DNA of 64,000 nucleotides, taken from positions 1,054,001 through 1,118,000 of the forward strand of contig JANHCV010000003.1 in the NCBI GenBank assembly GCA_025594325.1. The letters are read 5' to 3'. Under the pieces are notes generated by a model that was given only the letters and a program-made list of their open reading frames with translations, was not told the origin of the DNA and made no database searches. Below, piece by piece: positions 1-64,000 of the stretch (the stretch's first letter is position 1; every line of letters begins with the position of its first letter). The stretch comes from Blastocladiella emersonii ATCC 22665. Lineage: Eukaryota > Fungi > Blastocladiomycota. The position numbers and the translations under genes are program-made.

Positions 1-149
1 TGCGCTCGGCGCTGCCGACCTGCTTCAGATCAGGCGGGATCGCGAGGCCGGCGACGCGACGGTGGACGCGACGTGACGCGTGGCGGCGGTTTCGACTCAC
101 AGCGCGTCAGCGGCCCACGCTCTCTCTCTCGCAGCGCAGCAAAGCCACC

Positions 150-949
150 ATGACCGTTGAATCAAATGTAACACCACCGCCGCCGCAGGATGCCGAGACC
201 ACCATGACGATACCTGCGCTCCCGTTCCCCGTCGCCATGTCGCTCGCCGTCCTGGAACACGCCGGAACCGCGCCAGGAACCGACGCCGTCCGCGCGGCCG
301 TTCGCGAGCGCACGGCGCCCATGAGCGATGCGGATAGGGAGCCGGTCGCCGTGGACGTGTTGTTCGACGATCCGCGCGTCGGTTTCGCGCAGACGCTCGC
401 CGACTTTGCCGCTGACGGGCTCGTGCGTGTCTCGGACGGCAACGAGGGCAAGTCGTGGGAGCTGACCGACGCAGGGACGGAGTACCTGACGTACGCCACG
501 GTAGTGCTCCTCCATCGACTGCGACAGCGGCTAACGGTTTGCCGTGTAGCGAGCTGCGGCGCAACGCGGCCGACGCGGCGTGGCTCGACCTCGTGGTACG
601 TCTCAGCCGCGACTTTCTCGCGAAGCTGCTGGACTCACCCTGCCTGTTCGATTAGACGGCCGAATTTGGCCAGTTCCTCGCGGCGCTGTCTCACCGGCAC
701 CGTGCGCAGGCCGGGCTCGACACCGCGGTTGCCGCGCTCGGCGAGCGTGGGACGAGCGAGGCGGACGCGATCGCGGCGCTGGAGGCGCACGTCAGCAACC
801 TGCACAAGTACAACGAGTACCAGGACCTGGCGCAGACGGCCATGGGCCAGATCGCGGTCCTCGACGGCGTGACGGTCAAGCGCGTGTACCAGGACCTGGG
901 CATCGAGCTGCCCGCGGAAGCGCCGGCGCGGGCGCGGAGGAGCGTGTGA
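150..949 (+). CDS. SWI5: Swi5/Sae3-family recombination mediator with N-terminal extension (3 exons)
   Basis: Two GTACG..AG introns (~491-549, ~596-655) join the frames. The last exon reads HVSNLHKYNEYQDLAQTAMGQIAVLDGVTVKRVYQDLGIEL, matching the Swi5 domain pattern. TGA at 947-949. Confidence 0.75.
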
Positions 950-994
950 AGCGAGCTGTGCGGGTGATGCGATGTGGAGTATGTATAAAAGATG

Positions 995-2203
995 CTACTG
1001 GAACTGGGCCTTGGCGACGTTGCTGTACTCTGGTGGCGCGTTGTCGTACTGGTCGACCAGCAGGTCCTTGCGGTGCTTCTCGAACCATGCCACGAGGTCG
1101 CGGACCTGCGCGACCACGGCGTCGAGCGCCTCGGCGTCCAGCCCGGCGGTCGCGACGACGCGCGGGAACTCGACTAGATTAAGGGGTGAGCGCGCGCGGG
1201 ACGGAGAATCAGACGAAAAGGACGTACCGAACAAGCGAAGCAGATGCTCCCCGCCGTACAGCGTCGACGCGGCGCGGTCAGGGAAGGCGCGCAGAATCTC
1301 GAGGTACTGGAGGCGCTCGAACCGGTACAGGAGCAGGCTGCCGAGGGCGCGGTCAAAGTAGGCGCGCAGGCCCGCCACCGTCTCGTTGAGCACGTCGACC
1401 GCGTGCGTGTCCTTGGCCTTGTCCTTGTCCTTGTCCTTGCTGTCGATGTCGCCCGAGCCAGCGAGCAGGTCCTTGGCGCGCTCGTCGCGGTACCGCTCGA
1501 GGATATCGGCGACGGAGGGCGTGCGCGGGAGCGGGACGAGCTGGGCGTTGGAGATGCGGGCCCAGTCGTCGACCAGGTCGGCCTTGAGCTCCATGGGGAT
1601 CGGGATCAGCTGGTGCTTGTCCTCGTCGGCGGCCTGGCGCACCGCGGCGCGCGCGGCTTTCGACAGGGCAATGGGCCGGTCGCGGTCGCGGCGCGACGCG
1701 GCGGACGTGGAACCGAGTCCCGAACCCGTGTCCGAGTCGCGGTGCTGTTGCTGCTGCTGCTGCTGCTGCAGCTGGTGGTAGCTCGCGGACCGGTCCTTGG
1801 CGGACGGCGTCGTCGCGCCCGTTGGAGCGGTGCCGAGCGACGACGTGGTTGGGGTGCCGCTCGGCTCGCCGGCGGTCGCAGCAGCAGCGGCAGCCGAGGA
1901 CGCGGAAGCGGACGAAGACGTTCCCTTGCGCTGTTTGCTCTCAGCGACGAGCTGGCGCATCAGGGTGAGGTTGGCGGGCTGCCACTTGAGCATGCGGCCG
2001 TTGGTGACCCACTCGTCCCACTTGACGTTCCAGCCCTTGTAGTGGATAAAGTACTCGCGGTCGCAGCCGTCGTCGTGGCGCACCTTGAGCACCTTGGCCT
2101 CGTACAGGAACGGGCCGTGGTAGCACAGCACGCGCTCGTGCACGTCGTAGACGGCGGTGCGGTCGCCGCCCTCGGTCGACGGGCCGACGTGCGGGTCGTG
2201 CAT
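995..2203 (-). CDS. EAF3: Chromodomain-MRG protein (NuA4/Rpd3S subunit)
   Basis: Chromo-barrel VLCYHGPFLYEAKVLK...YFIHYKGWNVKWDEWV and MRG domain (LVDDWARI...LPRTPSVADIL...YFDRALGSLLLYRFERLQY...YGGEHLLRLF). In-frame 54-nt intron at 1174-1227. First ATG is 2203; the track start at 2215 is GTG. Confidence 0.93.
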   Translation of the reverse strand: MHDPHVGPSTEGGDRTAVYDVHERVLCYHGPFLYEAKVLKVRHDDGCDREYFIHYKGWNVKWDEWVTNGRMLKWQPANLTLMRQLVAESKQRKGTSSSASASSAAAAAATAGEPSGTPTTSSLGTAPTGATTPSAKDRSASYHQLQQQQQQQQHRDSDTGSGLGSTSAASRRDRDRPIALSKAARAAVRQAADEDKHQLIPIPMELKADLVDDWARISNAQLVPLPRTPSVADILERYRDERAKDLLAGSGDIDSKDKDKDKAKDTHAVDVLNETVAGLRAYFDRALGSLLLYRFERLQYLEILRAFPDRAASTLYGGEHLLRLFGTSFSSDSPSRARSPLNLVEFPRVVATAGLDAEALDAVVAQVRDLVAWFEKHRKDLLVDQYDNAPPEYSNVAKAQFQ

Positions 2204-3093
2204 GGTGTCGGTCACGTCGATGGTTGCATAGAGTGGTGCGGATCGCGGGGCACGGCGGCCGAGGCCCGCGGCGGCGGAGAGAAGCGCGACCCGCGTGGGA
2301 ACGCGCCGCCGTGGCCACCGCGATGGTCGGTGGCCGCCGTGACGCTCGCTGTCCGCGGTCCCCGGCGTGGCGTCCCAGTCGACTCGATGGTCGCTGAACG
2401 TTGCTGGACCCCGGCCGGCCCCCCATGGGCCACCGGCTCATGTCCGAGTCCCTGTTGGGCGTCGCGGCGGCGGACGACCTGGCCGCCGTGATCCCTCCCT
2501 CTCCTTGCTCCTCTTCTCCTCCAACAAGCGTGATAGTAATACTCGCGCAAGCTCGGGCTCAGTCTGACAGCGCGGATCGCGCGCCGACCGCTTAAGGTAC
2601 GGCACGGGCGCGTCCACGTCCCGCCCTTCCTTCCTCGCCGGCCACGCCACGAGTGCGACCGACCTCCACCACCGGATCCGGGTCGCATCAGCGTCATCGA
2701 TAGCGATGGATGGTCGGCAGGCTTGGTCGCCGCTATCACTACGCGCGCCCTTGACCGCAGCTCGCAGTCGCGGCGACCGAGTGCGGCGCCCTGCGGTCCG
2801 GTGTACTGTGCAGCGCGGCCAGGCGGCCAGGTGAGGCGTTCGACCTCTCCTCCCCTCCCTCCTCTCCGCTAACGCTCCCAGCGCCCATGAATTACCGACT
2901 CGCTTGATGCATTGCCGTGTCTGATAGCTCTTGCACACTTTTGGACCTTTTCCCCCGGCAGCGCGAGCCCCGTCACCATCCCGTAGACGCGCGACACCGC
3001 CACCGCCACCGCCGACTTCGACGATCCGCGCGCGCGTGAGCGCTCCTCCGCCACCGCTTCTCTTCCACACGCAACGGAACCGCACACGTCGCC

Positions 3094-3105
3094 GCCGCCA
3101 CCATG
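3094..3105 (+). promoter_or_regulatory. Kozak-like start context GCCGCCACCATG
   Basis: Exact sequence gccgccaccATG at the inferred start codon 3103. Confidence 0.6.
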
Positions 3106-6100
3106 TCGTTCATGAGCTTCTTCGCGCCCATCGGGCCCATGTTCACGGGCCTCGATAGTACGGTCCTGCGCGCCACCGCACGAACGCGCCAGTCGTGTGC
3201 TGACCTTCCCTCGCTTCGCGCGCAACCTTAGTGCTCATCCGCTACAATGCCGCGTACGAGTCCATCGACCCGGCCATTGAGCGCCTGCAGCGCCGCCTTG
3301 AGAGCCTGCGCTTCCTGCTGCGCTCGATCCACGAGTACGCGTCCCCACTTCCTTCCGACTCGGTGAACCATCACTAACATCTTCATGCAGACTCAAGCCC
3401 AAGCACCTCGCCCTCAGCGACCTCTTCTCCAACGCGCAAAAGCACGTCACGCAGGAGCTCATGGCCGAGTTCGAGGTGTTCCTCGCCGACTACAGCCGCG
3501 GGCCCAAGGAGCACAAGCAGAAGATCATGCGCAAGCTGGCGCGCACCGGCGACAAGCTCAAGAAGATTGCGCTGTCGACCAAGAACGAGATGACGCTGCG
3601 CCGCATGGACGAGGCCGTGTCCAAGGTCGTCGGCGAGGTCAACACGCTGCTGCAGGTCGAGGAAATGTACAACCTCAACAACATGTCCGACTCGCTGCGC
3701 GCCGTGCTCGGCGGGCTCAAGGACATGCCGGCCGCCAACGAGCAGCTGATCCGCGAGATGGAGGCGCGCGTCCTCGGCAACCTCAAGGGCATGCGCGAGA
3801 TGCTCGGCGACTCGCGCCAGTCGCTCAAGGGCATCAACGCCAGCATCTCGCTCATCGCCAAGGACCTCGCCTCGGTCCACAAGACCATCAACGCCGTCCC
3901 GCCCTACCTCAAGCACGTCCAGAGCACCGAGATCCGCGACCTGTGGCGCAACCGCGAGTGGGCCGACTGCATCCCGCTCGCCCATTTCGCGCGCGCCTTT
4001 GGCGAGTTTGTCGACTACACGTTCGCCACGCTCGCGCCCAAGATCCAGGAGCACGTCGTCAACCGCATGTGCCAGGAGCTCCTCGACCGCGCCGCCGCCA
4101 GCTCCAACACCCACTCCAAGGACTACATTGCCCCCTCGGACCTCGACCGCATGATCCCGCGCGAGTCGCAGCTCATCGACTACATGCTGGGCCTCGAGTT
4201 CGGCTGGGTCCTGTACCTCGACCACCTCAACGCGCAGATCGCCGCCGCCGCCGAGTCGCTCGAGGCCAACCCGCGTAAGACCGCGACCCTGCACCGCGAG
4301 CTGTCGACGGTCCTCGCGCCCTTCGCCGCGCAGTTCCCGATCGGCGCCGAGTACAAGGCCGACGCCGTGGTCTCGGTGCAGCGCAACCTGGACGTGTACC
4401 GCGGCGGGTGGCCCGCCGACGCGTGTGCCGTCGTCGACGCGGTTCAGGCGGTCGCTGCCGCCCTGACGGACGCGTCGCCCGACGACGTGCTCTTCTCGGC
4501 GCTCGACCCGCGCGTCGCCGGAAGCGCACAGCTGTTCGGCGCCGCGCACGCCGCCATCGCGGCTGCCGCGCACCACCTGTTCGCGCTCATGGACGTGGAG
4601 CTCCCCGCCGGGTTCGCGCCGCTCGACGACGTCGACCCCGCCGACGCCGACGAGGACACGATGCGCAACTCGGCGCTCCTCGCGCAGCTCGAAGTCGTGC
4701 GGCGCAACCTGGCGCGCGTGCTGGCCGACGAGGACACGCCCGCCGCGATCGCCGCGGTCGCGAGCTCGGCCGTCGCCAAGCTGTTCATCCGCATGACGGC
4801 GCTCAACCTGCTAACGCCCGCGACCGTCGCCGGGCTCACCAACTGCTTCACGGCGACGCACCACGGGATCCCGGTCCTCGTGCACCCGACGGGGATCCCG
4901 TCCGCGTCCGACTTACCCGCGGACCTCGTCGCGTTCCTGCGCCGCGCCCACGCCCAGCCGCACCCGTCGCTCCTGCACGTCCTCGGGCTCGCCGTGTACC
5001 AGGGCCACTGGACGCTGGTCATGGAGCGGCCTGCGATGCCGTGTGCGACGCTCGACACGGTGCTCGCCGACGCCGGCCGCCACCTGTCCCTCGCGGCCCG
5101 CGTCAGCGTCGCCCGTGACATCGCCGCCGCCGTCGAGTACCTGCACGCCGAGGGCGTCCCCGTCGCGGCGCTCGCGACGCGCGCGGTCCTCGTCGACCGC
5201 CGCGGGAACGTCAAGCTCGTCGGCGGGTTCCGCGCGGCCGCGTGGATCGACGAGGGCGAAGCCGCCGCGACGCTGCTGCGGTACGCGTCCCCCGAAATGG
5301 CCGCCGGGTTCGCGGGCCCGCGCGGGTCGCTCGACGCCGACATGTGGTCCATGGGCGCGGTCTTCGTGGCGCTGCTCACGGGCAAGGAGTTTTTCGACGA
5401 CGTCAGCGACGAGGCCCTCGCGGCGCACCTCGCCGAGTGCGAGGCCAAGGGCGGCGCCGTCGCCCTGCCCACGCTCCCCGCGCTCGACTCGCGCCTGCTC
5501 GAGGTCATTGCCGACTGCCTGCGCACGGCGCCCGCGGAGCGGCCGACGATCGAGGACCTGCTCGGCACGCTCGAGCAGCTGATCGAGGAGGGCGCGGTGC
5601 AGGTCGAGGACTCGGCCGCGGTCGTCGCGGGCTCTGGGTTGGTCGACGGGAACGGCAGCCAGGCCGGGTCCGTGCGAAACGGGTCGGTCGCGTTCCCGCC
5701 GCCGCGCGTCACGTCGCGGTCCAGCACCGCGTACAGCGTCGGCGCGTCGTCGACGTATTCGGGCTCGCTCCCGCCGTACGATATTGGGAGTCCGGGGAGC
5801 CCCGGGCAGTGGCAGCAGATGCCGGCGCAGGGCGTGTACCCGTCGCACGTCCGCGGCAACGGTGCGGGCGCGCCCGTCAACATGCTGGCGCAGGCGATCC
5901 AGGAGTACAACAGCGGCAAGGGCGACGTGCAGCGGGCGATCCAGATGTTTGACACGGCGTACCTGACGTACCAGCAGTACGACGCGCTGCACTACCTCGG
6001 CAACATCTTCTATTTCGGCGCGCCCGGTGCGATCGAGCCCGACTACCAGCGCGCGTACGAGTACTACCTCAAGGCGACGCAGAACGGGTCGCGGCTGGGG

Positions 6101-6565
6101 CACGTCGGGCTCGGCGACTGCTACCTGTTCAACCTCGGCCTGCCCGAGCCGCAGACGCTGGCGACGCGCCTGCAGCAGGCCCGCCACCACTACACGCTGG
6201 CGTACCGCGACCACCCGAGCCCGCCCGCGCGTCTCCTGTGTGGGCTGGCGGACCTGCAGTACTACTCGAAGCAGGGCGAGACGCGCCTGCAGTACCGCCC
6301 CGTCCAGTTCGACCAGGACGCCATCAGCATGTACCAGCGCGCCGCCACGCTCGAGCAGGGGTACTACCGCGCCCAGGTCGGGCTCGCCGACTGCTGCCTC
6401 GCGGCCGGCGACCGCGACACCGCCAAGGAACTGTACCTGTCGGTCGCCGACGCCATGCCCACGCTGCGCCGCGTCTTCATCGGGCTCTCGCTGTGCGCCA
6501 CCGACCACGAGGACCGCGAGTCGTACGGCGTCATGAGCGAGTCGCCCGACGTCAGCGACCACTGA
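3103..6565 (+). CDS. N-terminal helical bundle (MLKL-NTD/HeLo-like?) + pseudokinase + Sel1-like repeats
   Basis: Exons 3103-3157, 3232-3334 and 3391-6565 splice in frame. Kinase fold retains LVME, YLH, YASPE and DMWSMG, but the VAIK, HRD and DFG positions are replaced. C-terminal Sel1 repeats (ALHYLGNIFYFG..EPDYQRAYEYYLKATQNGSRLGHVGLGDCY). Confidence 0.75.
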
Positions 6566-6641
6566 GTTGGCAGGGGAAGGTTGTGAGTGTGTGTATTCAA
6601 GTTTCAATTTTGTCTTATATGTGCAAGTATTAGGGTCGAGA

Positions 6642-8525
6642 TCAGTACAAAAACGCGCCGCCGCCGGCGCCGGCCTTGTTCGACGCCGCGTCCGTGTGCG
6701 GGACGACGACGCCGCGGACGAGCCGGTCATGGACGGCGCGGAGCGCGCGCTCGCTGGCGTCCTGGGCAATGACGCACGAGATGTTGATCTCGGACGCGCC
6801 CTGCGAGATCATCTCGATGTTGACGCCCTCGGACGCCAGGATGCTGAACATCTTGCCCGACGTGCCGACCATGTTGCGCATGTGGCGGCCGACCACGGAC
6901 AGGATCACCTGGCGCGGCTGCAGCGAGACGGCGCCGAGCCGGCGGAACTCGGCGAGGACCTTGGCGAGGGACTTGGGCTCGACGTCGTCCTCGTGCTGCT
7001 GTTGGGACTCGTCGGCGTCCACGGGGATCGCGATTGAGACGTGCACCTCGGACGTGGTAATCAGGTCGACGACGACGCCGTGGCGGTCGAGGATGCCGAA
7101 GATGGACGACAGGAAGCCGTGCGAGTTGGACTTGCGGTTGCTGCGGATGTTGACGACGAGGATCGAGTCCTTGATGGTGACGGCGGTCGGGTGCTTCGAG
7201 TCCTTGAAGTAGCGGGTGCCGCCGGGGCTGACCTCGCCGCTGAGCGCCTGCTCGGCGGCCGCGTCGCCGGCCGTCGGCGGGCACACGAGCGTGCCCGCGC
7301 CGGACGGGTTGAACGTGTTCTTGATGCGGATCGGGACGCCGGCGCGGATCACCTGGTCCATGGTAAACGGGTGGATGACCTCGGACCCGTAGTAGGTGAG
7401 CTCGGCGGCCTCATCGGGGGTGATGGCCGAGAGCAGGCGCGCGCTCGGCACCTTGCGCGGGTCGGCCGTGAAGATACCGTCCACCTCCTTCCAGATCTGC
7501 AGCTCGAGCGCTTGCACGCCGACGGCGACGAGCGCCGCGGTGAGGTCCGTGTACCCGCGGCCGACCGACGCCAGCAGCGAGCCGGGGATCGGGCCCATGA
7601 ACCCGGTCACGACGGGGATCGCGCCGCCCGCGGCCACGGCGTCGACGGACGCGGCGAGCCGGTGCGCGAGGTAGTCGTAGAACTGCTGGTTGACCTCGGC
7701 GTCCTGCCACTCGGGCTCGACGAGGGCCGCCGCGTTGACGAAGACAGCGTCGACGCCGCGCGACTGCAGCACGGCCGTCATGACGAGACAACTGAGCTTC
7801 TCGCCCGTCGAGATGATCGCGTCGCGCGACTTGGGCGAGATCTCGTCGATGATGCGGATCGCGCGCAGGAACTGCGCGAGCCGGTCGCACTCGCCGCGGA
7901 TGTCGCGCTCGAGCCCCGCGAGCAGTGCCGGGTGCGTCTTGCTGTCAATGGCGTCGGCGACGGCCGCGAGGTGGTTGGCCTCGATGGCCGAGATGACCGA
8001 GGTGAAGGCGGCCTCGTCCGTGGCGTGCAGCGCCGCGTCGGCCGCCTTGATCAGCAGCGACGTGGTCCCGCTCGCCTTCTTGACCGACGACATGGCGCTG
8101 CACACGAGCACGGGGCGAACGTGCTCGAGCTGCGAGATGACAATGTCGGCGACGGCTAGCAGCCGCGGCGCCGTGCCGAGCGAGGTCCCGCCAAACTTCA
8201 TGACCACCCATGGCAGCTCCATGCTCGCGCACATGTTCGACACGGACAGCATGTTGTTGATGCGCGACCGCGTGTTGCGCGGGTGATGTTTCGCGGGTGC
8301 TGAGGAAGCAGCGAGCGTCGGGGTCGTCGGCGCGCTCGAGTCGAGGTCGTTGTGGTGGGGTTCCGCCGAGGCAGGTACGGCAGCTGCAGCAGGTCCGTTC
8401 CGCGGCGGCGATACGGATGGCGAGGGCGATGCGGGCCGGGAGCGCAGGCGCAGTGGGGGCGGCGGGGGCGAGCGCGACGTCGACGACGGCGACTTGGATG
8501 GCGATGAGGGAGAAGAAGCAGTCAT
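6642..8525 (-). CDS. HOM3: Aspartate kinase with C-terminal ACT domains
   Basis: VVMKFGGTS, GRGYTDLTAAL, QIWKEVDGIFTADPRKVP, ELTYYGSEVIHP, and ACT repeats (VDLITTSEVHVS; NIEMISQGASEINISCVI). Confidence 0.95.
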   Translation of the reverse strand: MTASSPSSPSKSPSSTSRSPPPPPLRLRSRPASPSPSVSPPRNGPAAAAVPASAEPHHNDLDSSAPTTPTLAASSAPAKHHPRNTRSRINNMLSVSNMCASMELPWVVMKFGGTSLGTAPRLLAVADIVISQLEHVRPVLVCSAMSSVKKASGTTSLLIKAADAALHATDEAAFTSVISAIEANHLAAVADAIDSKTHPALLAGLERDIRGECDRLAQFLRAIRIIDEISPKSRDAIISTGEKLSCLVMTAVLQSRGVDAVFVNAAALVEPEWQDAEVNQQFYDYLAHRLAASVDAVAAGGAIPVVTGFMGPIPGSLLASVGRGYTDLTAALVAVGVQALELQIWKEVDGIFTADPRKVPSARLLSAITPDEAAELTYYGSEVIHPFTMDQVIRAGVPIRIKNTFNPSGAGTLVCPPTAGDAAAEQALSGEVSPGGTRYFKDSKHPTAVTIKDSILVVNIRSNRKSNSHGFLSSIFGILDRHGVVVDLITTSEVHVSIAIPVDADESQQQHEDDVEPKSLAKVLAEFRRLGAVSLQPRQVILSVVGRHMRNMVGTSGKMFSILASEGVNIEMISQGASEINISCVIAQDASERALRAVHDRLVRGVVVPHTDAASNKAGAGGGAFLY

Positions 8526-9044
8526 GGTGCTTCAGAGTCTCTAAGCCAGGTTCCGGCTCGGCTCGGTTCGTGTGCTTCGTGGGTGGCTACGTAGTGTGTG
8601 GAGAGGGCGCGAGCGGGAGGCGGGAGGAGAAGGCGTCGGTTATGAGGGCCGTCGACGACGCCACGCCCTCTGAAAATGGCGTATGCTCTCTCCTCTGCCC
8701 GCACGTCCCGCGCGGCACCGCGATAAGCGCGACCATATGACTAGGAGCGGCACGGAGCACGCCGGGATCGGGGCCGCCGTGACTCTTAGCCGCCGCCATC
8801 CGCCATCTTCGTCGCGGCCATCGCGGGGCGCAGCGCGGCGACCTGAAACGGATGTAGGCGTCGCCACACGTGATTGTTCGTCGCGTCTCGCACGCGAGAC
8901 ATCCTCGCGCGAGGGGAGGCCAAGACGACTGTTTACTCTTTCAATCTCTGGGAATGAGGAGGGACATTTGATCACATCTCAAGTTACTCGTCGTAGCGCG
9001 CCTGCCGAGCTGCCGCGCGGGCCTACATCGCATGCGAGTCTGAG

Positions 9045-12000
9045 TTAGCCATGTCCCCGATGCCTCGCAACCACAACCAGACGTACCGCGCGAGACGGTC
9101 GCTTGACCTGCTCCTCCTCCTCCTCCTCGTCATCGACATCCATGGCTGCACGATCACTGCTCGCGCTCGCCGCCGCCGCCGCGTCGTCGTACTCGTCCTC
9201 ATCGGCCACAATCCGGCGGCCCTTGCGGCGCGTGCTGCGGCGGGCGCCCGCGTCCTCGTCCTCGTCGTCCTCGTCGCCCTCGTACAGGAGCGACGCCTCC
9301 ATGGACTCGAGCGCGCGCTTCGACACGGCGCGGGCCCGCGTGGACCGCCGCGACCGGCCGGTGCCGGTATCCCCATCGTCATCGTTGTCGGACGCAGGCG
9401 CCGAAGCCGCGGGCGCCGCCCGGCTGGTCCGCGTCGTGCGGCCGCTGCTCCGGGTCGCGGGCTTCGCGGGCGCCGATGCGGGTTTCGCGGCCGCAGCCGT
9501 CTTGGCGCGCTTGCGCGGGCCCATGGCGGCAGACCGGGCCTTGGCGGCGGTCGCGGCAGCTCGTGGCCGCTTGCGCGGGTTGACGCCGGTCCCGTCGTCG
9601 CCGTCCTGCGCCGCGGCGATCGCGGCGGCCGTGGCCTCGTCGACGGACGCGCGGCGGGTGCGGCCGAGCGTCGAGAAATCGGGGACCGCGTGGTACTCGG
9701 TGGCGCCCGACGCGGTACCCGTTCCCGAGGAGGAGAGCAGGTCGGCCTCGGTCTGCTTCTTGTGCTCGCGCGTGATCAGGCCCTTGACCGTGGACGCGGC
9801 GGCGCGCACCTCCGAGTCAAAGTAGTAGTCGAACACGGCGGCGAACCGGTTGACCCAGAACATGAGCTCGGCGGCGATCGTGGCCTTGCGCAGGTCGGCC
9901 AGGCTCTGCCCGGGCAGCGCCGTCTCAAAGTACTGCGCGACCGACCCGTGCGTGTTGCGGTCGGTGCGCCACGGGAACTTGTACAGCGCGTTGGCCGCGG
10001 GCGTGTCGAGGAACAGCGACGCGAACGGGCCCGCGAGGTAGTCGCGGAGCGCCTCGACCGTGTGCGTGGTCTGCTCGAACTCGGCCTCGTCGAGCTGCCG
10101 CGGCGCGGTGTGCGCGCGGTCGAGCCGGTGGCACGCGAGCACAACGAACCGGTTGGCCATGGGCACCAGCGGCCGCACCACGTCGCGCACCTGGTCGACG
10201 GCCCACGCGACCATAGCCTCGGCGTCGCGGTCGCACCGCAGCGGCGGGCGACGCGCAAACTCGGCCCACGTCGTCATGGTCGCGGCCTCGATCGCCGCGG
10301 CGGTCTCGGTCATGCGCTTCTTGAGCCCGCGCGTGACCAGCGGCACCAGCCGCAGGTGGTTGGCGAGCTGCGCGACGCGCTCGCACGTGTAGTACGTGAG
10401 CTCGCGCTCGGGGACCATCCCGTAGCCCTCCTCGACGACGAGCGCGCCGAGCGCGCGGATGTACAGGTACCGGCGGCCGTCGCCGTCGCGCCCGAAATCG
10501 AGCAGGCCCTCGTACCGCTTGGACGAGGTCGACGAGCGCGTCGACGCCGCGGCGCCCGTCGGGGCAGCAGGGGCAGGCGAACCGGTGGCACTGCCCGCGG
10601 CCGCAGCTGCAGCCGCCGCCGCCGAGGCGACGACGGACACGCTCTCGGGCGGGAACTTGTGCGACCCGCTGCGGGCGCGGTCAAAGTACTCGTCGTAGGT
10701 GCCCGTCTCGGAGAGCATGAGCGGCTTGGCGTCGGCGGCCTCGAGGACGCGCAGGTGCTCGGCGCGGGTCTCGAGGAACTGCTCGAGGCGGGCGCGCTTG
10801 GTGCGCGTGGCGGTCTCGCGCTCCTTGAGGCACTTGACGAGGAGCTTTTGGTGGTCGATCGCGGCCGGGGAATCGATGCCGTCGGCGGCAATGGGCTCGC
10901 CGGCATCGCGCGCCGCGTCGTGGGCAGCGTCAGCGGCAGCAATGGCCTTGGTCAGCGCGTTGTAGTCGTCGACGTTGCGCTCAATGTCGCGGTCGAGGAC
11001 GCGCAGGTGGTTCTTGAACGGGGTGGTGCTGGCGCGCAGGTCCGACGTGTACCGGCGCGTGCGCTCGCGCTTGACGGGCTCGAGCGGGTTCTCGACCGCG
11101 TTCTTGAAGTAGGCGCGGAACGACTCGGACTGCACGACCAGGGCTACGACGTGCGCGAACAGGCGGATCCGGTCGTCGGGCGACATGGCCACGGCGTCGA
11201 CCGGGTACACGGGCAGCGCGCGCTGCTCGGCCTGCTGGTTGTACAGCACCTGCCAGTCGAGCGGCGCCGCGTCGTGTACCAGGTCAATCGCGTACGGCGC
11301 CTGGTGATGCATCAGCGCCGCGCCGAGCGCGAGCCCGTGCGTCACGAACTTGCGGTCGTCGCCGAGGATCGACTCGAGGTACTCTACGCGTCAAGGGATA
11401 AGGGTGAGTCTCGGCGCCATGATCATCGAGTCACACTGAGACCGAAAAATAAATGACGCACGGATGGTGCACTTGGCCGGGTCGGTAAACTGCTCGGGGA
11501 GGGGGAGGTACTCGACGCCGTGGCGGAACAGGAACTCGTGGACGACGACGAGGTCCATGACGCGCGCGAACGGCGCGAGCCACCGCTTGTCGCCGGGCGG
11601 GAACGCCGGGTCGGCGACCGCCTTGAAGAAGGTGACGGTGAGCGCCGCCGCCGACGGCTGCTTGCCGCGCGACGCCGCCGGGTGGAACGGGCGCGGGATC
11701 GCAGCGCGCGCCGCCGCCGCAGGTGTGGCCGCGAGCGGCTTCACGGCTGGCGAATTGGGCGCCGTCGCCGCCTCGCTGTCCTCGGCCTCGCTCAGGTCCG
11801 ATGCGCCCGCGAGCAGATGGTGGTGGTGGTGGTGGTGGTGGTGCGCGACCTCGAGCGCCGACGACGCGGCCGTGCGCACGACGCCAAGCGACGCGAGCGA
11901 GTGCGAGATGGCGGGGAGCGTCGGCGAGCCCTTGAACGTCGCGAGCTGCGCGCTCGCCGAGTTGGCGCTGCGGGGCCCCGGCGGCGGCGGGACGACCGAG

Positions 12001-12449
12001 GAGGTCGAGCTGCCGCTCGCGCCGGCGAGATTCTGCTTCTGCTTGTTGGGCATCAGGTCAAAGTAGTGCAGCAGCGTCTTCTCGCCGGGCTTCTTGGCCG
12101 CCGCCGCGGCGGACGACGCGCTCGAGGAGGCCGCGGCGCGCCGGCCCTTGGCGGCGGGTGCCTTGGGCGCGGCGGCGGCGGCACCGGCCGAGGCGGAGCT
12201 GCTGCCCGCGGCGGCGGCGGACGCGGATCCGTTGGCGGATGCAGGGACCGGCGGGATCGGGAGCGCCGTCAGGCGGTGCAGGGCGCGGCCGTCGGGCATG
12301 GCCGCGGCGGTCTCGGCGTCGTCGCCGTCGTCGATCTCGCTGTCCGACACGACCACGACGTTGTCCTCGTGCTCGTGCTCGTCGAATCCGTCGTCCATGA
12401 TAGTAGGATTACCTGGCGTCGTAGTCGTAGTAGGGGCAGCGGCGTCCAT
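9045..12449 (-). CDS. DDT-WHIM1-WSD protein with degenerate bromodomain (ISWI-complex accessory subunit-like)
   Basis: An intron at 11384-11461 joins ORFs 11391-12449 and 9045-11345 in frame. DDT-like MDLVVVHEFLFRHG, WHIM1-like MSPDDRIRLFAHVVALVVQSESFRAYF, WSD-like FGRDGDGRRYLYI, bromo-like FASLFLDTP...YYFDSEVRAAA. Confidence 0.65.
11818..11841. repeat. (TGG)8 microsatellite encoding part of a His9 tract
   Basis: Read directly from the sequence. Confidence 0.9.
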
Positions 12450-12834
12450 GGGGTCGCGGGCGGTTGCGGGGACTCGCTCCGAGAGTTGGCCGCGAGGAGC
12501 GCGGGGATCTCGCCGTGGGGGAGAAAGAAGTATGCATCAGCAGCAGCACCATGAGAATCCAGGATCGATCCAACCCATCCAGAAAAAAAAATGGGGGGAG
12601 GAGACGAAACCGAATGGGCATCCCTCATACGCGTGCCACGCCACGTGCCCTCACGCCCGTCTCGCGCCTCGCCTCACACCGCGTCGCATCACGCGTCGCG
12701 TTTCCGTGTCTCCGAGCCCGCTCGGCCGAGACGCCGACGCGTCGATAACGCGTCCAACACGCCCCAAACGGCACACCCATGGAACTGGAACCGCCAGCAC
12801 TGAGCCGGCGACCACCGCGACCGCGGCCATCACC

Positions 12835-15604
12835 ATGTCCAACAAGCACGTCCGCGTCGTGGTGCGCACGCGCCCGACCACGCAGTTCGCGTCCAATGCC
12901 ATCGAGATCCTGCCCGAGAAGAATGCACGTCGATCGGCGACCGGAGGCGATGATCATCATCATCACGCAGGCTGACCTCGGCACCTGCCCGCGCTCAGAT
13001 CATCAACATTCATGTCCCGAAACAAGAAGATGCCGGCTACATTAACAACCAGCACCAGGATTGGTCGTTCAAGTTTGACAAGGTCATGCACGTCGCGAGC
13101 CAGGACTCGGTCTACGACGAGTGCGCTGCTCCGATCGTGCGGTCCGTGCTCGACGGGTACAATGGTGCGACTCGCGTTCGCTTCCACGATGGCCATGGCC
13201 GCTGATCCCTCGGGCTCTCGTGTGTAGGCACCCTCCTCGCATACGGTACATCGCTCTCCGCCATGAGCTCGCCGACCTTGGCCACTGACCACATTCCCCG
13301 CATCGTCCAGGCCAAACCGGGGCGGGAAAGACCTTCACCATGACGGGCGCGACGGAAAACTACCGTCAGCGGGGCGTGATCCCGCGCGCGCTGAGCCACA
13401 TCTTCCGCGAGATCCAGGAGCGCCCGCAGTACGCGTACACGGTGCGGATCAGCTACCTCGAGATCTACAACGAGACCATGGTCGACCTGCTCGTGCCCAA
13501 CGGGGGCGGCGCGGGCGCCGATATGGCCGTGGTCGAGGACAAGAACGGGTGCTACGTCAAGGGCCAGACGCAGGTGATCGCGACGAGCGAGGAGGAGGCC
13601 TTGAACCTGCTGTTTGAGGGCGAGACGAACCGGTCGATTGGCGACCACGCACTCAACCGCACCTCGTCGCGGTCGCACTGCATCTTCACGGTCCACGTCG
13701 AGTCCAAGTCGCGCATCGACAGCTCCGACGACGTCATCTTCTCCAAGCTCAACCTCGTCGACCTCGCCGGCAGCGAGCGGCTCGCCAAGACCAACTCGTC
13801 GGGCCGCACCCTCAAGGAGGCCATGTTCATCAACAAGTCGCTCACCTTCCTCGAGCAGGTCATCATCGCCCTCGCCGACAAGAAGCGCGACCACGTCCCG
13901 TTCCGCCAGTCGCGCCTGACCAACGTGTTGCGCGACTCGCTCGGTACGCTCACTCATCACGCTAATCATTTTCCGAAAACTAACCGCTGCGGACGTGCAC
14001 GTAGGCGGCAACTGCAACACGACCATGGTGGCCAACATCTGGGGCGAGGCGTCGCAGCTGGAAGAAACCATCTCAACCCTCCGCTTCGCGACACGCATGA
14101 TGTGTGTGACCAACGACCCGGTCGTCAACGTGCAGTACGACCCGCTGACGCTGATCAAGAAGCAGGAGCGCGAGATCCGCGAGCTGCGCCAGGAGCTCGC
14201 CATGCACGACACGCTCATCGGCCGCAGCCACGTCCAGTACGAGCCCTTCACCGGGGGCCAGCGCGCCGACCTCACCAAGCGCCTCAAGGCGTGGCTCGAC
14301 GGCGGCGAGGAGGAGATCGAAATCGTCACCCTGCGCCAGGTCAAGGAGATCCTCGGCGTCTTTAAGGTCGTCTACCACAAGATGCAGCAGGATATGAACG
14401 ACCGCGGGGGTGGAGATGGCGTCGCGACCAAGGGGTCCACGGCCGCCGGACCCGCCCAGGCGAACGGCGACCGCGACGGTGCTGGGAACCTTGACGAGGA
14501 CGACGGCGTTGGGGATACCGAGGGCATGGGGTTCAGCATCGGCGTGGTACGCTCCTCTCCGCTCGGTTCATGGCGGCGGGCGCTCATTTGGTTCGAATGT
14601 AGGCACCATCGCTCGGTGGCAACCGGAGACGCGGCGGCGGCAACGCCGCGCGCAAGGCCCGCCGCGACAACAACGGCAACGGCGCGGCCACGACCAGCAA
14701 CTCGCGCGCGCCCGCTGCGGGCGGCGGCAGCGGCGGGCAGTCGAACCAGGCCACGAACGGCGACGCGTCTGCTGACGATGGCCGCGACTCGGGCGATGAC
14801 GGCGGCCGCCCGTCGTTCGCTGGCGCCGGTCGGCAGGACTCGACCAACAGCATCCAACCCGGTGGTACCACGGCGCTGGCGTCGCTGCAGCTCCTCTCCC
14901 CGCTGCCGCCGATCCCGACCAAGGCGATCCGGCCGAACCGCAACGACGCCTTCGAGACGTACAAGCGCGGTCCGGGCAAAGACCTGGCCTCGGCGCTCGC
15001 GGACAACAAGGCGATCCTGCGCGACAAGAAGAAGCAGCTGCTGGCGCAGACGGACCGGCTGACGCAGCTCAAGCAGTCGATCGAGTCGCTCAAGACGCAG
15101 ATCGCCGCGGACCGCGACCTCGCCCTGCAGGCGGACGTGACCAACGACCCGGCGCTCGTCACGCCGCCCGTGTCCGAGTCGACGGCCGCGAAACTCGACC
15201 GCGTGCGCGAGCTCAAGGCCGAGTACAAGGCCGCGTTTGACACGGTCGCCGCGCTCCGCACCGAGCTCGAGTACGCGGTCCGCGTCGTCGACACGTGCCG
15301 CGAGCGGCTCGTCCGCGAGTACGAGGCCTGGTTCGAGACCGTGTTCGGCGAGCCCGTCGCGGGACCGGGCGTCGTGGGGGTCGGTAAGGCGGCGGGCCGC
15401 GCGGGTGTCGCCGCGCAGCAACCACCTGCGGCGGCGGCGGCCATGGTCGTGGCCGCGGCAACGGCGGACCTCGACGCGCTCGACCTGTCGGAGCGGTTCG
15501 ACCAGATGCACAACGAGCGGCTCAAGGAGGACCCAGCGTCGTACGCGTACTACGCGGCGCTGAAGCGGACGTCGCGGCGGCAGCAGCGCGTTGGTCGCTC
15601 ATAG
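12835..15604 (+). CDS. KIF9: Kinesin-9 motor (KIF9/KLP1-like), multi-exon
   Basis: Spliced product reads [94 protein letters not shown], and the KIF9-type tail RFDQMHNERLKEDPASYAYY. Confidence 0.9.
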
Positions 15605-15742
15605 ACCGCGGCGCGGGCGAGGGAGACGAATCAAGTGATAGATACACAACACAGTTAAAAAAATTCGCAAACGACAAAAAGTGTGAAAGGCTGATACAGA
15701 TTGCACCCGACCCCCCGTCTCTCTCTCGAACCCCACGACAGC

Positions 15743-17792
15743 TTAGTCCATGGGGCCCTGGTTCTTGAGCGTCGCCCGGCCGGCGCGCATCATCTCGTCG
15801 ACGAGCAGCAGGTTGGACCCGATGACGGCGACCGAGTGGAGCATGTGGCGCTGGACGCGGTAGTTGTCGAGGATGCCCTCGGCGAGGGGGTCCATGGGGC
15901 TGCCGGTCTTGAGGTCGACGCCGACGACGTGGCCGGCGGCGTACTCGTCCTGGAGCTCGACAATCACGTCCTGGGCGTCGAGGCCCGCGTTCATGGCGAG
16001 GATCTTGGGGATGACGAGCATGGCGTCGGCAAACGCCTGGATGCCGAACTTGGCGCGGCCCTTGACCGACGCCTTGTACTTGAGCAGGTGCGCGTGCAGG
16101 GCGACCTGGAGGGCGCCGGCGCCGGGGATCACGCACTGGTCCTCGACCGCGTTCTTGACGGCGCGCAGGCCGTCGCGCACCGCGTCGTTGATCTGCGCCA
16201 GCGTGTGGGCGTTGGGGCCCTTGATCAGGATCGTGCACGACTCGGGGTTCTGCACCTCCTCGACGAACGTGTACTTTTCCTCGCCGAGCACGTGCTCGAA
16301 GACGAGCCCGGCGTGGCCGAGAATGTCCTTGGTCAGCTCGTCGACCGAGTTCTGCGCGACGCCGCCGCACGCGAGCTGCAGGCGCTCCATGTTGCGGCGC
16401 TTGGCGCGGCGCAGGGCCACGATGCCGTTCTTCTGCAGCACGTCGAGCGACATGGGGTCGATGCCCTTCTGGTTGATGATGACGAAGCCCTTGTCGGTGC
16501 CGTCGCACACCTGCTTCTTGAAGTCGACAATCTTGCGCAGGCGGTTGTCGACGAACCGGCGCTCCGACTCGACGAGCTTCTCGCGCTGCTCGGCCGACGA
16601 GTAGAAGAAGGACGAGTTGACCTCGGTCTTCTCGTACTCGAGGGAGACGTTGAGGGTGAGGATGTACGCGTCCTTGACGCGCTTGGCCATGTCGGGGTGG
16701 CGCGCGCCGTGGTCGAGCACGAGGCCCTTGACGAACCGCGTGTCCATGTCGGTGCGGTGCATCATGCGCATCACCTCGACCATGTACAGGTCAATGGGCT
16801 GGCCCTCCTTGCGGATGGTCAGCACGGCGTCGACCACGGCCTCGGTCAGGTTGTCGGCGAGGTCCGCGTGCAGCTTGGTGCGCAGGGCGGTCCGGGCCAC
16901 GTCGCACAGCAGGGCGCGCTCCATGGCCTTGGCGACCTTGAACGTCTCGAGGAAGGCGAGCGACTCTTTCTTGGCGAGCTCGAAACCCTCGGTGATGACG
17001 CGCGGGTGGAGGCCCTCGGAAATGTACCGGTCGGCCTGCTTGAGCAGCTCGCCGACGAGCAGGATGATGGAGGTGGTGCCGTCGCCCGTGATCTCGTCCT
17101 GGGCGGTCGCGGCGCGCGCGATCATGGAGGCGGTGGGGTTTTGGATTTGCTACGCGAGAAGCACGGCGTTAATAATGAGAGGGTCGCACGTTGAGCACGG
17201 GGCAAGAGTACCATCTCGCTGAGCAGGACCTTGCCGTCCTTGGTGAGCTTGATCTGGCCGGAGCCGTCGACGAGCCTAGGCGATGGGACGAGAGTCAGTG
17301 GATGCGAACTAGCAGGATCCAGCGAGCAGGAGAAGCGTACATCTTGATGGTACCGCGCGGGCCGAGGTTAGACCGCAGGACCTCCATGAGGCCCATGGCG
17401 GCCTGGACGTTGATCTGGAGGGTCTGCCCGCGGCGGGCAACCTCCGAGTTGGGGTTGATGGTCTGGACGGCGGACGCCCTAGAGGAACGGGCGCGTTCGG
17501 ACGCGTCAGAGGCGGGGTTTCCGGATCGTGGGACGGGTCCCGGCACGATCAAGCGTCCGAGAGGTAGACGAGGGGGTCCCAGCAGTCCTTACGCGTCGCC
17601 GAGGGTCTGATCCGCCACGCGACGATGCAGACGCGACGCCAGCGGAGCCCTCGACGTGGTGTCCGCGTGGCGGACCCTCGGCCTGCTTGGTGACGCTTCC
17701 CTTGAGGCAGATCAGACGCCCCCCTCGCGTCGCCCATCTCGGATTCGAAGTGATCGCGCCGTGCCCGCGTAGAGCGTGGCGATGACGAACAT
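15743..17792 (-). CDS. CCT6: Chaperonin CCT/TRiC zeta subunit
   Basis: [85 protein letters not shown]. The start codon is probably split by an intron (17479-17790). Confidence 0.96.
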
Positions 17793-18355
17793 GGTGCAAG
17801 CTTGGGTTGGTGGCGGCGGCGGCGCGTTCCGTTACGTTGCGTGGTAGGGAGGGTGCGGCCGAGAGCACAACTAGGGAGGGGAGGCGGGCGAGGCGAGTTG
17901 ACCACGGCACGGCTCGGGCGGCGCTCTCACGGCAGACAGGCAGGCAGGCACACGCGCGCCGCCCACCTCGCAAGGCGTGAGACTCGGCCCCTTGCTTCTG
18001 CGGCGATCCGCCCTCACGCGCACGTGGCCGCCGTGCCGCCCATCGCGTCCATTCCGCCCATGCCGATGCGTTCCCGGATACCCTGCATGCCCCGCGCGGG
18101 CTGAAACACGCGTGACCGTCGCGGAGCCTCCGGTCGCGCCGCACGCTTAACCGCTCCCGCCCGGCATGACGCTGTCGCCGCCGCCCATGCGTCAACCAAG
18201 GCAACCACCGTGTTGCTCTTGTTCTGAATGTTGTTGGGGACGCTACGGAACCCTCGTCCATAAAGCGGCCCGATCGCCCCGCTGCCCTCGCTCTCGCTCT
18301 CTTGAAGCGGGCTTCGAATCCTGCACCCAACGTCAACGTAACCTACGCATCAACC

Positions 18356-21300
18356 ATGCCCAACTGCTGCGCCGAGACGCACGCCATCCTCGGCATGGCC
18401 GACGCCGAAGTCGCGCTCGCCGCCGCGCTCGAGATGGCCGCGGCCCCGGCCAAGACGGCCAACAACCTTGAGGGCTTTGCCGCCGCCAATGCCGTCAAGA
18501 GCTTCGCGCCTGACATGGCCCTCGAGCCTGTGCACATGCATGTCGCCGCTGACTTTGATTTCGCCAACGCCGCGCTCGATGGCGCCGTCACGCACACGGT
18601 CTGCTGCAATGTCGTGCCCGCCGCCGCGCTTGCCGACGTCACATCGCGCCTGACGCTGCACGCCGTTGGTTTTGACAACGTGCGCGTCACCGGCGAGGGC
18701 GTCGCCGGCTTCGACTACGACGGCAAGGAGATCCACGTCCGCTGGACCGCGCCGTTTGCTGCCAAGGGCGAGGAGCGCAAGATCACCGTCACCTACCGCG
18801 TTGAGACCCCCGTCGCCGGCATGCACTTCAACGGCCCGCGCCACGGCGACCCGTCGCACGGCACCTTTGCCGTCACCGACCACGAGACAGAGCGCGCCCG
18901 CTACTGGCTGCCGTGCGTCGACCTGCCCGCGGTCCGCCCGCGCCTGAGTTTCGCGCTCACCGTGCCCGAGGCCTACCACGCCGTGGCCAACGGCGACCTC
19001 GTGTCCGAGTCGGTTGCCGACGGCCGCAAGACAGTCAACTGGGCGCTTGACTTCCCGTGCCCGAGCTACCTCCTGTGCGTCGCCGCCGGCGACTTTGTCA
19101 CCATTGACAACCGCCCCGCCAAGCTCGCCAACGGCGCCATCATCCCGATCAAGTACTACGGCACGCAGAAGATGCCCGCCGCCGACCTGTTCCGCGGCCT
19201 CGACCGCACCCCCGAGATCCTCGAGTGGCTCTCGGCCAAGCTCGACTTTCCGCTCCCCTGGGGCAAGTACTACCAGGTCGCCACGCCCTACGTACGTGTT
19301 TCTTTGCTGGGTGTTTTGCTGGGTGGCCAAGTGCTGCTTGAGACGCGTTCTTTGGCCGCCGACCTACAGCGCTCACCCCAGACCTCAAACCCCTTCACTC
19401 ACCACGAACCATTCCCACGAATTTTCTAGTCGGGCGGCGCCATGGAGAACATCTCGTTTGTGACGTGGACTGATATCGCTGCGCTCGACAAGATCCACGC
19501 GCGCGACCGCAAGTTTGCCATTGACGGCACCGACATCCACGAGGCCGTGCACACCTGGTTTGGCGACGTGACCGTAATGCGCCACTTCGAGCATGCGTGG
19601 CTCAAGGAGTCGTGGGCGACCTACATCCCGCTCGTGTTCCAGGCCGAGGGCTACTACGCCGGCCGCACCGACCCGCCCGCCACGTTCGGCCGCGACCACA
19701 GCCGCTACAACCTCTTCATGTGCCAGGAGCGGTACATTGCCGAGACTGCGCGCTACCTCCGGCCCATCGTGTGCCGCCGGTTTGATCACTCGTGGTCCAT
19801 GTTCGACGGCCACCTGTACCCCGGCGGCGCAGCGCGCATCCACATGCTGCGCGGCCTCCTCGGCGACGCCATCTTCTGGCCCGCCGTGTCTGCGTACCTG
19901 CACCGCTACTCGGGCAAGACAGTCGAGACCGACGACTTCCGCAAGGTCATGGAGGAGTTCTCGGGGCTCAACCTGACGCGCTTCTTTGACCAGTGGTTCT
20001 ACTCCAAGGGCTACCCTAAGTTCAAGGCCACCTACGCGTTCGACGCCGACAAGCACGTCGCGCACGTCACGCTCGTCCAGACCCAGGCCGACGCCGCCAA
20101 GGGCATCCCGCTGTTCGCCATGGACGTGCCCATCGAGTTCACGACCGAGGACGGCACCGTGCACCGCGCCATCGCCTCGTTTGACGGCAACAACGCCAAG
20201 GCCATCGCCGCGGTCCACACGGGCGCCAGCAGCACCAAGCCTGCGCGCGTCGAGATCGACCCCAACGGGTTCCAGCTGTTCGCCTTCGACGGCCAGTTCA
20301 ACCCGGGCCAGCCCATCCTGCTCAACGTCGCCAAGCACTCGGCCGACGTCGCCACGCGCATCCGCGCGTTCCGCACGCTGCTCAAGGACGCGGACCTGAC
20401 CACGCTGCGCAAGGTGCGCGCCGTCGCGCTCGCCGAGCCGTCGCCGTGGGTCCGCCAGGAGATTGTCGGCGCCATCAAGGGCTACCGCCACACGCCGTTT
20501 GTGCAGCTCGCGCTCGACCTGATTGACGCCGAGACCAACGACATGGCGCGCACTGCCATGCTCGGCCACGTCCACCTCACGCACACGCTGACCCTCGAGT
20601 TTGCGCGCGCCAAGCTCGCCGCCATCGCCGACCGCTCGCTCGACTGGACGTACCTGCAGGCCGGCGCCCTGCTGCGCATCCTCGCCACGCACGCGCGCGC
20701 CAAGGATTTCGCGTTCGTCGCGGATGCGGCGCTCGGCAAGGGCCTCGTTGCCAAGTTCGAGTACTACCACCTGGTCCAGGCCGACGCGGTCCGTGCGCTC
20801 GCCAAGTTCCGGTCCGAGGCCGCGGTCCGCGTCCTGCTCGACCTGCACGCGTCGTTCCACGGCGCCGAGAACCAGCACGGCCGCCTCAAGCTCGCCATGT
20901 ACGGCTCGCTGTCGGAGCTCGCCGCGTGGGTCGACCAGACGACCACGGGCGTCGTGATCGCCGAGACGCTCGCCGAGGCGCTCGTTGACCCGACGTCGCC
21001 GCTCGTGCGCAAGTGGGCGCCCAGCTTCATTGCGCGCCTCGGGTCGTCGCTCGCCGGCTCGCTCACGGCCGCCATCGAGGCCGCCATGCCGCTCAGCGCC
21101 AAGCAGGACCAGGTCCCGATCCGCCGCGTGCTCGAGAAGCTGCGCAGCGGCAAGACGGACGCGACGCCGCTCCTGTCGCCGCTCAAGGCCAAGGTCAAGT
21201 CGCTCGAAGACGCGCTCGCGTCGATCCAGTCCAAGTGGATCGAGACCCAGGTGCTCGAGGCCGAGCTGCAGAAGCGCGCCAAGCCCGCCACCGAGACCGA

Positions 21301-23544
21301 GACCGAGACCGAGTCGACGACCGTGTGGACCAACCACCTCGACGACTACGTGATCCTGCGCACGCCGGCGCAGATCAAGGCCGACACGGACAAGGTGATC
21401 CGCCTCATGACGCGCGTGTACGACGAGATCGCGTCGCTCGACCCCGCCGAGTGCACCTTCGAGTCCGTGTTCCAGCGCATGGCGCGCCTCGAGAACCGCA
21501 CCAAGGGCGAGTCGTCGGCGCTCTACTTCCTGCAGCAGGTGTCGCCCGACAAGCCGACGCGCGAGGCCAGCAACGAGGCCGCCCGCGCGCTGTCCGAGTT
21601 CGCCATCGACGCCGGCGCCCGCGTCGACCTGTACCGCGCCGCCAAGGCCGCCGTCGAGAAGCTCGGCGACCAGTCGCAGCTCGACGACGAGGACCGCCGC
21701 CTCGTCGAGAAGATTATGCAGGGGTACGAGCGCCAGGGGCTCGGCCTGCCCGACGCCAAGCGCGAGGAGCTCACGGCCATCCGCAAGCGCATTGCCGACC
21801 TCGCCCGCGATTTCGCCCGCAACAAGGCCGAGGACAAGACGTTCGTCGCCGTGACGCGCGACGAGCTCGCCGGCATGCCCGAGAGCTACATCTCGAGCCT
21901 CGCGCTCGTCGAGGAGGGCGACGCCAAGGGCTCGCTCAAGGTCACCATGTCGTACCCCGACACGCTGCCGCTGCTGCGCAAGTGCACCAACGCCGAGACG
22001 CGGCGCAAGGTCGACGTGGCGCGCATGTCGGTGTGCCCCGAGAACCAGGCGATCCTCGAGGAGATGGTCGAGCTGCGCGCGTCGGCGGCGGCGATCCTCG
22101 GGTTCAAGAACCACGCGCACTTCCGCCTCGAGCTCAACATGGCCAAGAACCCCGAGACGGTGCTCGGGTTCCTCGAGGACCTGCGCGACAAGCTGCTGCC
22201 GCACGGCCGCGTCGAGTACCAGAAGCTGCTCGACCTCAAGAACGCCGAGCGCGCCGCCGCCGGCCTCCCCGCCGAGGACGCGCTCCACTCGTGGGACACG
22301 TCGTACTACAGCAACCTGCTCGTCGAGCGCGAGTTCAACTTTGACCAGGACGAGCTCAAGCCGTACTTCTCGTACAACACGTTCCTCGCCGCCCTTCTCA
22401 AGCTGTACGAGCAGCTGTTCAACATCCGCATCGAGGAGGTGACCAAGGAGGCCGCCCTCTGGCACCCGGACGTCACGGCCTGGCGCGTGTTCGACCATAC
22501 CTCGACCTACCGCGGCGCCTTCTACCTAGACATGCATCCCCGCGAGGGAGCCTTCGGTCACGCCGCCGTTTTCGGTCTCCGCCCCGGCTGCCTGCTCTCG
22601 GACGGCACCTACCAGACGCCCCTCGTGGCAATGAAGTGTAACTTCACGAAGCCCTCCAAGGACGCGCCGTCGCTCCTGACGCACGACGAGATGGTGACGC
22701 TCGCGCACGAGGCCGGGCACATCTTCCACCACATTCTCGGCTCCCGCGTCAAGTACGGCATGTTTTCGGGCACCGCCACGGCCCGAGACTTCTCCGAGGC
22801 TCCGTACGTTCCTCGTTTTTCGAGTTTGGGCGAAATCGGTGCAGTGGGGGTTGAGAAAACTGACTCTGACGCGTCGCGATCGCGCGTACCTCGCCACCCC
22901 ACCACCCCGCCACCTCGCCACCCCGCTACCTTCACATCACGTGTAGCTCGCAGCTCCTCGAGAACTGGATCTGGGAGAAGGAGGCGCTCGTGCAGCTGTC
23001 GAGCCACTACGAGACGGGCGCCAAGGTGCCGACCGAGATCCTCGACCGCCTGATCGCGACCAAGAACGTTGGCGCCGCCATGTTCAACCTGCGCCAGCTG
23101 CGCTACGGCCTGTTCGACATGGCCGTGCACACGATCGCGCCCGGTACCAAGGCGCCCAACACCACCGAGCTGTACGACAAGATGTCGCGCGAGGTGTCGC
23201 TCATCGCGCCGCCCGCGGGCACCTGCGGCCAGTGCACCTTCTCGCACATCACCGGCGGCTACGACTCGGGTACGTTCCGTTGTTCTCGCTGCTCTGCGAC
23301 CGCCAGACTGACCTCTCGTCTCCTCGTATGACTAGGCTACTACGGCTACCTGTGGTCGCTCGTGTACGCGGCTGACATGTACTCGCGCTTCGAGGCCGAG
23401 GGCATCTTCAACTCGGGCACCGCCGCCGAGTACGTGCGCGAGGTCCTCGCGCCCGGCGGCTCGCGCGACGAGTTTGTCTCGCTGCGCAAGTTCCTTGGCC
23501 GCGAGCCCAACTCGGAGGCGTTCCTGCGCGGCATCGGCCTGTAA
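18356..23544 (+). CDS. Fusion protein: M1 aminopeptidase (with HEAT-like and coiled-coil region) + M3A thimet-like oligopeptidase
   Basis: Exons 18356-19291, 19430-22803, 22947-23269 and 23336-23544. M1 motifs: GGAMEN and HEAVH-x18-E (LKE). M3 motifs: FYLDMHPREG, TLAHEAGHIFH, RDFSEAPSQLLENW, GGYDSGYYGYLWS. No stop or intron lies between the two modules. Confidence 0.9.
21293..21310. repeat. (GAGACC)3 within the TETETETE linker between the M1 and M3 modules
   Basis: Read directly from the sequence. Confidence 0.8.
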
Positions 23545-24039
23545 GCGCGCCCGCTCGTCTGCGGCGTTCGTGGGAGCCATGTACAACAGAGTGAAGTAGT
23601 AGAATCGCAATGTATGAAGTTTTTGTCGAAATCCATGGTTCGCGAGGCCTCGAGGTGCGCGCTGAGTCGATCCTCGTTGGAACCGCTCTCCAAGCCTGAA
23701 CTGCTTGGATGGGACGTGTCGAGGCCGGCTTCATCAGCACTGATTGTGCCGAAGGACTGCTCGGCGGCCACGCTTGGGTCAGAACGTGCGCCTCAACCGC
23801 AAGTCGTGGCGCACGCGTGAATCAAACCATCATGATTAAATCGACAACTCTTACACGACGTCGTGATGCAGCTTCTGACGACATCGCTATGCTGTTCTGC
23901 GACAGCACTGATCGTAGCAAACAAGCGAATCAGTGGCTCCGTACGGGTCGCATCGCGCGCCTCAAGTGCACGTGGTGGCGCAGCGCGTCAGACGGACCGG
24001 GAACAAGGACGATAACTCTCTTGTATCTCACAGAATAAT

Positions 24040-27000
24040 TCACTGCCGCTCCGCGCGCACAACGATAGGAACGCGGACCACGAGCTTGAGCTCGGTGCCA
24101 TCGCTGGCATTCACGCGCGGCATGCGCTGCTCGACCGACCCGCCCATGCGCGCCGACATCTGCGTGAGCGCCGCGAACGTGAGAGCAACGTTGCCGAACC
24201 GCGCGCCGCGCGAGCCGAGCGACAGGTCGAGGTCCTGGTACTGCTCCGAGCCGGCACCGTTCGTGGCGGCGGACGCGTCGCCGCCATTGGACGGCGGCCG
24301 GATCGTGATGCACCCGGGCGCGACGCGGCTGATCGTCACCGAAAGGCTGACCTCGAGGCGCGTCATGGACGAGTCGCTCCGAGACGAACGCGGGTGACGC
24401 GCTGCGAGACTCGAGTCGCGCGGGGTCGCTGGCCGATTGATCGGTGGGCCCATAGGATCCTCGACAGGCACGACCATCACGAGCACGAGCCAGCGCGCGA
24501 GCGGAAGCGACGCACCGACGCCGACGGCCACCGTCTTGGCGATCACGGCGCGGAGCCCGGTGCCCGCGTCCGAGTCGAGGAACCGCGCGGCAGCCACGGA
24601 CTGCTGCGCGTCGAGACCCTCGAGCTGCATGTCGTTAAGGATCGCGAGCTGCTTGGCCTGAACCGTCGGCCGGCGCTGTTCCAGAGCGGAATCGATGATG
24701 CGGCGGAGCACCAACTCGAGTGGTTGAGCGGGACCGCCGACTCTAGGCGAAGCGAGTGCGTCAGCAGCGGGCGGAATAGCGATGCCTGCGAACCCGGCCA
24801 CGTCGTCGAGCATGGCCTTCATGTGCCGCGCCGCCTCGCTCGCGTCCGCCAGCTCGCCGACGTGACCTCGCTCCTCGAGAAGCTCTTCGGCGTTCGACAG
24901 GTCCGTGACCATGTCGCTCGCGAGGTTGGCGACGCTGCCCAGAATGAAGCCAAGCAGCCGATCGCGCGCTTGGGCCGCCTCGGTCGCGCGTCGGCCAAGC
25001 GCGGCCGCGACGCGGACGTGCTCGACCTGGTCCGAAATATCGTGGAAGAGGACGATCTGCGCAAACTCGTTGGCGACCGTGTGCCGCGACATGACCTCGT
25101 GGGCAGCAGCGGGTCCGTGTACCGTGACCACGGGCGAAACGGTCCATGGCCGTGCCGAGTCGCGCTGCTGCTGGTCGACAATCTCGCTCGCCTCGACGAT
25201 GCTGATCGAGAGCTGGACGGGAAGCGTCGAGCCGTCGCTGCGTCGTACCGTGCCCTCGCGCGTACCTGGCTCAAGCGGAAGCGATCGAGGCGGTGCGAGG
25301 GTTCTGCTGCTGTGCGACGTACTGGTGGCCGAAGAGCTCGTGACGGAAGCGACGGTACTCGAAGTCGAGCGCGAGCCCGAGCCCGAGCCCGAAGAAGTTG
25401 ATTGAGAGGACGCGGGAGAGAGGTGAAAGGGAGGAAGCTGGCCGCCGTCATCGCTCACGACGAGCAGCGCCGAGACGTGCATCTGGTTCAGCTCGGCCAT
25501 GCAGTAGCCCGTGATCTCCATGGTCGCGTCGTTGACGCCGATGATCCGGCCGTCTGAGTCGAGCAGGACCATGGCATCGGGAATCGCCTGTGTAATGGCC
25601 TTGGAATACTCCTGCAACGTCCCCAAAAGCCGTTCCTGCACGCGAAGCTGGTGCAGCGTTTGCTGCGACACGATGACACGCTTGAGGCCGCGACGCGCGA
25701 GTTCGGCCATGAGCGCAAACGACGCGAGCACCACGCCGAGGAGGACCCACGGCCAGATGGTGCGGAAGCGGGCACGGTACGGCCGCGACGGGATGCACTC
25801 GGTCGTCCACGGTGACTCGTTGACCGCGTGGAACGGAAGCACGTAGCGGTCACGGACCACGAGGTCGGCCGGGTCGGTCGGTCCGTATGTGAAGACCTTT
25901 TCCTGGCTCTGCGGGTAGACGATGCGAAGCGCGGCCTCGGTACGCGTCGGCACGCCGCGCGTGTGGTCCAAGGCTTCGGTGAAGAGGTCCTTGAGAAGCA
26001 AAGTGACCGCGGCGAACCACTTCGTGAAGGGCGTGAGAGTCGTCGCTACGGGTCGCTCGCGGACAACCAAGAACGAGATCATGCCAATCTGGTTGATGTC
26101 CACGAGAAGCACCGGCGGCGTGATTGCCCACATCCGCGTACGGTTCGTCTCGAGGACAGCCCTGCGACGTGGCGGCGATGAGAGAATGTTCATGCCGACG
26201 ATGGACGACGAGAAGCGCGCCTCTGGAAAGCTACAGTTGCGTGGCAATGAGTTGGCGCGGAATCGGACAGCCAGCGGGACACGCACATTATCGGGAGCGG
26301 AGTCGCGACTTGGTCGTCGGCCACAACGGACGAGTCATTGTTGAAGAAGTTTTTGGTGTACAGCGAGTTGTAGAGCGGGATTTGGCTCGGCGTGATGACG
26401 GGCATGACCGAGACCGAGTACACGATCGCTGGATTGAACGACGAGCGCTTGACGAAGTTGATAAAGGTGTCTGGAAGTGCAGTATCCCGGCAGTGAGAGC
26501 ATGCTTCGAGAGAATGAGAAAAGGGCGTACCGTTGGTAACCTCGCGACTCGAGTACGTGAAGGCGGCCACATTCTCAGCGTACTGCTTGAGCCGGACCTG
26601 CATCACCGTTTCCAGCGACCGGACGCTCAGCTGGCATTGGGTGTGAAAGTCACGCTGGAAGGTACGCGTCTCGACGCCGTTGAACCAGAGAAGCAGTCCA
26701 AGAGCGGCACCTGGAGGCGTTGCACAGGTTAGCAATGGTACGCGGTCCCGCATCGCAGCCGTGTCGCGTACCGACGCCGATCAGAGCAATGATGCTCCCG
26801 ACGATGAGCGGCAACCAAGTGGACGACTGGATATTGAACCGTGCGAGCATTCTCAGGACCCAGGACCCACCGGTATGCGAGTCCACACTCGCGGCCCGCG
26901 CGCGGAACGGCGGCGGCCGCTGCCACGACATGCGCATGTCGTCGTGGCTGAGAACCGCCTCGTTGGGAGCAAGTTCATGATCGATCGACGGAGGCGGAGG

Positions 27001-27318
27001 TGGTGGGTCGGGACTGATCCGCCACGTATACGCGCTGCCCTCGCCGCCGTCCATGACGGGAACTCGAGCTGGCGCAGTCCGCGGAGCAGGTATGGGAATC
27101 GCGCGCTGCACAGGTGGCGAAGCCATACGTTCGCCGGAACTCTCACTCTTGATGAACCGTGAGAGCCGAGGAGCATGTCGAGGAAGCGGCGATAGCGGTG
27201 TCGTGCGGCCGCCGCCGTCAATCAAAGGCGTGTCGCTCACTGCGCCCGGCGACGGCGCGTCGCTGACGAGCGGGTCGTACAGCCGCCGTCGCATGCCGCC
27301 AGTTGCATATTGATTCAT
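24040..27318 (-). CDS. TM-CHASE-TM-PAS sensor with degenerate histidine-kinase module
   Basis: Introns 26711-26771, 26471-26530 and 26231-26286 join three ORFs. TM1 (WLPLIVGSIIALIGVGAALGLLLWF); CHASE-like region (PIIFPE..IVGMNILSSPPRRRAVLE; TPPVLLV); TM2; PAS (AIPDAMVLLDSDGRIIGVN...RRSDGSTLPV...FHDISDQ); MGGSV remnant of the HATPase domain. The start codon is uncertain. Confidence 0.7.
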
Positions 27319-27543
27319 TGGTTTACGTGGTGCGTGGGAGATCGTGCAGTGAGCAGAGCAGCTTGCGGTCTGCGAAGGCCGAAGGGATCGCTCAAGCCAC
27401 GCCGCACGAAGCACGCTGTGGCGCAACGCGTCTTTCACTCCACCTTAGCCTGACCCCCCTTCCTCAGCAACCACGCTCGCTCGAAATACAACGGAATCAA
27501 TAAGCAATTCAAATGAGCAGATGGTCTAGCACAGTAGTCACAG

Positions 27544-30500
27544 CTACACGCCCGGGCCGTCTTGCCGCGCTAGCGTGGCCGTCTTGAGGGGCACGACCAC
27601 GTCGTGTGATGGGGAGCCCAGCTCGGCCTTGGACACGAGGATCGCCGCCGACGCCGCATTGGACGCCGCGGGCGATGCCACACCGTGCAGCGCAGCCGGC
27701 GCGCCGTTCCCGTTGGCGAGCGACCTGGAACTCTCGCCCTTGTTCAGTGGCGGCCTGGAGTCGGACAGTGCAGATGGCGGCAGCGTCTCGACCTTGGGCA
27801 CCGGTGGCGCGGCGGGGGCGGGCGTCGCTGCTGCTGCGGCAGCGGCCGCAGCGGCCTGCGCTTCTTGCATCTTCGCCTTCCAGTACACTACATGGTTTGA
27901 TGATGTGAGATTCAGCGGAAGAGAACCACGATGCGCGCGAGTCGGCGTACCCTTGTTGTTGGCAATGTTGGTCACGAGCGGCTTGATGTCGTCCTCCATG
28001 AACCTTCCCCACACGTCGAAGAGCGGCGCCACGACAAAGTCGATGAAGCCCTACGGAGACGATTCGAGCACACGCACAGTCAGTTCACGTCCGCCCCACT
28101 CGCACGATGCCCGAGACAAGCGTACCACTTGACACTTCGGGATATCCGTGTTGTACCGGTCCATGAGCGTCGAGATGTCCATGCCTCGCCGCCGCTCCTC
28201 GTCGCCTTGCCGGAAGAACTCCTCCATGATGAAGGCGGTCCACTGCGTGCAGAGGTGGAGCGGTTTCGACGGGTTGTTGATGTCGGCGCACTTCATGGCG
28301 ATCGACAGGACAAACTTGCGGTCGACGCGCTTGTCCATGTCGAACCCGAACAGCACGTTGCCCTGGATCGGCGACGGCACCGGCGCTGCTGGTGGTGGTG
28401 CGGCCGGGGATGTTGGCGACGACGACGAGGCCGCCGTCCCGTTGGCCGACGTGGTCGCCGCAGCAGCGGCCGCCGCGACGGCGGCCGGCGGGGGCGACGG
28501 GGTGCTGGCCTCGATGCGGTTCTTGAACTTGGTGATGAACTCAAAGTGCGCGGCCATGTCGGTGGCGAGGACGAGCGACACGACGATATCGCGGACGGCC
28601 TTGGACTGCTCGTTGGACATGTTGCTGAGGATGTTGAAGGACGGCGACGACCGCATGATGGCGAAGGCCATGGAGCAGTGGAAGTGCTCGAGCACCGCCT
28701 GGTCGTTGTACTGGAGCGCGAGCCGGTCGCCCGTGTTGATGAGGAACGGGTTGTTGAACCCGGGGTGCGCGAGGTCGTGGATGAGCGCAGCGATTAGCGC
28801 CGCGAACATCTCGTCGGCGGGGACGCGCCCGAGCAGCCGGTCGCGCGTCAGGTAGTAGTTCATGGACGCGGTCACGTCTGCCGCGTGCAGTGCGTTGTGG
28901 TACGGGTTGCTCGGCAGGTACCCGGCCTCGACCGCGAGCAGGAAGTTCTGCATCACGCGCGGGTCCACGTCCATGGCCATGGCCAGCCCGTGCCGCTCGA
29001 AGATGCGCATGCCCGTGAAGTAGACCGGGTGCCCATTCGACGCCTCGTTGAGCGTGATCACGTCAAAGTCGGCCGTCTCGACGAAATCGAGGCACCGCTC
29101 GATGGCCGCGATCCGGTCGGGCGGCAGCAGCGTGATATCGCGCGGCACCATGGATTCGATGTGCGGCTTGGGCGGTGCCGCCTCGATGCTGCTCTCGTCG
29201 AGGTCGGGGAGGTGCGGGAGCGCGCCGCCGTTCGGACCGCCGCCGGTACCACCGCCCGCCGCGTCCTTGCCCGTCTTGGGTGACGCGGGACCCGAACCGG
29301 TCGCGTGGCCCATGGTGCCCGGCAGGGGCGCGCCCGACGGGCTGCCGGGGCCAAAGTTGGACTTGGCCGAGACGGACCCGCGCGGTCCGGCGCCGGCAGC
29401 CGACCCGGCGCCCGTGGAGCTGGGCTCGGCGATGGCGCCGCCGCCCTTCTGCATGAGGCTGTTGAGGAAGTCGACGACGTCCGAGTCGGCGGGCTTGGTC
29501 TGGAGATCGACGCCGAACAGGTCGCCCGAGGTCAGGATCTTGATGACAAAGTCGAGCGACTGGTTCGTGTCGGCGTCGGTCTCGCCCGAGTCGCGGATCT
29601 CCTTGAGGATCTGGATGACGCGGGTGAGGGGCGCGTCGAGGTCGGCGCCGCGGTCCATCTTCATGCGCTTGAGCTCGCGCTTGAGCTCGACGTTGGTCTG
29701 CATGAGGTTGGTCACGTAGTTTTCGCGCTCGAGCAGCGTGAGGGCGTTGAGCTTGATGAACCGCTCGAGCGTCATGAAGCAGAAGATGACCACCGAGCAG
29801 GCGACGATCCACACGATCTCGCGCGGCCACGAGATGGGGTCGGTGAGGGCCTCGCCGCAGAAGAAGTCGGCGCAGTTTTGCCGGTAAAAGTACGACATGA
29901 AGGCGACGCACGACACGTAGGTGCCGAGGAACCCAATCGAGTAGCCGACGAGGTGCTTCTGCATGTTGGGGCGGCCCATCTGCAGGTAGATAATGAGGAA
30001 CGAGACGTACCACAGCGCCGTGGCAAGCATGTGGGCTTCTCGGGAGATGATGCACATGATGGCGAACGGGATCAGCGAGATGTAGAAGGGCGTGATCGAC
30101 TTGTCGTTGCGGAAGTGCGCGATCCGCGACACCTGCAGCACGTACAGCGCCGCGTTGAGGTACAGGAACATGGTGTAGTTGCGGATGTCGGCCGACAGCC
30201 CGAGCTGGTTCGCCGACATGATCAGCACCACGAACATGACGTAGTGCACCAGCAGCTGCCCAATCACCGACCCGCGGATCATGGACGTCGGCACGTGCCG
30301 CAGGATCTCCTGCGTCGCCACGCGGTGGAGCTGCATCGCGGTGCTGGAGTGGAGCGTGTCGTCGAGGTCGAAGAAGTGGCGCGACGACTGGTAGTCGAAG
30401 CTCGAGTTGTCGAACGGGTAGATGCTGACGTTGAACGTCGAATCACCTACGATGCGAGCCATAGAGGGTCAGGTCAGTACGAGCCCGACGCGTCTCGTTT

Positions 30501-31815
30501 CAGCATGAACGACGCGACGCGTACCTCCGCCACGCGAGCTCTGGCCGGGCGAGTGGCTGGACGCGGTACGAAAGCTGGCCGCGTAGAGCGAGGCGGTGCG
30601 GGTGCCGGGGCGGACGGGGCCGGCGGCGGGGACGTTGAGGAGGAGGCCCGACGCGTATCTGCTCGGCTGGCGCTGGAGGAACGGGTGCTGGCTGCCGAAC
30701 GACGACCGGCCGCGGCGGAGCTGCGTGAGGGTGGTGCGGCGGCTGCCCGACTGACCGAGGCTGGAGATGGACTCTTCGCGGTCCGCGCCCGTGAGCTGGA
30801 TGAAGCTGTGGGTCGAGACGGCGCTGCTCGGGACGCGCGGGATCGTCGACCGCGACTCTTGATCGCGGAGAACCGAGGTCGAGCGCGACGCCGGCGCGGC
30901 GGGAGCGGGGGCGGCGGCGGTGGTGACGCGAGCGCCGAGCGAGTCGGAAAAGGACCGGTCGAGGCTCTCGTTGGACGGGAGCGACGAGTGGGTGGTGGTG
31001 ATGACCGGGTGGATCGCCGGCTGCTGCTGCTGCTGGCGCGACGCGGCGACCTTGAAGAGCTTGGCTACGAGAGCCGAGAGGCGGCGGCCGAGGAGCCGGG
31101 TGCGTGTCGGCTGCTGGCCGTCGGATCCGTCACTGACGGTGGTGCCGCTCGAGAGACCCGACTCGGGCCACGACTCGTGGCGAAGAGGTGGGGCCGGGTT
31201 CGCGGCGCGGGCCTTGACGTCGTTGGCCGCGGGCGGCGAGGCGGTGCCCGGGACCGAGGTGTAGCCGGCGAGGACGGGATGCGAGCGCGAGTGCCGCGAC
31301 GATGACGAGACCGAGTCGGAGGATGCGCGGCTGCCGAAGGACGACGAAGACGACGGCTGCTGCTTCGGGGGCTGGAAGTGCGGGCTGCTCGAGGCGAGCG
31401 GCGATCGATGGACGGGGACGGGCGCGGCGTGGATGGGCGCCGGTCCGGATCCAGAGTGGGTGGCGAGAGTACTCGAAGGTGCGGCGGCGGCGGCAAAGGG
31501 CGCGGCGGCGGGACCGAGTGGAGGGAGCCGGTGCGGGATCACAGAGGCCGCCGTCGGGGTGAGCGAGCGGGTCGATGAGCGTGCAGCGGCGGCGGCGGCA
31601 GGGACGACAGCGGACGGGAGAGGAGCGCCGGGGAGAGACGAGGACGGGTGCTCGGCGGCGGCGGCAGGCCAGGCGGACGCGTCGGAGCGGAGATGGTGAT
31701 GGAGGAGAGAGTGGTGCGGGTGCGGGAGGGGCGACGGCTTGGAGCGAGGGGGAATTGAGGATGGATCGATACTAGACGTAGTCGTGACGGGGGTATTCGA
31801 GGGAGATGATGACAT
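27544..31815 (-). CDS. Class I cyclic-nucleotide phosphodiesterase with about 6 N-terminal TM helices
   Basis: NPYHNALHAADV, IHDLAHPGFNN, VLEHFH, LATDMAAH, KCADINNP, EEFFRQGDEE, QVGFIDF. An in-frame intron at 30447-30524 joins the Ser-rich 5' ORF, and a further intron lies at ~28035-28125. Confidence 0.9.
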
Positions 31816-33035
31816 GGACTCGCCGGGAACAGACTGGGGGCGGTCCGCGGCACATGGGGCGTGCAGCAGCTAGCAAATCAATGGTCGCATGCGAGATACA
31901 TTGGAGTCCGCGGCGGTGGCGATGGGCTGCGGCGGCGGCGGCGACGAGTCGAGGTCGGGCGACGGCGGGCGGCGAGCGGCGCGCACGCGCAGAAGCGGGC
32001 AGCAGCGGCAGCAGCGAGTAGCGCGCGAGGATGGTCGCGAGCAGCCACGGCGACGGTGCCGGAGATGCGCGAGGATGCGATCGTGCGTGCAGCGCGCGCG
32101 CGGGCCAGAGTAGGAGCGGGAGCGGAGGAGCAGGCGCGTCGAGGCGAGTCGCGTATCACACCTCTCCCACAAGCCCGTTGTAGCAGGTCGCGGACGGCGG
32201 GGGGCGCGGGGACGGGCACACGCGAGGAGGCTCGAGCGGCGTGCTTGCTCTGCCGGGCAGCGGCGGCGGCGGCGACAGGTCGCGAGGGTAGCCGACGAGG
32301 AGGGGGGAACAGAGGCTGCTCGTCGGTGCAGCGTGGGGGCGGGCAGATCGCGGTCGTATCCGCGGCGTGGCGTGGGCGATGGGGGCGCCCGTGCGAGGCG
32401 GCGCTGGTGCAGCTAGTGCAAGTAGACGAGGGGGAGGTTGGCGGCCGGGATGCACATGGGGCACGCGGTGCGGCGCGCTCGGAGCAAAAAAGTCGGGTCG
32501 GTAGTGGGTTGCGCGCGCGAGGGCGTCCGCGTAGCTGACCGATCTTAGTGCGATCGTGGGCGGGCGGAGGGGGACGTTCTGCGACCGCGAAAGTGTGTGC
32601 GGCGATAATGGTCTGAGGCGCGACCATCATGCCCCCGCTCGGCCGGCGCGTGTGTCGCGGCTGCCGTGCTGCACGCCGGGCACGGGCACGGCACGGCCGC
32701 GGCGCGCGCCGCACACCACAAAAGCGGGTTTTCGGGCGTTGAACAAGCGAGGCTCCCTCGTCTCGCGGGAGACACGGACGCGTCGGTGGCGCCGGGAACG
32801 ACGCGTCGCGAGACGCGCGACGCGTGACGAAATCGCGTGACCGGCCGATGGAAGTGACGGGCCCCTTTCGGAGCGCGATTTGATCTGCAAAAATGATCCT
32901 GGCGGTGTGGGCGAGCACATGGGACAGGGACAGCGATGAAAGCGTGTTCGGTGTATGAATGATATAGTAAGGTTGGTTGGTCGGCGCTCGGCACGATTTG
33001 TGCGGATCGGGAGGTTGCCGTCGCGCGTCGTCTGA

Positions 33036-33972
33036 TCAGAGCCCAAAGTGGCCAAAGGACGTGGCAGCGGGCTACGGATTCGCGAACCGACGTCTCGGTC
33101 AGTCGAGTTTAAGAGACAGAGCAGGGAAAACGCGCGACACGCACCATGTGGCCCTCGGTGAAGGCGAGCCAGTCGCTCTCGGTTGTTGGGAGGAGGCCCA
33201 TCTGCTGGCACTTGTACAGGGCGACGAGCACGTTGGCGAGCTGGAGCGCAACAAAGGTGAGCTTGGGCAGGAACAGGCTGACCGTGCCCGACCGCGCGAT
33301 CGGCTTGAATACTAGACGAAGCCACGGGAGCGGGGGCGTCAGCGCTGCTGGATCAACGCCGCGAGCGGGGGTGAGAGAGACGTACCGCTGTCGATGCTCA
33401 TGAGGGCCTTGACCGGGTTCCAGAACATCATGACGGTGAAGAAGATGGAGAAAATCTGCAGCGAGTTGCCCGTCATGTACATCATGAGGAGGTTCATGGG
33501 CAGCGACTTGGCACCCGAGTAGGCAATGTCCCACGCTTTCTACAGGTTGCGGAGCAAGATGGGTCAGAGGGGAGGCTTGCGACGCGACGCGGGTTGAGCG
33601 AGGGCGAACCTTGGTGCGCAGCGCCGTCTGCTTCTGCTGATCCGCTTCACTGCGAGGGGCAGCCGAACGCTATGATTGGGACGCAGCTCAAGATCAGTTT
33701 GGCCGTTCGGGATGGCGACATCGGCGAGAGCCGCGCACCGTCGAGGTCGACTTGAGGCCGCCGCGCGGGCCCGTGTGCAGCGCGAAGCCCGGTGGCGAGG
33801 GGATCGACTTCTGCGAGCTACCGAGTCGAATCAGGAATGATCCAGTCAGCCGGGAGCTCGCCAAGGGTGTCCGCGAGTGCTCGCTTGGGCGAGAACGCTG
33901 CGGCAACGGTGGGGCGGAGACTTACTCGGACCAGTCGCTGACGACGAGGGGCTTGACAAAGTCCTTTTGCAT
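33036..33972 (-). CDS. EMC4: ER membrane complex subunit 4, multi-exon
   Basis: PPGF, KAWDIAYSGAKSLPMNLLMMYMTGNSLQIFSI and LYKCQQMGLLPTTESDWLAF are diagnostic of EMC4/TMEM85. Confidence 0.88.
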
Positions 33973-34242
33973 GGTGTTACGTTGAGAATACAGGTGTGCT
34001 AGGGGCGTATCGGGGAGCGTGAGGAGGGAGGGGTCAAGTGCGCAGGTGTGGCGACTGGGCGGACGGCGCGCCGGTCGACGCGAAGGCGGCCATCACGTGA
34101 GCGGCGCTCGCGGGGCGCGCTCGCTTTCTCCCTTCGCCGCGGCCCTCTCCCTCCCCTTCTCTCTCCCGCCAAGTCTGCATCGCTACGGCGAACCCATGCA
34201 TCTGAAATAAACTCAACGCATTACTCAAACCACGCACCAACC

Positions 34243-35224
34243 ATGTCAGCCATGCTCCCGCGCGACTGGGACTCGCTCCGGCGGATGGCCAAGCAGATGG
34301 AGGCCGAGTGCGAGAACAAGCTCTCGGCCTTTGCGCGCGCCGCGTCCGCCTCGGCCTCGGGCAGTGGCACTGGCGGCTTCGGGCGCAGCGGTGCTCCCGA
34401 CGTCGCGTCCACGTCGATCCACGTCACGGAAGCGCAGCTTGAGGACCTCTTGAAGAAAGTGCGCCATCGGTGTGGGGAGACTGCGTCCGCCCTGGACCTG
34501 ACCAATTCGCCGTGTAGCTCGGGCAAGTCGTAGAGCAAATGTCGAGCGTCCTCACGCCCGCGTCGCCGTCTTCGTCGTACCTGCTCGTCCAGCGGCAACG
34601 GGACACGCTGCAGGAACACACGCGCGAGTTTCGGCGCATCAGGGTACGTGGCGCTTGCTGCTGACTTGTCGCTGTGGGATCGCTAACCGCGAACCGCGGC
34701 ATCGCTCAGGCGAATCTGATTGCGGCAAAGGAGCATTCCGAGCTGCTCAACTCGGTGCGCTCGGACATTCAGTACGTAGTCTTCGCGCGACAAGCTCGCC
34801 ATCGGTCCTTGACAGAAGCTCACCCTCGACCGGCTGAGTAGCGCACACAAGGCCGCTGCCGCGTCCGGGACCGACTACTTTCTGTCGGAGCGGTCACACC
34901 TCGACAACACGCACATCATGATTGACGAGATCATCGAGTACGCCGTCGCCATACTTCCTCTCCACGCGCTCGACGAGATCCCGCACTTACCGCCCCCCGC
35001 TCGCTGACCGTGTGTGTAGCCAAGCGCACGAGACGCGGGCCAACCTCGACTCGCAGCGCCAGACCCTCCTCGGCGCGCATCGCCGCGTCGTCAACCTCGG
35101 CACCGTGTTCCCGCAGCTCAACTCGCTCATGACGCGGATCCGCCTGCGCCGCCGCCGCGACACGCTGATCCTGTCGTTTGTCACGGCGGTCTGCATTTTC
35201 ACCATGTATCTCTACTATAGCTGA
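34243..35224 (+). CDS. GOS1: Golgi SNARE Gos1/GS28, multi-exon
   Basis: WDSLRRMAKQMEAECENKLSAF, QRQRDTLQEHTREFRRI, RRVVNLGTVFPQLNSLMTRIRLRRRRDTLILSFV followed by a C-terminal TM anchor. Confidence 0.88.
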
Positions 35225-35270
35225 CGTACGAGGTGTTTTTATTGTGATACCGCGCGTTCCTTCCGCGAAT

Positions 35271-35455
35271 TGACGCGTCGCTCATCTCTCGTGGCTGCTC
35301 GCGCAAGACAAGCTGGACGTGTCTCGCATTCGCGTGGAGACATGCTCTCCCGCGACCATGAATCAAACAATCCCCGATAGATCGTAGAGCACTCGATGCA
35401 ACGACGTCAAATACCAACAAACGAAATGAGACCATGTCCGCAGCAAGCGTAATCC
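35271..35455 (+). repeat. Diverged direct repeat, copy 1 (promoter + first codons, MSAASV)
   Basis: Shared blocks with 36785-36965: gtgtctcgca, gtggagaca, atgaatca(a/g)acaatccccga, gatgcaa(c/t)gacgtcaaatac, atgtccgcagcaagcgtaa. Confidence 0.85.
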
Positions 35456-36378
35456 ACGCCGCAAGGGAAAACGGGCTCCGCTGGCGGCGGAAGTCGGCTG
35501 TTGTCAACACCGAGACCGTGATCCTGCAGCTGTGCCGGTCGTCCGCGTCGGGCAACCAGCTTGCGCTCGTCGCCGAGGCCATTGTTCCGCTCGCCGAGCT
35601 GCCGCACGTCGGCTGGGTCCCGCTCTACGACCTCGGCCGCACGGACGGCGACGACCTGAAGCCCGTCACGGAACTCTGGCTCGAGCTCGAGGTCGCTGAC
35701 CCGGAGCCCGAGCCGGCGGTCATCGCGCCAGAGACTACCGCTGCCCCGGCACCGCTCGCCGCGTCACACGAGATGCTCGGCTCCGAGATCAGTCTCGCGT
35801 CCGTCCCCGAGACGCGCGAGCTCGCGCCGGCTGCCGGCGAGTTCTCCGAGCCGTCGACCGTTGAAACCGTCCTGCCAATCAATGATCCACCGCTTTCCGG
35901 GTGATACGCCACCGCCTTGCCTTCACTTTCACTGCCCGTCCCGCTGTTGAGTTGGCCAGCAGCCCTCGACCTCGGTCTGCGTTCTCAACGGCTGAAACGG
36001 CTTGTTGAACCACGAATGGAACCGGACGGCATATCAATCAACGGCGCAGATCTTCTAAGCCTATCCACTCCGAGGCTCTTTGCGCTGACTGTTCTCGACG
36101 CTTTATTCAAGGCGGGAAACAGTTACCGCGAGCCGGCCGCAGTGCGAGACGCGTTTTGATATCATGTGATCGCGCGCTGCGAGAACTTTCGCCTCCTTCG
36201 CGCGTCGCGCCGCAAAGCGCCACCCTCGCCCGTCCAGCAGTAACATGATCTCGAGGAGCGCGTCGTGCTCGACCCGACGCCGGCGCTGTTCGACCCCGCT
36301 GTCAAACTCGTCGCGGACTGGCTCGCGCCGCACGTCGCGGCGTTCGCGGCCCTACGGGCTATATGTGCAATCGTATAG
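35434..36378 (+). pseudogene. Chimeric decayed gene: partial C2-like domain followed by a stop-interrupted frame
   Basis: VAEAIVPLAELP..GWVPLYD..ELWLELEV resembles the C-terminal half of a C2 domain. The 35917-36378 frame stays protein-like across two in-frame stops (TGA 36157, TAA 36241). Confidence 0.45.
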
Positions 36379-36555
36379 TACGCAATTGGTTCCTGAACCG
36401 CCAGTATAAATTCACGGCAGGCACATGCGAAAGGTAAATCCCACGGGGATCGTGGCGATGCGACGCGTCGCGATATCATGTGATTGCCGGCAGCTCGAAC
36501 CGAAGCCGCTTTGGCCAGGGGTGCTGCGAAGCGCCACTCTCAATCGACAGGAACA

Positions 36556-36599
36556 TGCGCAGTCACACCGAGAAGCGTGCGCAGTCACACCGAGAAGCG
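36556..36599. repeat. Perfect 22-nt tandem duplication tgcgcagtcacaccgagaagcg x2
   Basis: Read directly from the sequence. Confidence 0.95.
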
Positions 36600-36784
36600 G
36601 GACGCCATTGACATCTCCCTCGGCGTGTTCCAGAGGTGGGACGGCTCTCGGCTCCCATTGTCAGCGTCCAAGGAGCGGTTCAAGCACGCACTGCATCAGC
36701 ACACCGAGTGGCGACATGACTTCGTCCCCGGACCGATCCTCGAGCGCCAGGCAGGCGACGAGGAACCAGGCGAGCCGGTCCGGC

Positions 36785-36965
36785 TGACACGCGCCGCTCA
36801 TGTCGCGTGCCCGCGTGCGAGACGCGTCGCGTGTCTCGCACCCGGGTGGAGACACCCTCTCCCGCGCTCATGAATCAGACAATCCCCGAATCGCGTAAAC
36901 CACTTGATGCAATGACGTCAAATACAATGGAAATCATCACATGAAATGTCCGCAGCAAGCGTAAC
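36785..36965 (+). repeat. Diverged direct repeat, copy 2 (promoter and start of the 36946 gene)
   Basis: See copy 1 at 35271-35455. Confidence 0.85.
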
Positions 36966-39690
36966 CCCGCGCCGCAAGGTCAAGACGGGTCCCGCCGGCG
37001 GCAGCAGCACCAGCAGCCAGGACCGCCTCCGCGATACCTCGACCCCGACGGGTGCCGCCACGACCACGGCCGCGCAGAATGGCTTCGACGCCTCGGCGCT
37101 CGTCACCCGCCCCGGCGATATCGGCCACGTCCGCATGCTCCAGCTGCTGCGGTCGGCGCGCCTGCGCGCCCAGCTCGAGGACGCCTCGCTCAAACCGTCG
37201 CGCTCTTCCGAAATCACCGCCGCCGCCGACGCCAAGGGGTCCGCCGGCAGCCAGCGCGGCGGCGACTCGGGCTCGAGCTCGGGCTCGACGCGGACGGGCG
37301 GTGGCGCAGTCCCGCGGCGGCGAGCGAGCCTGTTCGACCACCTCGTCAAGCAGGACCAGCAGCGCAACGCCGCCGCCGCGCCGACGCGGAGGCAGGCCGC
37401 GGGTAACTCGTCGCGCCCCTCGTCCAACCTCGCCGGCGATGCCGCGCGGCCGCGGACCGGCGGCGACCAGGACGCGCTCGATCCGAACGGCGACGGCGAC
37501 GGCGCGTCGACACGGACCAAGCTGACGCTCGACAACACGCGCGTCCTGATCGCGCCCGTCACGCCGCAGACGCGCGAGGCCGCGCGCCGGCTGGCGACGA
37601 GTTACCGCCCGGTCGCGGGCACGGTGACGCCTGACGGTACGCTGCCGCCGATCGACGGCCGCGTCAAGCCCGCGACGGTGCTACCCGTCGGTGTGCTCGA
37701 CGAGGTCGTGACCAGCAAGACCAAGAAGACGCAGGGCGCGACGGGCCGCACGGCCAAGGAGATTCTCGAGACGGTGATCGTGCTGTGGTCCAACGGCCGC
37801 GTGAAGCCAACAGCCGCGAGTAGCCCGAGTTTGAACGCGGCCGGGGCTGACGCGGGTTCCACCGGCGACGCTTCCGCTGACGGCGAGCCACCAGCGCCTG
37901 CCGTCGTCGAGCCGCCTCCCCCACCCCCGCCGCCTGTGTACTCGCGCCGGACGGGCGCGCTTCCCCCGCGGCTTCCAGGCGGCACGCTACTCCCGCGCTT
38001 CCTCCGCATGAAACCGCCGCTCGCCGTGCAACCGACGACGGGTGATCCGGGACTCGAGACCCCGCGGCACGCGCAGTCGCGCCGCCCGTCGCGCGAGCCG
38101 AGCACCCGCGTTTCGTCGCCGACGCAGCCCCGCGTGCCCGGCCATCGCACCTCGTTGACCGCGGCTGCGGTACCGCGCCGAGAGTCGGCCGCCGTCACGC
38201 CGCCGTCGATCCCGGGGATCAGCATCTTTGTCGATCCCGACACGTCCGACTCGTCGTCAGCGTCGGGCCCTATGATCCTCGTAGACGACGCGGAAGCGCC
38301 GTCGCGACCGCATGTGCCCGCGAGCGCCATCGGACCGGCGCGGCCGCTGCTCGCGCGCGAAAAGTCGGCGACCGCAGCCGCGGCGCTTCGGCGGCAGTCG
38401 ATGGTTCGCCCGCGAACGGCCATGGCGCGACCGTCGCCGCCCAAGGAGCCCGAGTCGGCGGGCGTGGCGGCACCGCCCGAGCTGCGCCTGGCCGCGGAGC
38501 GCGAGGGCCCCGGGCTTTCGCTCATCGTCCCGAACCTGGCGTCGCCCATGTGCAGCATCGGGTCGCAGCTCAACCTGGTCTCGTCGCCGTCCGGCGATGA
38601 CGACGCGGTCCGCGACTTGACATCGACGCCAGGACCATCGTCGCTCGCGACACCCGACTCGGCCGGCCCGCGCGCCCGGTCCTCGTCGTCGCAGCGCTCA
38701 GCAACCCCTTCAACCCCGGGCAGCGGCAAAAAGAGCGCCGGGTCGGGCCGCGTGCGCATCGCGGGCCTTCCCGCGTCCGAGTACCTGATCCTGACGAGCC
38801 GCGCCGTGAACCTGGTCGGCCGCACGTCGTACTACGCGCACCACCGGCGTCGGCGGCGGTTCAAGTACCTCCTGTCGGACCTGGCGACGCCGAAGCGCAA
38901 GGCGGACCTGCGCGCGGTCGCGGACCTGTCGAGCCGGCTCGCCAAGCTCGGGTCGCCCATCGATCCGGACAAGCTCGCGCGCGCGCTCGCGCCGCCCGAC
39001 GACGTGCTCAAGCCGACCATGGAGAAGCGGCGCAAGTCGACCATCTACGACCGCGCGGCCAGCAGCCGCGCGCACGGGCGGCGCGGGTCGAACGGGGCCA
39101 ACGGCGGGACTGCGGCGGGCGACCGGACCGCGGCGCTGCTCCGGTTCCACCCGTCCGACTACTTCCAGACGGCGTTCCACAGCCCGCTCGCGAGCGCGCG
39201 GTACCGGCGCGGGGCGTCGGCGGGCGGCGGGATCTCGAGCACGCCGAGCTCGGCCGGCAGCTACCGGTCCAACGCGTACGCGGGCGTGAAGCCGCGGGTC
39301 GCGGCGTCGTGGACGCACCGCGAGCGGCAGACGCTAAGGCAGCGGCGCAAGATGATGCAGCAGCACGCGCACGAGCGGCGCGAGTCGTCGTTCGCCACGG
39401 CCGTCGCGCGCATCGAGGCCGGGCATAACCCGGACGTGGTGGTCCCCGCGTCGCCCGCGGCCCGCGACCACGCGGACCGGCCGGGCCGCGCGCCGTCGCC
39501 GAAGCGCATCGTGATCGGCGACCAGCGCACCGTGCCGACCCAGACGCGGCACCGGTCCGCCCGCATGGCGCAGCCACTCAAGGTCAACGTCGCGCGGCAC
39601 AGCTACGACGTGGTCGATGTGATCGAGCAGCGCGCCGCGGCGGCGGCCAACTTTTGGTTTCCCGGGACGGTGTTGGATGGGCTGCTTTGA
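36946..39690 (+). CDS. Hypothetical low-complexity Ser/Pro/Arg-rich protein (914 aa)
   Basis: Long ATG-started ORF with typical codon use. No family recognised. Confidence 0.65.
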   Translation: MSAASVTPRRKVKTGPAGGSSTSSQDRLRDTSTPTGAATTTAAQNGFDASALVTRPGDIGHVRMLQLLRSARLRAQLEDASLKPSRSSEITAAADAKGSAGSQRGGDSGSSSGSTRTGGGAVPRRRASLFDHLVKQDQQRNAAAAPTRRQAAGNSSRPSSNLAGDAARPRTGGDQDALDPNGDGDGASTRTKLTLDNTRVLIAPVTPQTREAARRLATSYRPVAGTVTPDGTLPPIDGRVKPATVLPVGVLDEVVTSKTKKTQGATGRTAKEILETVIVLWSNGRVKPTAASSPSLNAAGADAGSTGDASADGEPPAPAVVEPPPPPPPPVYSRRTGALPPRLPGGTLLPRFLRMKPPLAVQPTTGDPGLETPRHAQSRRPSREPSTRVSSPTQPRVPGHRTSLTAAAVPRRESAAVTPPSIPGISIFVDPDTSDSSSASGPMILVDDAEAPSRPHVPASAIGPARPLLAREKSATAAAALRRQSMVRPRTAMARPSPPKEPESAGVAAPPELRLAAEREGPGLSLIVPNLASPMCSIGSQLNLVSSPSGDDDAVRDLTSTPGPSSLATPDSAGPRARSSSSQRSATPSTPGSGKKSAGSGRVRIAGLPASEYLILTSRAVNLVGRTSYYAHHRRRRRFKYLLSDLATPKRKADLRAVADLSSRLAKLGSPIDPDKLARALAPPDDVLKPTMEKRRKSTIYDRAASSRAHGRRGSNGANGGTAAGDRTAALLRFHPSDYFQTAFHSPLASARYRRGASAGGGISSTPSSAGSYRSNAYAGVKPRVAASWTHRERQTLRQRRKMMQQHAHERRESSFATAVARIEAGHNPDVVVPASPAARDHADRPGRAPSPKRIVIGDQRTVPTQTRHRSARMAQPLKVNVARHSYDVVDVIEQRAAAAANFWFPGTVLDGLL

Positions 39691-39794
39691 CAATAAAGAG
39701 TTGTATCGCGCACACTCACACCACCCACACCTGCTGCGGCGGCAATCGGGGAAGCAAGTACACAGCAAACGGGATCACGGCGGGCGCCACAGAA

Positions 39795-40682
39795 TCAGAC
39801 GGCTGGCGCGTCGACAGCCTTGATGATGTCCTTTTCGACGAGCTGCTCGACGGTTGGGCGCTCGCGCAGCGTCTTGGTGAGGCCGTCCTCGATCTGGTGC
39901 CGCTTGAGGCTTTCCTGCGCGGCGTGCAGCGATGGGGCGACGTTGGGGTCTATTTGGGAGAGTGTGAGCGCGGGCAACCGGGAGGGAAGTGGCGAGGGTA
40001 CGCGTACCGTGGAGAATGTTGTGCTCGACGAGCGCCGTGACTGGCGCGCGCTTCTCGATCTTGCTGTTGAGCAGGTCCTCGAGCTTCTTCTTCTTGAGCT
40101 CCTCCTGCGCGGCCTGCAGCCGCGGCGACACCTTGTCGTCTGTTCACGGAGGGCGTCAGTCTCAAGCACGACTGACGGGATCGCGAGGACCGAGGGCGAG
40201 CGTACCCTTGAGAATGTTGCGGCTGATCAGCTCCTCCTTGGTCGGGCGGTGCGCGATCATGTCGCTCAGGTCGTCCATGCCACCGTAGCGCCTGTCAGGG
40301 TCGGGCGACGGTGAGCTTCGGTCGACGGCCACGGTCGCATCACGGCGGAAGCGTACTGCAGCTTGGACTTGGCGGAGAGCGGGACGGGCTCGGCGTCCTC
40401 ATCGTCCTCCTCCTCGTCGTCGGGAATGTCGCGGCCCGACAGCGGGCCGGGCGGGAGCTCGTCGAGCAGGCCGGCTACAGGCGATTTCCGTGGCGTTAGC
40501 GTCCATCGAGAGCGACACCCGCGGCGGACCACGTACGCTTGGACGCCTCGATGTACGACGCGGGGCGCGGGCGCTCGCCGCCGACGGTCGAGGAACGGAC
40601 TACGCGGCGGTGGGTTTCGAGAGTGAGCGCTCGATTCCATTCATCCTGCCGCTGCGCAGAGAGAGCACCGACCGCGGCTCAT
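39795..40682 (-). CDS. Small RPEL-repeat (G-actin-binding) protein, multi-exon
   Basis: Three RPEL-like units: LSDMIAHRPTKEELISRNIL, LNSKIEKRAPVTALVEHNIL, LTKTLRERPTVEQLVEKDII. Short exons with canonical junctions. Confidence 0.8.
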
Positions 40683-41415
40683 GGTGGTGGTGGTGTTGCG
40701 TTGATGCGTGTGCGAGTAGCCGTGGATTCGGCTTGCGAGTGGTGGACTCGAGCGGCCTCCTGGAACTCAACACCGGGTCTACTTTGACTGCCCTCGCCCG
40801 AGCGGCGGCGCGTCGCATCCCGGGCAGGTCGGGCGACCCGAACAAGCGCGCGTGCGAGACGCGTCGCGTTTCGCCGCGTGCGCTGCTGCGAGCGTCACGC
40901 GACCGAGTGTCTCGCATCGAGATCGTCCCGTAGCGCCAGGGATTTGCTCCTCTCACCATCTCACCCACCATGGATCAACCCTTGGAACTCTATGCAATGC
41001 AATCAGAAGTTGATATAGAGGCACTGCCGCCAGTCTCGGCCAACTCGGACTGGACCCCCGTGCAGCTCGACGCACTGAGGGGCCTCCACGAAGCGTATGC
41101 AGCTCCCCGCCGCCGTGTGACCTGGTAAGTTCTTGAGCCCTGACGCATTCCCCGTACCCGGGTATTCATGCGCGTCCGTGAACCAGATGCCGCGGCGAAT
41201 TCGGCTCCATCGCCGGCCACATGGCGCCGTACAAGTCCAAGGATGAGGTGCGTGCCCCGCATCTTCCGTCTCCACTTCATGTCTGACCGCATCCTCGTTA
41301 TCAGGTGAGAGAAAAGCTTCTTGAACTCGGACTCGATGTCACAGTCGCTGTAACTGTCCGGCGGGGCAAAGTCATGCGCTACGCCTCGGCCCTCGCCTTC
41401 ACAGATAACTACCCG

Positions 41416-42331
41416 ATGCAAGTGTTCCCCTCCACGCTCGAGTCCTTCTCGCTAGGTTCGCAATTTTCGCGCTGTGTGACGCGAAGCCGACTCTTGACCT
41501 CGCCTCACCGTCTAGCGCGGCTCCGCGCCGCCGTCGAGTCCCTGCGGACGGCCACCAACCCGACGTCCAACGCACATCTCGAGTCGCTCCTCCGCGCGCG
41601 GATCTCGGCCATGGTCGTTGACCATCCGGGTACGATCGCCCACCTGACGCGGCGTAGCGTTCGTTTGACTCACATCGTGGAGTAGAGTACGCGCCGGTGC
41701 TCGACCTCTTCATCCTCGCCGCAGGCTCGCCACAGGAAGACGTCGACGCCGCGTACCAGGCGCTCGCGCCCGAAGGTCCGCCTCTCCCACCCGCCCCTCG
41801 CCTCGAATCGCCGCGCTCACTCACCCTTTCCGCCCTCCCTCCCATTCGCTAGCCCGCGCCCAGCTCGAGCAAATCATCACCCTGCTCACCTCCACCGCCG
41901 ACTCGCCCGCGACACACGACACGCGCGTCAAGATCCAGCAGTTCCTGCAGCGCCGGCACATGATCACCCTGCCCGACGCCATGCGCCGCGCCGTCGACAC
42001 GGGCAACTCCGAGTCGTACCTGGTCGTGCACCCGAACCGCGCACCCAACAACGTCACCCTGAGCAACCCGCTCGGCATCGGGATCCCCGACCAGGCCAAG
42101 TTCGACGGCGCCCTCCTGACCGTGCTCGCGCGAGACGATGTCGCGGAGCCGCCGCTCCCGGCCCTGCCGCAGGCTTCGAGCGCCGTGGCTAAGCGGAAAG
42201 CGGCGGTCGCGGCCGGCAGCGCGCCCGCGCCTAAGAGGAGGCGAACGGGGGCGAGGGGGTCCGCGGCCGCGTCGGCCGCATCCGCCGCTCCGGCGCCAGG
42301 AACTACGACGGCCGCTGCGCCAGGGCAATGA
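41416..42331 (+). CDS. Hypothetical protein, multi-exon
   Basis: ATG at 41416; an intron at 41456-41515 joins in frame; further GTAC..AG introns follow; the last exon is ORF 41960-42331. No family recognised. Confidence 0.5.
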
Positions 42332-42369
42332 GACATGATTCAAGACTGTACATTTCCTTTTTGGTTGAT

Positions 42370-45300
42370 TCACACGCCCCTCCACCGCACCCGCTTGCGG
42401 ACACGCGGCTCGTCCTCCTCCTCCTCGTCGTCGTCGCTGCTGCTCACGACCACCTTGCGCTTCCGCGTCGCGCCTCGCGGCCGCGGCCGCCGCGGCTGGG
42501 CGACGACTTCCTGTGAGTCGCTCTCGTCGTCGCTGCTCCTGTCCTCGTCGGTAAAGAACCGCTCGTACCCGGGAAGCCACACGTCAGCGTCGCTCCGGCG
42601 GATCGGACGCCGGTTGGCCGGGATACGGATGACGGGCCGCCGCCGCGGCCGCGGCCGTTCCCGCGCAGGTTCCGGCGGCGGCGGCGCGTCGGGCGACGGG
42701 AACGGCGGGGACGGGTCCACGACCTGCACCTGCTGCTGCTGCTGTGACGGGAACAGGAGGCGCTGGGACTGCTGCACGATGACGGGCGTGGGCGGGATCA
42801 CGTCGGGCACCTCAAACGAGCTGTCGAGCTGCTCGTGCTCGGGGTCGGGCTCCGGCTCGTCCGCGCTGCTGCTGCTGTCCGGGATGAGCGCGAACTTGTT
42901 GTTGATTTTCCGAGAAGAACCGCTCGTACCCGTACCCGGGGAGCCACACGTCAGCGCCGCTCCGCCGGATCGGGCGCCGGCTGAGCGGGACGCCTTTAGC
43001 AGCTCCATGGGGAGAGTCCCGGGGTCTGGCGCGCACCGGGGCGGGGGTGGGGCGCGCGGGCGCGTGGTCACGGAGATCACCTCGACGTCGTCGTCGGGCG
43101 GCGAGGAGGTGGGCGAGTCGGGTTCAGGTTCGGGCGCGGGTGGAGTGGGCTCGGGCGCGTGCGCAGGCGGCGAAGGTGAGGGTGGCGCGGTTGGCGGTGC
43201 GAGCGGGCCGGGGGATCGAGGCGGAGGTGACGGGGAGAGCCGCGGCGGCGATGGCGCAGGCGGTGGCGACCGTTGCACGTCACCGCGCGGCTCCGCGTCG
43301 TCGTCGACTATCTGCGCGGGCGGCACGACCTGGAGCGGCAGCGCCGGCGGCGACGGCGGCGGCGGCGGGTCCTCGGCAAAGATGGCGCCGTTCCAGCTGA
43401 ACCCGGTGACGGGCAGGATCCGCTCCTCGTCGTCGTCCTCCTCCTCGTCCTGCGACATGAGATCGTCGTCGTCGACCGACGACTGCGTTTCCGCGCACGC
43501 AACGGGTGGCGAGGGCGGCGGCGGCGACGAAGTCGGGACGGGCGTCGGCGCGGGCTCGGGCTCGGGCTCGAGCGCGGAGTGCACGGCGGCGGGCTGCGAG
43601 GGCTGCGAGTCGCGAGTTGGCAGCGCGAGCGAGATGGCGGGCACGCTGCCGTCCTCGTCCGACGAGTCGCCCAGATCGCCGAGCTGAGACGCGGGAAGCA
43701 GGCCGTTGGCGCGGTCGACGACGAGCTGGGTGCTGCACGGCAGGTGGAACGCGGGCGCGGAAGGACTGACGGCGGAGCGAGGAGGCACGGGGCTCGCAAG
43801 CGGGAGCATCGAGATGACGCGGCGCGGTGACGCGAAGGTACCCCTCGCGGGGGTTGGCGGTCCAGGACCGACCAGTGTGATGCTCGAGGAAGAAGCAGTT
43901 GACGAGGACGACGACGAGGAAACCTGCGTCGGCTCGATGGTCGGCGGGATCAGCGTCGGGTCCTGGCTCGCCGCCGCCGCGATGACGGGCGGGCTCGGGT
44001 CCACGACAACGTGCGCGGTCGCGACAATGACTGTCGACGAGAGCGGCACGACGATCGGCGTCGGCGGCAGCGACTTGGGCGCGGAGTCCCACCCCGCCGT
44101 CGCGTCGGGCGAGGTCGGCGAGGCGGGCCACGAGTACGAGTACGACATGTCGGGGACGGGCTGGCCGTACCCGCCGGTGAGCGGGAAGTGGTCGAGGTCG
44201 TCCTCGGTGACGTAGCCGTCGGTCGAGTAGGACGCGTCAAAGTCGTCGAGGTTGATGAGCTGCGAGACGAGGTGCTGTGAGATGGGACCCTCGTCGTTCT
44301 CGGGCTGTGACTGCGACTGCGACTGCGACTGCGACTGCGACTGCGACTGCGAGGGGAAGCGCACGGGGAACTGCGAGAGAAACTGTTGCGACTCCTCGAG
44401 GTCGGAGCCGCTCGGGACGTCGACGAGATCGGTTGGCGGCGGGTGCTGCTGCTCGGACAGGGCGGCGGGTGGAGCAGCACGGTCGTCGTGGTCGGGCGGC
44501 GGCGACCGCTCTTGCGACGGATTCGACGACTCCTGGGAGACGGTCGCAGACGAGCTGGTCGGCGGAGCGAACACGGACGAGCCGAGCGACGGGAACTGCT
44601 CAAACTTGGGGATGCCGTCACGATCATCCGGTGCATGTTCCGAGCGAGGCGGCGACGGCGGGGTCGGACGCGACAGGTCGAGGATCGGGTCCATGGACGA
44701 GGCGGCGATCGGGTCCGAGAAGGGTACGGGATCAGCACGCGGTGAAGCCCGTTCCGGTGATGGCGGTAGACCGAGCTGCGCCAACGGCATCGGCGGCGGC
44801 GCATGGCCAGGCGGCGGCCACGGAACGTCATCAAGAAGCGCTTGTTGTGAACCCGAAATGTCCCAGTCGAGCGGCAAAGCAAAGTCCGTGGGGAGACTGT
44901 GGTGCGAGCCCTGCGAGAGCACCGGCAGCTGGGTCTGGGTGAAGAGGGCGCTCATGGACGCGGAGCCCATGCCGTCCACCTCGTCGTCGTGGAGAAGACG
45001 GTCGTACAGCTCGCGGCACGCAGCCAGGGTGTTGCGCAGGTCGCCGAGGTCCTGGACGAACTGCAGCCGGTGGGTGCGGCTCGTGACATTGTGCCCGCCG
45101 GCGTGGCGCGTGAAGCGTTCGATGCGCAGGCGCACGGACATCGCGGCCGGGTCCGTGCCCGCGGTCGGCGGCGGGAAGAGCTCGAAGGCAAAGGCGCCGA
45201 CGGTCAGGTAGCCGTGCTCCATGTCGGGGAGGTTGACCTGCGAGTCTCTACACGCGAAACACTGCGTTAGCAGCGATCCGGATGGAAACGACGGGTGGAG

Positions 45301-45699
45301 AAGGCGCACTCTGCAGCGGCGAGCTCGAGCGCGCGGGGCGAGAAGTGGGCGGCGATGCGGGTCAGGCCGTCCGAGAGGAAGAAGGTGCACTCCGAGTCAA
45401 GCGGGTGGTCGGGCCATCTTTCAAACTACGATGACGCCAGTTGTGAGCACATGAACAGGGGGACTTAGCCCCCCTGACAGGAAGCTCGTTGAGGCCGACA
45501 AGAGAGCGAGTGAACGCACGTTGAGCAGCTGGGCCGGGTGCGCGTTCGCGGTGCCGCCGGCGGGCACGGGCGGCTGGGCATAGATGAGGCGGGCCTGGCC
45601 GTGCGCTAGGCGGCAAAGGGTCGGCGGAGGCTCGCCGTGGGCGCGGCGGCGCAGCTCGTGCGCGAGCCACGACCGCGAGAGGTCGAGGAAGGCGGACAT
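42370..45699 (-). CDS. TPP1/Tpz1/Est3-like OB-fold telomere protein with long disordered tail
   Basis: Spliced N-terminus reads SWLAHEL...AQLLNFERWPD...TFFLSDGLTRIAAHFSPRALE...GYLTVGAFAFE...VRLRIERF. This fits the TPP1 OB pattern (W-I/L, Q-L-L, LSDG-x2-I-x-A-x-F). Confidence 0.6.
44311..44352. repeat. (CTGCGA)7 hexanucleotide repeat encoding an SQ repeat
   Basis: Read directly from the sequence. Confidence 0.95.
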
Positions 45700-46020
45700 C
45701 GCGGCGGCGTGTCGCGCTCAACTGGGTGCATCCATGGGCGTCAGTAGTGCATTGCATCGAGCGCAGAGGACATTCATCGTCACCAGAAGCGAGGAGAGCG
45801 GGGGTGTTGGTCGATGACCGATGAGTCGGGCAGTGAGTCGGCGGTCACGGCTCTTGGTCGCTCGCGCCTCCGCGCCTCGGCTCGGCCCTTCCGAAGCTGA
45901 CGTGCTCGGCCCGCGCGATCTTCCCCTCCCCATCGCAGTTTCAACGATGCAGCCGTGGAACAGGTCTGATAACGCTTAGGGCGCGCGCTACGCCGGAGCC
46001 ACGCCGTCCCTGGGCGCGGG

Positions 46021-46026
46021 TATAAA
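46021..46026 (+). promoter_or_regulatory. Candidate TATA box of the HIS5 gene
   Basis: TATAAA in a GC-rich intergenic region, about 80 bp upstream of ATG 46100. Confidence 0.5.
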
Positions 46027-46099
46027 GCCCCAGCGGCCCGTCCCGTCGTCCAGGTCCTCGCTCTCCTAGAACCCTCCCGCACACGCAACGCACTACACC

Positions 46100-47278
46100 A
46101 TGTCGCCAACGACCTTCTCGCTGCAGGCGCTCATCCGGCCCAACATCTGGCGGCTCAAGCCGTACCGGTGTGCGCGCGACGACTACTCGGAGGGCGTGCT
46201 GCTCGACGCCAACGAGAACGCCATGGGCCCCGCCGTCCCTTCCACCGACTCGCCCGCGGGCCTGTCCGACGACCTGCTCGCGCGGTACCCGGACCCGTAC
46301 CAGCGCGACCTCAAGTCGCGGCTCGCCGCCTGGCGCGGCCTGCCCGACTCGGACCACGTCTTCCTGGGGGTCGGCAGCGACGAGGTGATCGACCTCGTCA
46401 TGCGCGTGTGCTGCACCCCCGCAACCGACAAGATCCTCATCTGCCCGCCCACCTACGGCATGTACACGGTGTCGGCCGACATCAACGACGTGGGCGTCGT
46501 CCGCGTGCCGCTGCTCGGCGCCGACCGCGATTTCGCCGTGGACGTCGACGCGGTGCTCGCCGCCCTGCAAGCCGACCCGAGCATCAAGGTCGTGTTCCTG
46601 TGCTCGCCGGGCAACCCGACGGGGTCGTACCTGCGCGAGGCTGACGTGCGCCGCGTCCTCGACTTCGAGGGGTGGAGCGGCCTGGTCGTCGTCGACGAGG
46701 CGTACATCGACTTTGTCCGCCCCGCCCCCGCGGGCGAGCCCGCCAAGCGGTCGGCCGCGGCGCTGGTCCCGGTGTACCCGAACCTGCTCGTCTCGCAGAC
46801 CTTCAGCAAGTCGTTCGGCATGGCGGGCGTGCGCCTCGGCGTCGCGTACGCGCAGCCCGACCTGATCGCGGTGCTGTCCAAGACCAAGGCCCCCTACAAC
46901 ATCAGCAACCCGACGGCCCTGCTCGGCCTCGCCGCCATGTCGCCCGCGGGGCTGAGCCGGTTCGCCGACCACCTCGCCGCGCTCAACGAGCAGCGCGACC
47001 GCCTCCTGCGCGAGCTGCCGTCGCTCCCGCGCGCCGGCCGGATTCTCGGCACGTCCGACGCCAACTTTGTGCTGGTCGAGGTCCTCGACGACAAGGGAAA
47101 CCCGTGCAACGCGACGGCCAAGGCGCTCTACTCGACGCTCGCCGAGACCCACAAGGTCGTGGTGCGGTTCCGCGGCGCCGAGCCCGGGTGCACCGGCGCC
47201 CTGCGCGTCACGGTCGGCACGCCCGCCGAAATGGACACGTTCCTTGCCAAGTGGCGCCTCTATTTCGAGAGTGTATGA
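46100..47278 (+). CDS. HIS5: Histidinol-phosphate aminotransferase
   Basis: LLDANEN, RYPDP, GVGSDEVID, PPTYGMY, CSPGNPTG, VVDEAYIDF, and the PLP-lysine motif QTFSKSFGMAGVRLG. Confidence 0.96.
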   Translation: MSPTTFSLQALIRPNIWRLKPYRCARDDYSEGVLLDANENAMGPAVPSTDSPAGLSDDLLARYPDPYQRDLKSRLAAWRGLPDSDHVFLGVGSDEVIDLVMRVCCTPATDKILICPPTYGMYTVSADINDVGVVRVPLLGADRDFAVDVDAVLAALQADPSIKVVFLCSPGNPTGSYLREADVRRVLDFEGWSGLVVVDEAYIDFVRPAPAGEPAKRSAAALVPVYPNLLVSQTFSKSFGMAGVRLGVAYAQPDLIAVLSKTKAPYNISNPTALLGLAAMSPAGLSRFADHLAALNEQRDRLLRELPSLPRAGRILGTSDANFVLVEVLDDKGNPCNATAKALYSTLAETHKVVVRFRGAEPGCTGALRVTVGTPAEMDTFLAKWRLYFESV

Positions 47279-47316
47279 AGCAGTCGTAGATAGTATATAT
47301 CGCTTGTATTGCACCC

Positions 47317-49043
47317 TCAAATCAGCAGCACGGGCGCCATGTACCCCTCCTCGGGCTCGAGCTCGTGGTCGGGCACCTCGTCCTGCTCGTACCCAGCCCC
47401 AATGACCGGGTCGTCGCCGCGCAACCGACTGATCCGCCGCTCGTTCTCCTCGACACTCTCCTCCTCAAAGTACCCCACATGGTCCTCCTCGCTCCCGCCC
47501 ATCTCGCGCATCCGCTCCTTGCGCGCGTGGTACCCAGCGAGCGCGTGATCGACGACCGCCTTCTCGAGCCCGCGCCGCACGTGCATCGCCCGCACGTCGT
47601 CGGCCCCGTACTCGACCAGCGCCTCGCGCAGCCCGCGCTCCTCGTCGTCCGCGTACTCCTTGGGGACGACGACCAGCCCGTCGCGCGTCAACAGCACGAT
47701 CCGCAGCTGGCGCTTGCCCTGCGGGTCGTCGGTCCGCAGACCCTTGAGCAGCGACTGCGCCTGCGCGCGCGCCGACGCCTCGGACTGGCGCGCGATCGCG
47801 GCGGCGGTGTCGGCGTCGGCGCGCGGGGCGTCGAGACCGGTGTTGGCGGTGGGAGTGCCGTCGATGGCGGCGGTGCCGGCGGGCCGCGCGCCCACGTCGT
47901 ACGCCTTGACCAGCGTGTCGAGGATGTCGGTGAGCGTCGACGACAGGCCGAGCGACTTGGAGTCGCGCGCCTCGCGCAGCACGTCGGCGAGGGACATGTC
48001 TTCGGTCATGCGCTTCAGCGAGGCCGCGGGCGGTGCGGGCGGGTCGAACGCCGAGACGAACGCGGGCGGGTGCATGAGCACGGCGAGCGCGTCCTCGGCC
48101 GCACTGCCCTCGTGCGCGGCCACCGGGAGCACGTGGCACGGCACCGGGGTCGCAGCGCGGCCGGCGGCGTTGTCGTCAAAGACGCCCGTGCACATGAGCG
48201 GCGTGTACAGCGACAGGAGGTAGTTGCACACGGACGTCTCGTGGACCTGCGACATGCGCGTGACGCCGTCGGCGCTGCAGTGGTACCGGACCTCGATCGT
48301 CCGCGGCTTGCCCGTCAGGTCGCACACGGTCCCGCCGCGGTACCGCGTCGCAAGGTATTTCCGCCCGCCCGCCGACTTGACCGCGTACGCGGCCGGGTCC
48401 GCGGGCTGGGCGGTGGTTGCGGAACGCGACGCGTCCTGCTTGCCCAGAACGTACACGAGCGGCGGCTCCTTGTCGCCCATGTCGTGCGACTGCGTCACCG
48501 ACAAATCGTGGCAGTACTCGTACCGCCACCACGCCTGTACGATCGACAGGCACGGGCCGTCCCGCAGCGTCTGCAGCTGCGCCAGCGCGTGCATGATCGA
48601 CTCGCGCTCGGCCGCTGCCGCCGCCTGCTGCTTAGACGCGGCAGCGGTGCCCGTGGCGCGCGGCGCGACTGCAGCAGAAGTCCCGGTGGCGGCGGGAGCG
48701 CGCGAGATTTGCGGGCAGTAGATCTGCACGCCGTTGGGCGCGCGGTGGACGTCGAGCGGCGAGGCGTTTACGAGTTTCTACTCGTGGTTGTGAGGGAGAC
48801 TGGTCAACCGTGGCGATACTTGATGCGGTGCGGGTGCGAGCGTACCTCGCGCGGGACGGGATCGGTGGTCCACTTGATCTCGTACGACGGCGACGCAAAG
48901 AAGTCGTCGAGCGGCGATGCATCGTCGGGCAGGCCAGCGGGGTCTGCCGCCGCCGCCGCCGTGGTGACGACGAGCGTCAGGGCGGCGAGGCACGCGAGCG
49001 TGGCCAGCACGCGGCGTGGACTTGGCAGCGTGACGGTGTTCAT
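47317..49043 (-). CDS. YOS9: OS-9/Yos9-like ER lectin (MRH domain)
   Basis: Signal peptide; CL..QAWWRYEYCH; YRGGTVCDLTGKPRTIEVRYHC; ETSVCNYLLSLYTPLMC. Introns near the 5' end. Confidence 0.8.
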
Positions 49044-49320
49044 GGTTGCAGCAGGTTAGTGCCCGCTCAGGCGAGATTCATGGGTTCCGTTGAGGGAGGT
49101 GAGGGAGAACGAGCGCTGCTTGAGAGGCGGCGACAAGATCGGCGACGCCACGTCAGCCGGGCCGGCCGATGGGCGTGACGGGTCGACGCGATGCTCTTGT
49201 CAAACGTGTCTCGCACCTGATGTGTCGCGCCCTCGGTAAGCGAAGCAAGAGCGGCTCACGATCAAGACTGCTCTCGATGATAGATCGAGCAATGAATCAT
49301 GGGAGCCCGAGCACGACAAC

Positions 49321-50245
49321 ATGCAGCAACTGGATGACACCGCCACCATGACCGCACCAACGAGCGAGGAGCCGATACCCGCGGGCGAGGTTCCTGCTGA
49401 GCCGCCGGTCGCTCTGTTAGCTGATGCAGCACCAGTGACAGCCGCCGAGGTGCCCAAGAAGCGCAAGAAGCGCAAGACCGCGGCGCCGGCGGCCAAGGCC
49501 GCGCGGCCGTCGGACGTCGCAAAGGCGCGCAAGAAGAAGGTCACCGACTCGGCCACCGATGTGACGGCACCGTCCAACGGCGGATCAAAGTATGTTTGTG
49601 AGTGTACCGTGCCTAGGGGTCGACTGCTCACTCGCTGGACGTCGTAGAGCGGCCAAGGACCCTGCGAAGCGCAAGGTCAAGAAGAAGAAGAGCGGCGAGC
49701 TCGGCGCCACGAGCCGGTCCGCGTCCACGGCCTCGCTGTCGACGCCCAAGGAGCCCAAGAAACCCAAGGCGCCACTGTCCAAGTCCGCCCCGCCACCGAC
49801 GGCCAGCCAGCGCAAGCCGAGCAAGACGTCGCTCGCGAGCGCAACTCCCGCCGCCCTCCCGATCGCCACGGTCGCGGCGCTCGAGCGGTTCATGCGGCTG
49901 CGCACGCACGCTCGGGCGCTCAACGCGCTGCTGGCCGAGGACGAGCGCGCCGCGTTCCTGGCCGCGACTCGGGGCGCGCGCGGATCCGCCAGCGGCAGCA
50001 CTGAGTCCCTCGCGGCGGCACGCAGCACGACGTCGCTCCCCGCGTGTGCGTCGTCGTCGAGCAGCGTCTCGCTCCGCGGCAGTGGATCGGCGACCGCAAG
50101 GGCAGCCGAGAGTAGCGGTAGCAGCGGCGGGAGCAGCGCGACCATGACGCCGATCCTGGTGCTGTCGCTGAGCGGGTCAGGCAACGACATGTTCCCGTCC
50201 ATCTCGCAGACGAACCTGTTCAACGTGTTGTACTCGGGTGTTTGA
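49321..50245 (+). CDS. Hypothetical Lys-rich (probably nuclear) protein
   Basis: Two ORFs joined by a GTATGT..TAG intron (~49591-49647). NLS-like KKRKKRK. Confidence 0.55.
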
Positions 50246-50952
50246 TTGGGAGACAATAGAGCGCGTTCATTCACCGTGTGCGTCGTGTCCGCCCTCGCCA
50301 GTGGGAGAGGTGCGAGCGGGGAGACATGGGAGAGAGGGAGACATGCGCAGTCCTGCCGTGCGGTTCAGCTTGGCGGCGCCACACGGATGGCCCACGCGCC
50401 GACGGTCCGTGGCCCGTGGCGACGCCGCCGCCGCCGCAGCCTCCTCCCGACCGCCCTCGCCGCCTTCGAGCTCATCGGGCTCCTGCTCCGGCGCACCGCC
50501 GCCGTAACGCACCGGCAACCCACCCCACACCTTGCAACGGACCGACCTGCGTGCCGCGGAACCTGCCGCCTCGAGCCCCGGATCCCGCCCCCGCCCAACC
50601 CGGCCGCCCGCGCGCGCTGCTACGCCACCGCCGCCGCTGCTCTTCTCGCTCTCGACTTCGACTACGACTGCAACTTAGCGCATCCCCTATCTCCTCCGCC
50701 CGCCGGCCGTGCCCACCGGAAGCGCCCCTCCATCATCCAGGCGCAGCGCGCCCGCGTCTCCTGCCCGCCCGCTTCCTGATCGGACCGGCTCGATCTCCCC
50801 GCCGCCGCGAAACGTCCCCCGCCGCCCTGAGACACATACTCCACCTGCCCTCTCGAGTGTATGTCTCGCTCATATCGTCTCCCACTCCGTGATACCTCGC
50901 TTACCACTCCTCGAACGTACTGTAGAATCCGCGGAACGCCGCGGCCGCCGTC

Positions 50953-53900
50953 ATGTCCAGCCAGTACTACCATCCGGCTCCTCCGCCACCACCTTCATCT
51001 CGCGGCATGCCGGCCCCGGCGCCGCCCATGTCACAGCCTCCCATGTCCCAGCAGCCGCAACCGCCACCCATGTCGCAGCAGCAGCAGCAGCAGCAGCAGC
51101 AGCCACCACCAGGGCCGCCCATGGCCGGCTACCCTGGCCCGCCTCCGCCGCCACCGCCAGCGGCCAAGCACGGCCGCCATACGCCGCCGTCGTACCCGCC
51201 GCAGTCCAACGGCGGCCCTCCTCCGCCCGCGCATGACGGCTCCGACGCGTCGTCCGCCCACCAGCGCCAGCCTTCCGGCGTATCGGCGCTCCAGCACCCC
51301 GCTGCCAGCGGCGTGCCGAACGTCACCTGGCGTGGGCCCATCGCGTCGCCGCCACCATCGAGCCAGCACCCGCAGCAGCTGATCCAGCAGCAGCGGTCGG
51401 TGCAGCAGGCGCCCCCACCACCACCACCGCCGCCGGCGTCCCAACCTCCGCAGCAGCAGCAACTGCCCGTCGTCGCGACCACCTCGTCGGGCGACCCGAT
51501 CCCGCCCGTGCAGACGGGCCGCGTCGGCGACTACGCCTTCAACGGCGAGCGGTACCCGCTGCACATTGCCTTCTTCGACCTGCGCGGCGTGTGGTTCCTC
51601 AACGCCCGCGACGTCGCCCGCCTCTTTGTCGGCGTCGAGACCCTCAACCCCATGGTCCTCGAGGACGAGCGCGTCCGCGAGCACATCATCCCCGACCCCA
51701 TCTCCGGCGCCCCCTGCATCGAGTGCCGCATGCTGTGCGAGCTCGCCTGCGCGTGGCAGATGGCCGCCATGGAGGAGCTCACGCGGTTTTCGCCCAAGGA
51801 TATCCTTGACGCCGCGTGGCACGGACAGCCCGCCCGTGTCGCGAGTCTCCTCGGGTCGCTCAAGGTCACGCTCGCCTCCGCATCGGCGCCGCCGCACGCG
51901 CTCGCCAACCTCGCTAGCGCTGCCGCTGGTGCTGGTGGGGTCGTGAGTCCCGGCGGCAACGGCGCCGCGCTGAGCCCGAACGCGTTGGCGCCGCCGCCCA
52001 CCGCGTCGCAGCAGCACGATCCCGCCGCCGCGGTCGCGAACGGCAAGCTGGTGGCCGGCCCGCACCCTCCACCACCGCCCGCCTCGCAGCAGCAGCTGCC
52101 CGTACCCGCACCGCCCGCCAACCCGGGCAACGGCGCGTGGCCGAACGGCCGCATGCAGGCCCCGCTCACGTCGCCGCCGCTCCCGCCCGCGCCATCGCAG
52201 CAGCAGCAGCTGAACGGCGCCGTGATGCAGCAGCAGCAGCTACACTACGCCCAGCAGCAGCAGCAGCAGCAGCATCAACGGGCTGGCCCGCCTCACCTCC
52301 AGCAGCAGCAGCAGCAGCAGATCGCCCAGCCGCCGCTCCCGCCGCCTGCCACGCGCAACGGCTCGCTCCCGCACCACCCGACCAACGACACCCAGGTGCA
52401 CCCCGCTTACGCGAATGGCGCGCCCGCGAAGCAGCAGCAGCCGCCGCCGCCACCCCCGTCGCAGCAGCAGCAGCGGTCCGGCGCGCCGTCGCTTCCGCCA
52501 CCGGCGCCGCGCCACCCTGGTCCGCCTCCGCAGCAGCAGCACCGTTTCGACGGCGCGCCGCCCGCCGATCCCGGCCCGCGGTACCCGCTCCAGTACCCCG
52601 CCATGATGAACGGTGCGCCGCAGGACGGCGGCGCCGTCGCCATGAGCCAGCAGCAGCAGCAACACGCCGTCGAGTCGCCGCGCAACGCAGCTTTTGCGAG
52701 CGGCGCGCCGTCGTCGGCCGCGTCGTCGGCTCGGCCCTCGCCCCAGTTCAACGGGGCCCCGCATCTCGACCAGCAGCAGCAGCAGCAGCAGCAGCTTGAG
52801 CACCAGCAGCTCCAGGCCGCTCGTCGCCCGCGCGGTTCGAGTCTCAGCGAGTACGTACTCTCACTCAAATCTCTCCCGATCACGTTGCTGCTTGCTCACC
52901 GCGTACTCGTCGCCCTTCGTAGCCCGCAGAACAACACGACCCGCAAGCGCGCGCGCATCGACAGCTCGCAGCATCTCGGCCCAACGCCAACCTCGTCGCT
53001 CCTCTCGCCGCTGTCGCAGCCCCCGACCAACATGGCGCCCCCGCCGCCGCCACCGCTCACACAGCAGCAGCAGCAGCAACACCGTCCGTCGTCGTCCTCG
53101 CCCATGCCGTCGCCGCCGATCGCCCACGGCGGTGCTCACGGCGCCGTTGCCCCAAGCCACGTCCACGACCGCATCCCCGCCGCGGCGCGCCGCCTCTCAG
53201 TCGGCCACGCCAGCATGTCCATGTCCGCCGAGCAGATGCGCGAGATCCAGCACCTCCGCGAGCAGCAGCAGAGCATCATCTCGGGCCGCCGCAGCAACGC
53301 GAACCTCCACCTGCAGCAGCAGCAGCAACAGCAGCAGTACTTTGAGTACCAGCAGCAACAACAACAGCAGCAGCAACAGCACGCGCTCCAGTACCACCAG
53401 CAGCCGCAGCAGACCGTCGCGCCACATGGCCCCGCCGATCCCGCACAGCAGCAGTCCCAGCAGTACTACCACCAGCAGCACCAGCAGCAGCAGCATCCGC
53501 ACTCGTCTTCGTCCAAGAACCTGCGCGGCCTCACCATCAAGGCGAGCCCCGTGCCCGTCATGCACGGGCCCGCGACCGCCGCGTTCCCCGCCGGCCACGC
53601 GTCATCGCTGCACGGCTCCACCATGATCGCCGCAGGTCCCGCGACCGCGCCGCTCGTCCCGTACACGCCCGGCGCGCCGAAAACCCCGCGCGCGCTGCCC
53701 AAGACCAAGGGCGCCCCGCGCATGGGCCGCGTTGGGCCTGAGGCGTCCGTGTACCGCCCAGGCGACCCCGGGACCGCGTCCAACCCGTACCTCGCCGCTG
53801 CCGCGCCGCTCGCTGCCGCGACGACGGGGTTGCACCAGGTCGCGGATGCGGCTGCCACTTCGCTTGGCACTGGTGCCATGGCGTCCGACCCAGCCGCTGC

Positions 53901-54483
53901 TGGTGCGCCCGCGACGGTGCCGCACGAGGCCATGGATGTGGACGCGGACGCAGAACCGACACCCGCGCCTGCACCTGCACACGCGCGGCTCGCGCTGGCG
54001 CTCAACTCGGTCATGGACGCGATCCTGCACTCAGTCAACGACGCGGTCGCCGCCGCGGTCCCCGCCTCGCTGCCCGGCGCCGCGGGCGGCAGCGGCATCA
54101 CCCAGGAGCAGCTCAGCGTCGCGCTCGCGCCCATCACCAACACGCTCGGCCAGATGCAGGTGCAGCTCGGCCAGATCCAGATGCGCCTGGACGCGGTAGA
54201 GCGGCTGGTTCACGCGCCGCCGCCGCCAGCTGCTACTACCAGAAGCAGCAGCAGCGCCAGCCCAGCTCGCCAACCACCGCCGCCTCCCGCTGCAGCATCA
54301 ACCTCGCCGCCAGCTGTCTCGCCTCGCCAGGCGCCAGCGCACAGCAGGTCGCCAGTCTCACCACGCGATCTGGCATCTGCGCCTGCAGCCCCATCACGCA
54401 TGGCGACGCCACCAGCAGCAGCGGCTCAGGATGGTGGTGTAGAGGGAGACGTGGGTGAAGAGCCAGAAGATGACGGTGCATAA
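50953..54483 (+). CDS. Gln/Pro-rich putative transcription regulator with a small Bro-N/KilA-N-like domain
   Basis: 1176-aa ORF with many polyQ tracts. Folded island YAFNGERYPLHIAFFDLRGVWFLNARDVARLF...CIECRMLCELA. A probable in-frame intron lies at ~52854-52922. Confidence 0.6.
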   Translation: MSSQYYHPAPPPPPSSRGMPAPAPPMSQPPMSQQPQPPPMSQQQQQQQQQPPPGPPMAGYPGPPPPPPPAAKHGRHTPPSYPPQSNGGPPPPAHDGSDASSAHQRQPSGVSALQHPAASGVPNVTWRGPIASPPPSSQHPQQLIQQQRSVQQAPPPPPPPPASQPPQQQQLPVVATTSSGDPIPPVQTGRVGDYAFNGERYPLHIAFFDLRGVWFLNARDVARLFVGVETLNPMVLEDERVREHIIPDPISGAPCIECRMLCELACAWQMAAMEELTRFSPKDILDAAWHGQPARVASLLGSLKVTLASASAPPHALANLASAAAGAGGVVSPGGNGAALSPNALAPPPTASQQHDPAAAVANGKLVAGPHPPPPPASQQQLPVPAPPANPGNGAWPNGRMQAPLTSPPLPPAPSQQQQLNGAVMQQQQLHYAQQQQQQQHQRAGPPHLQQQQQQQIAQPPLPPPATRNGSLPHHPTNDTQVHPAYANGAPAKQQQPPPPPPSQQQQRSGAPSLPPPAPRHPGPPPQQQHRFDGAPPADPGPRYPLQYPAMMNGAPQDGGAVAMSQQQQQHAVESPRNAAFASGAPSSAASSARPSPQFNGAPHLDQQQQQQQQLEHQQLQAARRPRGSSLSEYVLSLKSLPITLLLAHRVLVALRSPQNNTTRKRARIDSSQHLGPTPTSSLLSPLSQPPTNMAPPPPPPLTQQQQQQHRPSSSSPMPSPPIAHGGAHGAVAPSHVHDRIPAAARRLSVGHASMSMSAEQMREIQHLREQQQSIISGRRSNANLHLQQQQQQQQYFEYQQQQQQQQQQHALQYHQQPQQTVAPHGPADPAQQQSQQYYHQQHQQQQHPHSSSSKNLRGLTIKASPVPVMHGPATAAFPAGHASSLHGSTMIAAGPATAPLVPYTPGAPKTPRALPKTKGAPRMGRVGPEASVYRPGDPGTASNPYLAAAAPLAAATTGLHQVADAAATSLGTGAMASDPAAAGAPATVPHEAMDVDADAEPTPAPAPAHARLALALNSVMDAILHSVNDAVAAAVPASLPGAAGGSGITQEQLSVALAPITNTLGQMQVQLGQIQMRLDAVERLVHAPPPPAATTRSSSSASPARQPPPPPAAASTSPPAVSPRQAPAHSRSPVSPRDLASAPAAPSRMATPPAAAAQDGGVEGDVGEEPEDDGA

Positions 54484-54487
54484 TGGT

Positions 54488-57025
54488 TCAAATAGATGGC
54501 GTGGAAGCAAAAAAGCAATACCTGCGATCATGATTTTTCATGCGCCCCATCACGCGACATGACCAACGCGACCTACTGAGGGGTAGCGCACTTGCCTTTT
54601 TGGCTCTTGGCACTGAGAAACGTGCGCGGACCGCGTCGGCCTGGACCAGGTGGTAGTACTCGAACTTGGCAACGAGGCCCTTGCCGAGCGCCGCATCTGC
54701 GACGAACGCGAAATCCTTGGCGCGCGCGTGCGTGGCGAGGATGCGCAGCAGGGCGCCGGCCTGCAGGTACGTCCAGTCGAGCGAGCGGTCGGCGATGGCG
54801 GCGAGCTTGGCGCGCGCAAACTCGAGGGTCAGCGTGTGCGTGAGGTGGACGTGGCCGAGCATGGCAGTGCGCGCCATGTCGTTGGTCTCGGCGTCAATCA
54901 GGTCGAGCGCGAGCTGCACAAACGGCGTGTGGCGGTAGCCCTTGATGGCGCCGACAATCTCCTGGCGGACCCACGGCGACGGCTCGGCGAGCGCGACGGC
55001 GCGCACCTTGCGCAGCGTGGTCAGGTCCGCGTCCTTGAGCAGCGTGCGGAACGCGCGGATGCGCGTGGCGACGTCGGCCGAGTGCTTGGCGACGTTGAGC
55101 AGGATGGGCTGGCCCGGGTTGAACTGGCCGTCGAAGGCGAACAGCTGGAACCCGTTGGGGTCGATCTCGACGCGCGCAGGCTTGGTGCTGCTGGCGCCCG
55201 TGTGGACCGCGGCGATGGCCTTGGCGTTGTTGCCGTCAAACGAGGCGATGGCGCGGTGCACGGTGCCGTCCTCGGTCGTGAACTCGATGGGCACGTCCAT
55301 GGCGAACAGCGGGATGCCCTTGGCGGCGTCGGCCTGGGTCTGGACGAGCGTGACGTGCGCGACGTGCTTGTCGGCGTCGAACGCGTAGGTGGCCTTGAAC
55401 TTAGGGTAGCCCTTGGAGTAGAACCACTGGTCAAAGAAGCGCGTCAGGTTGAGCCCCGAGAACTCCTCCATGACCTTGCGGAAGTCGTCGGTCTCGACTG
55501 TCTTGCCCGAGTAGCGGTGCAGGTACGCAGACACGGCGGGCCAGAAGATGGCGTCGCCGAGGAGGCCGCGCAGCATGTGGATGCGCGCTGCGCCGCCGGG
55601 GTACAGGTGGCCGTCGAACATGGACCACGAGTGATCAAACCGGCGGCACACGATGGGCCGGAGGTAGCGCGCAGTCTCGGCAATGTACCGCTCCTGGCAC
55701 ATGAAGAGGTTGTAGCGGCTGTGGTCGCAGCCGAACGTGGCGGGCGGGTCGGTGCGGCCGGCGTAGTAGCCCTCGGCCTGGAACACGAGCGGGATGTAGG
55801 TCGCCCACGACTCCTTGAGCCACGCATGCTCGAAGTGGCGCATTACGGTCACGTCGCCAAACCAGGTGTGCACGGCCTCGTGGATGTCGGTGCCGTCAAT
55901 GGCAAACTTGCGGTCGCGCGCGTGGATCTTGTCGAGCGCAGCGATATCAGTCCACGTCACAAACGAGATGTTCTCCATGGCGCCGCCCGACTAGAAAATT
56001 CGTGGGAATGGTTCGTGGTGAGTGAAGGGGTTTGAGGTCTGGGGTGAGCGCTGTAGGTCGGCGGCCAAAGAACGCGTCTCAAGCAGCACTTGGCCACCCA
56101 GCAAAACACCCAGCAAAGAAACACGTACGTAGGGCGTGGCGACCTGGTAGTACTTGCCCCAGGGGAGCGGAAAGTCGAGCTTGGCCGAGAGCCACTCGAG
56201 GATCTCGGGGGTGCGGTCGAGGCCGCGGAACAGGTCGGCGGCGGGCATCTTCTGCGTGCCGTAGTACTTGATCGGGATGATGGCGCCGTTGGCGAGCTTG
56301 GCGGGGCGGTTGTCAATGGTGACAAAGTCGCCGGCGGCGACGCACAGGAGGTAGCTCGGGCACGGGAAGTCAAGCGCCCAGTTGACTGTCTTGCGGCCGT
56401 CGGCAACCGACTCGGACACGAGGTCGCCGTTGGCCACGGCGTGGTAGGCCTCGGGCACGGTGAGCGCGAAACTCAGGCGCGGGCGGACCGCGGGCAGGTC
56501 GACGCACGGCAGCCAGTAGCGGGCGCGCTCTGTCTCGTGGTCGGTGACGGCAAAGGTGCCGTGCGACGGGTCGCCGTGGCGCGGGCCGTTGAAGTGCATG
56601 CCGGCGACGGGGGTCTCAACGCGGTAGGTGACGGTGATCTTGCGCTCCTCGCCCTTGGCAGCAAACGGCGCGGTCCAGCGGACGTGGATCTCCTTGCCGT
56701 CGTAGTCGAAGCCGGCGACGCCCTCGCCGGTGACGCGCACGTTGTCAAAACCAACGGCGTGCAGCGTCAGGCGCGATGTGACGTCGGCAAGCGCGGCGGC
56801 GGGCACGACATTGCAGCAGACCGTGTGCGTGACGGCGCCATCGAGCGCGGCGTTGGCGAAATCAAAGTCAGCGGCGACATGCATGTGCACAGGCTCGAGG
56901 GCCATGTCAGGCGCGAAGCTCTTGACGGCATTGGCGGCGGCAAAGCCCTCAAGGTTGTTGGCCGTCTTGGCCGGGGCCGCGGCCATCTCGAGCGCGGCGG
57001 CGAGCGCGACTTCGGCGTCGGCCAT
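54488..57025 (-). pseudogene. Truncated inverted duplicate of the M1 aminopeptidase (may be expressed as an M1-only protein)
   Basis: Same peptide as the 18356 gene from MADAEV to HLVQADAVRA, with the intron retained. The parental ATG is mutated to ATA (57062-57064). It has a new 44-aa tail and no M3 module. Confidence 0.8.
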
Positions 57026-57125
57026 GCCGAGGATGGCATGTGTCTTGGGACAGCAAATGGGTATGGTTGCAGCTGTGGTTGATGTGTAGGTCAGTGCGTT
57101 GGAAAGATTTGAAGCCTGCTTCAAG
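54627..57125 (-). repeat. ~2.5-kb inverted repeat of 18301-20793
   Basis: Direct comparison of DNA and of translations in several frames. I found only two substitutions in the core; the outer ~100 bp at the 5' end are diverged. Confidence 0.95.
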
Positions 57126-57165
57126 GGAAAGAAAGAGCAAGGGTCAGAAGGTGGGTATATTGAAA

Positions 57166-59383
57166 TCATACGTTTCTTGCACCATAGAGATGCATCAAAA
57201 GAGAGCCAGGAAGGGCAAAGCGCTGGTTCAGCCGTGATGAAAGCTTCTCCAGTGTCATGGAGTCCAGGCGTTCACCAAGAAACTTGGCCAGCACATGGGG
57301 ATCAGGCAGAGGCTGCTCCATGGGCTTCCACCCCTTGGCTGAGGCCTTGGGGTGAGAAGGATGGTACTGTGGGTTGTACATCCCATCCATGCGCCCAGGA
57401 GGAGGGAAGAGAGCAACACCTGTGGACTTGGTGAGATCCAGAGGCACCACATGAAGCGTGAGTGTTGACTTGACAAGTGGTGGGTCAGCCTTGTAGAAGA
57501 AGTGCCCAAAGCCTGGACCAGCGCTCGAGGTGATGGGGCGGGACTGCAGGATCTTGGCAAGAGGGGCAGGAAGGGCCGAGAGGGAAGGCAGGCCCTTGAG
57601 AAGCTGCGGCGTGGTAACATGCTTGTTGTTGGAGTTGTGGACAGCTGCAGAACCCAGAGAGCGTGAGACCAGAACTGCTGGATCAGGTACTGGGGTGCCT
57701 GCAGCAAGCAGGTCACCATCCTGCTTGGTGTCAGGTTTCCACTTGGTCGCCTTGCGGATGTCACGGTAGTGCAAAGTCATGATGGTCTGCTGGATTGTGT
57801 TGGCCTTGTATGCTGCCTTGGTTGCTGTTGAAATACGTTCTGGGCCTTGGACCACCATTGCACCAGCAATCTTGAGCTGCTTGAGGTCCAGCTTGGCTGG
57901 AGACATGCTGCAGAGAAGCTTGACCTGGCCGGATCTGCTGCGCTCACACACAACAGCATGCACATCTCCCACAAGGCCCACAAGAACGTGCTGGTTGAGC
58001 TGGAAGGCAAAGCCAAAGCTGCATCCACCATCCAATGGGGCAATGGTCTCGGCCAGTGTGGAGGTGCTGGCACCTGCGTTGACAAGCTGCAAGTAGTCAG
58101 AGAGGATGGAGGTGCACTGGTCCAGACAAAGCCGCCTGTCCTCAGTGCGCACCCACCCCTCCAGCTGCAGCTTGAGGCAGTTGAGGTCCTTGGGGTCAGT
58201 CAGGTCCCAGTCGCTCTGCTCAAACACGTCCTGCAGGCTTGCAAGCGTGCTGGGAGACAGGAGCTCGTCATGGAAAAGTTGGTGGTTGCTGGCACCACAC
58301 GCCATGGCGTAGACATGGATGCCGGGCAGGTGGTCCTCAAAGCGCACATCATCACGCTGAGAGGCCCAGGAGCGATCCACCTCAAGCACAACATTCTACA
58401 CATTGAGGTTGAGGGTTAGTCCACCTTGCAGACATGTGTAGAAATGCAAATGTACTGGAGGAAGAGGTGGTGGTGAAGGAGTCTTGCGGGGAGCTGCTGG
58501 AGCTGGAGCTGGAGCTGGAGCTGGAGCTGGGGCAGATTTGATAATCTTGTGGCGCTTGGGCCGTGGAAGGAGAGTGCGAGAGCGGGGACCTGGCCGCTTG
58601 CGAGGGAGAGAGAGATTGATTTCAATGGAGATGTTTGAGAGCAGGATAGGGTGTTGGGCACAGGTGTTGGTGGTGGGGGCAGCAGCAGCAGAAATGGTTG
58701 GAGTGGGTTGCACTGCAGGGGGGACAGGTTCAGCTACCACCACAGGTACAGGGGGAGGTGGAGGAGGTGGAGGCACAGGAGGATCAGAGGATGGAGTGGA
58801 AGAGAGGAGGATGTGCTCTGGCTCAGCTGGTGGTGGGAGAGAGAGATCAAAAGCAGGAGCAGGAGGAGAAGGCGCAGGAGGAGAAGGCGCAGCGCTCACA
58901 GCTTCCACACCTTGACATTCAGGCATACTAAAGGTTAGAGTCCAATTTCAGCGCGGTCATGAGGGTATAGACATACCATCATCAACTTGGACTTTGTGGA
59001 CAAGATCCAGAAGCGCATCCAACGCCTTTTGATCCTGAGCACGTTCCAACCTCAGTGTCAGCCACGTTCAAGGACCACGGAGTGGGAAAACAGCGTACGT
59101 CATCAAGATCCGTGTTCTGGATGAGCGTGTCCAGGAGCTGCACGTTGGGCGGAACAGGAGGTAGGCTGAGCAGGTCAATGGCGCGTGTCTTGACAGACGC
59201 GCCCATGTAGTCACGTGCTAGCCGCGGCTGGAGGTACTGCATCTTGGAGAGGTGATGGTGCCGCCGCGAGACGAGGTGGGCAAGCGCCTCATTGTGCTCG
59301 TCCGGGTCCTCAATGGCCAGGCAGACCAGGCCCTCGAGCTTGTGTGGGCGTGGGCGCAGGCGGGCCCGTCCAGCGCTTGACAT
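57166..59383 (-). pseudogene. Spliced gene or relic: Pro-rich region + degenerate PP2C-fold domain
   Basis: ATG 59383 has a ccaccATG context and there are three GT..CTAAC/CTGAC..AG introns. GGCSFGFAFQLNQHVLVGLVGDVHAVVC and LVSRSLG parallel the PP2C motifs GSTA..LYVANVGDSRAV and VSRALGD. The exon 2/3 junction appears out of frame. Confidence 0.5.
58496..58525. repeat. (GCTGGA)5 encoding an AP repeat
   Basis: Read directly from the sequence. Confidence 0.9.
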
Positions 59384-59728
59384 GGTGGTGGATGAGAGTG
59401 TTGAAGTGGAGTTGGTTGGATGAGAGTGAGAGTTTGTGGCGGGGCGGGCTCAAATTTATTAATGTGAGGGGGGCGGCAGGTGGGATAGGGATGGCGTGAG
59501 AAAATTCTCCGAGGCACGTGACGCCCTGAACCTGAAACACGGAGTCGCCGCGCCACCTGTCCGTCGGTGCGCCACACTTTGATCATTGTGATACTGGGCT
59601 CACTCTCCCTGTATGCGCCGACTGACCGATCTGCGACCGCTCCGCACTCCATGCAAACATAAGAATTTGAGCTCCCGCCCCTCGGGGCGGGCCCCGTCTC
59701 CCTTCCACAACATTGTTGATGAATCGCA

Positions 59729-60865
59729 ATGCCGCTCTCAAAGCAACGCCGCGCTCTTGACCCGATTGCTGCACCTTCGCCCGCGCTCGCACCTGCGCCC
59801 TCCTCGCTCGCACAGGCCTCTGTGAAACCGCTGCCGCCCGCTGGCGCACGGGCAAGCGAGGGCAAGCTTGAGGTCAAGGGGGTCGGCGGGCCCACTCCGC
59901 CGCCACCCGTTCCTGCTGCCGTTCGCCGCCCATCGCAGTCCGGATGCAAAGCCGGTTGTCGCTGCGGCAAGTGCGCCAGCCGCAGCAGCACTGCGACCAA
60001 ACCCGCTGCGCCGCCGCGCCCGCCGCGCAAGCTGGAACCCGTCCAGCGCAAGGAATCGACCACTACTGTGACCGCGGACCCGCTGCCGCCTGTCCCAGTA
60101 CCCGCCGCTGAACCTGCACCGCCCTCGCCGCCGCCCTCTGTCGTTCCCGCTGCGACCGTCGATCCGCACGCTGACGTGTTCGCCTCGCCGCTCGAGCGCG
60201 CCCTGTCCGCGTGGCCCTTTGCGCTCCCGCAGTCGCCCGACGAGATCGTGTCCATCAAGCTGACGCACCTCATGGCGGCGCTCGAGTACGCCGCGTCGAT
60301 CGGCAAGTGCCCTGTCATTCTCGACAAGTCAGGCAAGATCGACGTGTTTTTCGCGCACCGCCACTGCACTGTGGTCGAGTGCAAGCCGCTAGTCCTCGAC
60401 GTCTTCTTCCGGCACACATCGTCGGCCGTGGACGCGGCGCGGCACATCGCGGACCGCGTGCGCGCGGCGATGCGCGTCGGCGCGTACCTGCTGCTGCGGT
60501 GCACGGACGCGGCGCCGAGTTTCACCAAGCTCGCGGCCGCGACGCAGGAGCCGCCGGGCGACGATATCGGCGACGCGATCGCGCCGCCGCCCGCGGACGT
60601 CATGGACGCGCAGCTCGCGTGGTTCCCGTTCCCCGGCCTGTTCGACCCGGCCGAGCTCACGGGCGACGCGACGGTGCGCAAGCTCGACCCGCTCAACCTG
60701 CCGGGCACGGTGCGCAAGGCCAACGACGAGCCGCTCGTCCCGCGCGACGGGTTCCAGGTGCTCGTCACGTCGTCGTTTGACCCCGAGGACGCGCGCGAGT
60801 TTCTCGCGCCCAGTTTGCCGCTCGGCCGGTGCCTGTTCTTCCACGTCGCTGATCCGAACAACTAG
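59729..60865 (+). CDS. Pro-rich N-terminus + domain resembling the dynein heavy-chain AAA5 / IQANK1 C-terminal region
   Basis: GKCPVILDKSGKIDVFF...RVRAAMRVGAYLLL resembles the dynein pattern R-W-P-L-x-I-D-P-x-G-Q-A...A-I/L-x-x-G-x-P-L-L. Confidence 0.5.
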   Translation: MPLSKQRRALDPIAAPSPALAPAPSSLAQASVKPLPPAGARASEGKLEVKGVGGPTPPPPVPAAVRRPSQSGCKAGCRCGKCASRSSTATKPAAPPRPPRKLEPVQRKESTTTVTADPLPPVPVPAAEPAPPSPPPSVVPAATVDPHADVFASPLERALSAWPFALPQSPDEIVSIKLTHLMAALEYAASIGKCPVILDKSGKIDVFFAHRHCTVVECKPLVLDVFFRHTSSAVDAARHIADRVRAAMRVGAYLLLRCTDAAPSFTKLAAATQEPPGDDIGDAIAPPPADVMDAQLAWFPFPGLFDPAELTGDATVRKLDPLNLPGTVRKANDEPLVPRDGFQVLVTSSFDPEDAREFLAPSLPLGRCLFFHVADPNN

Positions 60866-60907
60866 TGGAGCCTGTATATCACACAAAATAGTCGGAGTGT
60901 TTGTTTA

Positions 60908-63781
60908 TTATTGCAACCCATGCTTCTCGCGCCACGCGTTCCAGTCGTCCCACGCCTCAAGCAGGATCTGGCCGAGCGAGATCCCCTCGTCCTGCTCGCC
61001 GCCGTCGTCGCCGCCCGGCGCCGCGAGATCGGGCGTCAGCGCCTTGGCGTACGTCTCGACCGCCGCCTGCGTGTAGCACTGCAGCGCGCGCGGGTGGAAC
61101 GCGTGCATGATGAGCCGGTGCGCGCGCGCTGACACGCTGCGGGCCCGCGTCCACGCGGCATCGAGCTGCGTCGCGTTCGGGGCCGCGTCGTGCAGCGCGG
61201 CGGCCGCGAGGTTGGCGAGAATCCGCGTGAGCGGCCGGTTCGCCGCGGCGGGGACGCGCAAAAAGTGCTCGCCCTCAACCGCGAGGTGCGTCCAGTGCCC
61301 GCCGGGCACCGCGAGCCCGGACTCGAGCGCGACCACGGTCCCGCACTCGAACAGGTCGCGCAGCACGGCGAGGAGCGCGGTCGGCGCCCAGTCTTCGTGC
61401 TCGGCGGCGCGGTGCGTGGACTTGTGGTGGCTGCGGCGGCACTGCCGCGCAACGACCGCGATACGCGCGCCGCACGCGTGGCGGACCGCAGCGGCGTCGA
61501 CAGCGCAGTCGTCGATCACCGCCGCCGCCGTGGGGTCTTTCGCCAAAAACGCGGGGTTCCGCACGTCCGCGTCGAGATGTGCTGCGAGCCCGGCGTGCGA
61601 CGCCGCGAGCGAGTTGTACATCGGGAGGTACGCATGTCCCTCGCCCAGCTCGGCGCGCGCGAGCGCCCAGACGAGCGGCGCGCGGGCCGCGTCGACGGCG
61701 TCGCGCGGGACACCGTGCGCGAAGACGAACCGCGTGTCGACGGCAGTCTGCAGCGCGGGCGACTCGCGCAGGACGTCCTGGATGAGGAGCGCGGCGGCGA
61801 GCGTCGACCGGTCGAGGACCAGTGTGTGCGGGTCCTCAAGCAGGTGCACCTGGCCGTTGTGCACGGCGACGCCGAGGCACGGCGGGGACCACGAGGCGCA
61901 GGTGTGCCGCACGCGGGAAATGTCGGCGTAGGAGAGTGAGGCCGCGGTGGTGCGCAGCGCGGCGAGCGGCGCTGTCAGGTTGGCGTACGCCGCGCAGCTG
62001 TGTGCCTCGAGCAGCTCGAAGGGCGGCGGGACGAGGTGATGGTGGTGCGGCGGGAGAGTCGCGTTGGTCGAGGTGGCGGGCGAGTTCGAGCCGTCATTAC
62101 GGAGCGCGGGATCCGTGGAAGAGATACCGGTTGCTGCGGGCGACGCGGGGACCGTCGTCGTGCGGCCGGCGGGCGCGAGGTCCATGGGCGGCTGCACGTC
62201 CTGGTTGACGGACGCAACATCGGCGCCGACCTTGCGCGTGTACGCCTCGGGCAGCTGGAGTGCGGCGTTGACGGCGATCCCGACGAGGAGGACGAGGACG
62301 AGCCCGATAATGAGCGCGAGCGAGCGCATGAGCGTGGCGACGGGCTTGCTGGGCCGCTGGGACGCGACGAGCAGGGTGCCCATGGAGACGAGGGCGGCGC
62401 CGGCGGCGAGGCCGAGCGAGGGCAGGTCGGCGTCGCCCGGGTTCACGACCATGGCGGTCTTGACGGCGGCCGACGTCAGGCACCGGTACGCGACGACGAC
62501 GCCCGTCAGGTACATGAAGGTGGACTCGGCGCCGCTGGCCCACGGCTCGGCGGCCTTGAGGTTGGTGATGTTGGCGCCGCCGTCGTGCAGCAAGAAGAAG
62601 GGCAGGAGCAGGTTCAGGGCCACGTCGGCGATCAGAAACTCCCACGAGCCCATGCGCAGGAACAGCAGCCGCACCGAGCCGCCGCTCCAGTCGTTGCACT
62701 TGAGCGCCGACACGCCGTACGCGATCGAGAGAAGCTACACGCGCGCGAAGCTCGGTCAGCCCGGTTCGTGGTGCGGGGACAGGAAGTCGCGTACGAAGCT
62801 CGTCGTCGCAATGACGGTGAAAATAGACCTTGGCGGGATCGAGAAGAGGGCGTGCGAGCGCTGGCGGTTGAGCTTGGACAGCTGGTACAGGAGCATGACG
62901 ACGGCGAGGGCGCGCAGGACCGCGTCGAGGAACAGCACGCCGACGACGTGGGCCGAGTACTGCGGGTTCATGGCGAACAGGACGAGGTGCGCGCCCCAGC
63001 TCACGGCGAGCATGCCCATGAGGCGGAGCGGGGACAGGTAGTCGATGTAGACCGAGCTGTGGCGCAGACGCGGGTGTGAGCAGGGAGGATCGAGACCGCG
63101 AGGTACGCGGGGGAGCGCGTACTAGAAGAGACTCACGAAGAACGGCAGCCACGGGTTGTGCAGACCCATGAGGCTCGCGGATCGCAGCGAAAAGGATGCC
63201 CAGGCGAGCAGGACCTGGAGCGCGATCATGGGCGCCCAGTTCCACCCGAGGCGCAGCGTCTGCTCGTCACCATCACGGTCAGCTGCGGATGGCGATGCGG
63301 GCGACGCCAGCGCGGGGTCGATCCCAAAGTCAGCGAGCGGCGTGTGCGACCCGTGGCGCTGGTGCGTGGACGCGCGGTTGGGCCGGTCCGAGAAGGCGGA
63401 CGTGAGCCCGGTGCCGGACGGGTGCGGGCCGGCCTCGGCCATCTCAATGGACGCGGACGCGGTGCCGCCGCCGCCGGCGGTCCCGCCCCGACACGCGCCG
63501 TCGTTGGTGTCGTTGTCGTCGTCAGCGTGCAGCGTCGGGACGGACGAGTAGGGCGAGCGGTACGCGGCAGCGGCGGCCGAGTGCGGGTACCAGCGGTGGG
63601 CGGCGAGCGCGGCGAGGGCGACGAGCGCGTGCACGGCGAGCCCCTCGAGGTACTGGGTGTGCATGTAGGCGACGAGCGTGTGGCCGAGGTCCGTGTGCAC
63701 GTAGGCGGCGGCGAGCGCGCAGGCCATGGCGACGCCGCCGATGCGGCCGAGCACGCCGCGCTGGACGGGCGAGATGGACAT
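60908..63781 (-). CDS. Multi-pass membrane domain fused to a divergent GT90 (CAP10-like) glycosyltransferase domain
   Basis: Three ORFs splice into one gene with about 10 hydrophobic segments. The lumenal domain has VAVHNGQVH, DTRFVF, LFECGTVVAL and EGEHFLRVP, which loosely parallel GT90 motifs. Confidence 0.55.
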
Positions 63782-64000
63782 GGGCGTGGTCGTGGTCGGT
63801 GCGAGATCAGGGCGGAGGATGGATCGCGCGCGGCTCAGAATTCCATTGCAGTAAGCTAGGTGTCGGTGCGGGGCCGAGAAGGTGCGGCGCGGATGGGCGC
63901 GGATCAACGCGCGAGAGCGAGCGCGGTCCGCGAGGGAGGACAGGGACGAGGGCGGCGACCACGGCGGCGGTGGGCGTCGTCGACTGGTCGGCGGGTCTGC

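What the first reader, a model, noticed from the sequence alone, without database searches (positions are those of the whole stretch)
18356..23544. One polypeptide carrying an M1 aminopeptidase and an M3A oligopeptidase: a candidate peptide-recycling assembly line
The sequence shows an uninterrupted exon (19430-22803) running from GGAMEN/HEAVH-x18-E through helical repeats, a coiled coil and a TETETETE linker into a complete thimet/neurolysin-type M3A domain (HEAGH, EAPSQLLENW, GGYDSGYYGYLW). Both zinc sites look intact. Established knowledge: proteasome products are cut by thimet oligopeptidase/saccharolysin and then finished by M1 aminopeptidases, as separate proteins. Inference: the fusion channels oligopeptides from the endo- to the exopeptidase site. 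I know of no characterised M1-M3 fusion, but I could not search.
Basis: partly seen in the sequence, partly recalled or inferred. Interest (0 to 1): 0.8.

Follow-up and report, generated by a model that had tools for sequence, protein, structure and literature searches.

The report
Fused aminopeptidase–oligopeptidase gene in blastoclad fungi
A water mould-like fungus (Blastocladiella emersonii) and two relatives carry a real, conserved gene that joins a complete M1 aminopeptidase to a complete thimet-type oligopeptidase in one 1613-residue protein. It is a tidy natural hint that these two peptide-degrading enzymes work together, but it is already deposited as a "hypothetical protein" and substrate channelling is unproven.

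Summary
Window 18356-23544 (+) is a 4-exon gene. Its product is identical to GenBank KAI9184153.1 (H9P43_003206, "hypothetical protein", 1613 aa) of Blastocladiella emersonii ATCC 22665.

It joins two complete enzymes through an 18-residue spacer predicted to be disordered:
- a four-domain M1 aminopeptidase with GAMEN, HEAVH-x18-E and the catalytic Tyr;
- a thimet oligopeptidase with HEAGH…E and the Tyr loop, which aligns end to end with human TOP at E 1e-164.

Exon 2 crosses the junction with coding-type GC3 (0.84-1.00) throughout.

Collinear orthologues exist in Catenaria anguillulae (1620 aa) and Blastocladiella britannica (1631 aa). An exhaustive scan of 1.84 billion representative proteins found no other chain spanning both halves. 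Trees show that each half is a duplicate of a resident blastoclad gene. The unfused copies persist, so this was one fusion event, with no sign of horizontal transfer just before it.

The "coiled coil" is the normal C-terminal helix of the unfused M1-HEAT family.

Channelling is not shown, and a flexible tether fits proximity coupling better than a tunnel. No RNA runs were listed, so the transcript is unverified.

The scan had already noted the partial duplicate of the M1 half at 54624-57069. A second partial copy, of the M3 half, lies elsewhere on the contig.

Novelty is modest: a lineage-restricted, uncharacterised architecture.

The parts
18356..19291 (+). Exon 1 (codons 1-312): conserved N-terminal MPNCC motif, M1 N-terminal beta domain, and the start of the catalytic domain
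   Evidence: Peptidase_M1_N E 2.6e-14. The MPxCC start is conserved in the orthologues. The model equals KAI9184153.1.
19292..19429 (+). Intron 1 (GTACGT...TAG, phase 0)
   Evidence: GC is 0.55, against GC3 above 0.84 in the exons.
19430..22803 (+). Exon 2 (codons 313-1436 plus 2 nt): one uninterrupted frame from GAMEN through the M1 C-terminal domains and the spacer, and through most of the oligopeptidase
   Evidence: GC3 is 0.84-1.00 in every 150-nt bin, including the junction.
19436..19450 (+). GAMEN exopeptidase motif (residues 315-319)
   Evidence: Nearly invariant in the family alignment A2.
19538..19609 (+). M1 zinc site HEAVH-x18-E (residues 349-372)
19817..19819 (+). M1 catalytic Tyr442 (FDGHLY)
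   Evidence: (aligns with FDGISY of aminopeptidase A).
20309..21145 (+). M1 domain IV built of HEAT-like helical repeats (residues 606-884)
   Evidence: HEAT_2; helices, pLDDT about 90; full-length fold match to PepN, IRAP and ERAP1.
21167..21277 (+).
   Evidence: (present in unfused relatives from Blastocladiomycota, chytrids and Mucoromycota).
21278..21331 (+). Spacer AKPATETETETESTTVWT (residues 929-946): low complexity, variable in length between species, predicted disordered
   Evidence: 15-35 residues, not conserved; pLDDT below 50.
21332..23541 (+). Complete thimet-oligopeptidase (M3A) module, residues 947-1613, crossing introns 2 and 3
   Evidence: human TOP 1S4B residues 16-662, E 9e-165; Peptidase_M3, 436 bits; tree.
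22706..22798 (+). M3 zinc site HEAGH (1405-1409) and third ligand Glu1435
   Evidence: aligned with HEFGH...E of human TOP.
22804..22946 (+). Intron 2 (GTACGT...TAG, phase 2)
22947..23269 (+). Exon 3
   Evidence: Peptidase_M3 positions 278-386.
23270..23335 (+). Intron 3 (GTACGT...TAG, phase 1); it splits the GGYDSG|YYGYLW Tyr loop
23336..23544 (+). Exon 4 and stop codon TAA (23542-23544)
54624..57069 (-). Partial inverted duplicate of 18351-20796 (the M1 half, ending inside the HEAT domain). It is 99.55% identical, its ATG is changed to ATA, and it is annotated as the C-terminal 758 residues of the chimeric H9P43_003220 (P0004).

Best explanation
This is a genuine, lineage-restricted gene fusion in the fungus Blastocladiella emersonii (Blastocladiales).

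Origin. A duplicate of the resident fungal 'M1-HEAT' aminopeptidase gene became joined head to tail to a duplicate of the resident thimet oligopeptidase (saccharolysin-type, M3A) gene. The M1 gene kept almost its whole length, to within a few residues of its natural C-terminus and including its terminal long helix. The oligopeptidase begins within about 10 residues of its natural N-terminus.

Product. The result is one protein of about 1613 residues with two independent, apparently active zinc sites, joined by a short flexible spacer.

Most likely mechanism (inferred, not shown). The oligopeptidase module cuts short peptides, such as proteasome products, into smaller pieces. The tethered aminopeptidase module then trims these from the N-terminus. 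The fusion would give equal dosage, the same location and close proximity of two consecutive steps of peptide-to-amino-acid recycling.

Shown: gene structure, domain completeness, catalytic motifs, conservation in three species, single origin and persistence of the unfused paralogues.

Inferred: the substrates, the order of action and any kinetic benefit.
For: - Gene model. The four spliced exons give exactly GenBank KAI9184153.1, which funannotate predicted independently.
- Coding signal. GC3 is 0.84-1.00 across the whole of exon 2, including the junction. Introns and the 3' flank are at 0.55-0.61.
- Orthologues. Catenaria P0001 (54% identity) and B. britannica P0003 (48%) cover 100% of exon 2 and are collinear through the junction. 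In their own DNA the junction lies inside a single long ORF: L001 7487-9352 and L002 7562-10483.
- Motifs. Catalytic motifs of both modules are kept.
- M1 fold. AlphaFold2 gives pLDDT 89.5 and pTM 0.89. The model matches full-length PepN, IRAP and ERAP1 (TM 0.65-0.75 over about 920 columns).
- M3 module. It aligns with human TOP residues 16-662 at E 9e-165.
- Trees. The fusion M3 halves form one clade (100/100), sister to the unfused blastoclad TOPs. The fusion M1 halves form one clade (100/100), sister to unfused Catenaria/Blastocladiella M1-HEAT paralogues, with Allomyces and Sorochytrium outside.
- Unfused copies persist in B. emersonii: TOP P0282 and M1-HEAT P0005, P0006 and P0398.
- Assembly. 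It is PacBio HiFi with mean reads of 10.5 kb, longer than the gene (PMC9730499).
- Pathway background. Thimet oligopeptidase followed by aminopeptidases in the breakdown of proteasome products is what PMC8049066 and the other papers listed describe.
Against: - No transcript or protein evidence. No RNA run was listed and the annotation of this genome was made by gene-prediction programs.
- The spacer is predicted to be disordered. It could be a processing site, in which case the mature enzymes would be separate.
- A duplicated M3-only copy (P0002) is annotated elsewhere with its own upstream region, so a stand-alone M3 product is conceivable.
- The Catenaria assembly has a 1-nt frame break at the M3 Tyr loop. 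This is either a sequencing error or real decay there.
- Substrates, order of action and any benefit of tethering are untested.
Confidence: 0.72

Rival explanations
1. True substrate channelling. The two modules pack into a defined assembly, and products of the oligopeptidase site pass directly to the aminopeptidase site without equilibrating with bulk solvent.
For: - The fusion of consecutive enzymes has been conserved in three species.
- M1 domain IV and the conserved terminal helix sit next to the junction and could form an interface or a dimer.
- Heptad-like spacing of hydrophobic residues in the helix.
Against: - The spacer varies in length and sequence between species and is predicted to be disordered.
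- pTM for the HEAT+TOP construct is only 0.65 although pLDDT is 89, so the relative orientation of the modules is undefined.
- Both TOP and M1 enzymes bury their sites in their own closed clefts (established structural knowledge). No interface could be evaluated here.
Confidence: 0.12
2. A polyprotein or two-product gene. The locus is one ORF, but the cell makes two separate enzymes, either by cleavage in the exposed spacer or from an internal transcription or translation start. The fusion would then only enforce co-expression.
For: - The spacer is disordered and low in complexity.
- A near-identical M3-only duplicate is annotated as a stand-alone 775-aa gene (P0002).
- Unfused versions of both enzymes work alone in all other fungi.
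Against: - There is no drop in the coding signal and no intergenic-type sequence at the junction.
- No conserved cleavage motif appears in the spacer across the three species.
- No data on transcripts or protein.
Confidence: 0.12
3. Artefact: two neighbouring or paralogous genes wrongly joined by assembly or annotation. The two partial duplicates, whose ends at 20796 and 20993 lie only 197 bp apart, raise this possibility.
For: - Copy B (54624-57069) carries only the M1 half, and copy C (L003) carries only the M3 half plus the downstream genes.
- The assembly was purged of duplicates and polished with short reads.
Against: - The window's arrangement is the ancestral one. Catenaria and B. britannica orthologues align collinearly straight through residues 767-833, which lie between the two breakpoints.
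- The same frame and the same GC3 run throughout.
- HiFi reads are longer than the gene.
- Copy B has lost its ATG, and both copies show decayed edges, as expected of derived fragments.
Confidence: 0.03
4. One module is a non-catalytic scaffold (a pseudoenzyme) that serves only to bind or position peptides for the other module.
For: The fusion clade has somewhat longer branches than the unfused paralogues. The Catenaria copy has a frame break at the M3 Tyr loop.
Against: All zinc ligands, the general-base Glu residues, GAMEN and the catalytic Tyr residues are retained in B. emersonii and B. britannica. In Catenaria the reading frame downstream of the break is fully conserved, which favours a sequencing error.
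Confidence: 0.05

Closest known systems
Thimet oligopeptidase / saccharolysin (MEROPS M3A; human THOP1, PDB 1S4B; yeast Prd1)
   Same: Residues 947-1613 are a full-length member. The end-to-end alignment with human TOP has E 9e-165. It has HExxH plus a downstream Glu, and the GGYDxxYYGYLW loop. It nests inside the fungal TOP clade next to the unfused blastoclad TOPs.
   Different: It is covalently attached behind a 946-residue aminopeptidase. It is a paralogue (51-53% identity) of the canonical unfused TOP, which the same genome still has (P0282).
Four-domain M1 aminopeptidases (E. coli PepN, ERAP1, IRAP, aminopeptidase A, tricorn-interacting factor F3)
   Same: GAMEN, HExxH-x18-E and the catalytic Tyr are present. 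The predicted four-domain fold matches over about 920 columns at TM 0.65-0.75.
   Different: Sequence identity to any solved structure is only about 16%. It belongs to a separate 'M1 + HEAT_2' subfamily that is widespread in bacteria, archaea and early-diverging fungi. The fungal members have an N-terminal MPxCC motif and a long C-terminal helix. No member of this subfamily appears to be characterised.
Orthologous fusion proteins ORZ35026.1 / UniProt A0A1Y2HKE5 (Catenaria anguillulae) and KAI9221559.1 (Blastocladiella britannica)
   Same: Same architecture, collinear over the full length at 48-56% identity, and the same N-terminal motif.
   Different: Their spacers are longer and alanine-rich rather than TETETE. 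They are annotated only as hypothetical protein or 'Peptidase M3A/M3B catalytic domain-containing protein', and none has been studied.
Other proteins with several peptidase modules, e.g. the 7248-aa Elusimicrobiota protein P0116 with four tandem M3 modules, and two-domain ACE
   Same: More than one zinc-peptidase active site in one chain.
   Different: Those repeat the same family. Here two different families, an endopeptidase and an exopeptidase, are combined.

Membership tests
MEROPS M1 aminopeptidases (gluzincins) | GXMEN exopeptidase motif | tested here: met
   GAMEN at residues 315-319. Nearly invariant in the 43-sequence family alignment.
MEROPS M1 aminopeptidases (gluzincins) | HEXXH-X18-E zinc-binding and catalytic motif | tested here: met
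   HEAVHTWFGDVTVMRHFEHAWLKE at 349-372. Also present in both orthologues.
MEROPS M1 aminopeptidases (gluzincins) | Transition-state-stabilising Tyr about 85 residues after HEXXH | tested here: met
   Tyr442 in FDGHLY aligns with FDGISY of aminopeptidase A. Nearly invariant in A2.
MEROPS M1 aminopeptidases (gluzincins) | Profile matches above the curated cut-off, and the four-domain fold | tested here: met
   Peptidase_M1_N at 50.8 bits (cut-off 25.8) and Peptidase_M1 at 111.5 bits (cut-off 27.7). The AlphaFold2 model has pTM 0.89. Foldseek gives E about 1e-35 to PepN, IRAP and ERAP1 over the whole length. The fold is predicted, not solved.
MEROPS M1 aminopeptidases (gluzincins) | Aminopeptidase activity | not testable with these tools
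   Needs an enzyme assay.
MEROPS M3A (thimet oligopeptidase / neurolysin / saccharolysin) | HEXXH with the third zinc ligand Glu about 25 residues downstream | tested here: met
   HEAGH at 1405-1409 and Glu1435 in FSEAPSQLLENW. They align with HEFGH...VEAPSQMLENW of human TOP.
MEROPS M3A (thimet oligopeptidase / neurolysin / saccharolysin) | Full-length two-lobe enzyme, including the N-terminal helical part and the flexible Tyr loop | tested here: met
   Aligned with 1S4B residues 16-662 of 674 at E 9e-165. GGYDSGYYGYLW is at 1540-1551. The AlphaFold2 model has pLDDT above 90 over this module.
MEROPS M3A (thimet oligopeptidase / neurolysin / saccharolysin) | Phylogenetic placement with TOP/saccharolysin, not with OpdA, Dcp or the mitochondrial intermediate peptidase | tested here: met
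   PDB scores are 553 bits for TOP and 489 for neurolysin, against 269 for oligopeptidase A and 225 for Dcp. It nests within the fungal TOP clade.
Substrate-channelling bifunctional enzymes | A defined inter-domain interface or tunnel linking the two active sites | tested here: inconclusive
   The spacer is predicted to be disordered and the orientation of the modules is undefined (pTM 0.65). The full 1613-aa chain exceeds the folding limit, and no inter-domain error estimate is available.
Substrate-channelling bifunctional enzymes | Kinetic evidence of direct transfer of the intermediate | not testable with these tools
   Needs biochemistry.

The most novel reading that the evidence does not exclude
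The fusion is a dedicated peptide-to-amino-acid disposal machine. It would dimerise through the conserved terminal helix of the M1 module. It would possibly be held at a membrane by S-acylation of the conserved N-terminal Cys-Cys. The oligopeptidase would hand its products to the aminopeptidase with a measurable kinetic advantage. If so, the fusion also predicts that the uncharacterised fungal M1-HEAT aminopeptidase is the physiological partner of thimet oligopeptidase/saccharolysin in other early-diverging fungi.
Probability: 0.2. Interest if true: 0.55.

Novelty: new variant of a known kind. Interest (0 to 1): 0.4.

Why it matters
Gene fusions of this "Rosetta stone" type are among the more reliable natural clues that two proteins act in one pathway. 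Here the fusion links thimet oligopeptidase, the main enzyme that shortens proteasome products, to a widespread but uncharacterised M1-HEAT aminopeptidase subfamily. This gives a testable hypothesis for that subfamily's role.

It also offers a natural two-site endo/exo-peptidase for testing whether tethering speeds up complete peptide hydrolysis. That question is of some interest for protein-hydrolysate enzymology.

The significance is limited. The architecture is confined to one small fungal order, both parts are ordinary members of known families, and the proteins are already in public databases.

Tried and rejected
1. RNA evidence. The look-up of sequencing runs listed no RNA run for 18300-23600, so read laying could not be used.
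2. I first read P0004 (1100 aa) and P0002 (775 aa) as a split annotation of this locus. This was wrong. tblastn and blastn showed that they are encoded by two partial duplicates elsewhere. The locus itself is annotated as one 1613-aa gene.
3. A misassembly at the duplicate breakpoints was considered and rejected, because the orthologues are collinear through that region.
4. The M1-HEAT family follows the fungal phylogeny, with bacterial sequences as outgroup, and the fusion half is sister to resident paralogues.
5. My first impression was that the M3 half looked bacterial, because one search listed mostly metagenomic M3 hits. This was an artefact of the word search. Searches place it with fungal and animal TOPs.
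6. The ESM Atlas search gave only M1-HEAT clusters and no M1+M3 cluster.
7. Literature searches for an M1-M3 fusion found nothing relevant.
8. Genome contigs and metagenome contigs were not scanned, because genome contigs holds only bacteria and archaea.
9. The whole 1613-aa chain could not be folded (limit 1200 aa), so two overlapping constructs were folded instead.


Full report
**What is there**

The window is about 68% G+C. It is identical to contig JANHCV010000003.1 of the Blastocladiella emersonii ATCC 22665 assembly GCA_025594325.1 (L004 matches window 48573-64000 at 100%).

Window 19430-22801 translates without a stop into 1124 residues. These run from SGGAMEN and HEAVH-x18-E, through helical repeats and the TETETETE tract, to HEAGH and FSEAP.

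Three short introns have GTACGT donors and TAG acceptors: 19292-19429, 22804-22946 and 23270-23335. Splicing them out joins exon 1 (18356-19291) and restores EAP|SQLLENW and GGYDSG|YYGYLW. The coding sequence is 4842 nt and ends at TAA 23542-23544.

The resulting 1613-residue protein is letter-for-letter GenBank KAI9184153.1, locus tag H9P43_003206, "hypothetical protein". The genome's own annotation pipeline therefore called the same single gene independently.

**Domain content**

| Pfam family | Residues | Score |
|---|---|---|
| Peptidase_M1_N | 58-239 | above gathering score |
| Peptidase_M1 | 282-501 | above gathering score |
| Peptidase_M3 | 1161-1612 | 436 bits, above gathering score |
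| HEAT_2 | 608-688 | just under its cut-off |

The catalytic motifs are complete:
- GAMEN at 315
- HEAVH-x18-E at 349-372
- Tyr442 in FDGHLY
- HEAGH at 1405 with Glu1435
- the Tyr loop GGYDSGYYGYLW at 1540

The M1 part (residues 1-935) was folded with a 43-sequence alignment and gave pLDDT 89.5 and pTM 0.89. The model shows the classical four M1 domains: an N-terminal beta domain, the thermolysin-like catalytic domain, a beta sandwich (509-588) and a helical domain IV (606-884). A single long helix (894-934) follows.

Foldseek matches the whole model to E. coli PepN, IRAP, ERAP1 and ERAP2 and aminopeptidase A. E-values are about 1e-35 and TM-scores 0.65-0.75 over about 920 columns, at only about 16% identity. 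The "helical repeats" are therefore simply M1 domain IV.

The M3 part (residues 940-1613) aligns with human thimet oligopeptidase 1S4B residues 16-662 of 674 at E 9e-165. The match is weaker for neurolysin (E 1e-145) and far weaker for oligopeptidase A or Dcp. It is a complete TOP-type enzyme.

**Is the junction real?**

Four lines of evidence say yes.

1. Third-position G+C is 0.84-1.00 in every 150-nt bin of exon 2, including the bins over the junction (0.98-1.00). The introns and the 3' flank have 0.55-0.61 G+C. No intergenic-type sequence lies between the halves.
2. Two other species have the same protein: Catenaria anguillulae ORZ35026.1 (1620 aa, 54% identity) and Blastocladiella britannica KAI9221559.1 (1631 aa, 48%). 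Each covers 100% of exon 2, carries the same three Pfam domains and is collinear through the junction.
3. In their genomic DNA the junction lies inside one long ORF: L001 7487-9352 and L002 7562-10483.
4. The assembly is PacBio HiFi with a mean read length of 10.5 kb, twice the length of the gene (PMC9730499).

No RNA run was listed for this stretch, so transcript evidence is missing.

**How the two parts are joined**

I aligned the unfused relatives of each half.

The "coiled coil" (residues about 892-928, consensus L-x-x-R-V-E-x-L-E-K...K-W) is the normal C-terminal helix of the unfused M1-HEAT proteins. It occurs in Blastocladiomycota, chytrids and Mucoromycota, where a short charged tail and the stop codon follow it.

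In the fusion the tail is replaced by a spacer of 15-35 residues. The spacer differs in length and sequence between the three species. After it, the oligopeptidase starts within about 10 residues of its usual N-terminus.

AlphaFold2 on residues 560-1613 gives high confidence for domain IV, the long helix and the TOP module. For residues 929-946 it gives pLDDT below 50 and no secondary structure. The overall pTM is only 0.65, which means the relative orientation of the modules is undefined.

This is an end-to-end fusion of two whole enzymes through a flexible tether.

**Origin and distribution**

An exhaustive phmmer scan of exon 2 against 1.84 billion representative proteins returned only one entry matching across residues 1-1124. 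That entry is the cluster represented by Catenaria P0001.

Among all proteins fetched, only the three blastoclad fusions hit both halves, apart from P0002, the truncated M3-half duplicate described below. A 7248-aa Elusimicrobiota protein has four M3 modules but no M1 module.

*The M3 tree.* The fusion halves form one clade (100/100). It is sister to the unfused TOPs of Allomyces, Catenaria and B. emersonii, inside Blastocladiomycota, with Sorochytrium and Paraphysoderma outside.

*The M1 tree.* The fusion halves form one clade (100/100). It is sister to the unfused M1-HEAT paralogues of Catenaria and Blastocladiella. Allomyces, then Sorochytrium, then the other early-diverging fungi lie outside, and the bacterial sequences are the outgroup.

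Both halves are therefore duplicates of resident genes, and the fusion arose once, near the common ancestor of Catenaria and Blastocladiella.

The two trees disagree slightly on timing. In the M3 tree the duplication appears to precede the split from Allomyces, but that node is unstarred (92/95).

B. emersonii still has an unfused TOP (P0282, 668 aa) and unfused M1-HEAT genes (P0005, and the neighbouring pair P0398/P0006). The fusion is thus an extra, specialised copy.

**Partial duplicates and the misassembly question**

Copy B. Window 18351-20796 recurs inverted at 57069-54624 with 99.55% identity. Its ATG is changed to ATA. Eight of its eleven differences cluster in the first 30 nt, and the upstream flank is decayed, mostly by C-to-T and G-to-A changes. 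It is annotated as residues 343-1100 of a chimeric protein, H9P43_003220 (P0004).

Copy C. Window 20993-28473, which holds the M3 half, the CHASE-sensor gene and part of the phosphodiesterase gene, recurs about 130 kb away on the same contig at 98.97% identity (L003). It is annotated as a 775-aa "metalloendopeptidase" (P0002). Its differences are concentrated at the two edges, and the central 6 kb shows only about 3 changes.

The two fragments end 197 bp apart inside the HEAT domain. I therefore tested whether the window's gene could be a chimeric join.

It is not. The orthologues align straight through residues 767-833, which lie between the two breakpoints. The full-length arrangement is therefore the ancestral one and the fragments are derived.

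I cannot explain why the two fragment ends nearly coincide, nor whether the near-identical cores reflect gene conversion or short-read polishing.

**Function**

Both modules look catalytically competent.

Established knowledge: thimet oligopeptidase shortens peptides of roughly 6-17 residues released by proteasomes, and aminopeptidases then finish them. This is the pathway cited in the papers, for example PMC8049066.

The most economical reading is that the fusion tethers two consecutive steps of cytosolic peptide recycling. This would give equal dosage, a shared location and proximity.

The flexible, non-conserved spacer argues against a fixed tunnel.

Cleavage in the spacer, or an internal start giving two products, cannot be excluded without RNA or protein data.

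**Comparison and novelty**

Each half is an ordinary member of a known family.

The M1 half belongs to a little-studied "M1 + HEAT_2" subfamily that is common in bacteria, archaea and early-diverging fungi.

The combination of M1 and M3 in one chain was found only in these three blastoclad proteins. All three are deposited as hypothetical or uncharacterised proteins. I found no paper describing the architecture, although the paper library is not complete.

I rate it a new variant of a known kind. It is of moderate interest as a Rosetta-stone link between TOP and the M1-HEAT aminopeptidases.

Noticed in passing
window 54624-57069 (-), with the gene model 54632-59383 (-): An inverted 2.4-kb duplicate of the M1 half (18351-20796), 99.55% identical. 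Its start codon is changed to ATA. Eight of its 11 differences lie in the first 30 nt, and its upstream edge is decayed mostly by C-to-T and G-to-A changes. It is annotated as the C-terminal 758 residues of a chimeric 1100-aa protein (H9P43_003220), whose first 342 residues have no Pfam match.
   Followed up: partly
L003 6493-13965 (contig JANHCV010000003.1, about 1208625-1216097), matching window 20993-28473: A 7.5-kb dispersed duplicate carrying the M3 half, the CHASE-sensor gene and a truncated phosphodiesterase gene. Its upstream neighbours differ (histone H2A). It is annotated as a stand-alone 775-aa 'metalloendopeptidase', KAI9184208.1. Its differences sit at the two edges (19 in the first 500 nt, 58 in the last 1 kb), while the central 6 kb has about 3.
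   Followed up: partly
window 20796 and 20993: The end of the M1-half duplicate and the start of the M3-half duplicate lie only 197 bp apart, both inside the HEAT domain. This suggests that one older full-length duplicate was later broken by a rearrangement. I could not reconstruct the event.
   Followed up: no
window 18356-18373; N-termini of P0001, P0003, P0005, P0007, P0009-P0014, P0016, P0018, P0019, P0022-P0024: Fungal M1-HEAT proteins, fused or not, start with a conserved Met-Pro-(1-3 residues)-Cys-x0-1-Cys motif (MPNCC, MPHLCC, MPCHC, MPHCC...). The bacterial homologues lack it. It resembles N-terminal dual-cysteine S-acylation signals, so the family may be attached to membranes. It also supports ATG 18356 as the true start.
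   Followed up: partly
L001 10974-10996 (Catenaria anguillulae MCFL01000024.1): The Catenaria orthologue has a 1-nt frame break just before the GGYDSSYYSYLW Tyr loop. The deposited model skips the loop with a tiny intron. The downstream frame is fully conserved, so a homopolymer sequencing error is more likely than real decay.
   Followed up: partly
P0116 / HOW28112.1 (Elusimicrobiota MAG, 7248 aa): A giant bacterial protein with four tandem thimet-like M3 modules (about residues 2935-5801), named 'Mpv17/PMP22 family protein' by its source.
   Followed up: no
P0398 and P0006 (H9P43_009169 and H9P43_009170): Two unfused M1-HEAT paralogues of B. emersonii are neighbouring genes on another contig, and a third (H9P43_002914, P0005) is on this contig. 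The family has expanded locally.
   Followed up: no
window 18356-23544 versus L001 and L002 flanks: The genes next to the fusion gene differ in all three species: CCT6 and a CHASE sensor here, PHD and B-box genes in Catenaria, and a DEAD helicase and an MFS gene in B. britannica. Synteny does not help to date the fusion.
   Followed up: no
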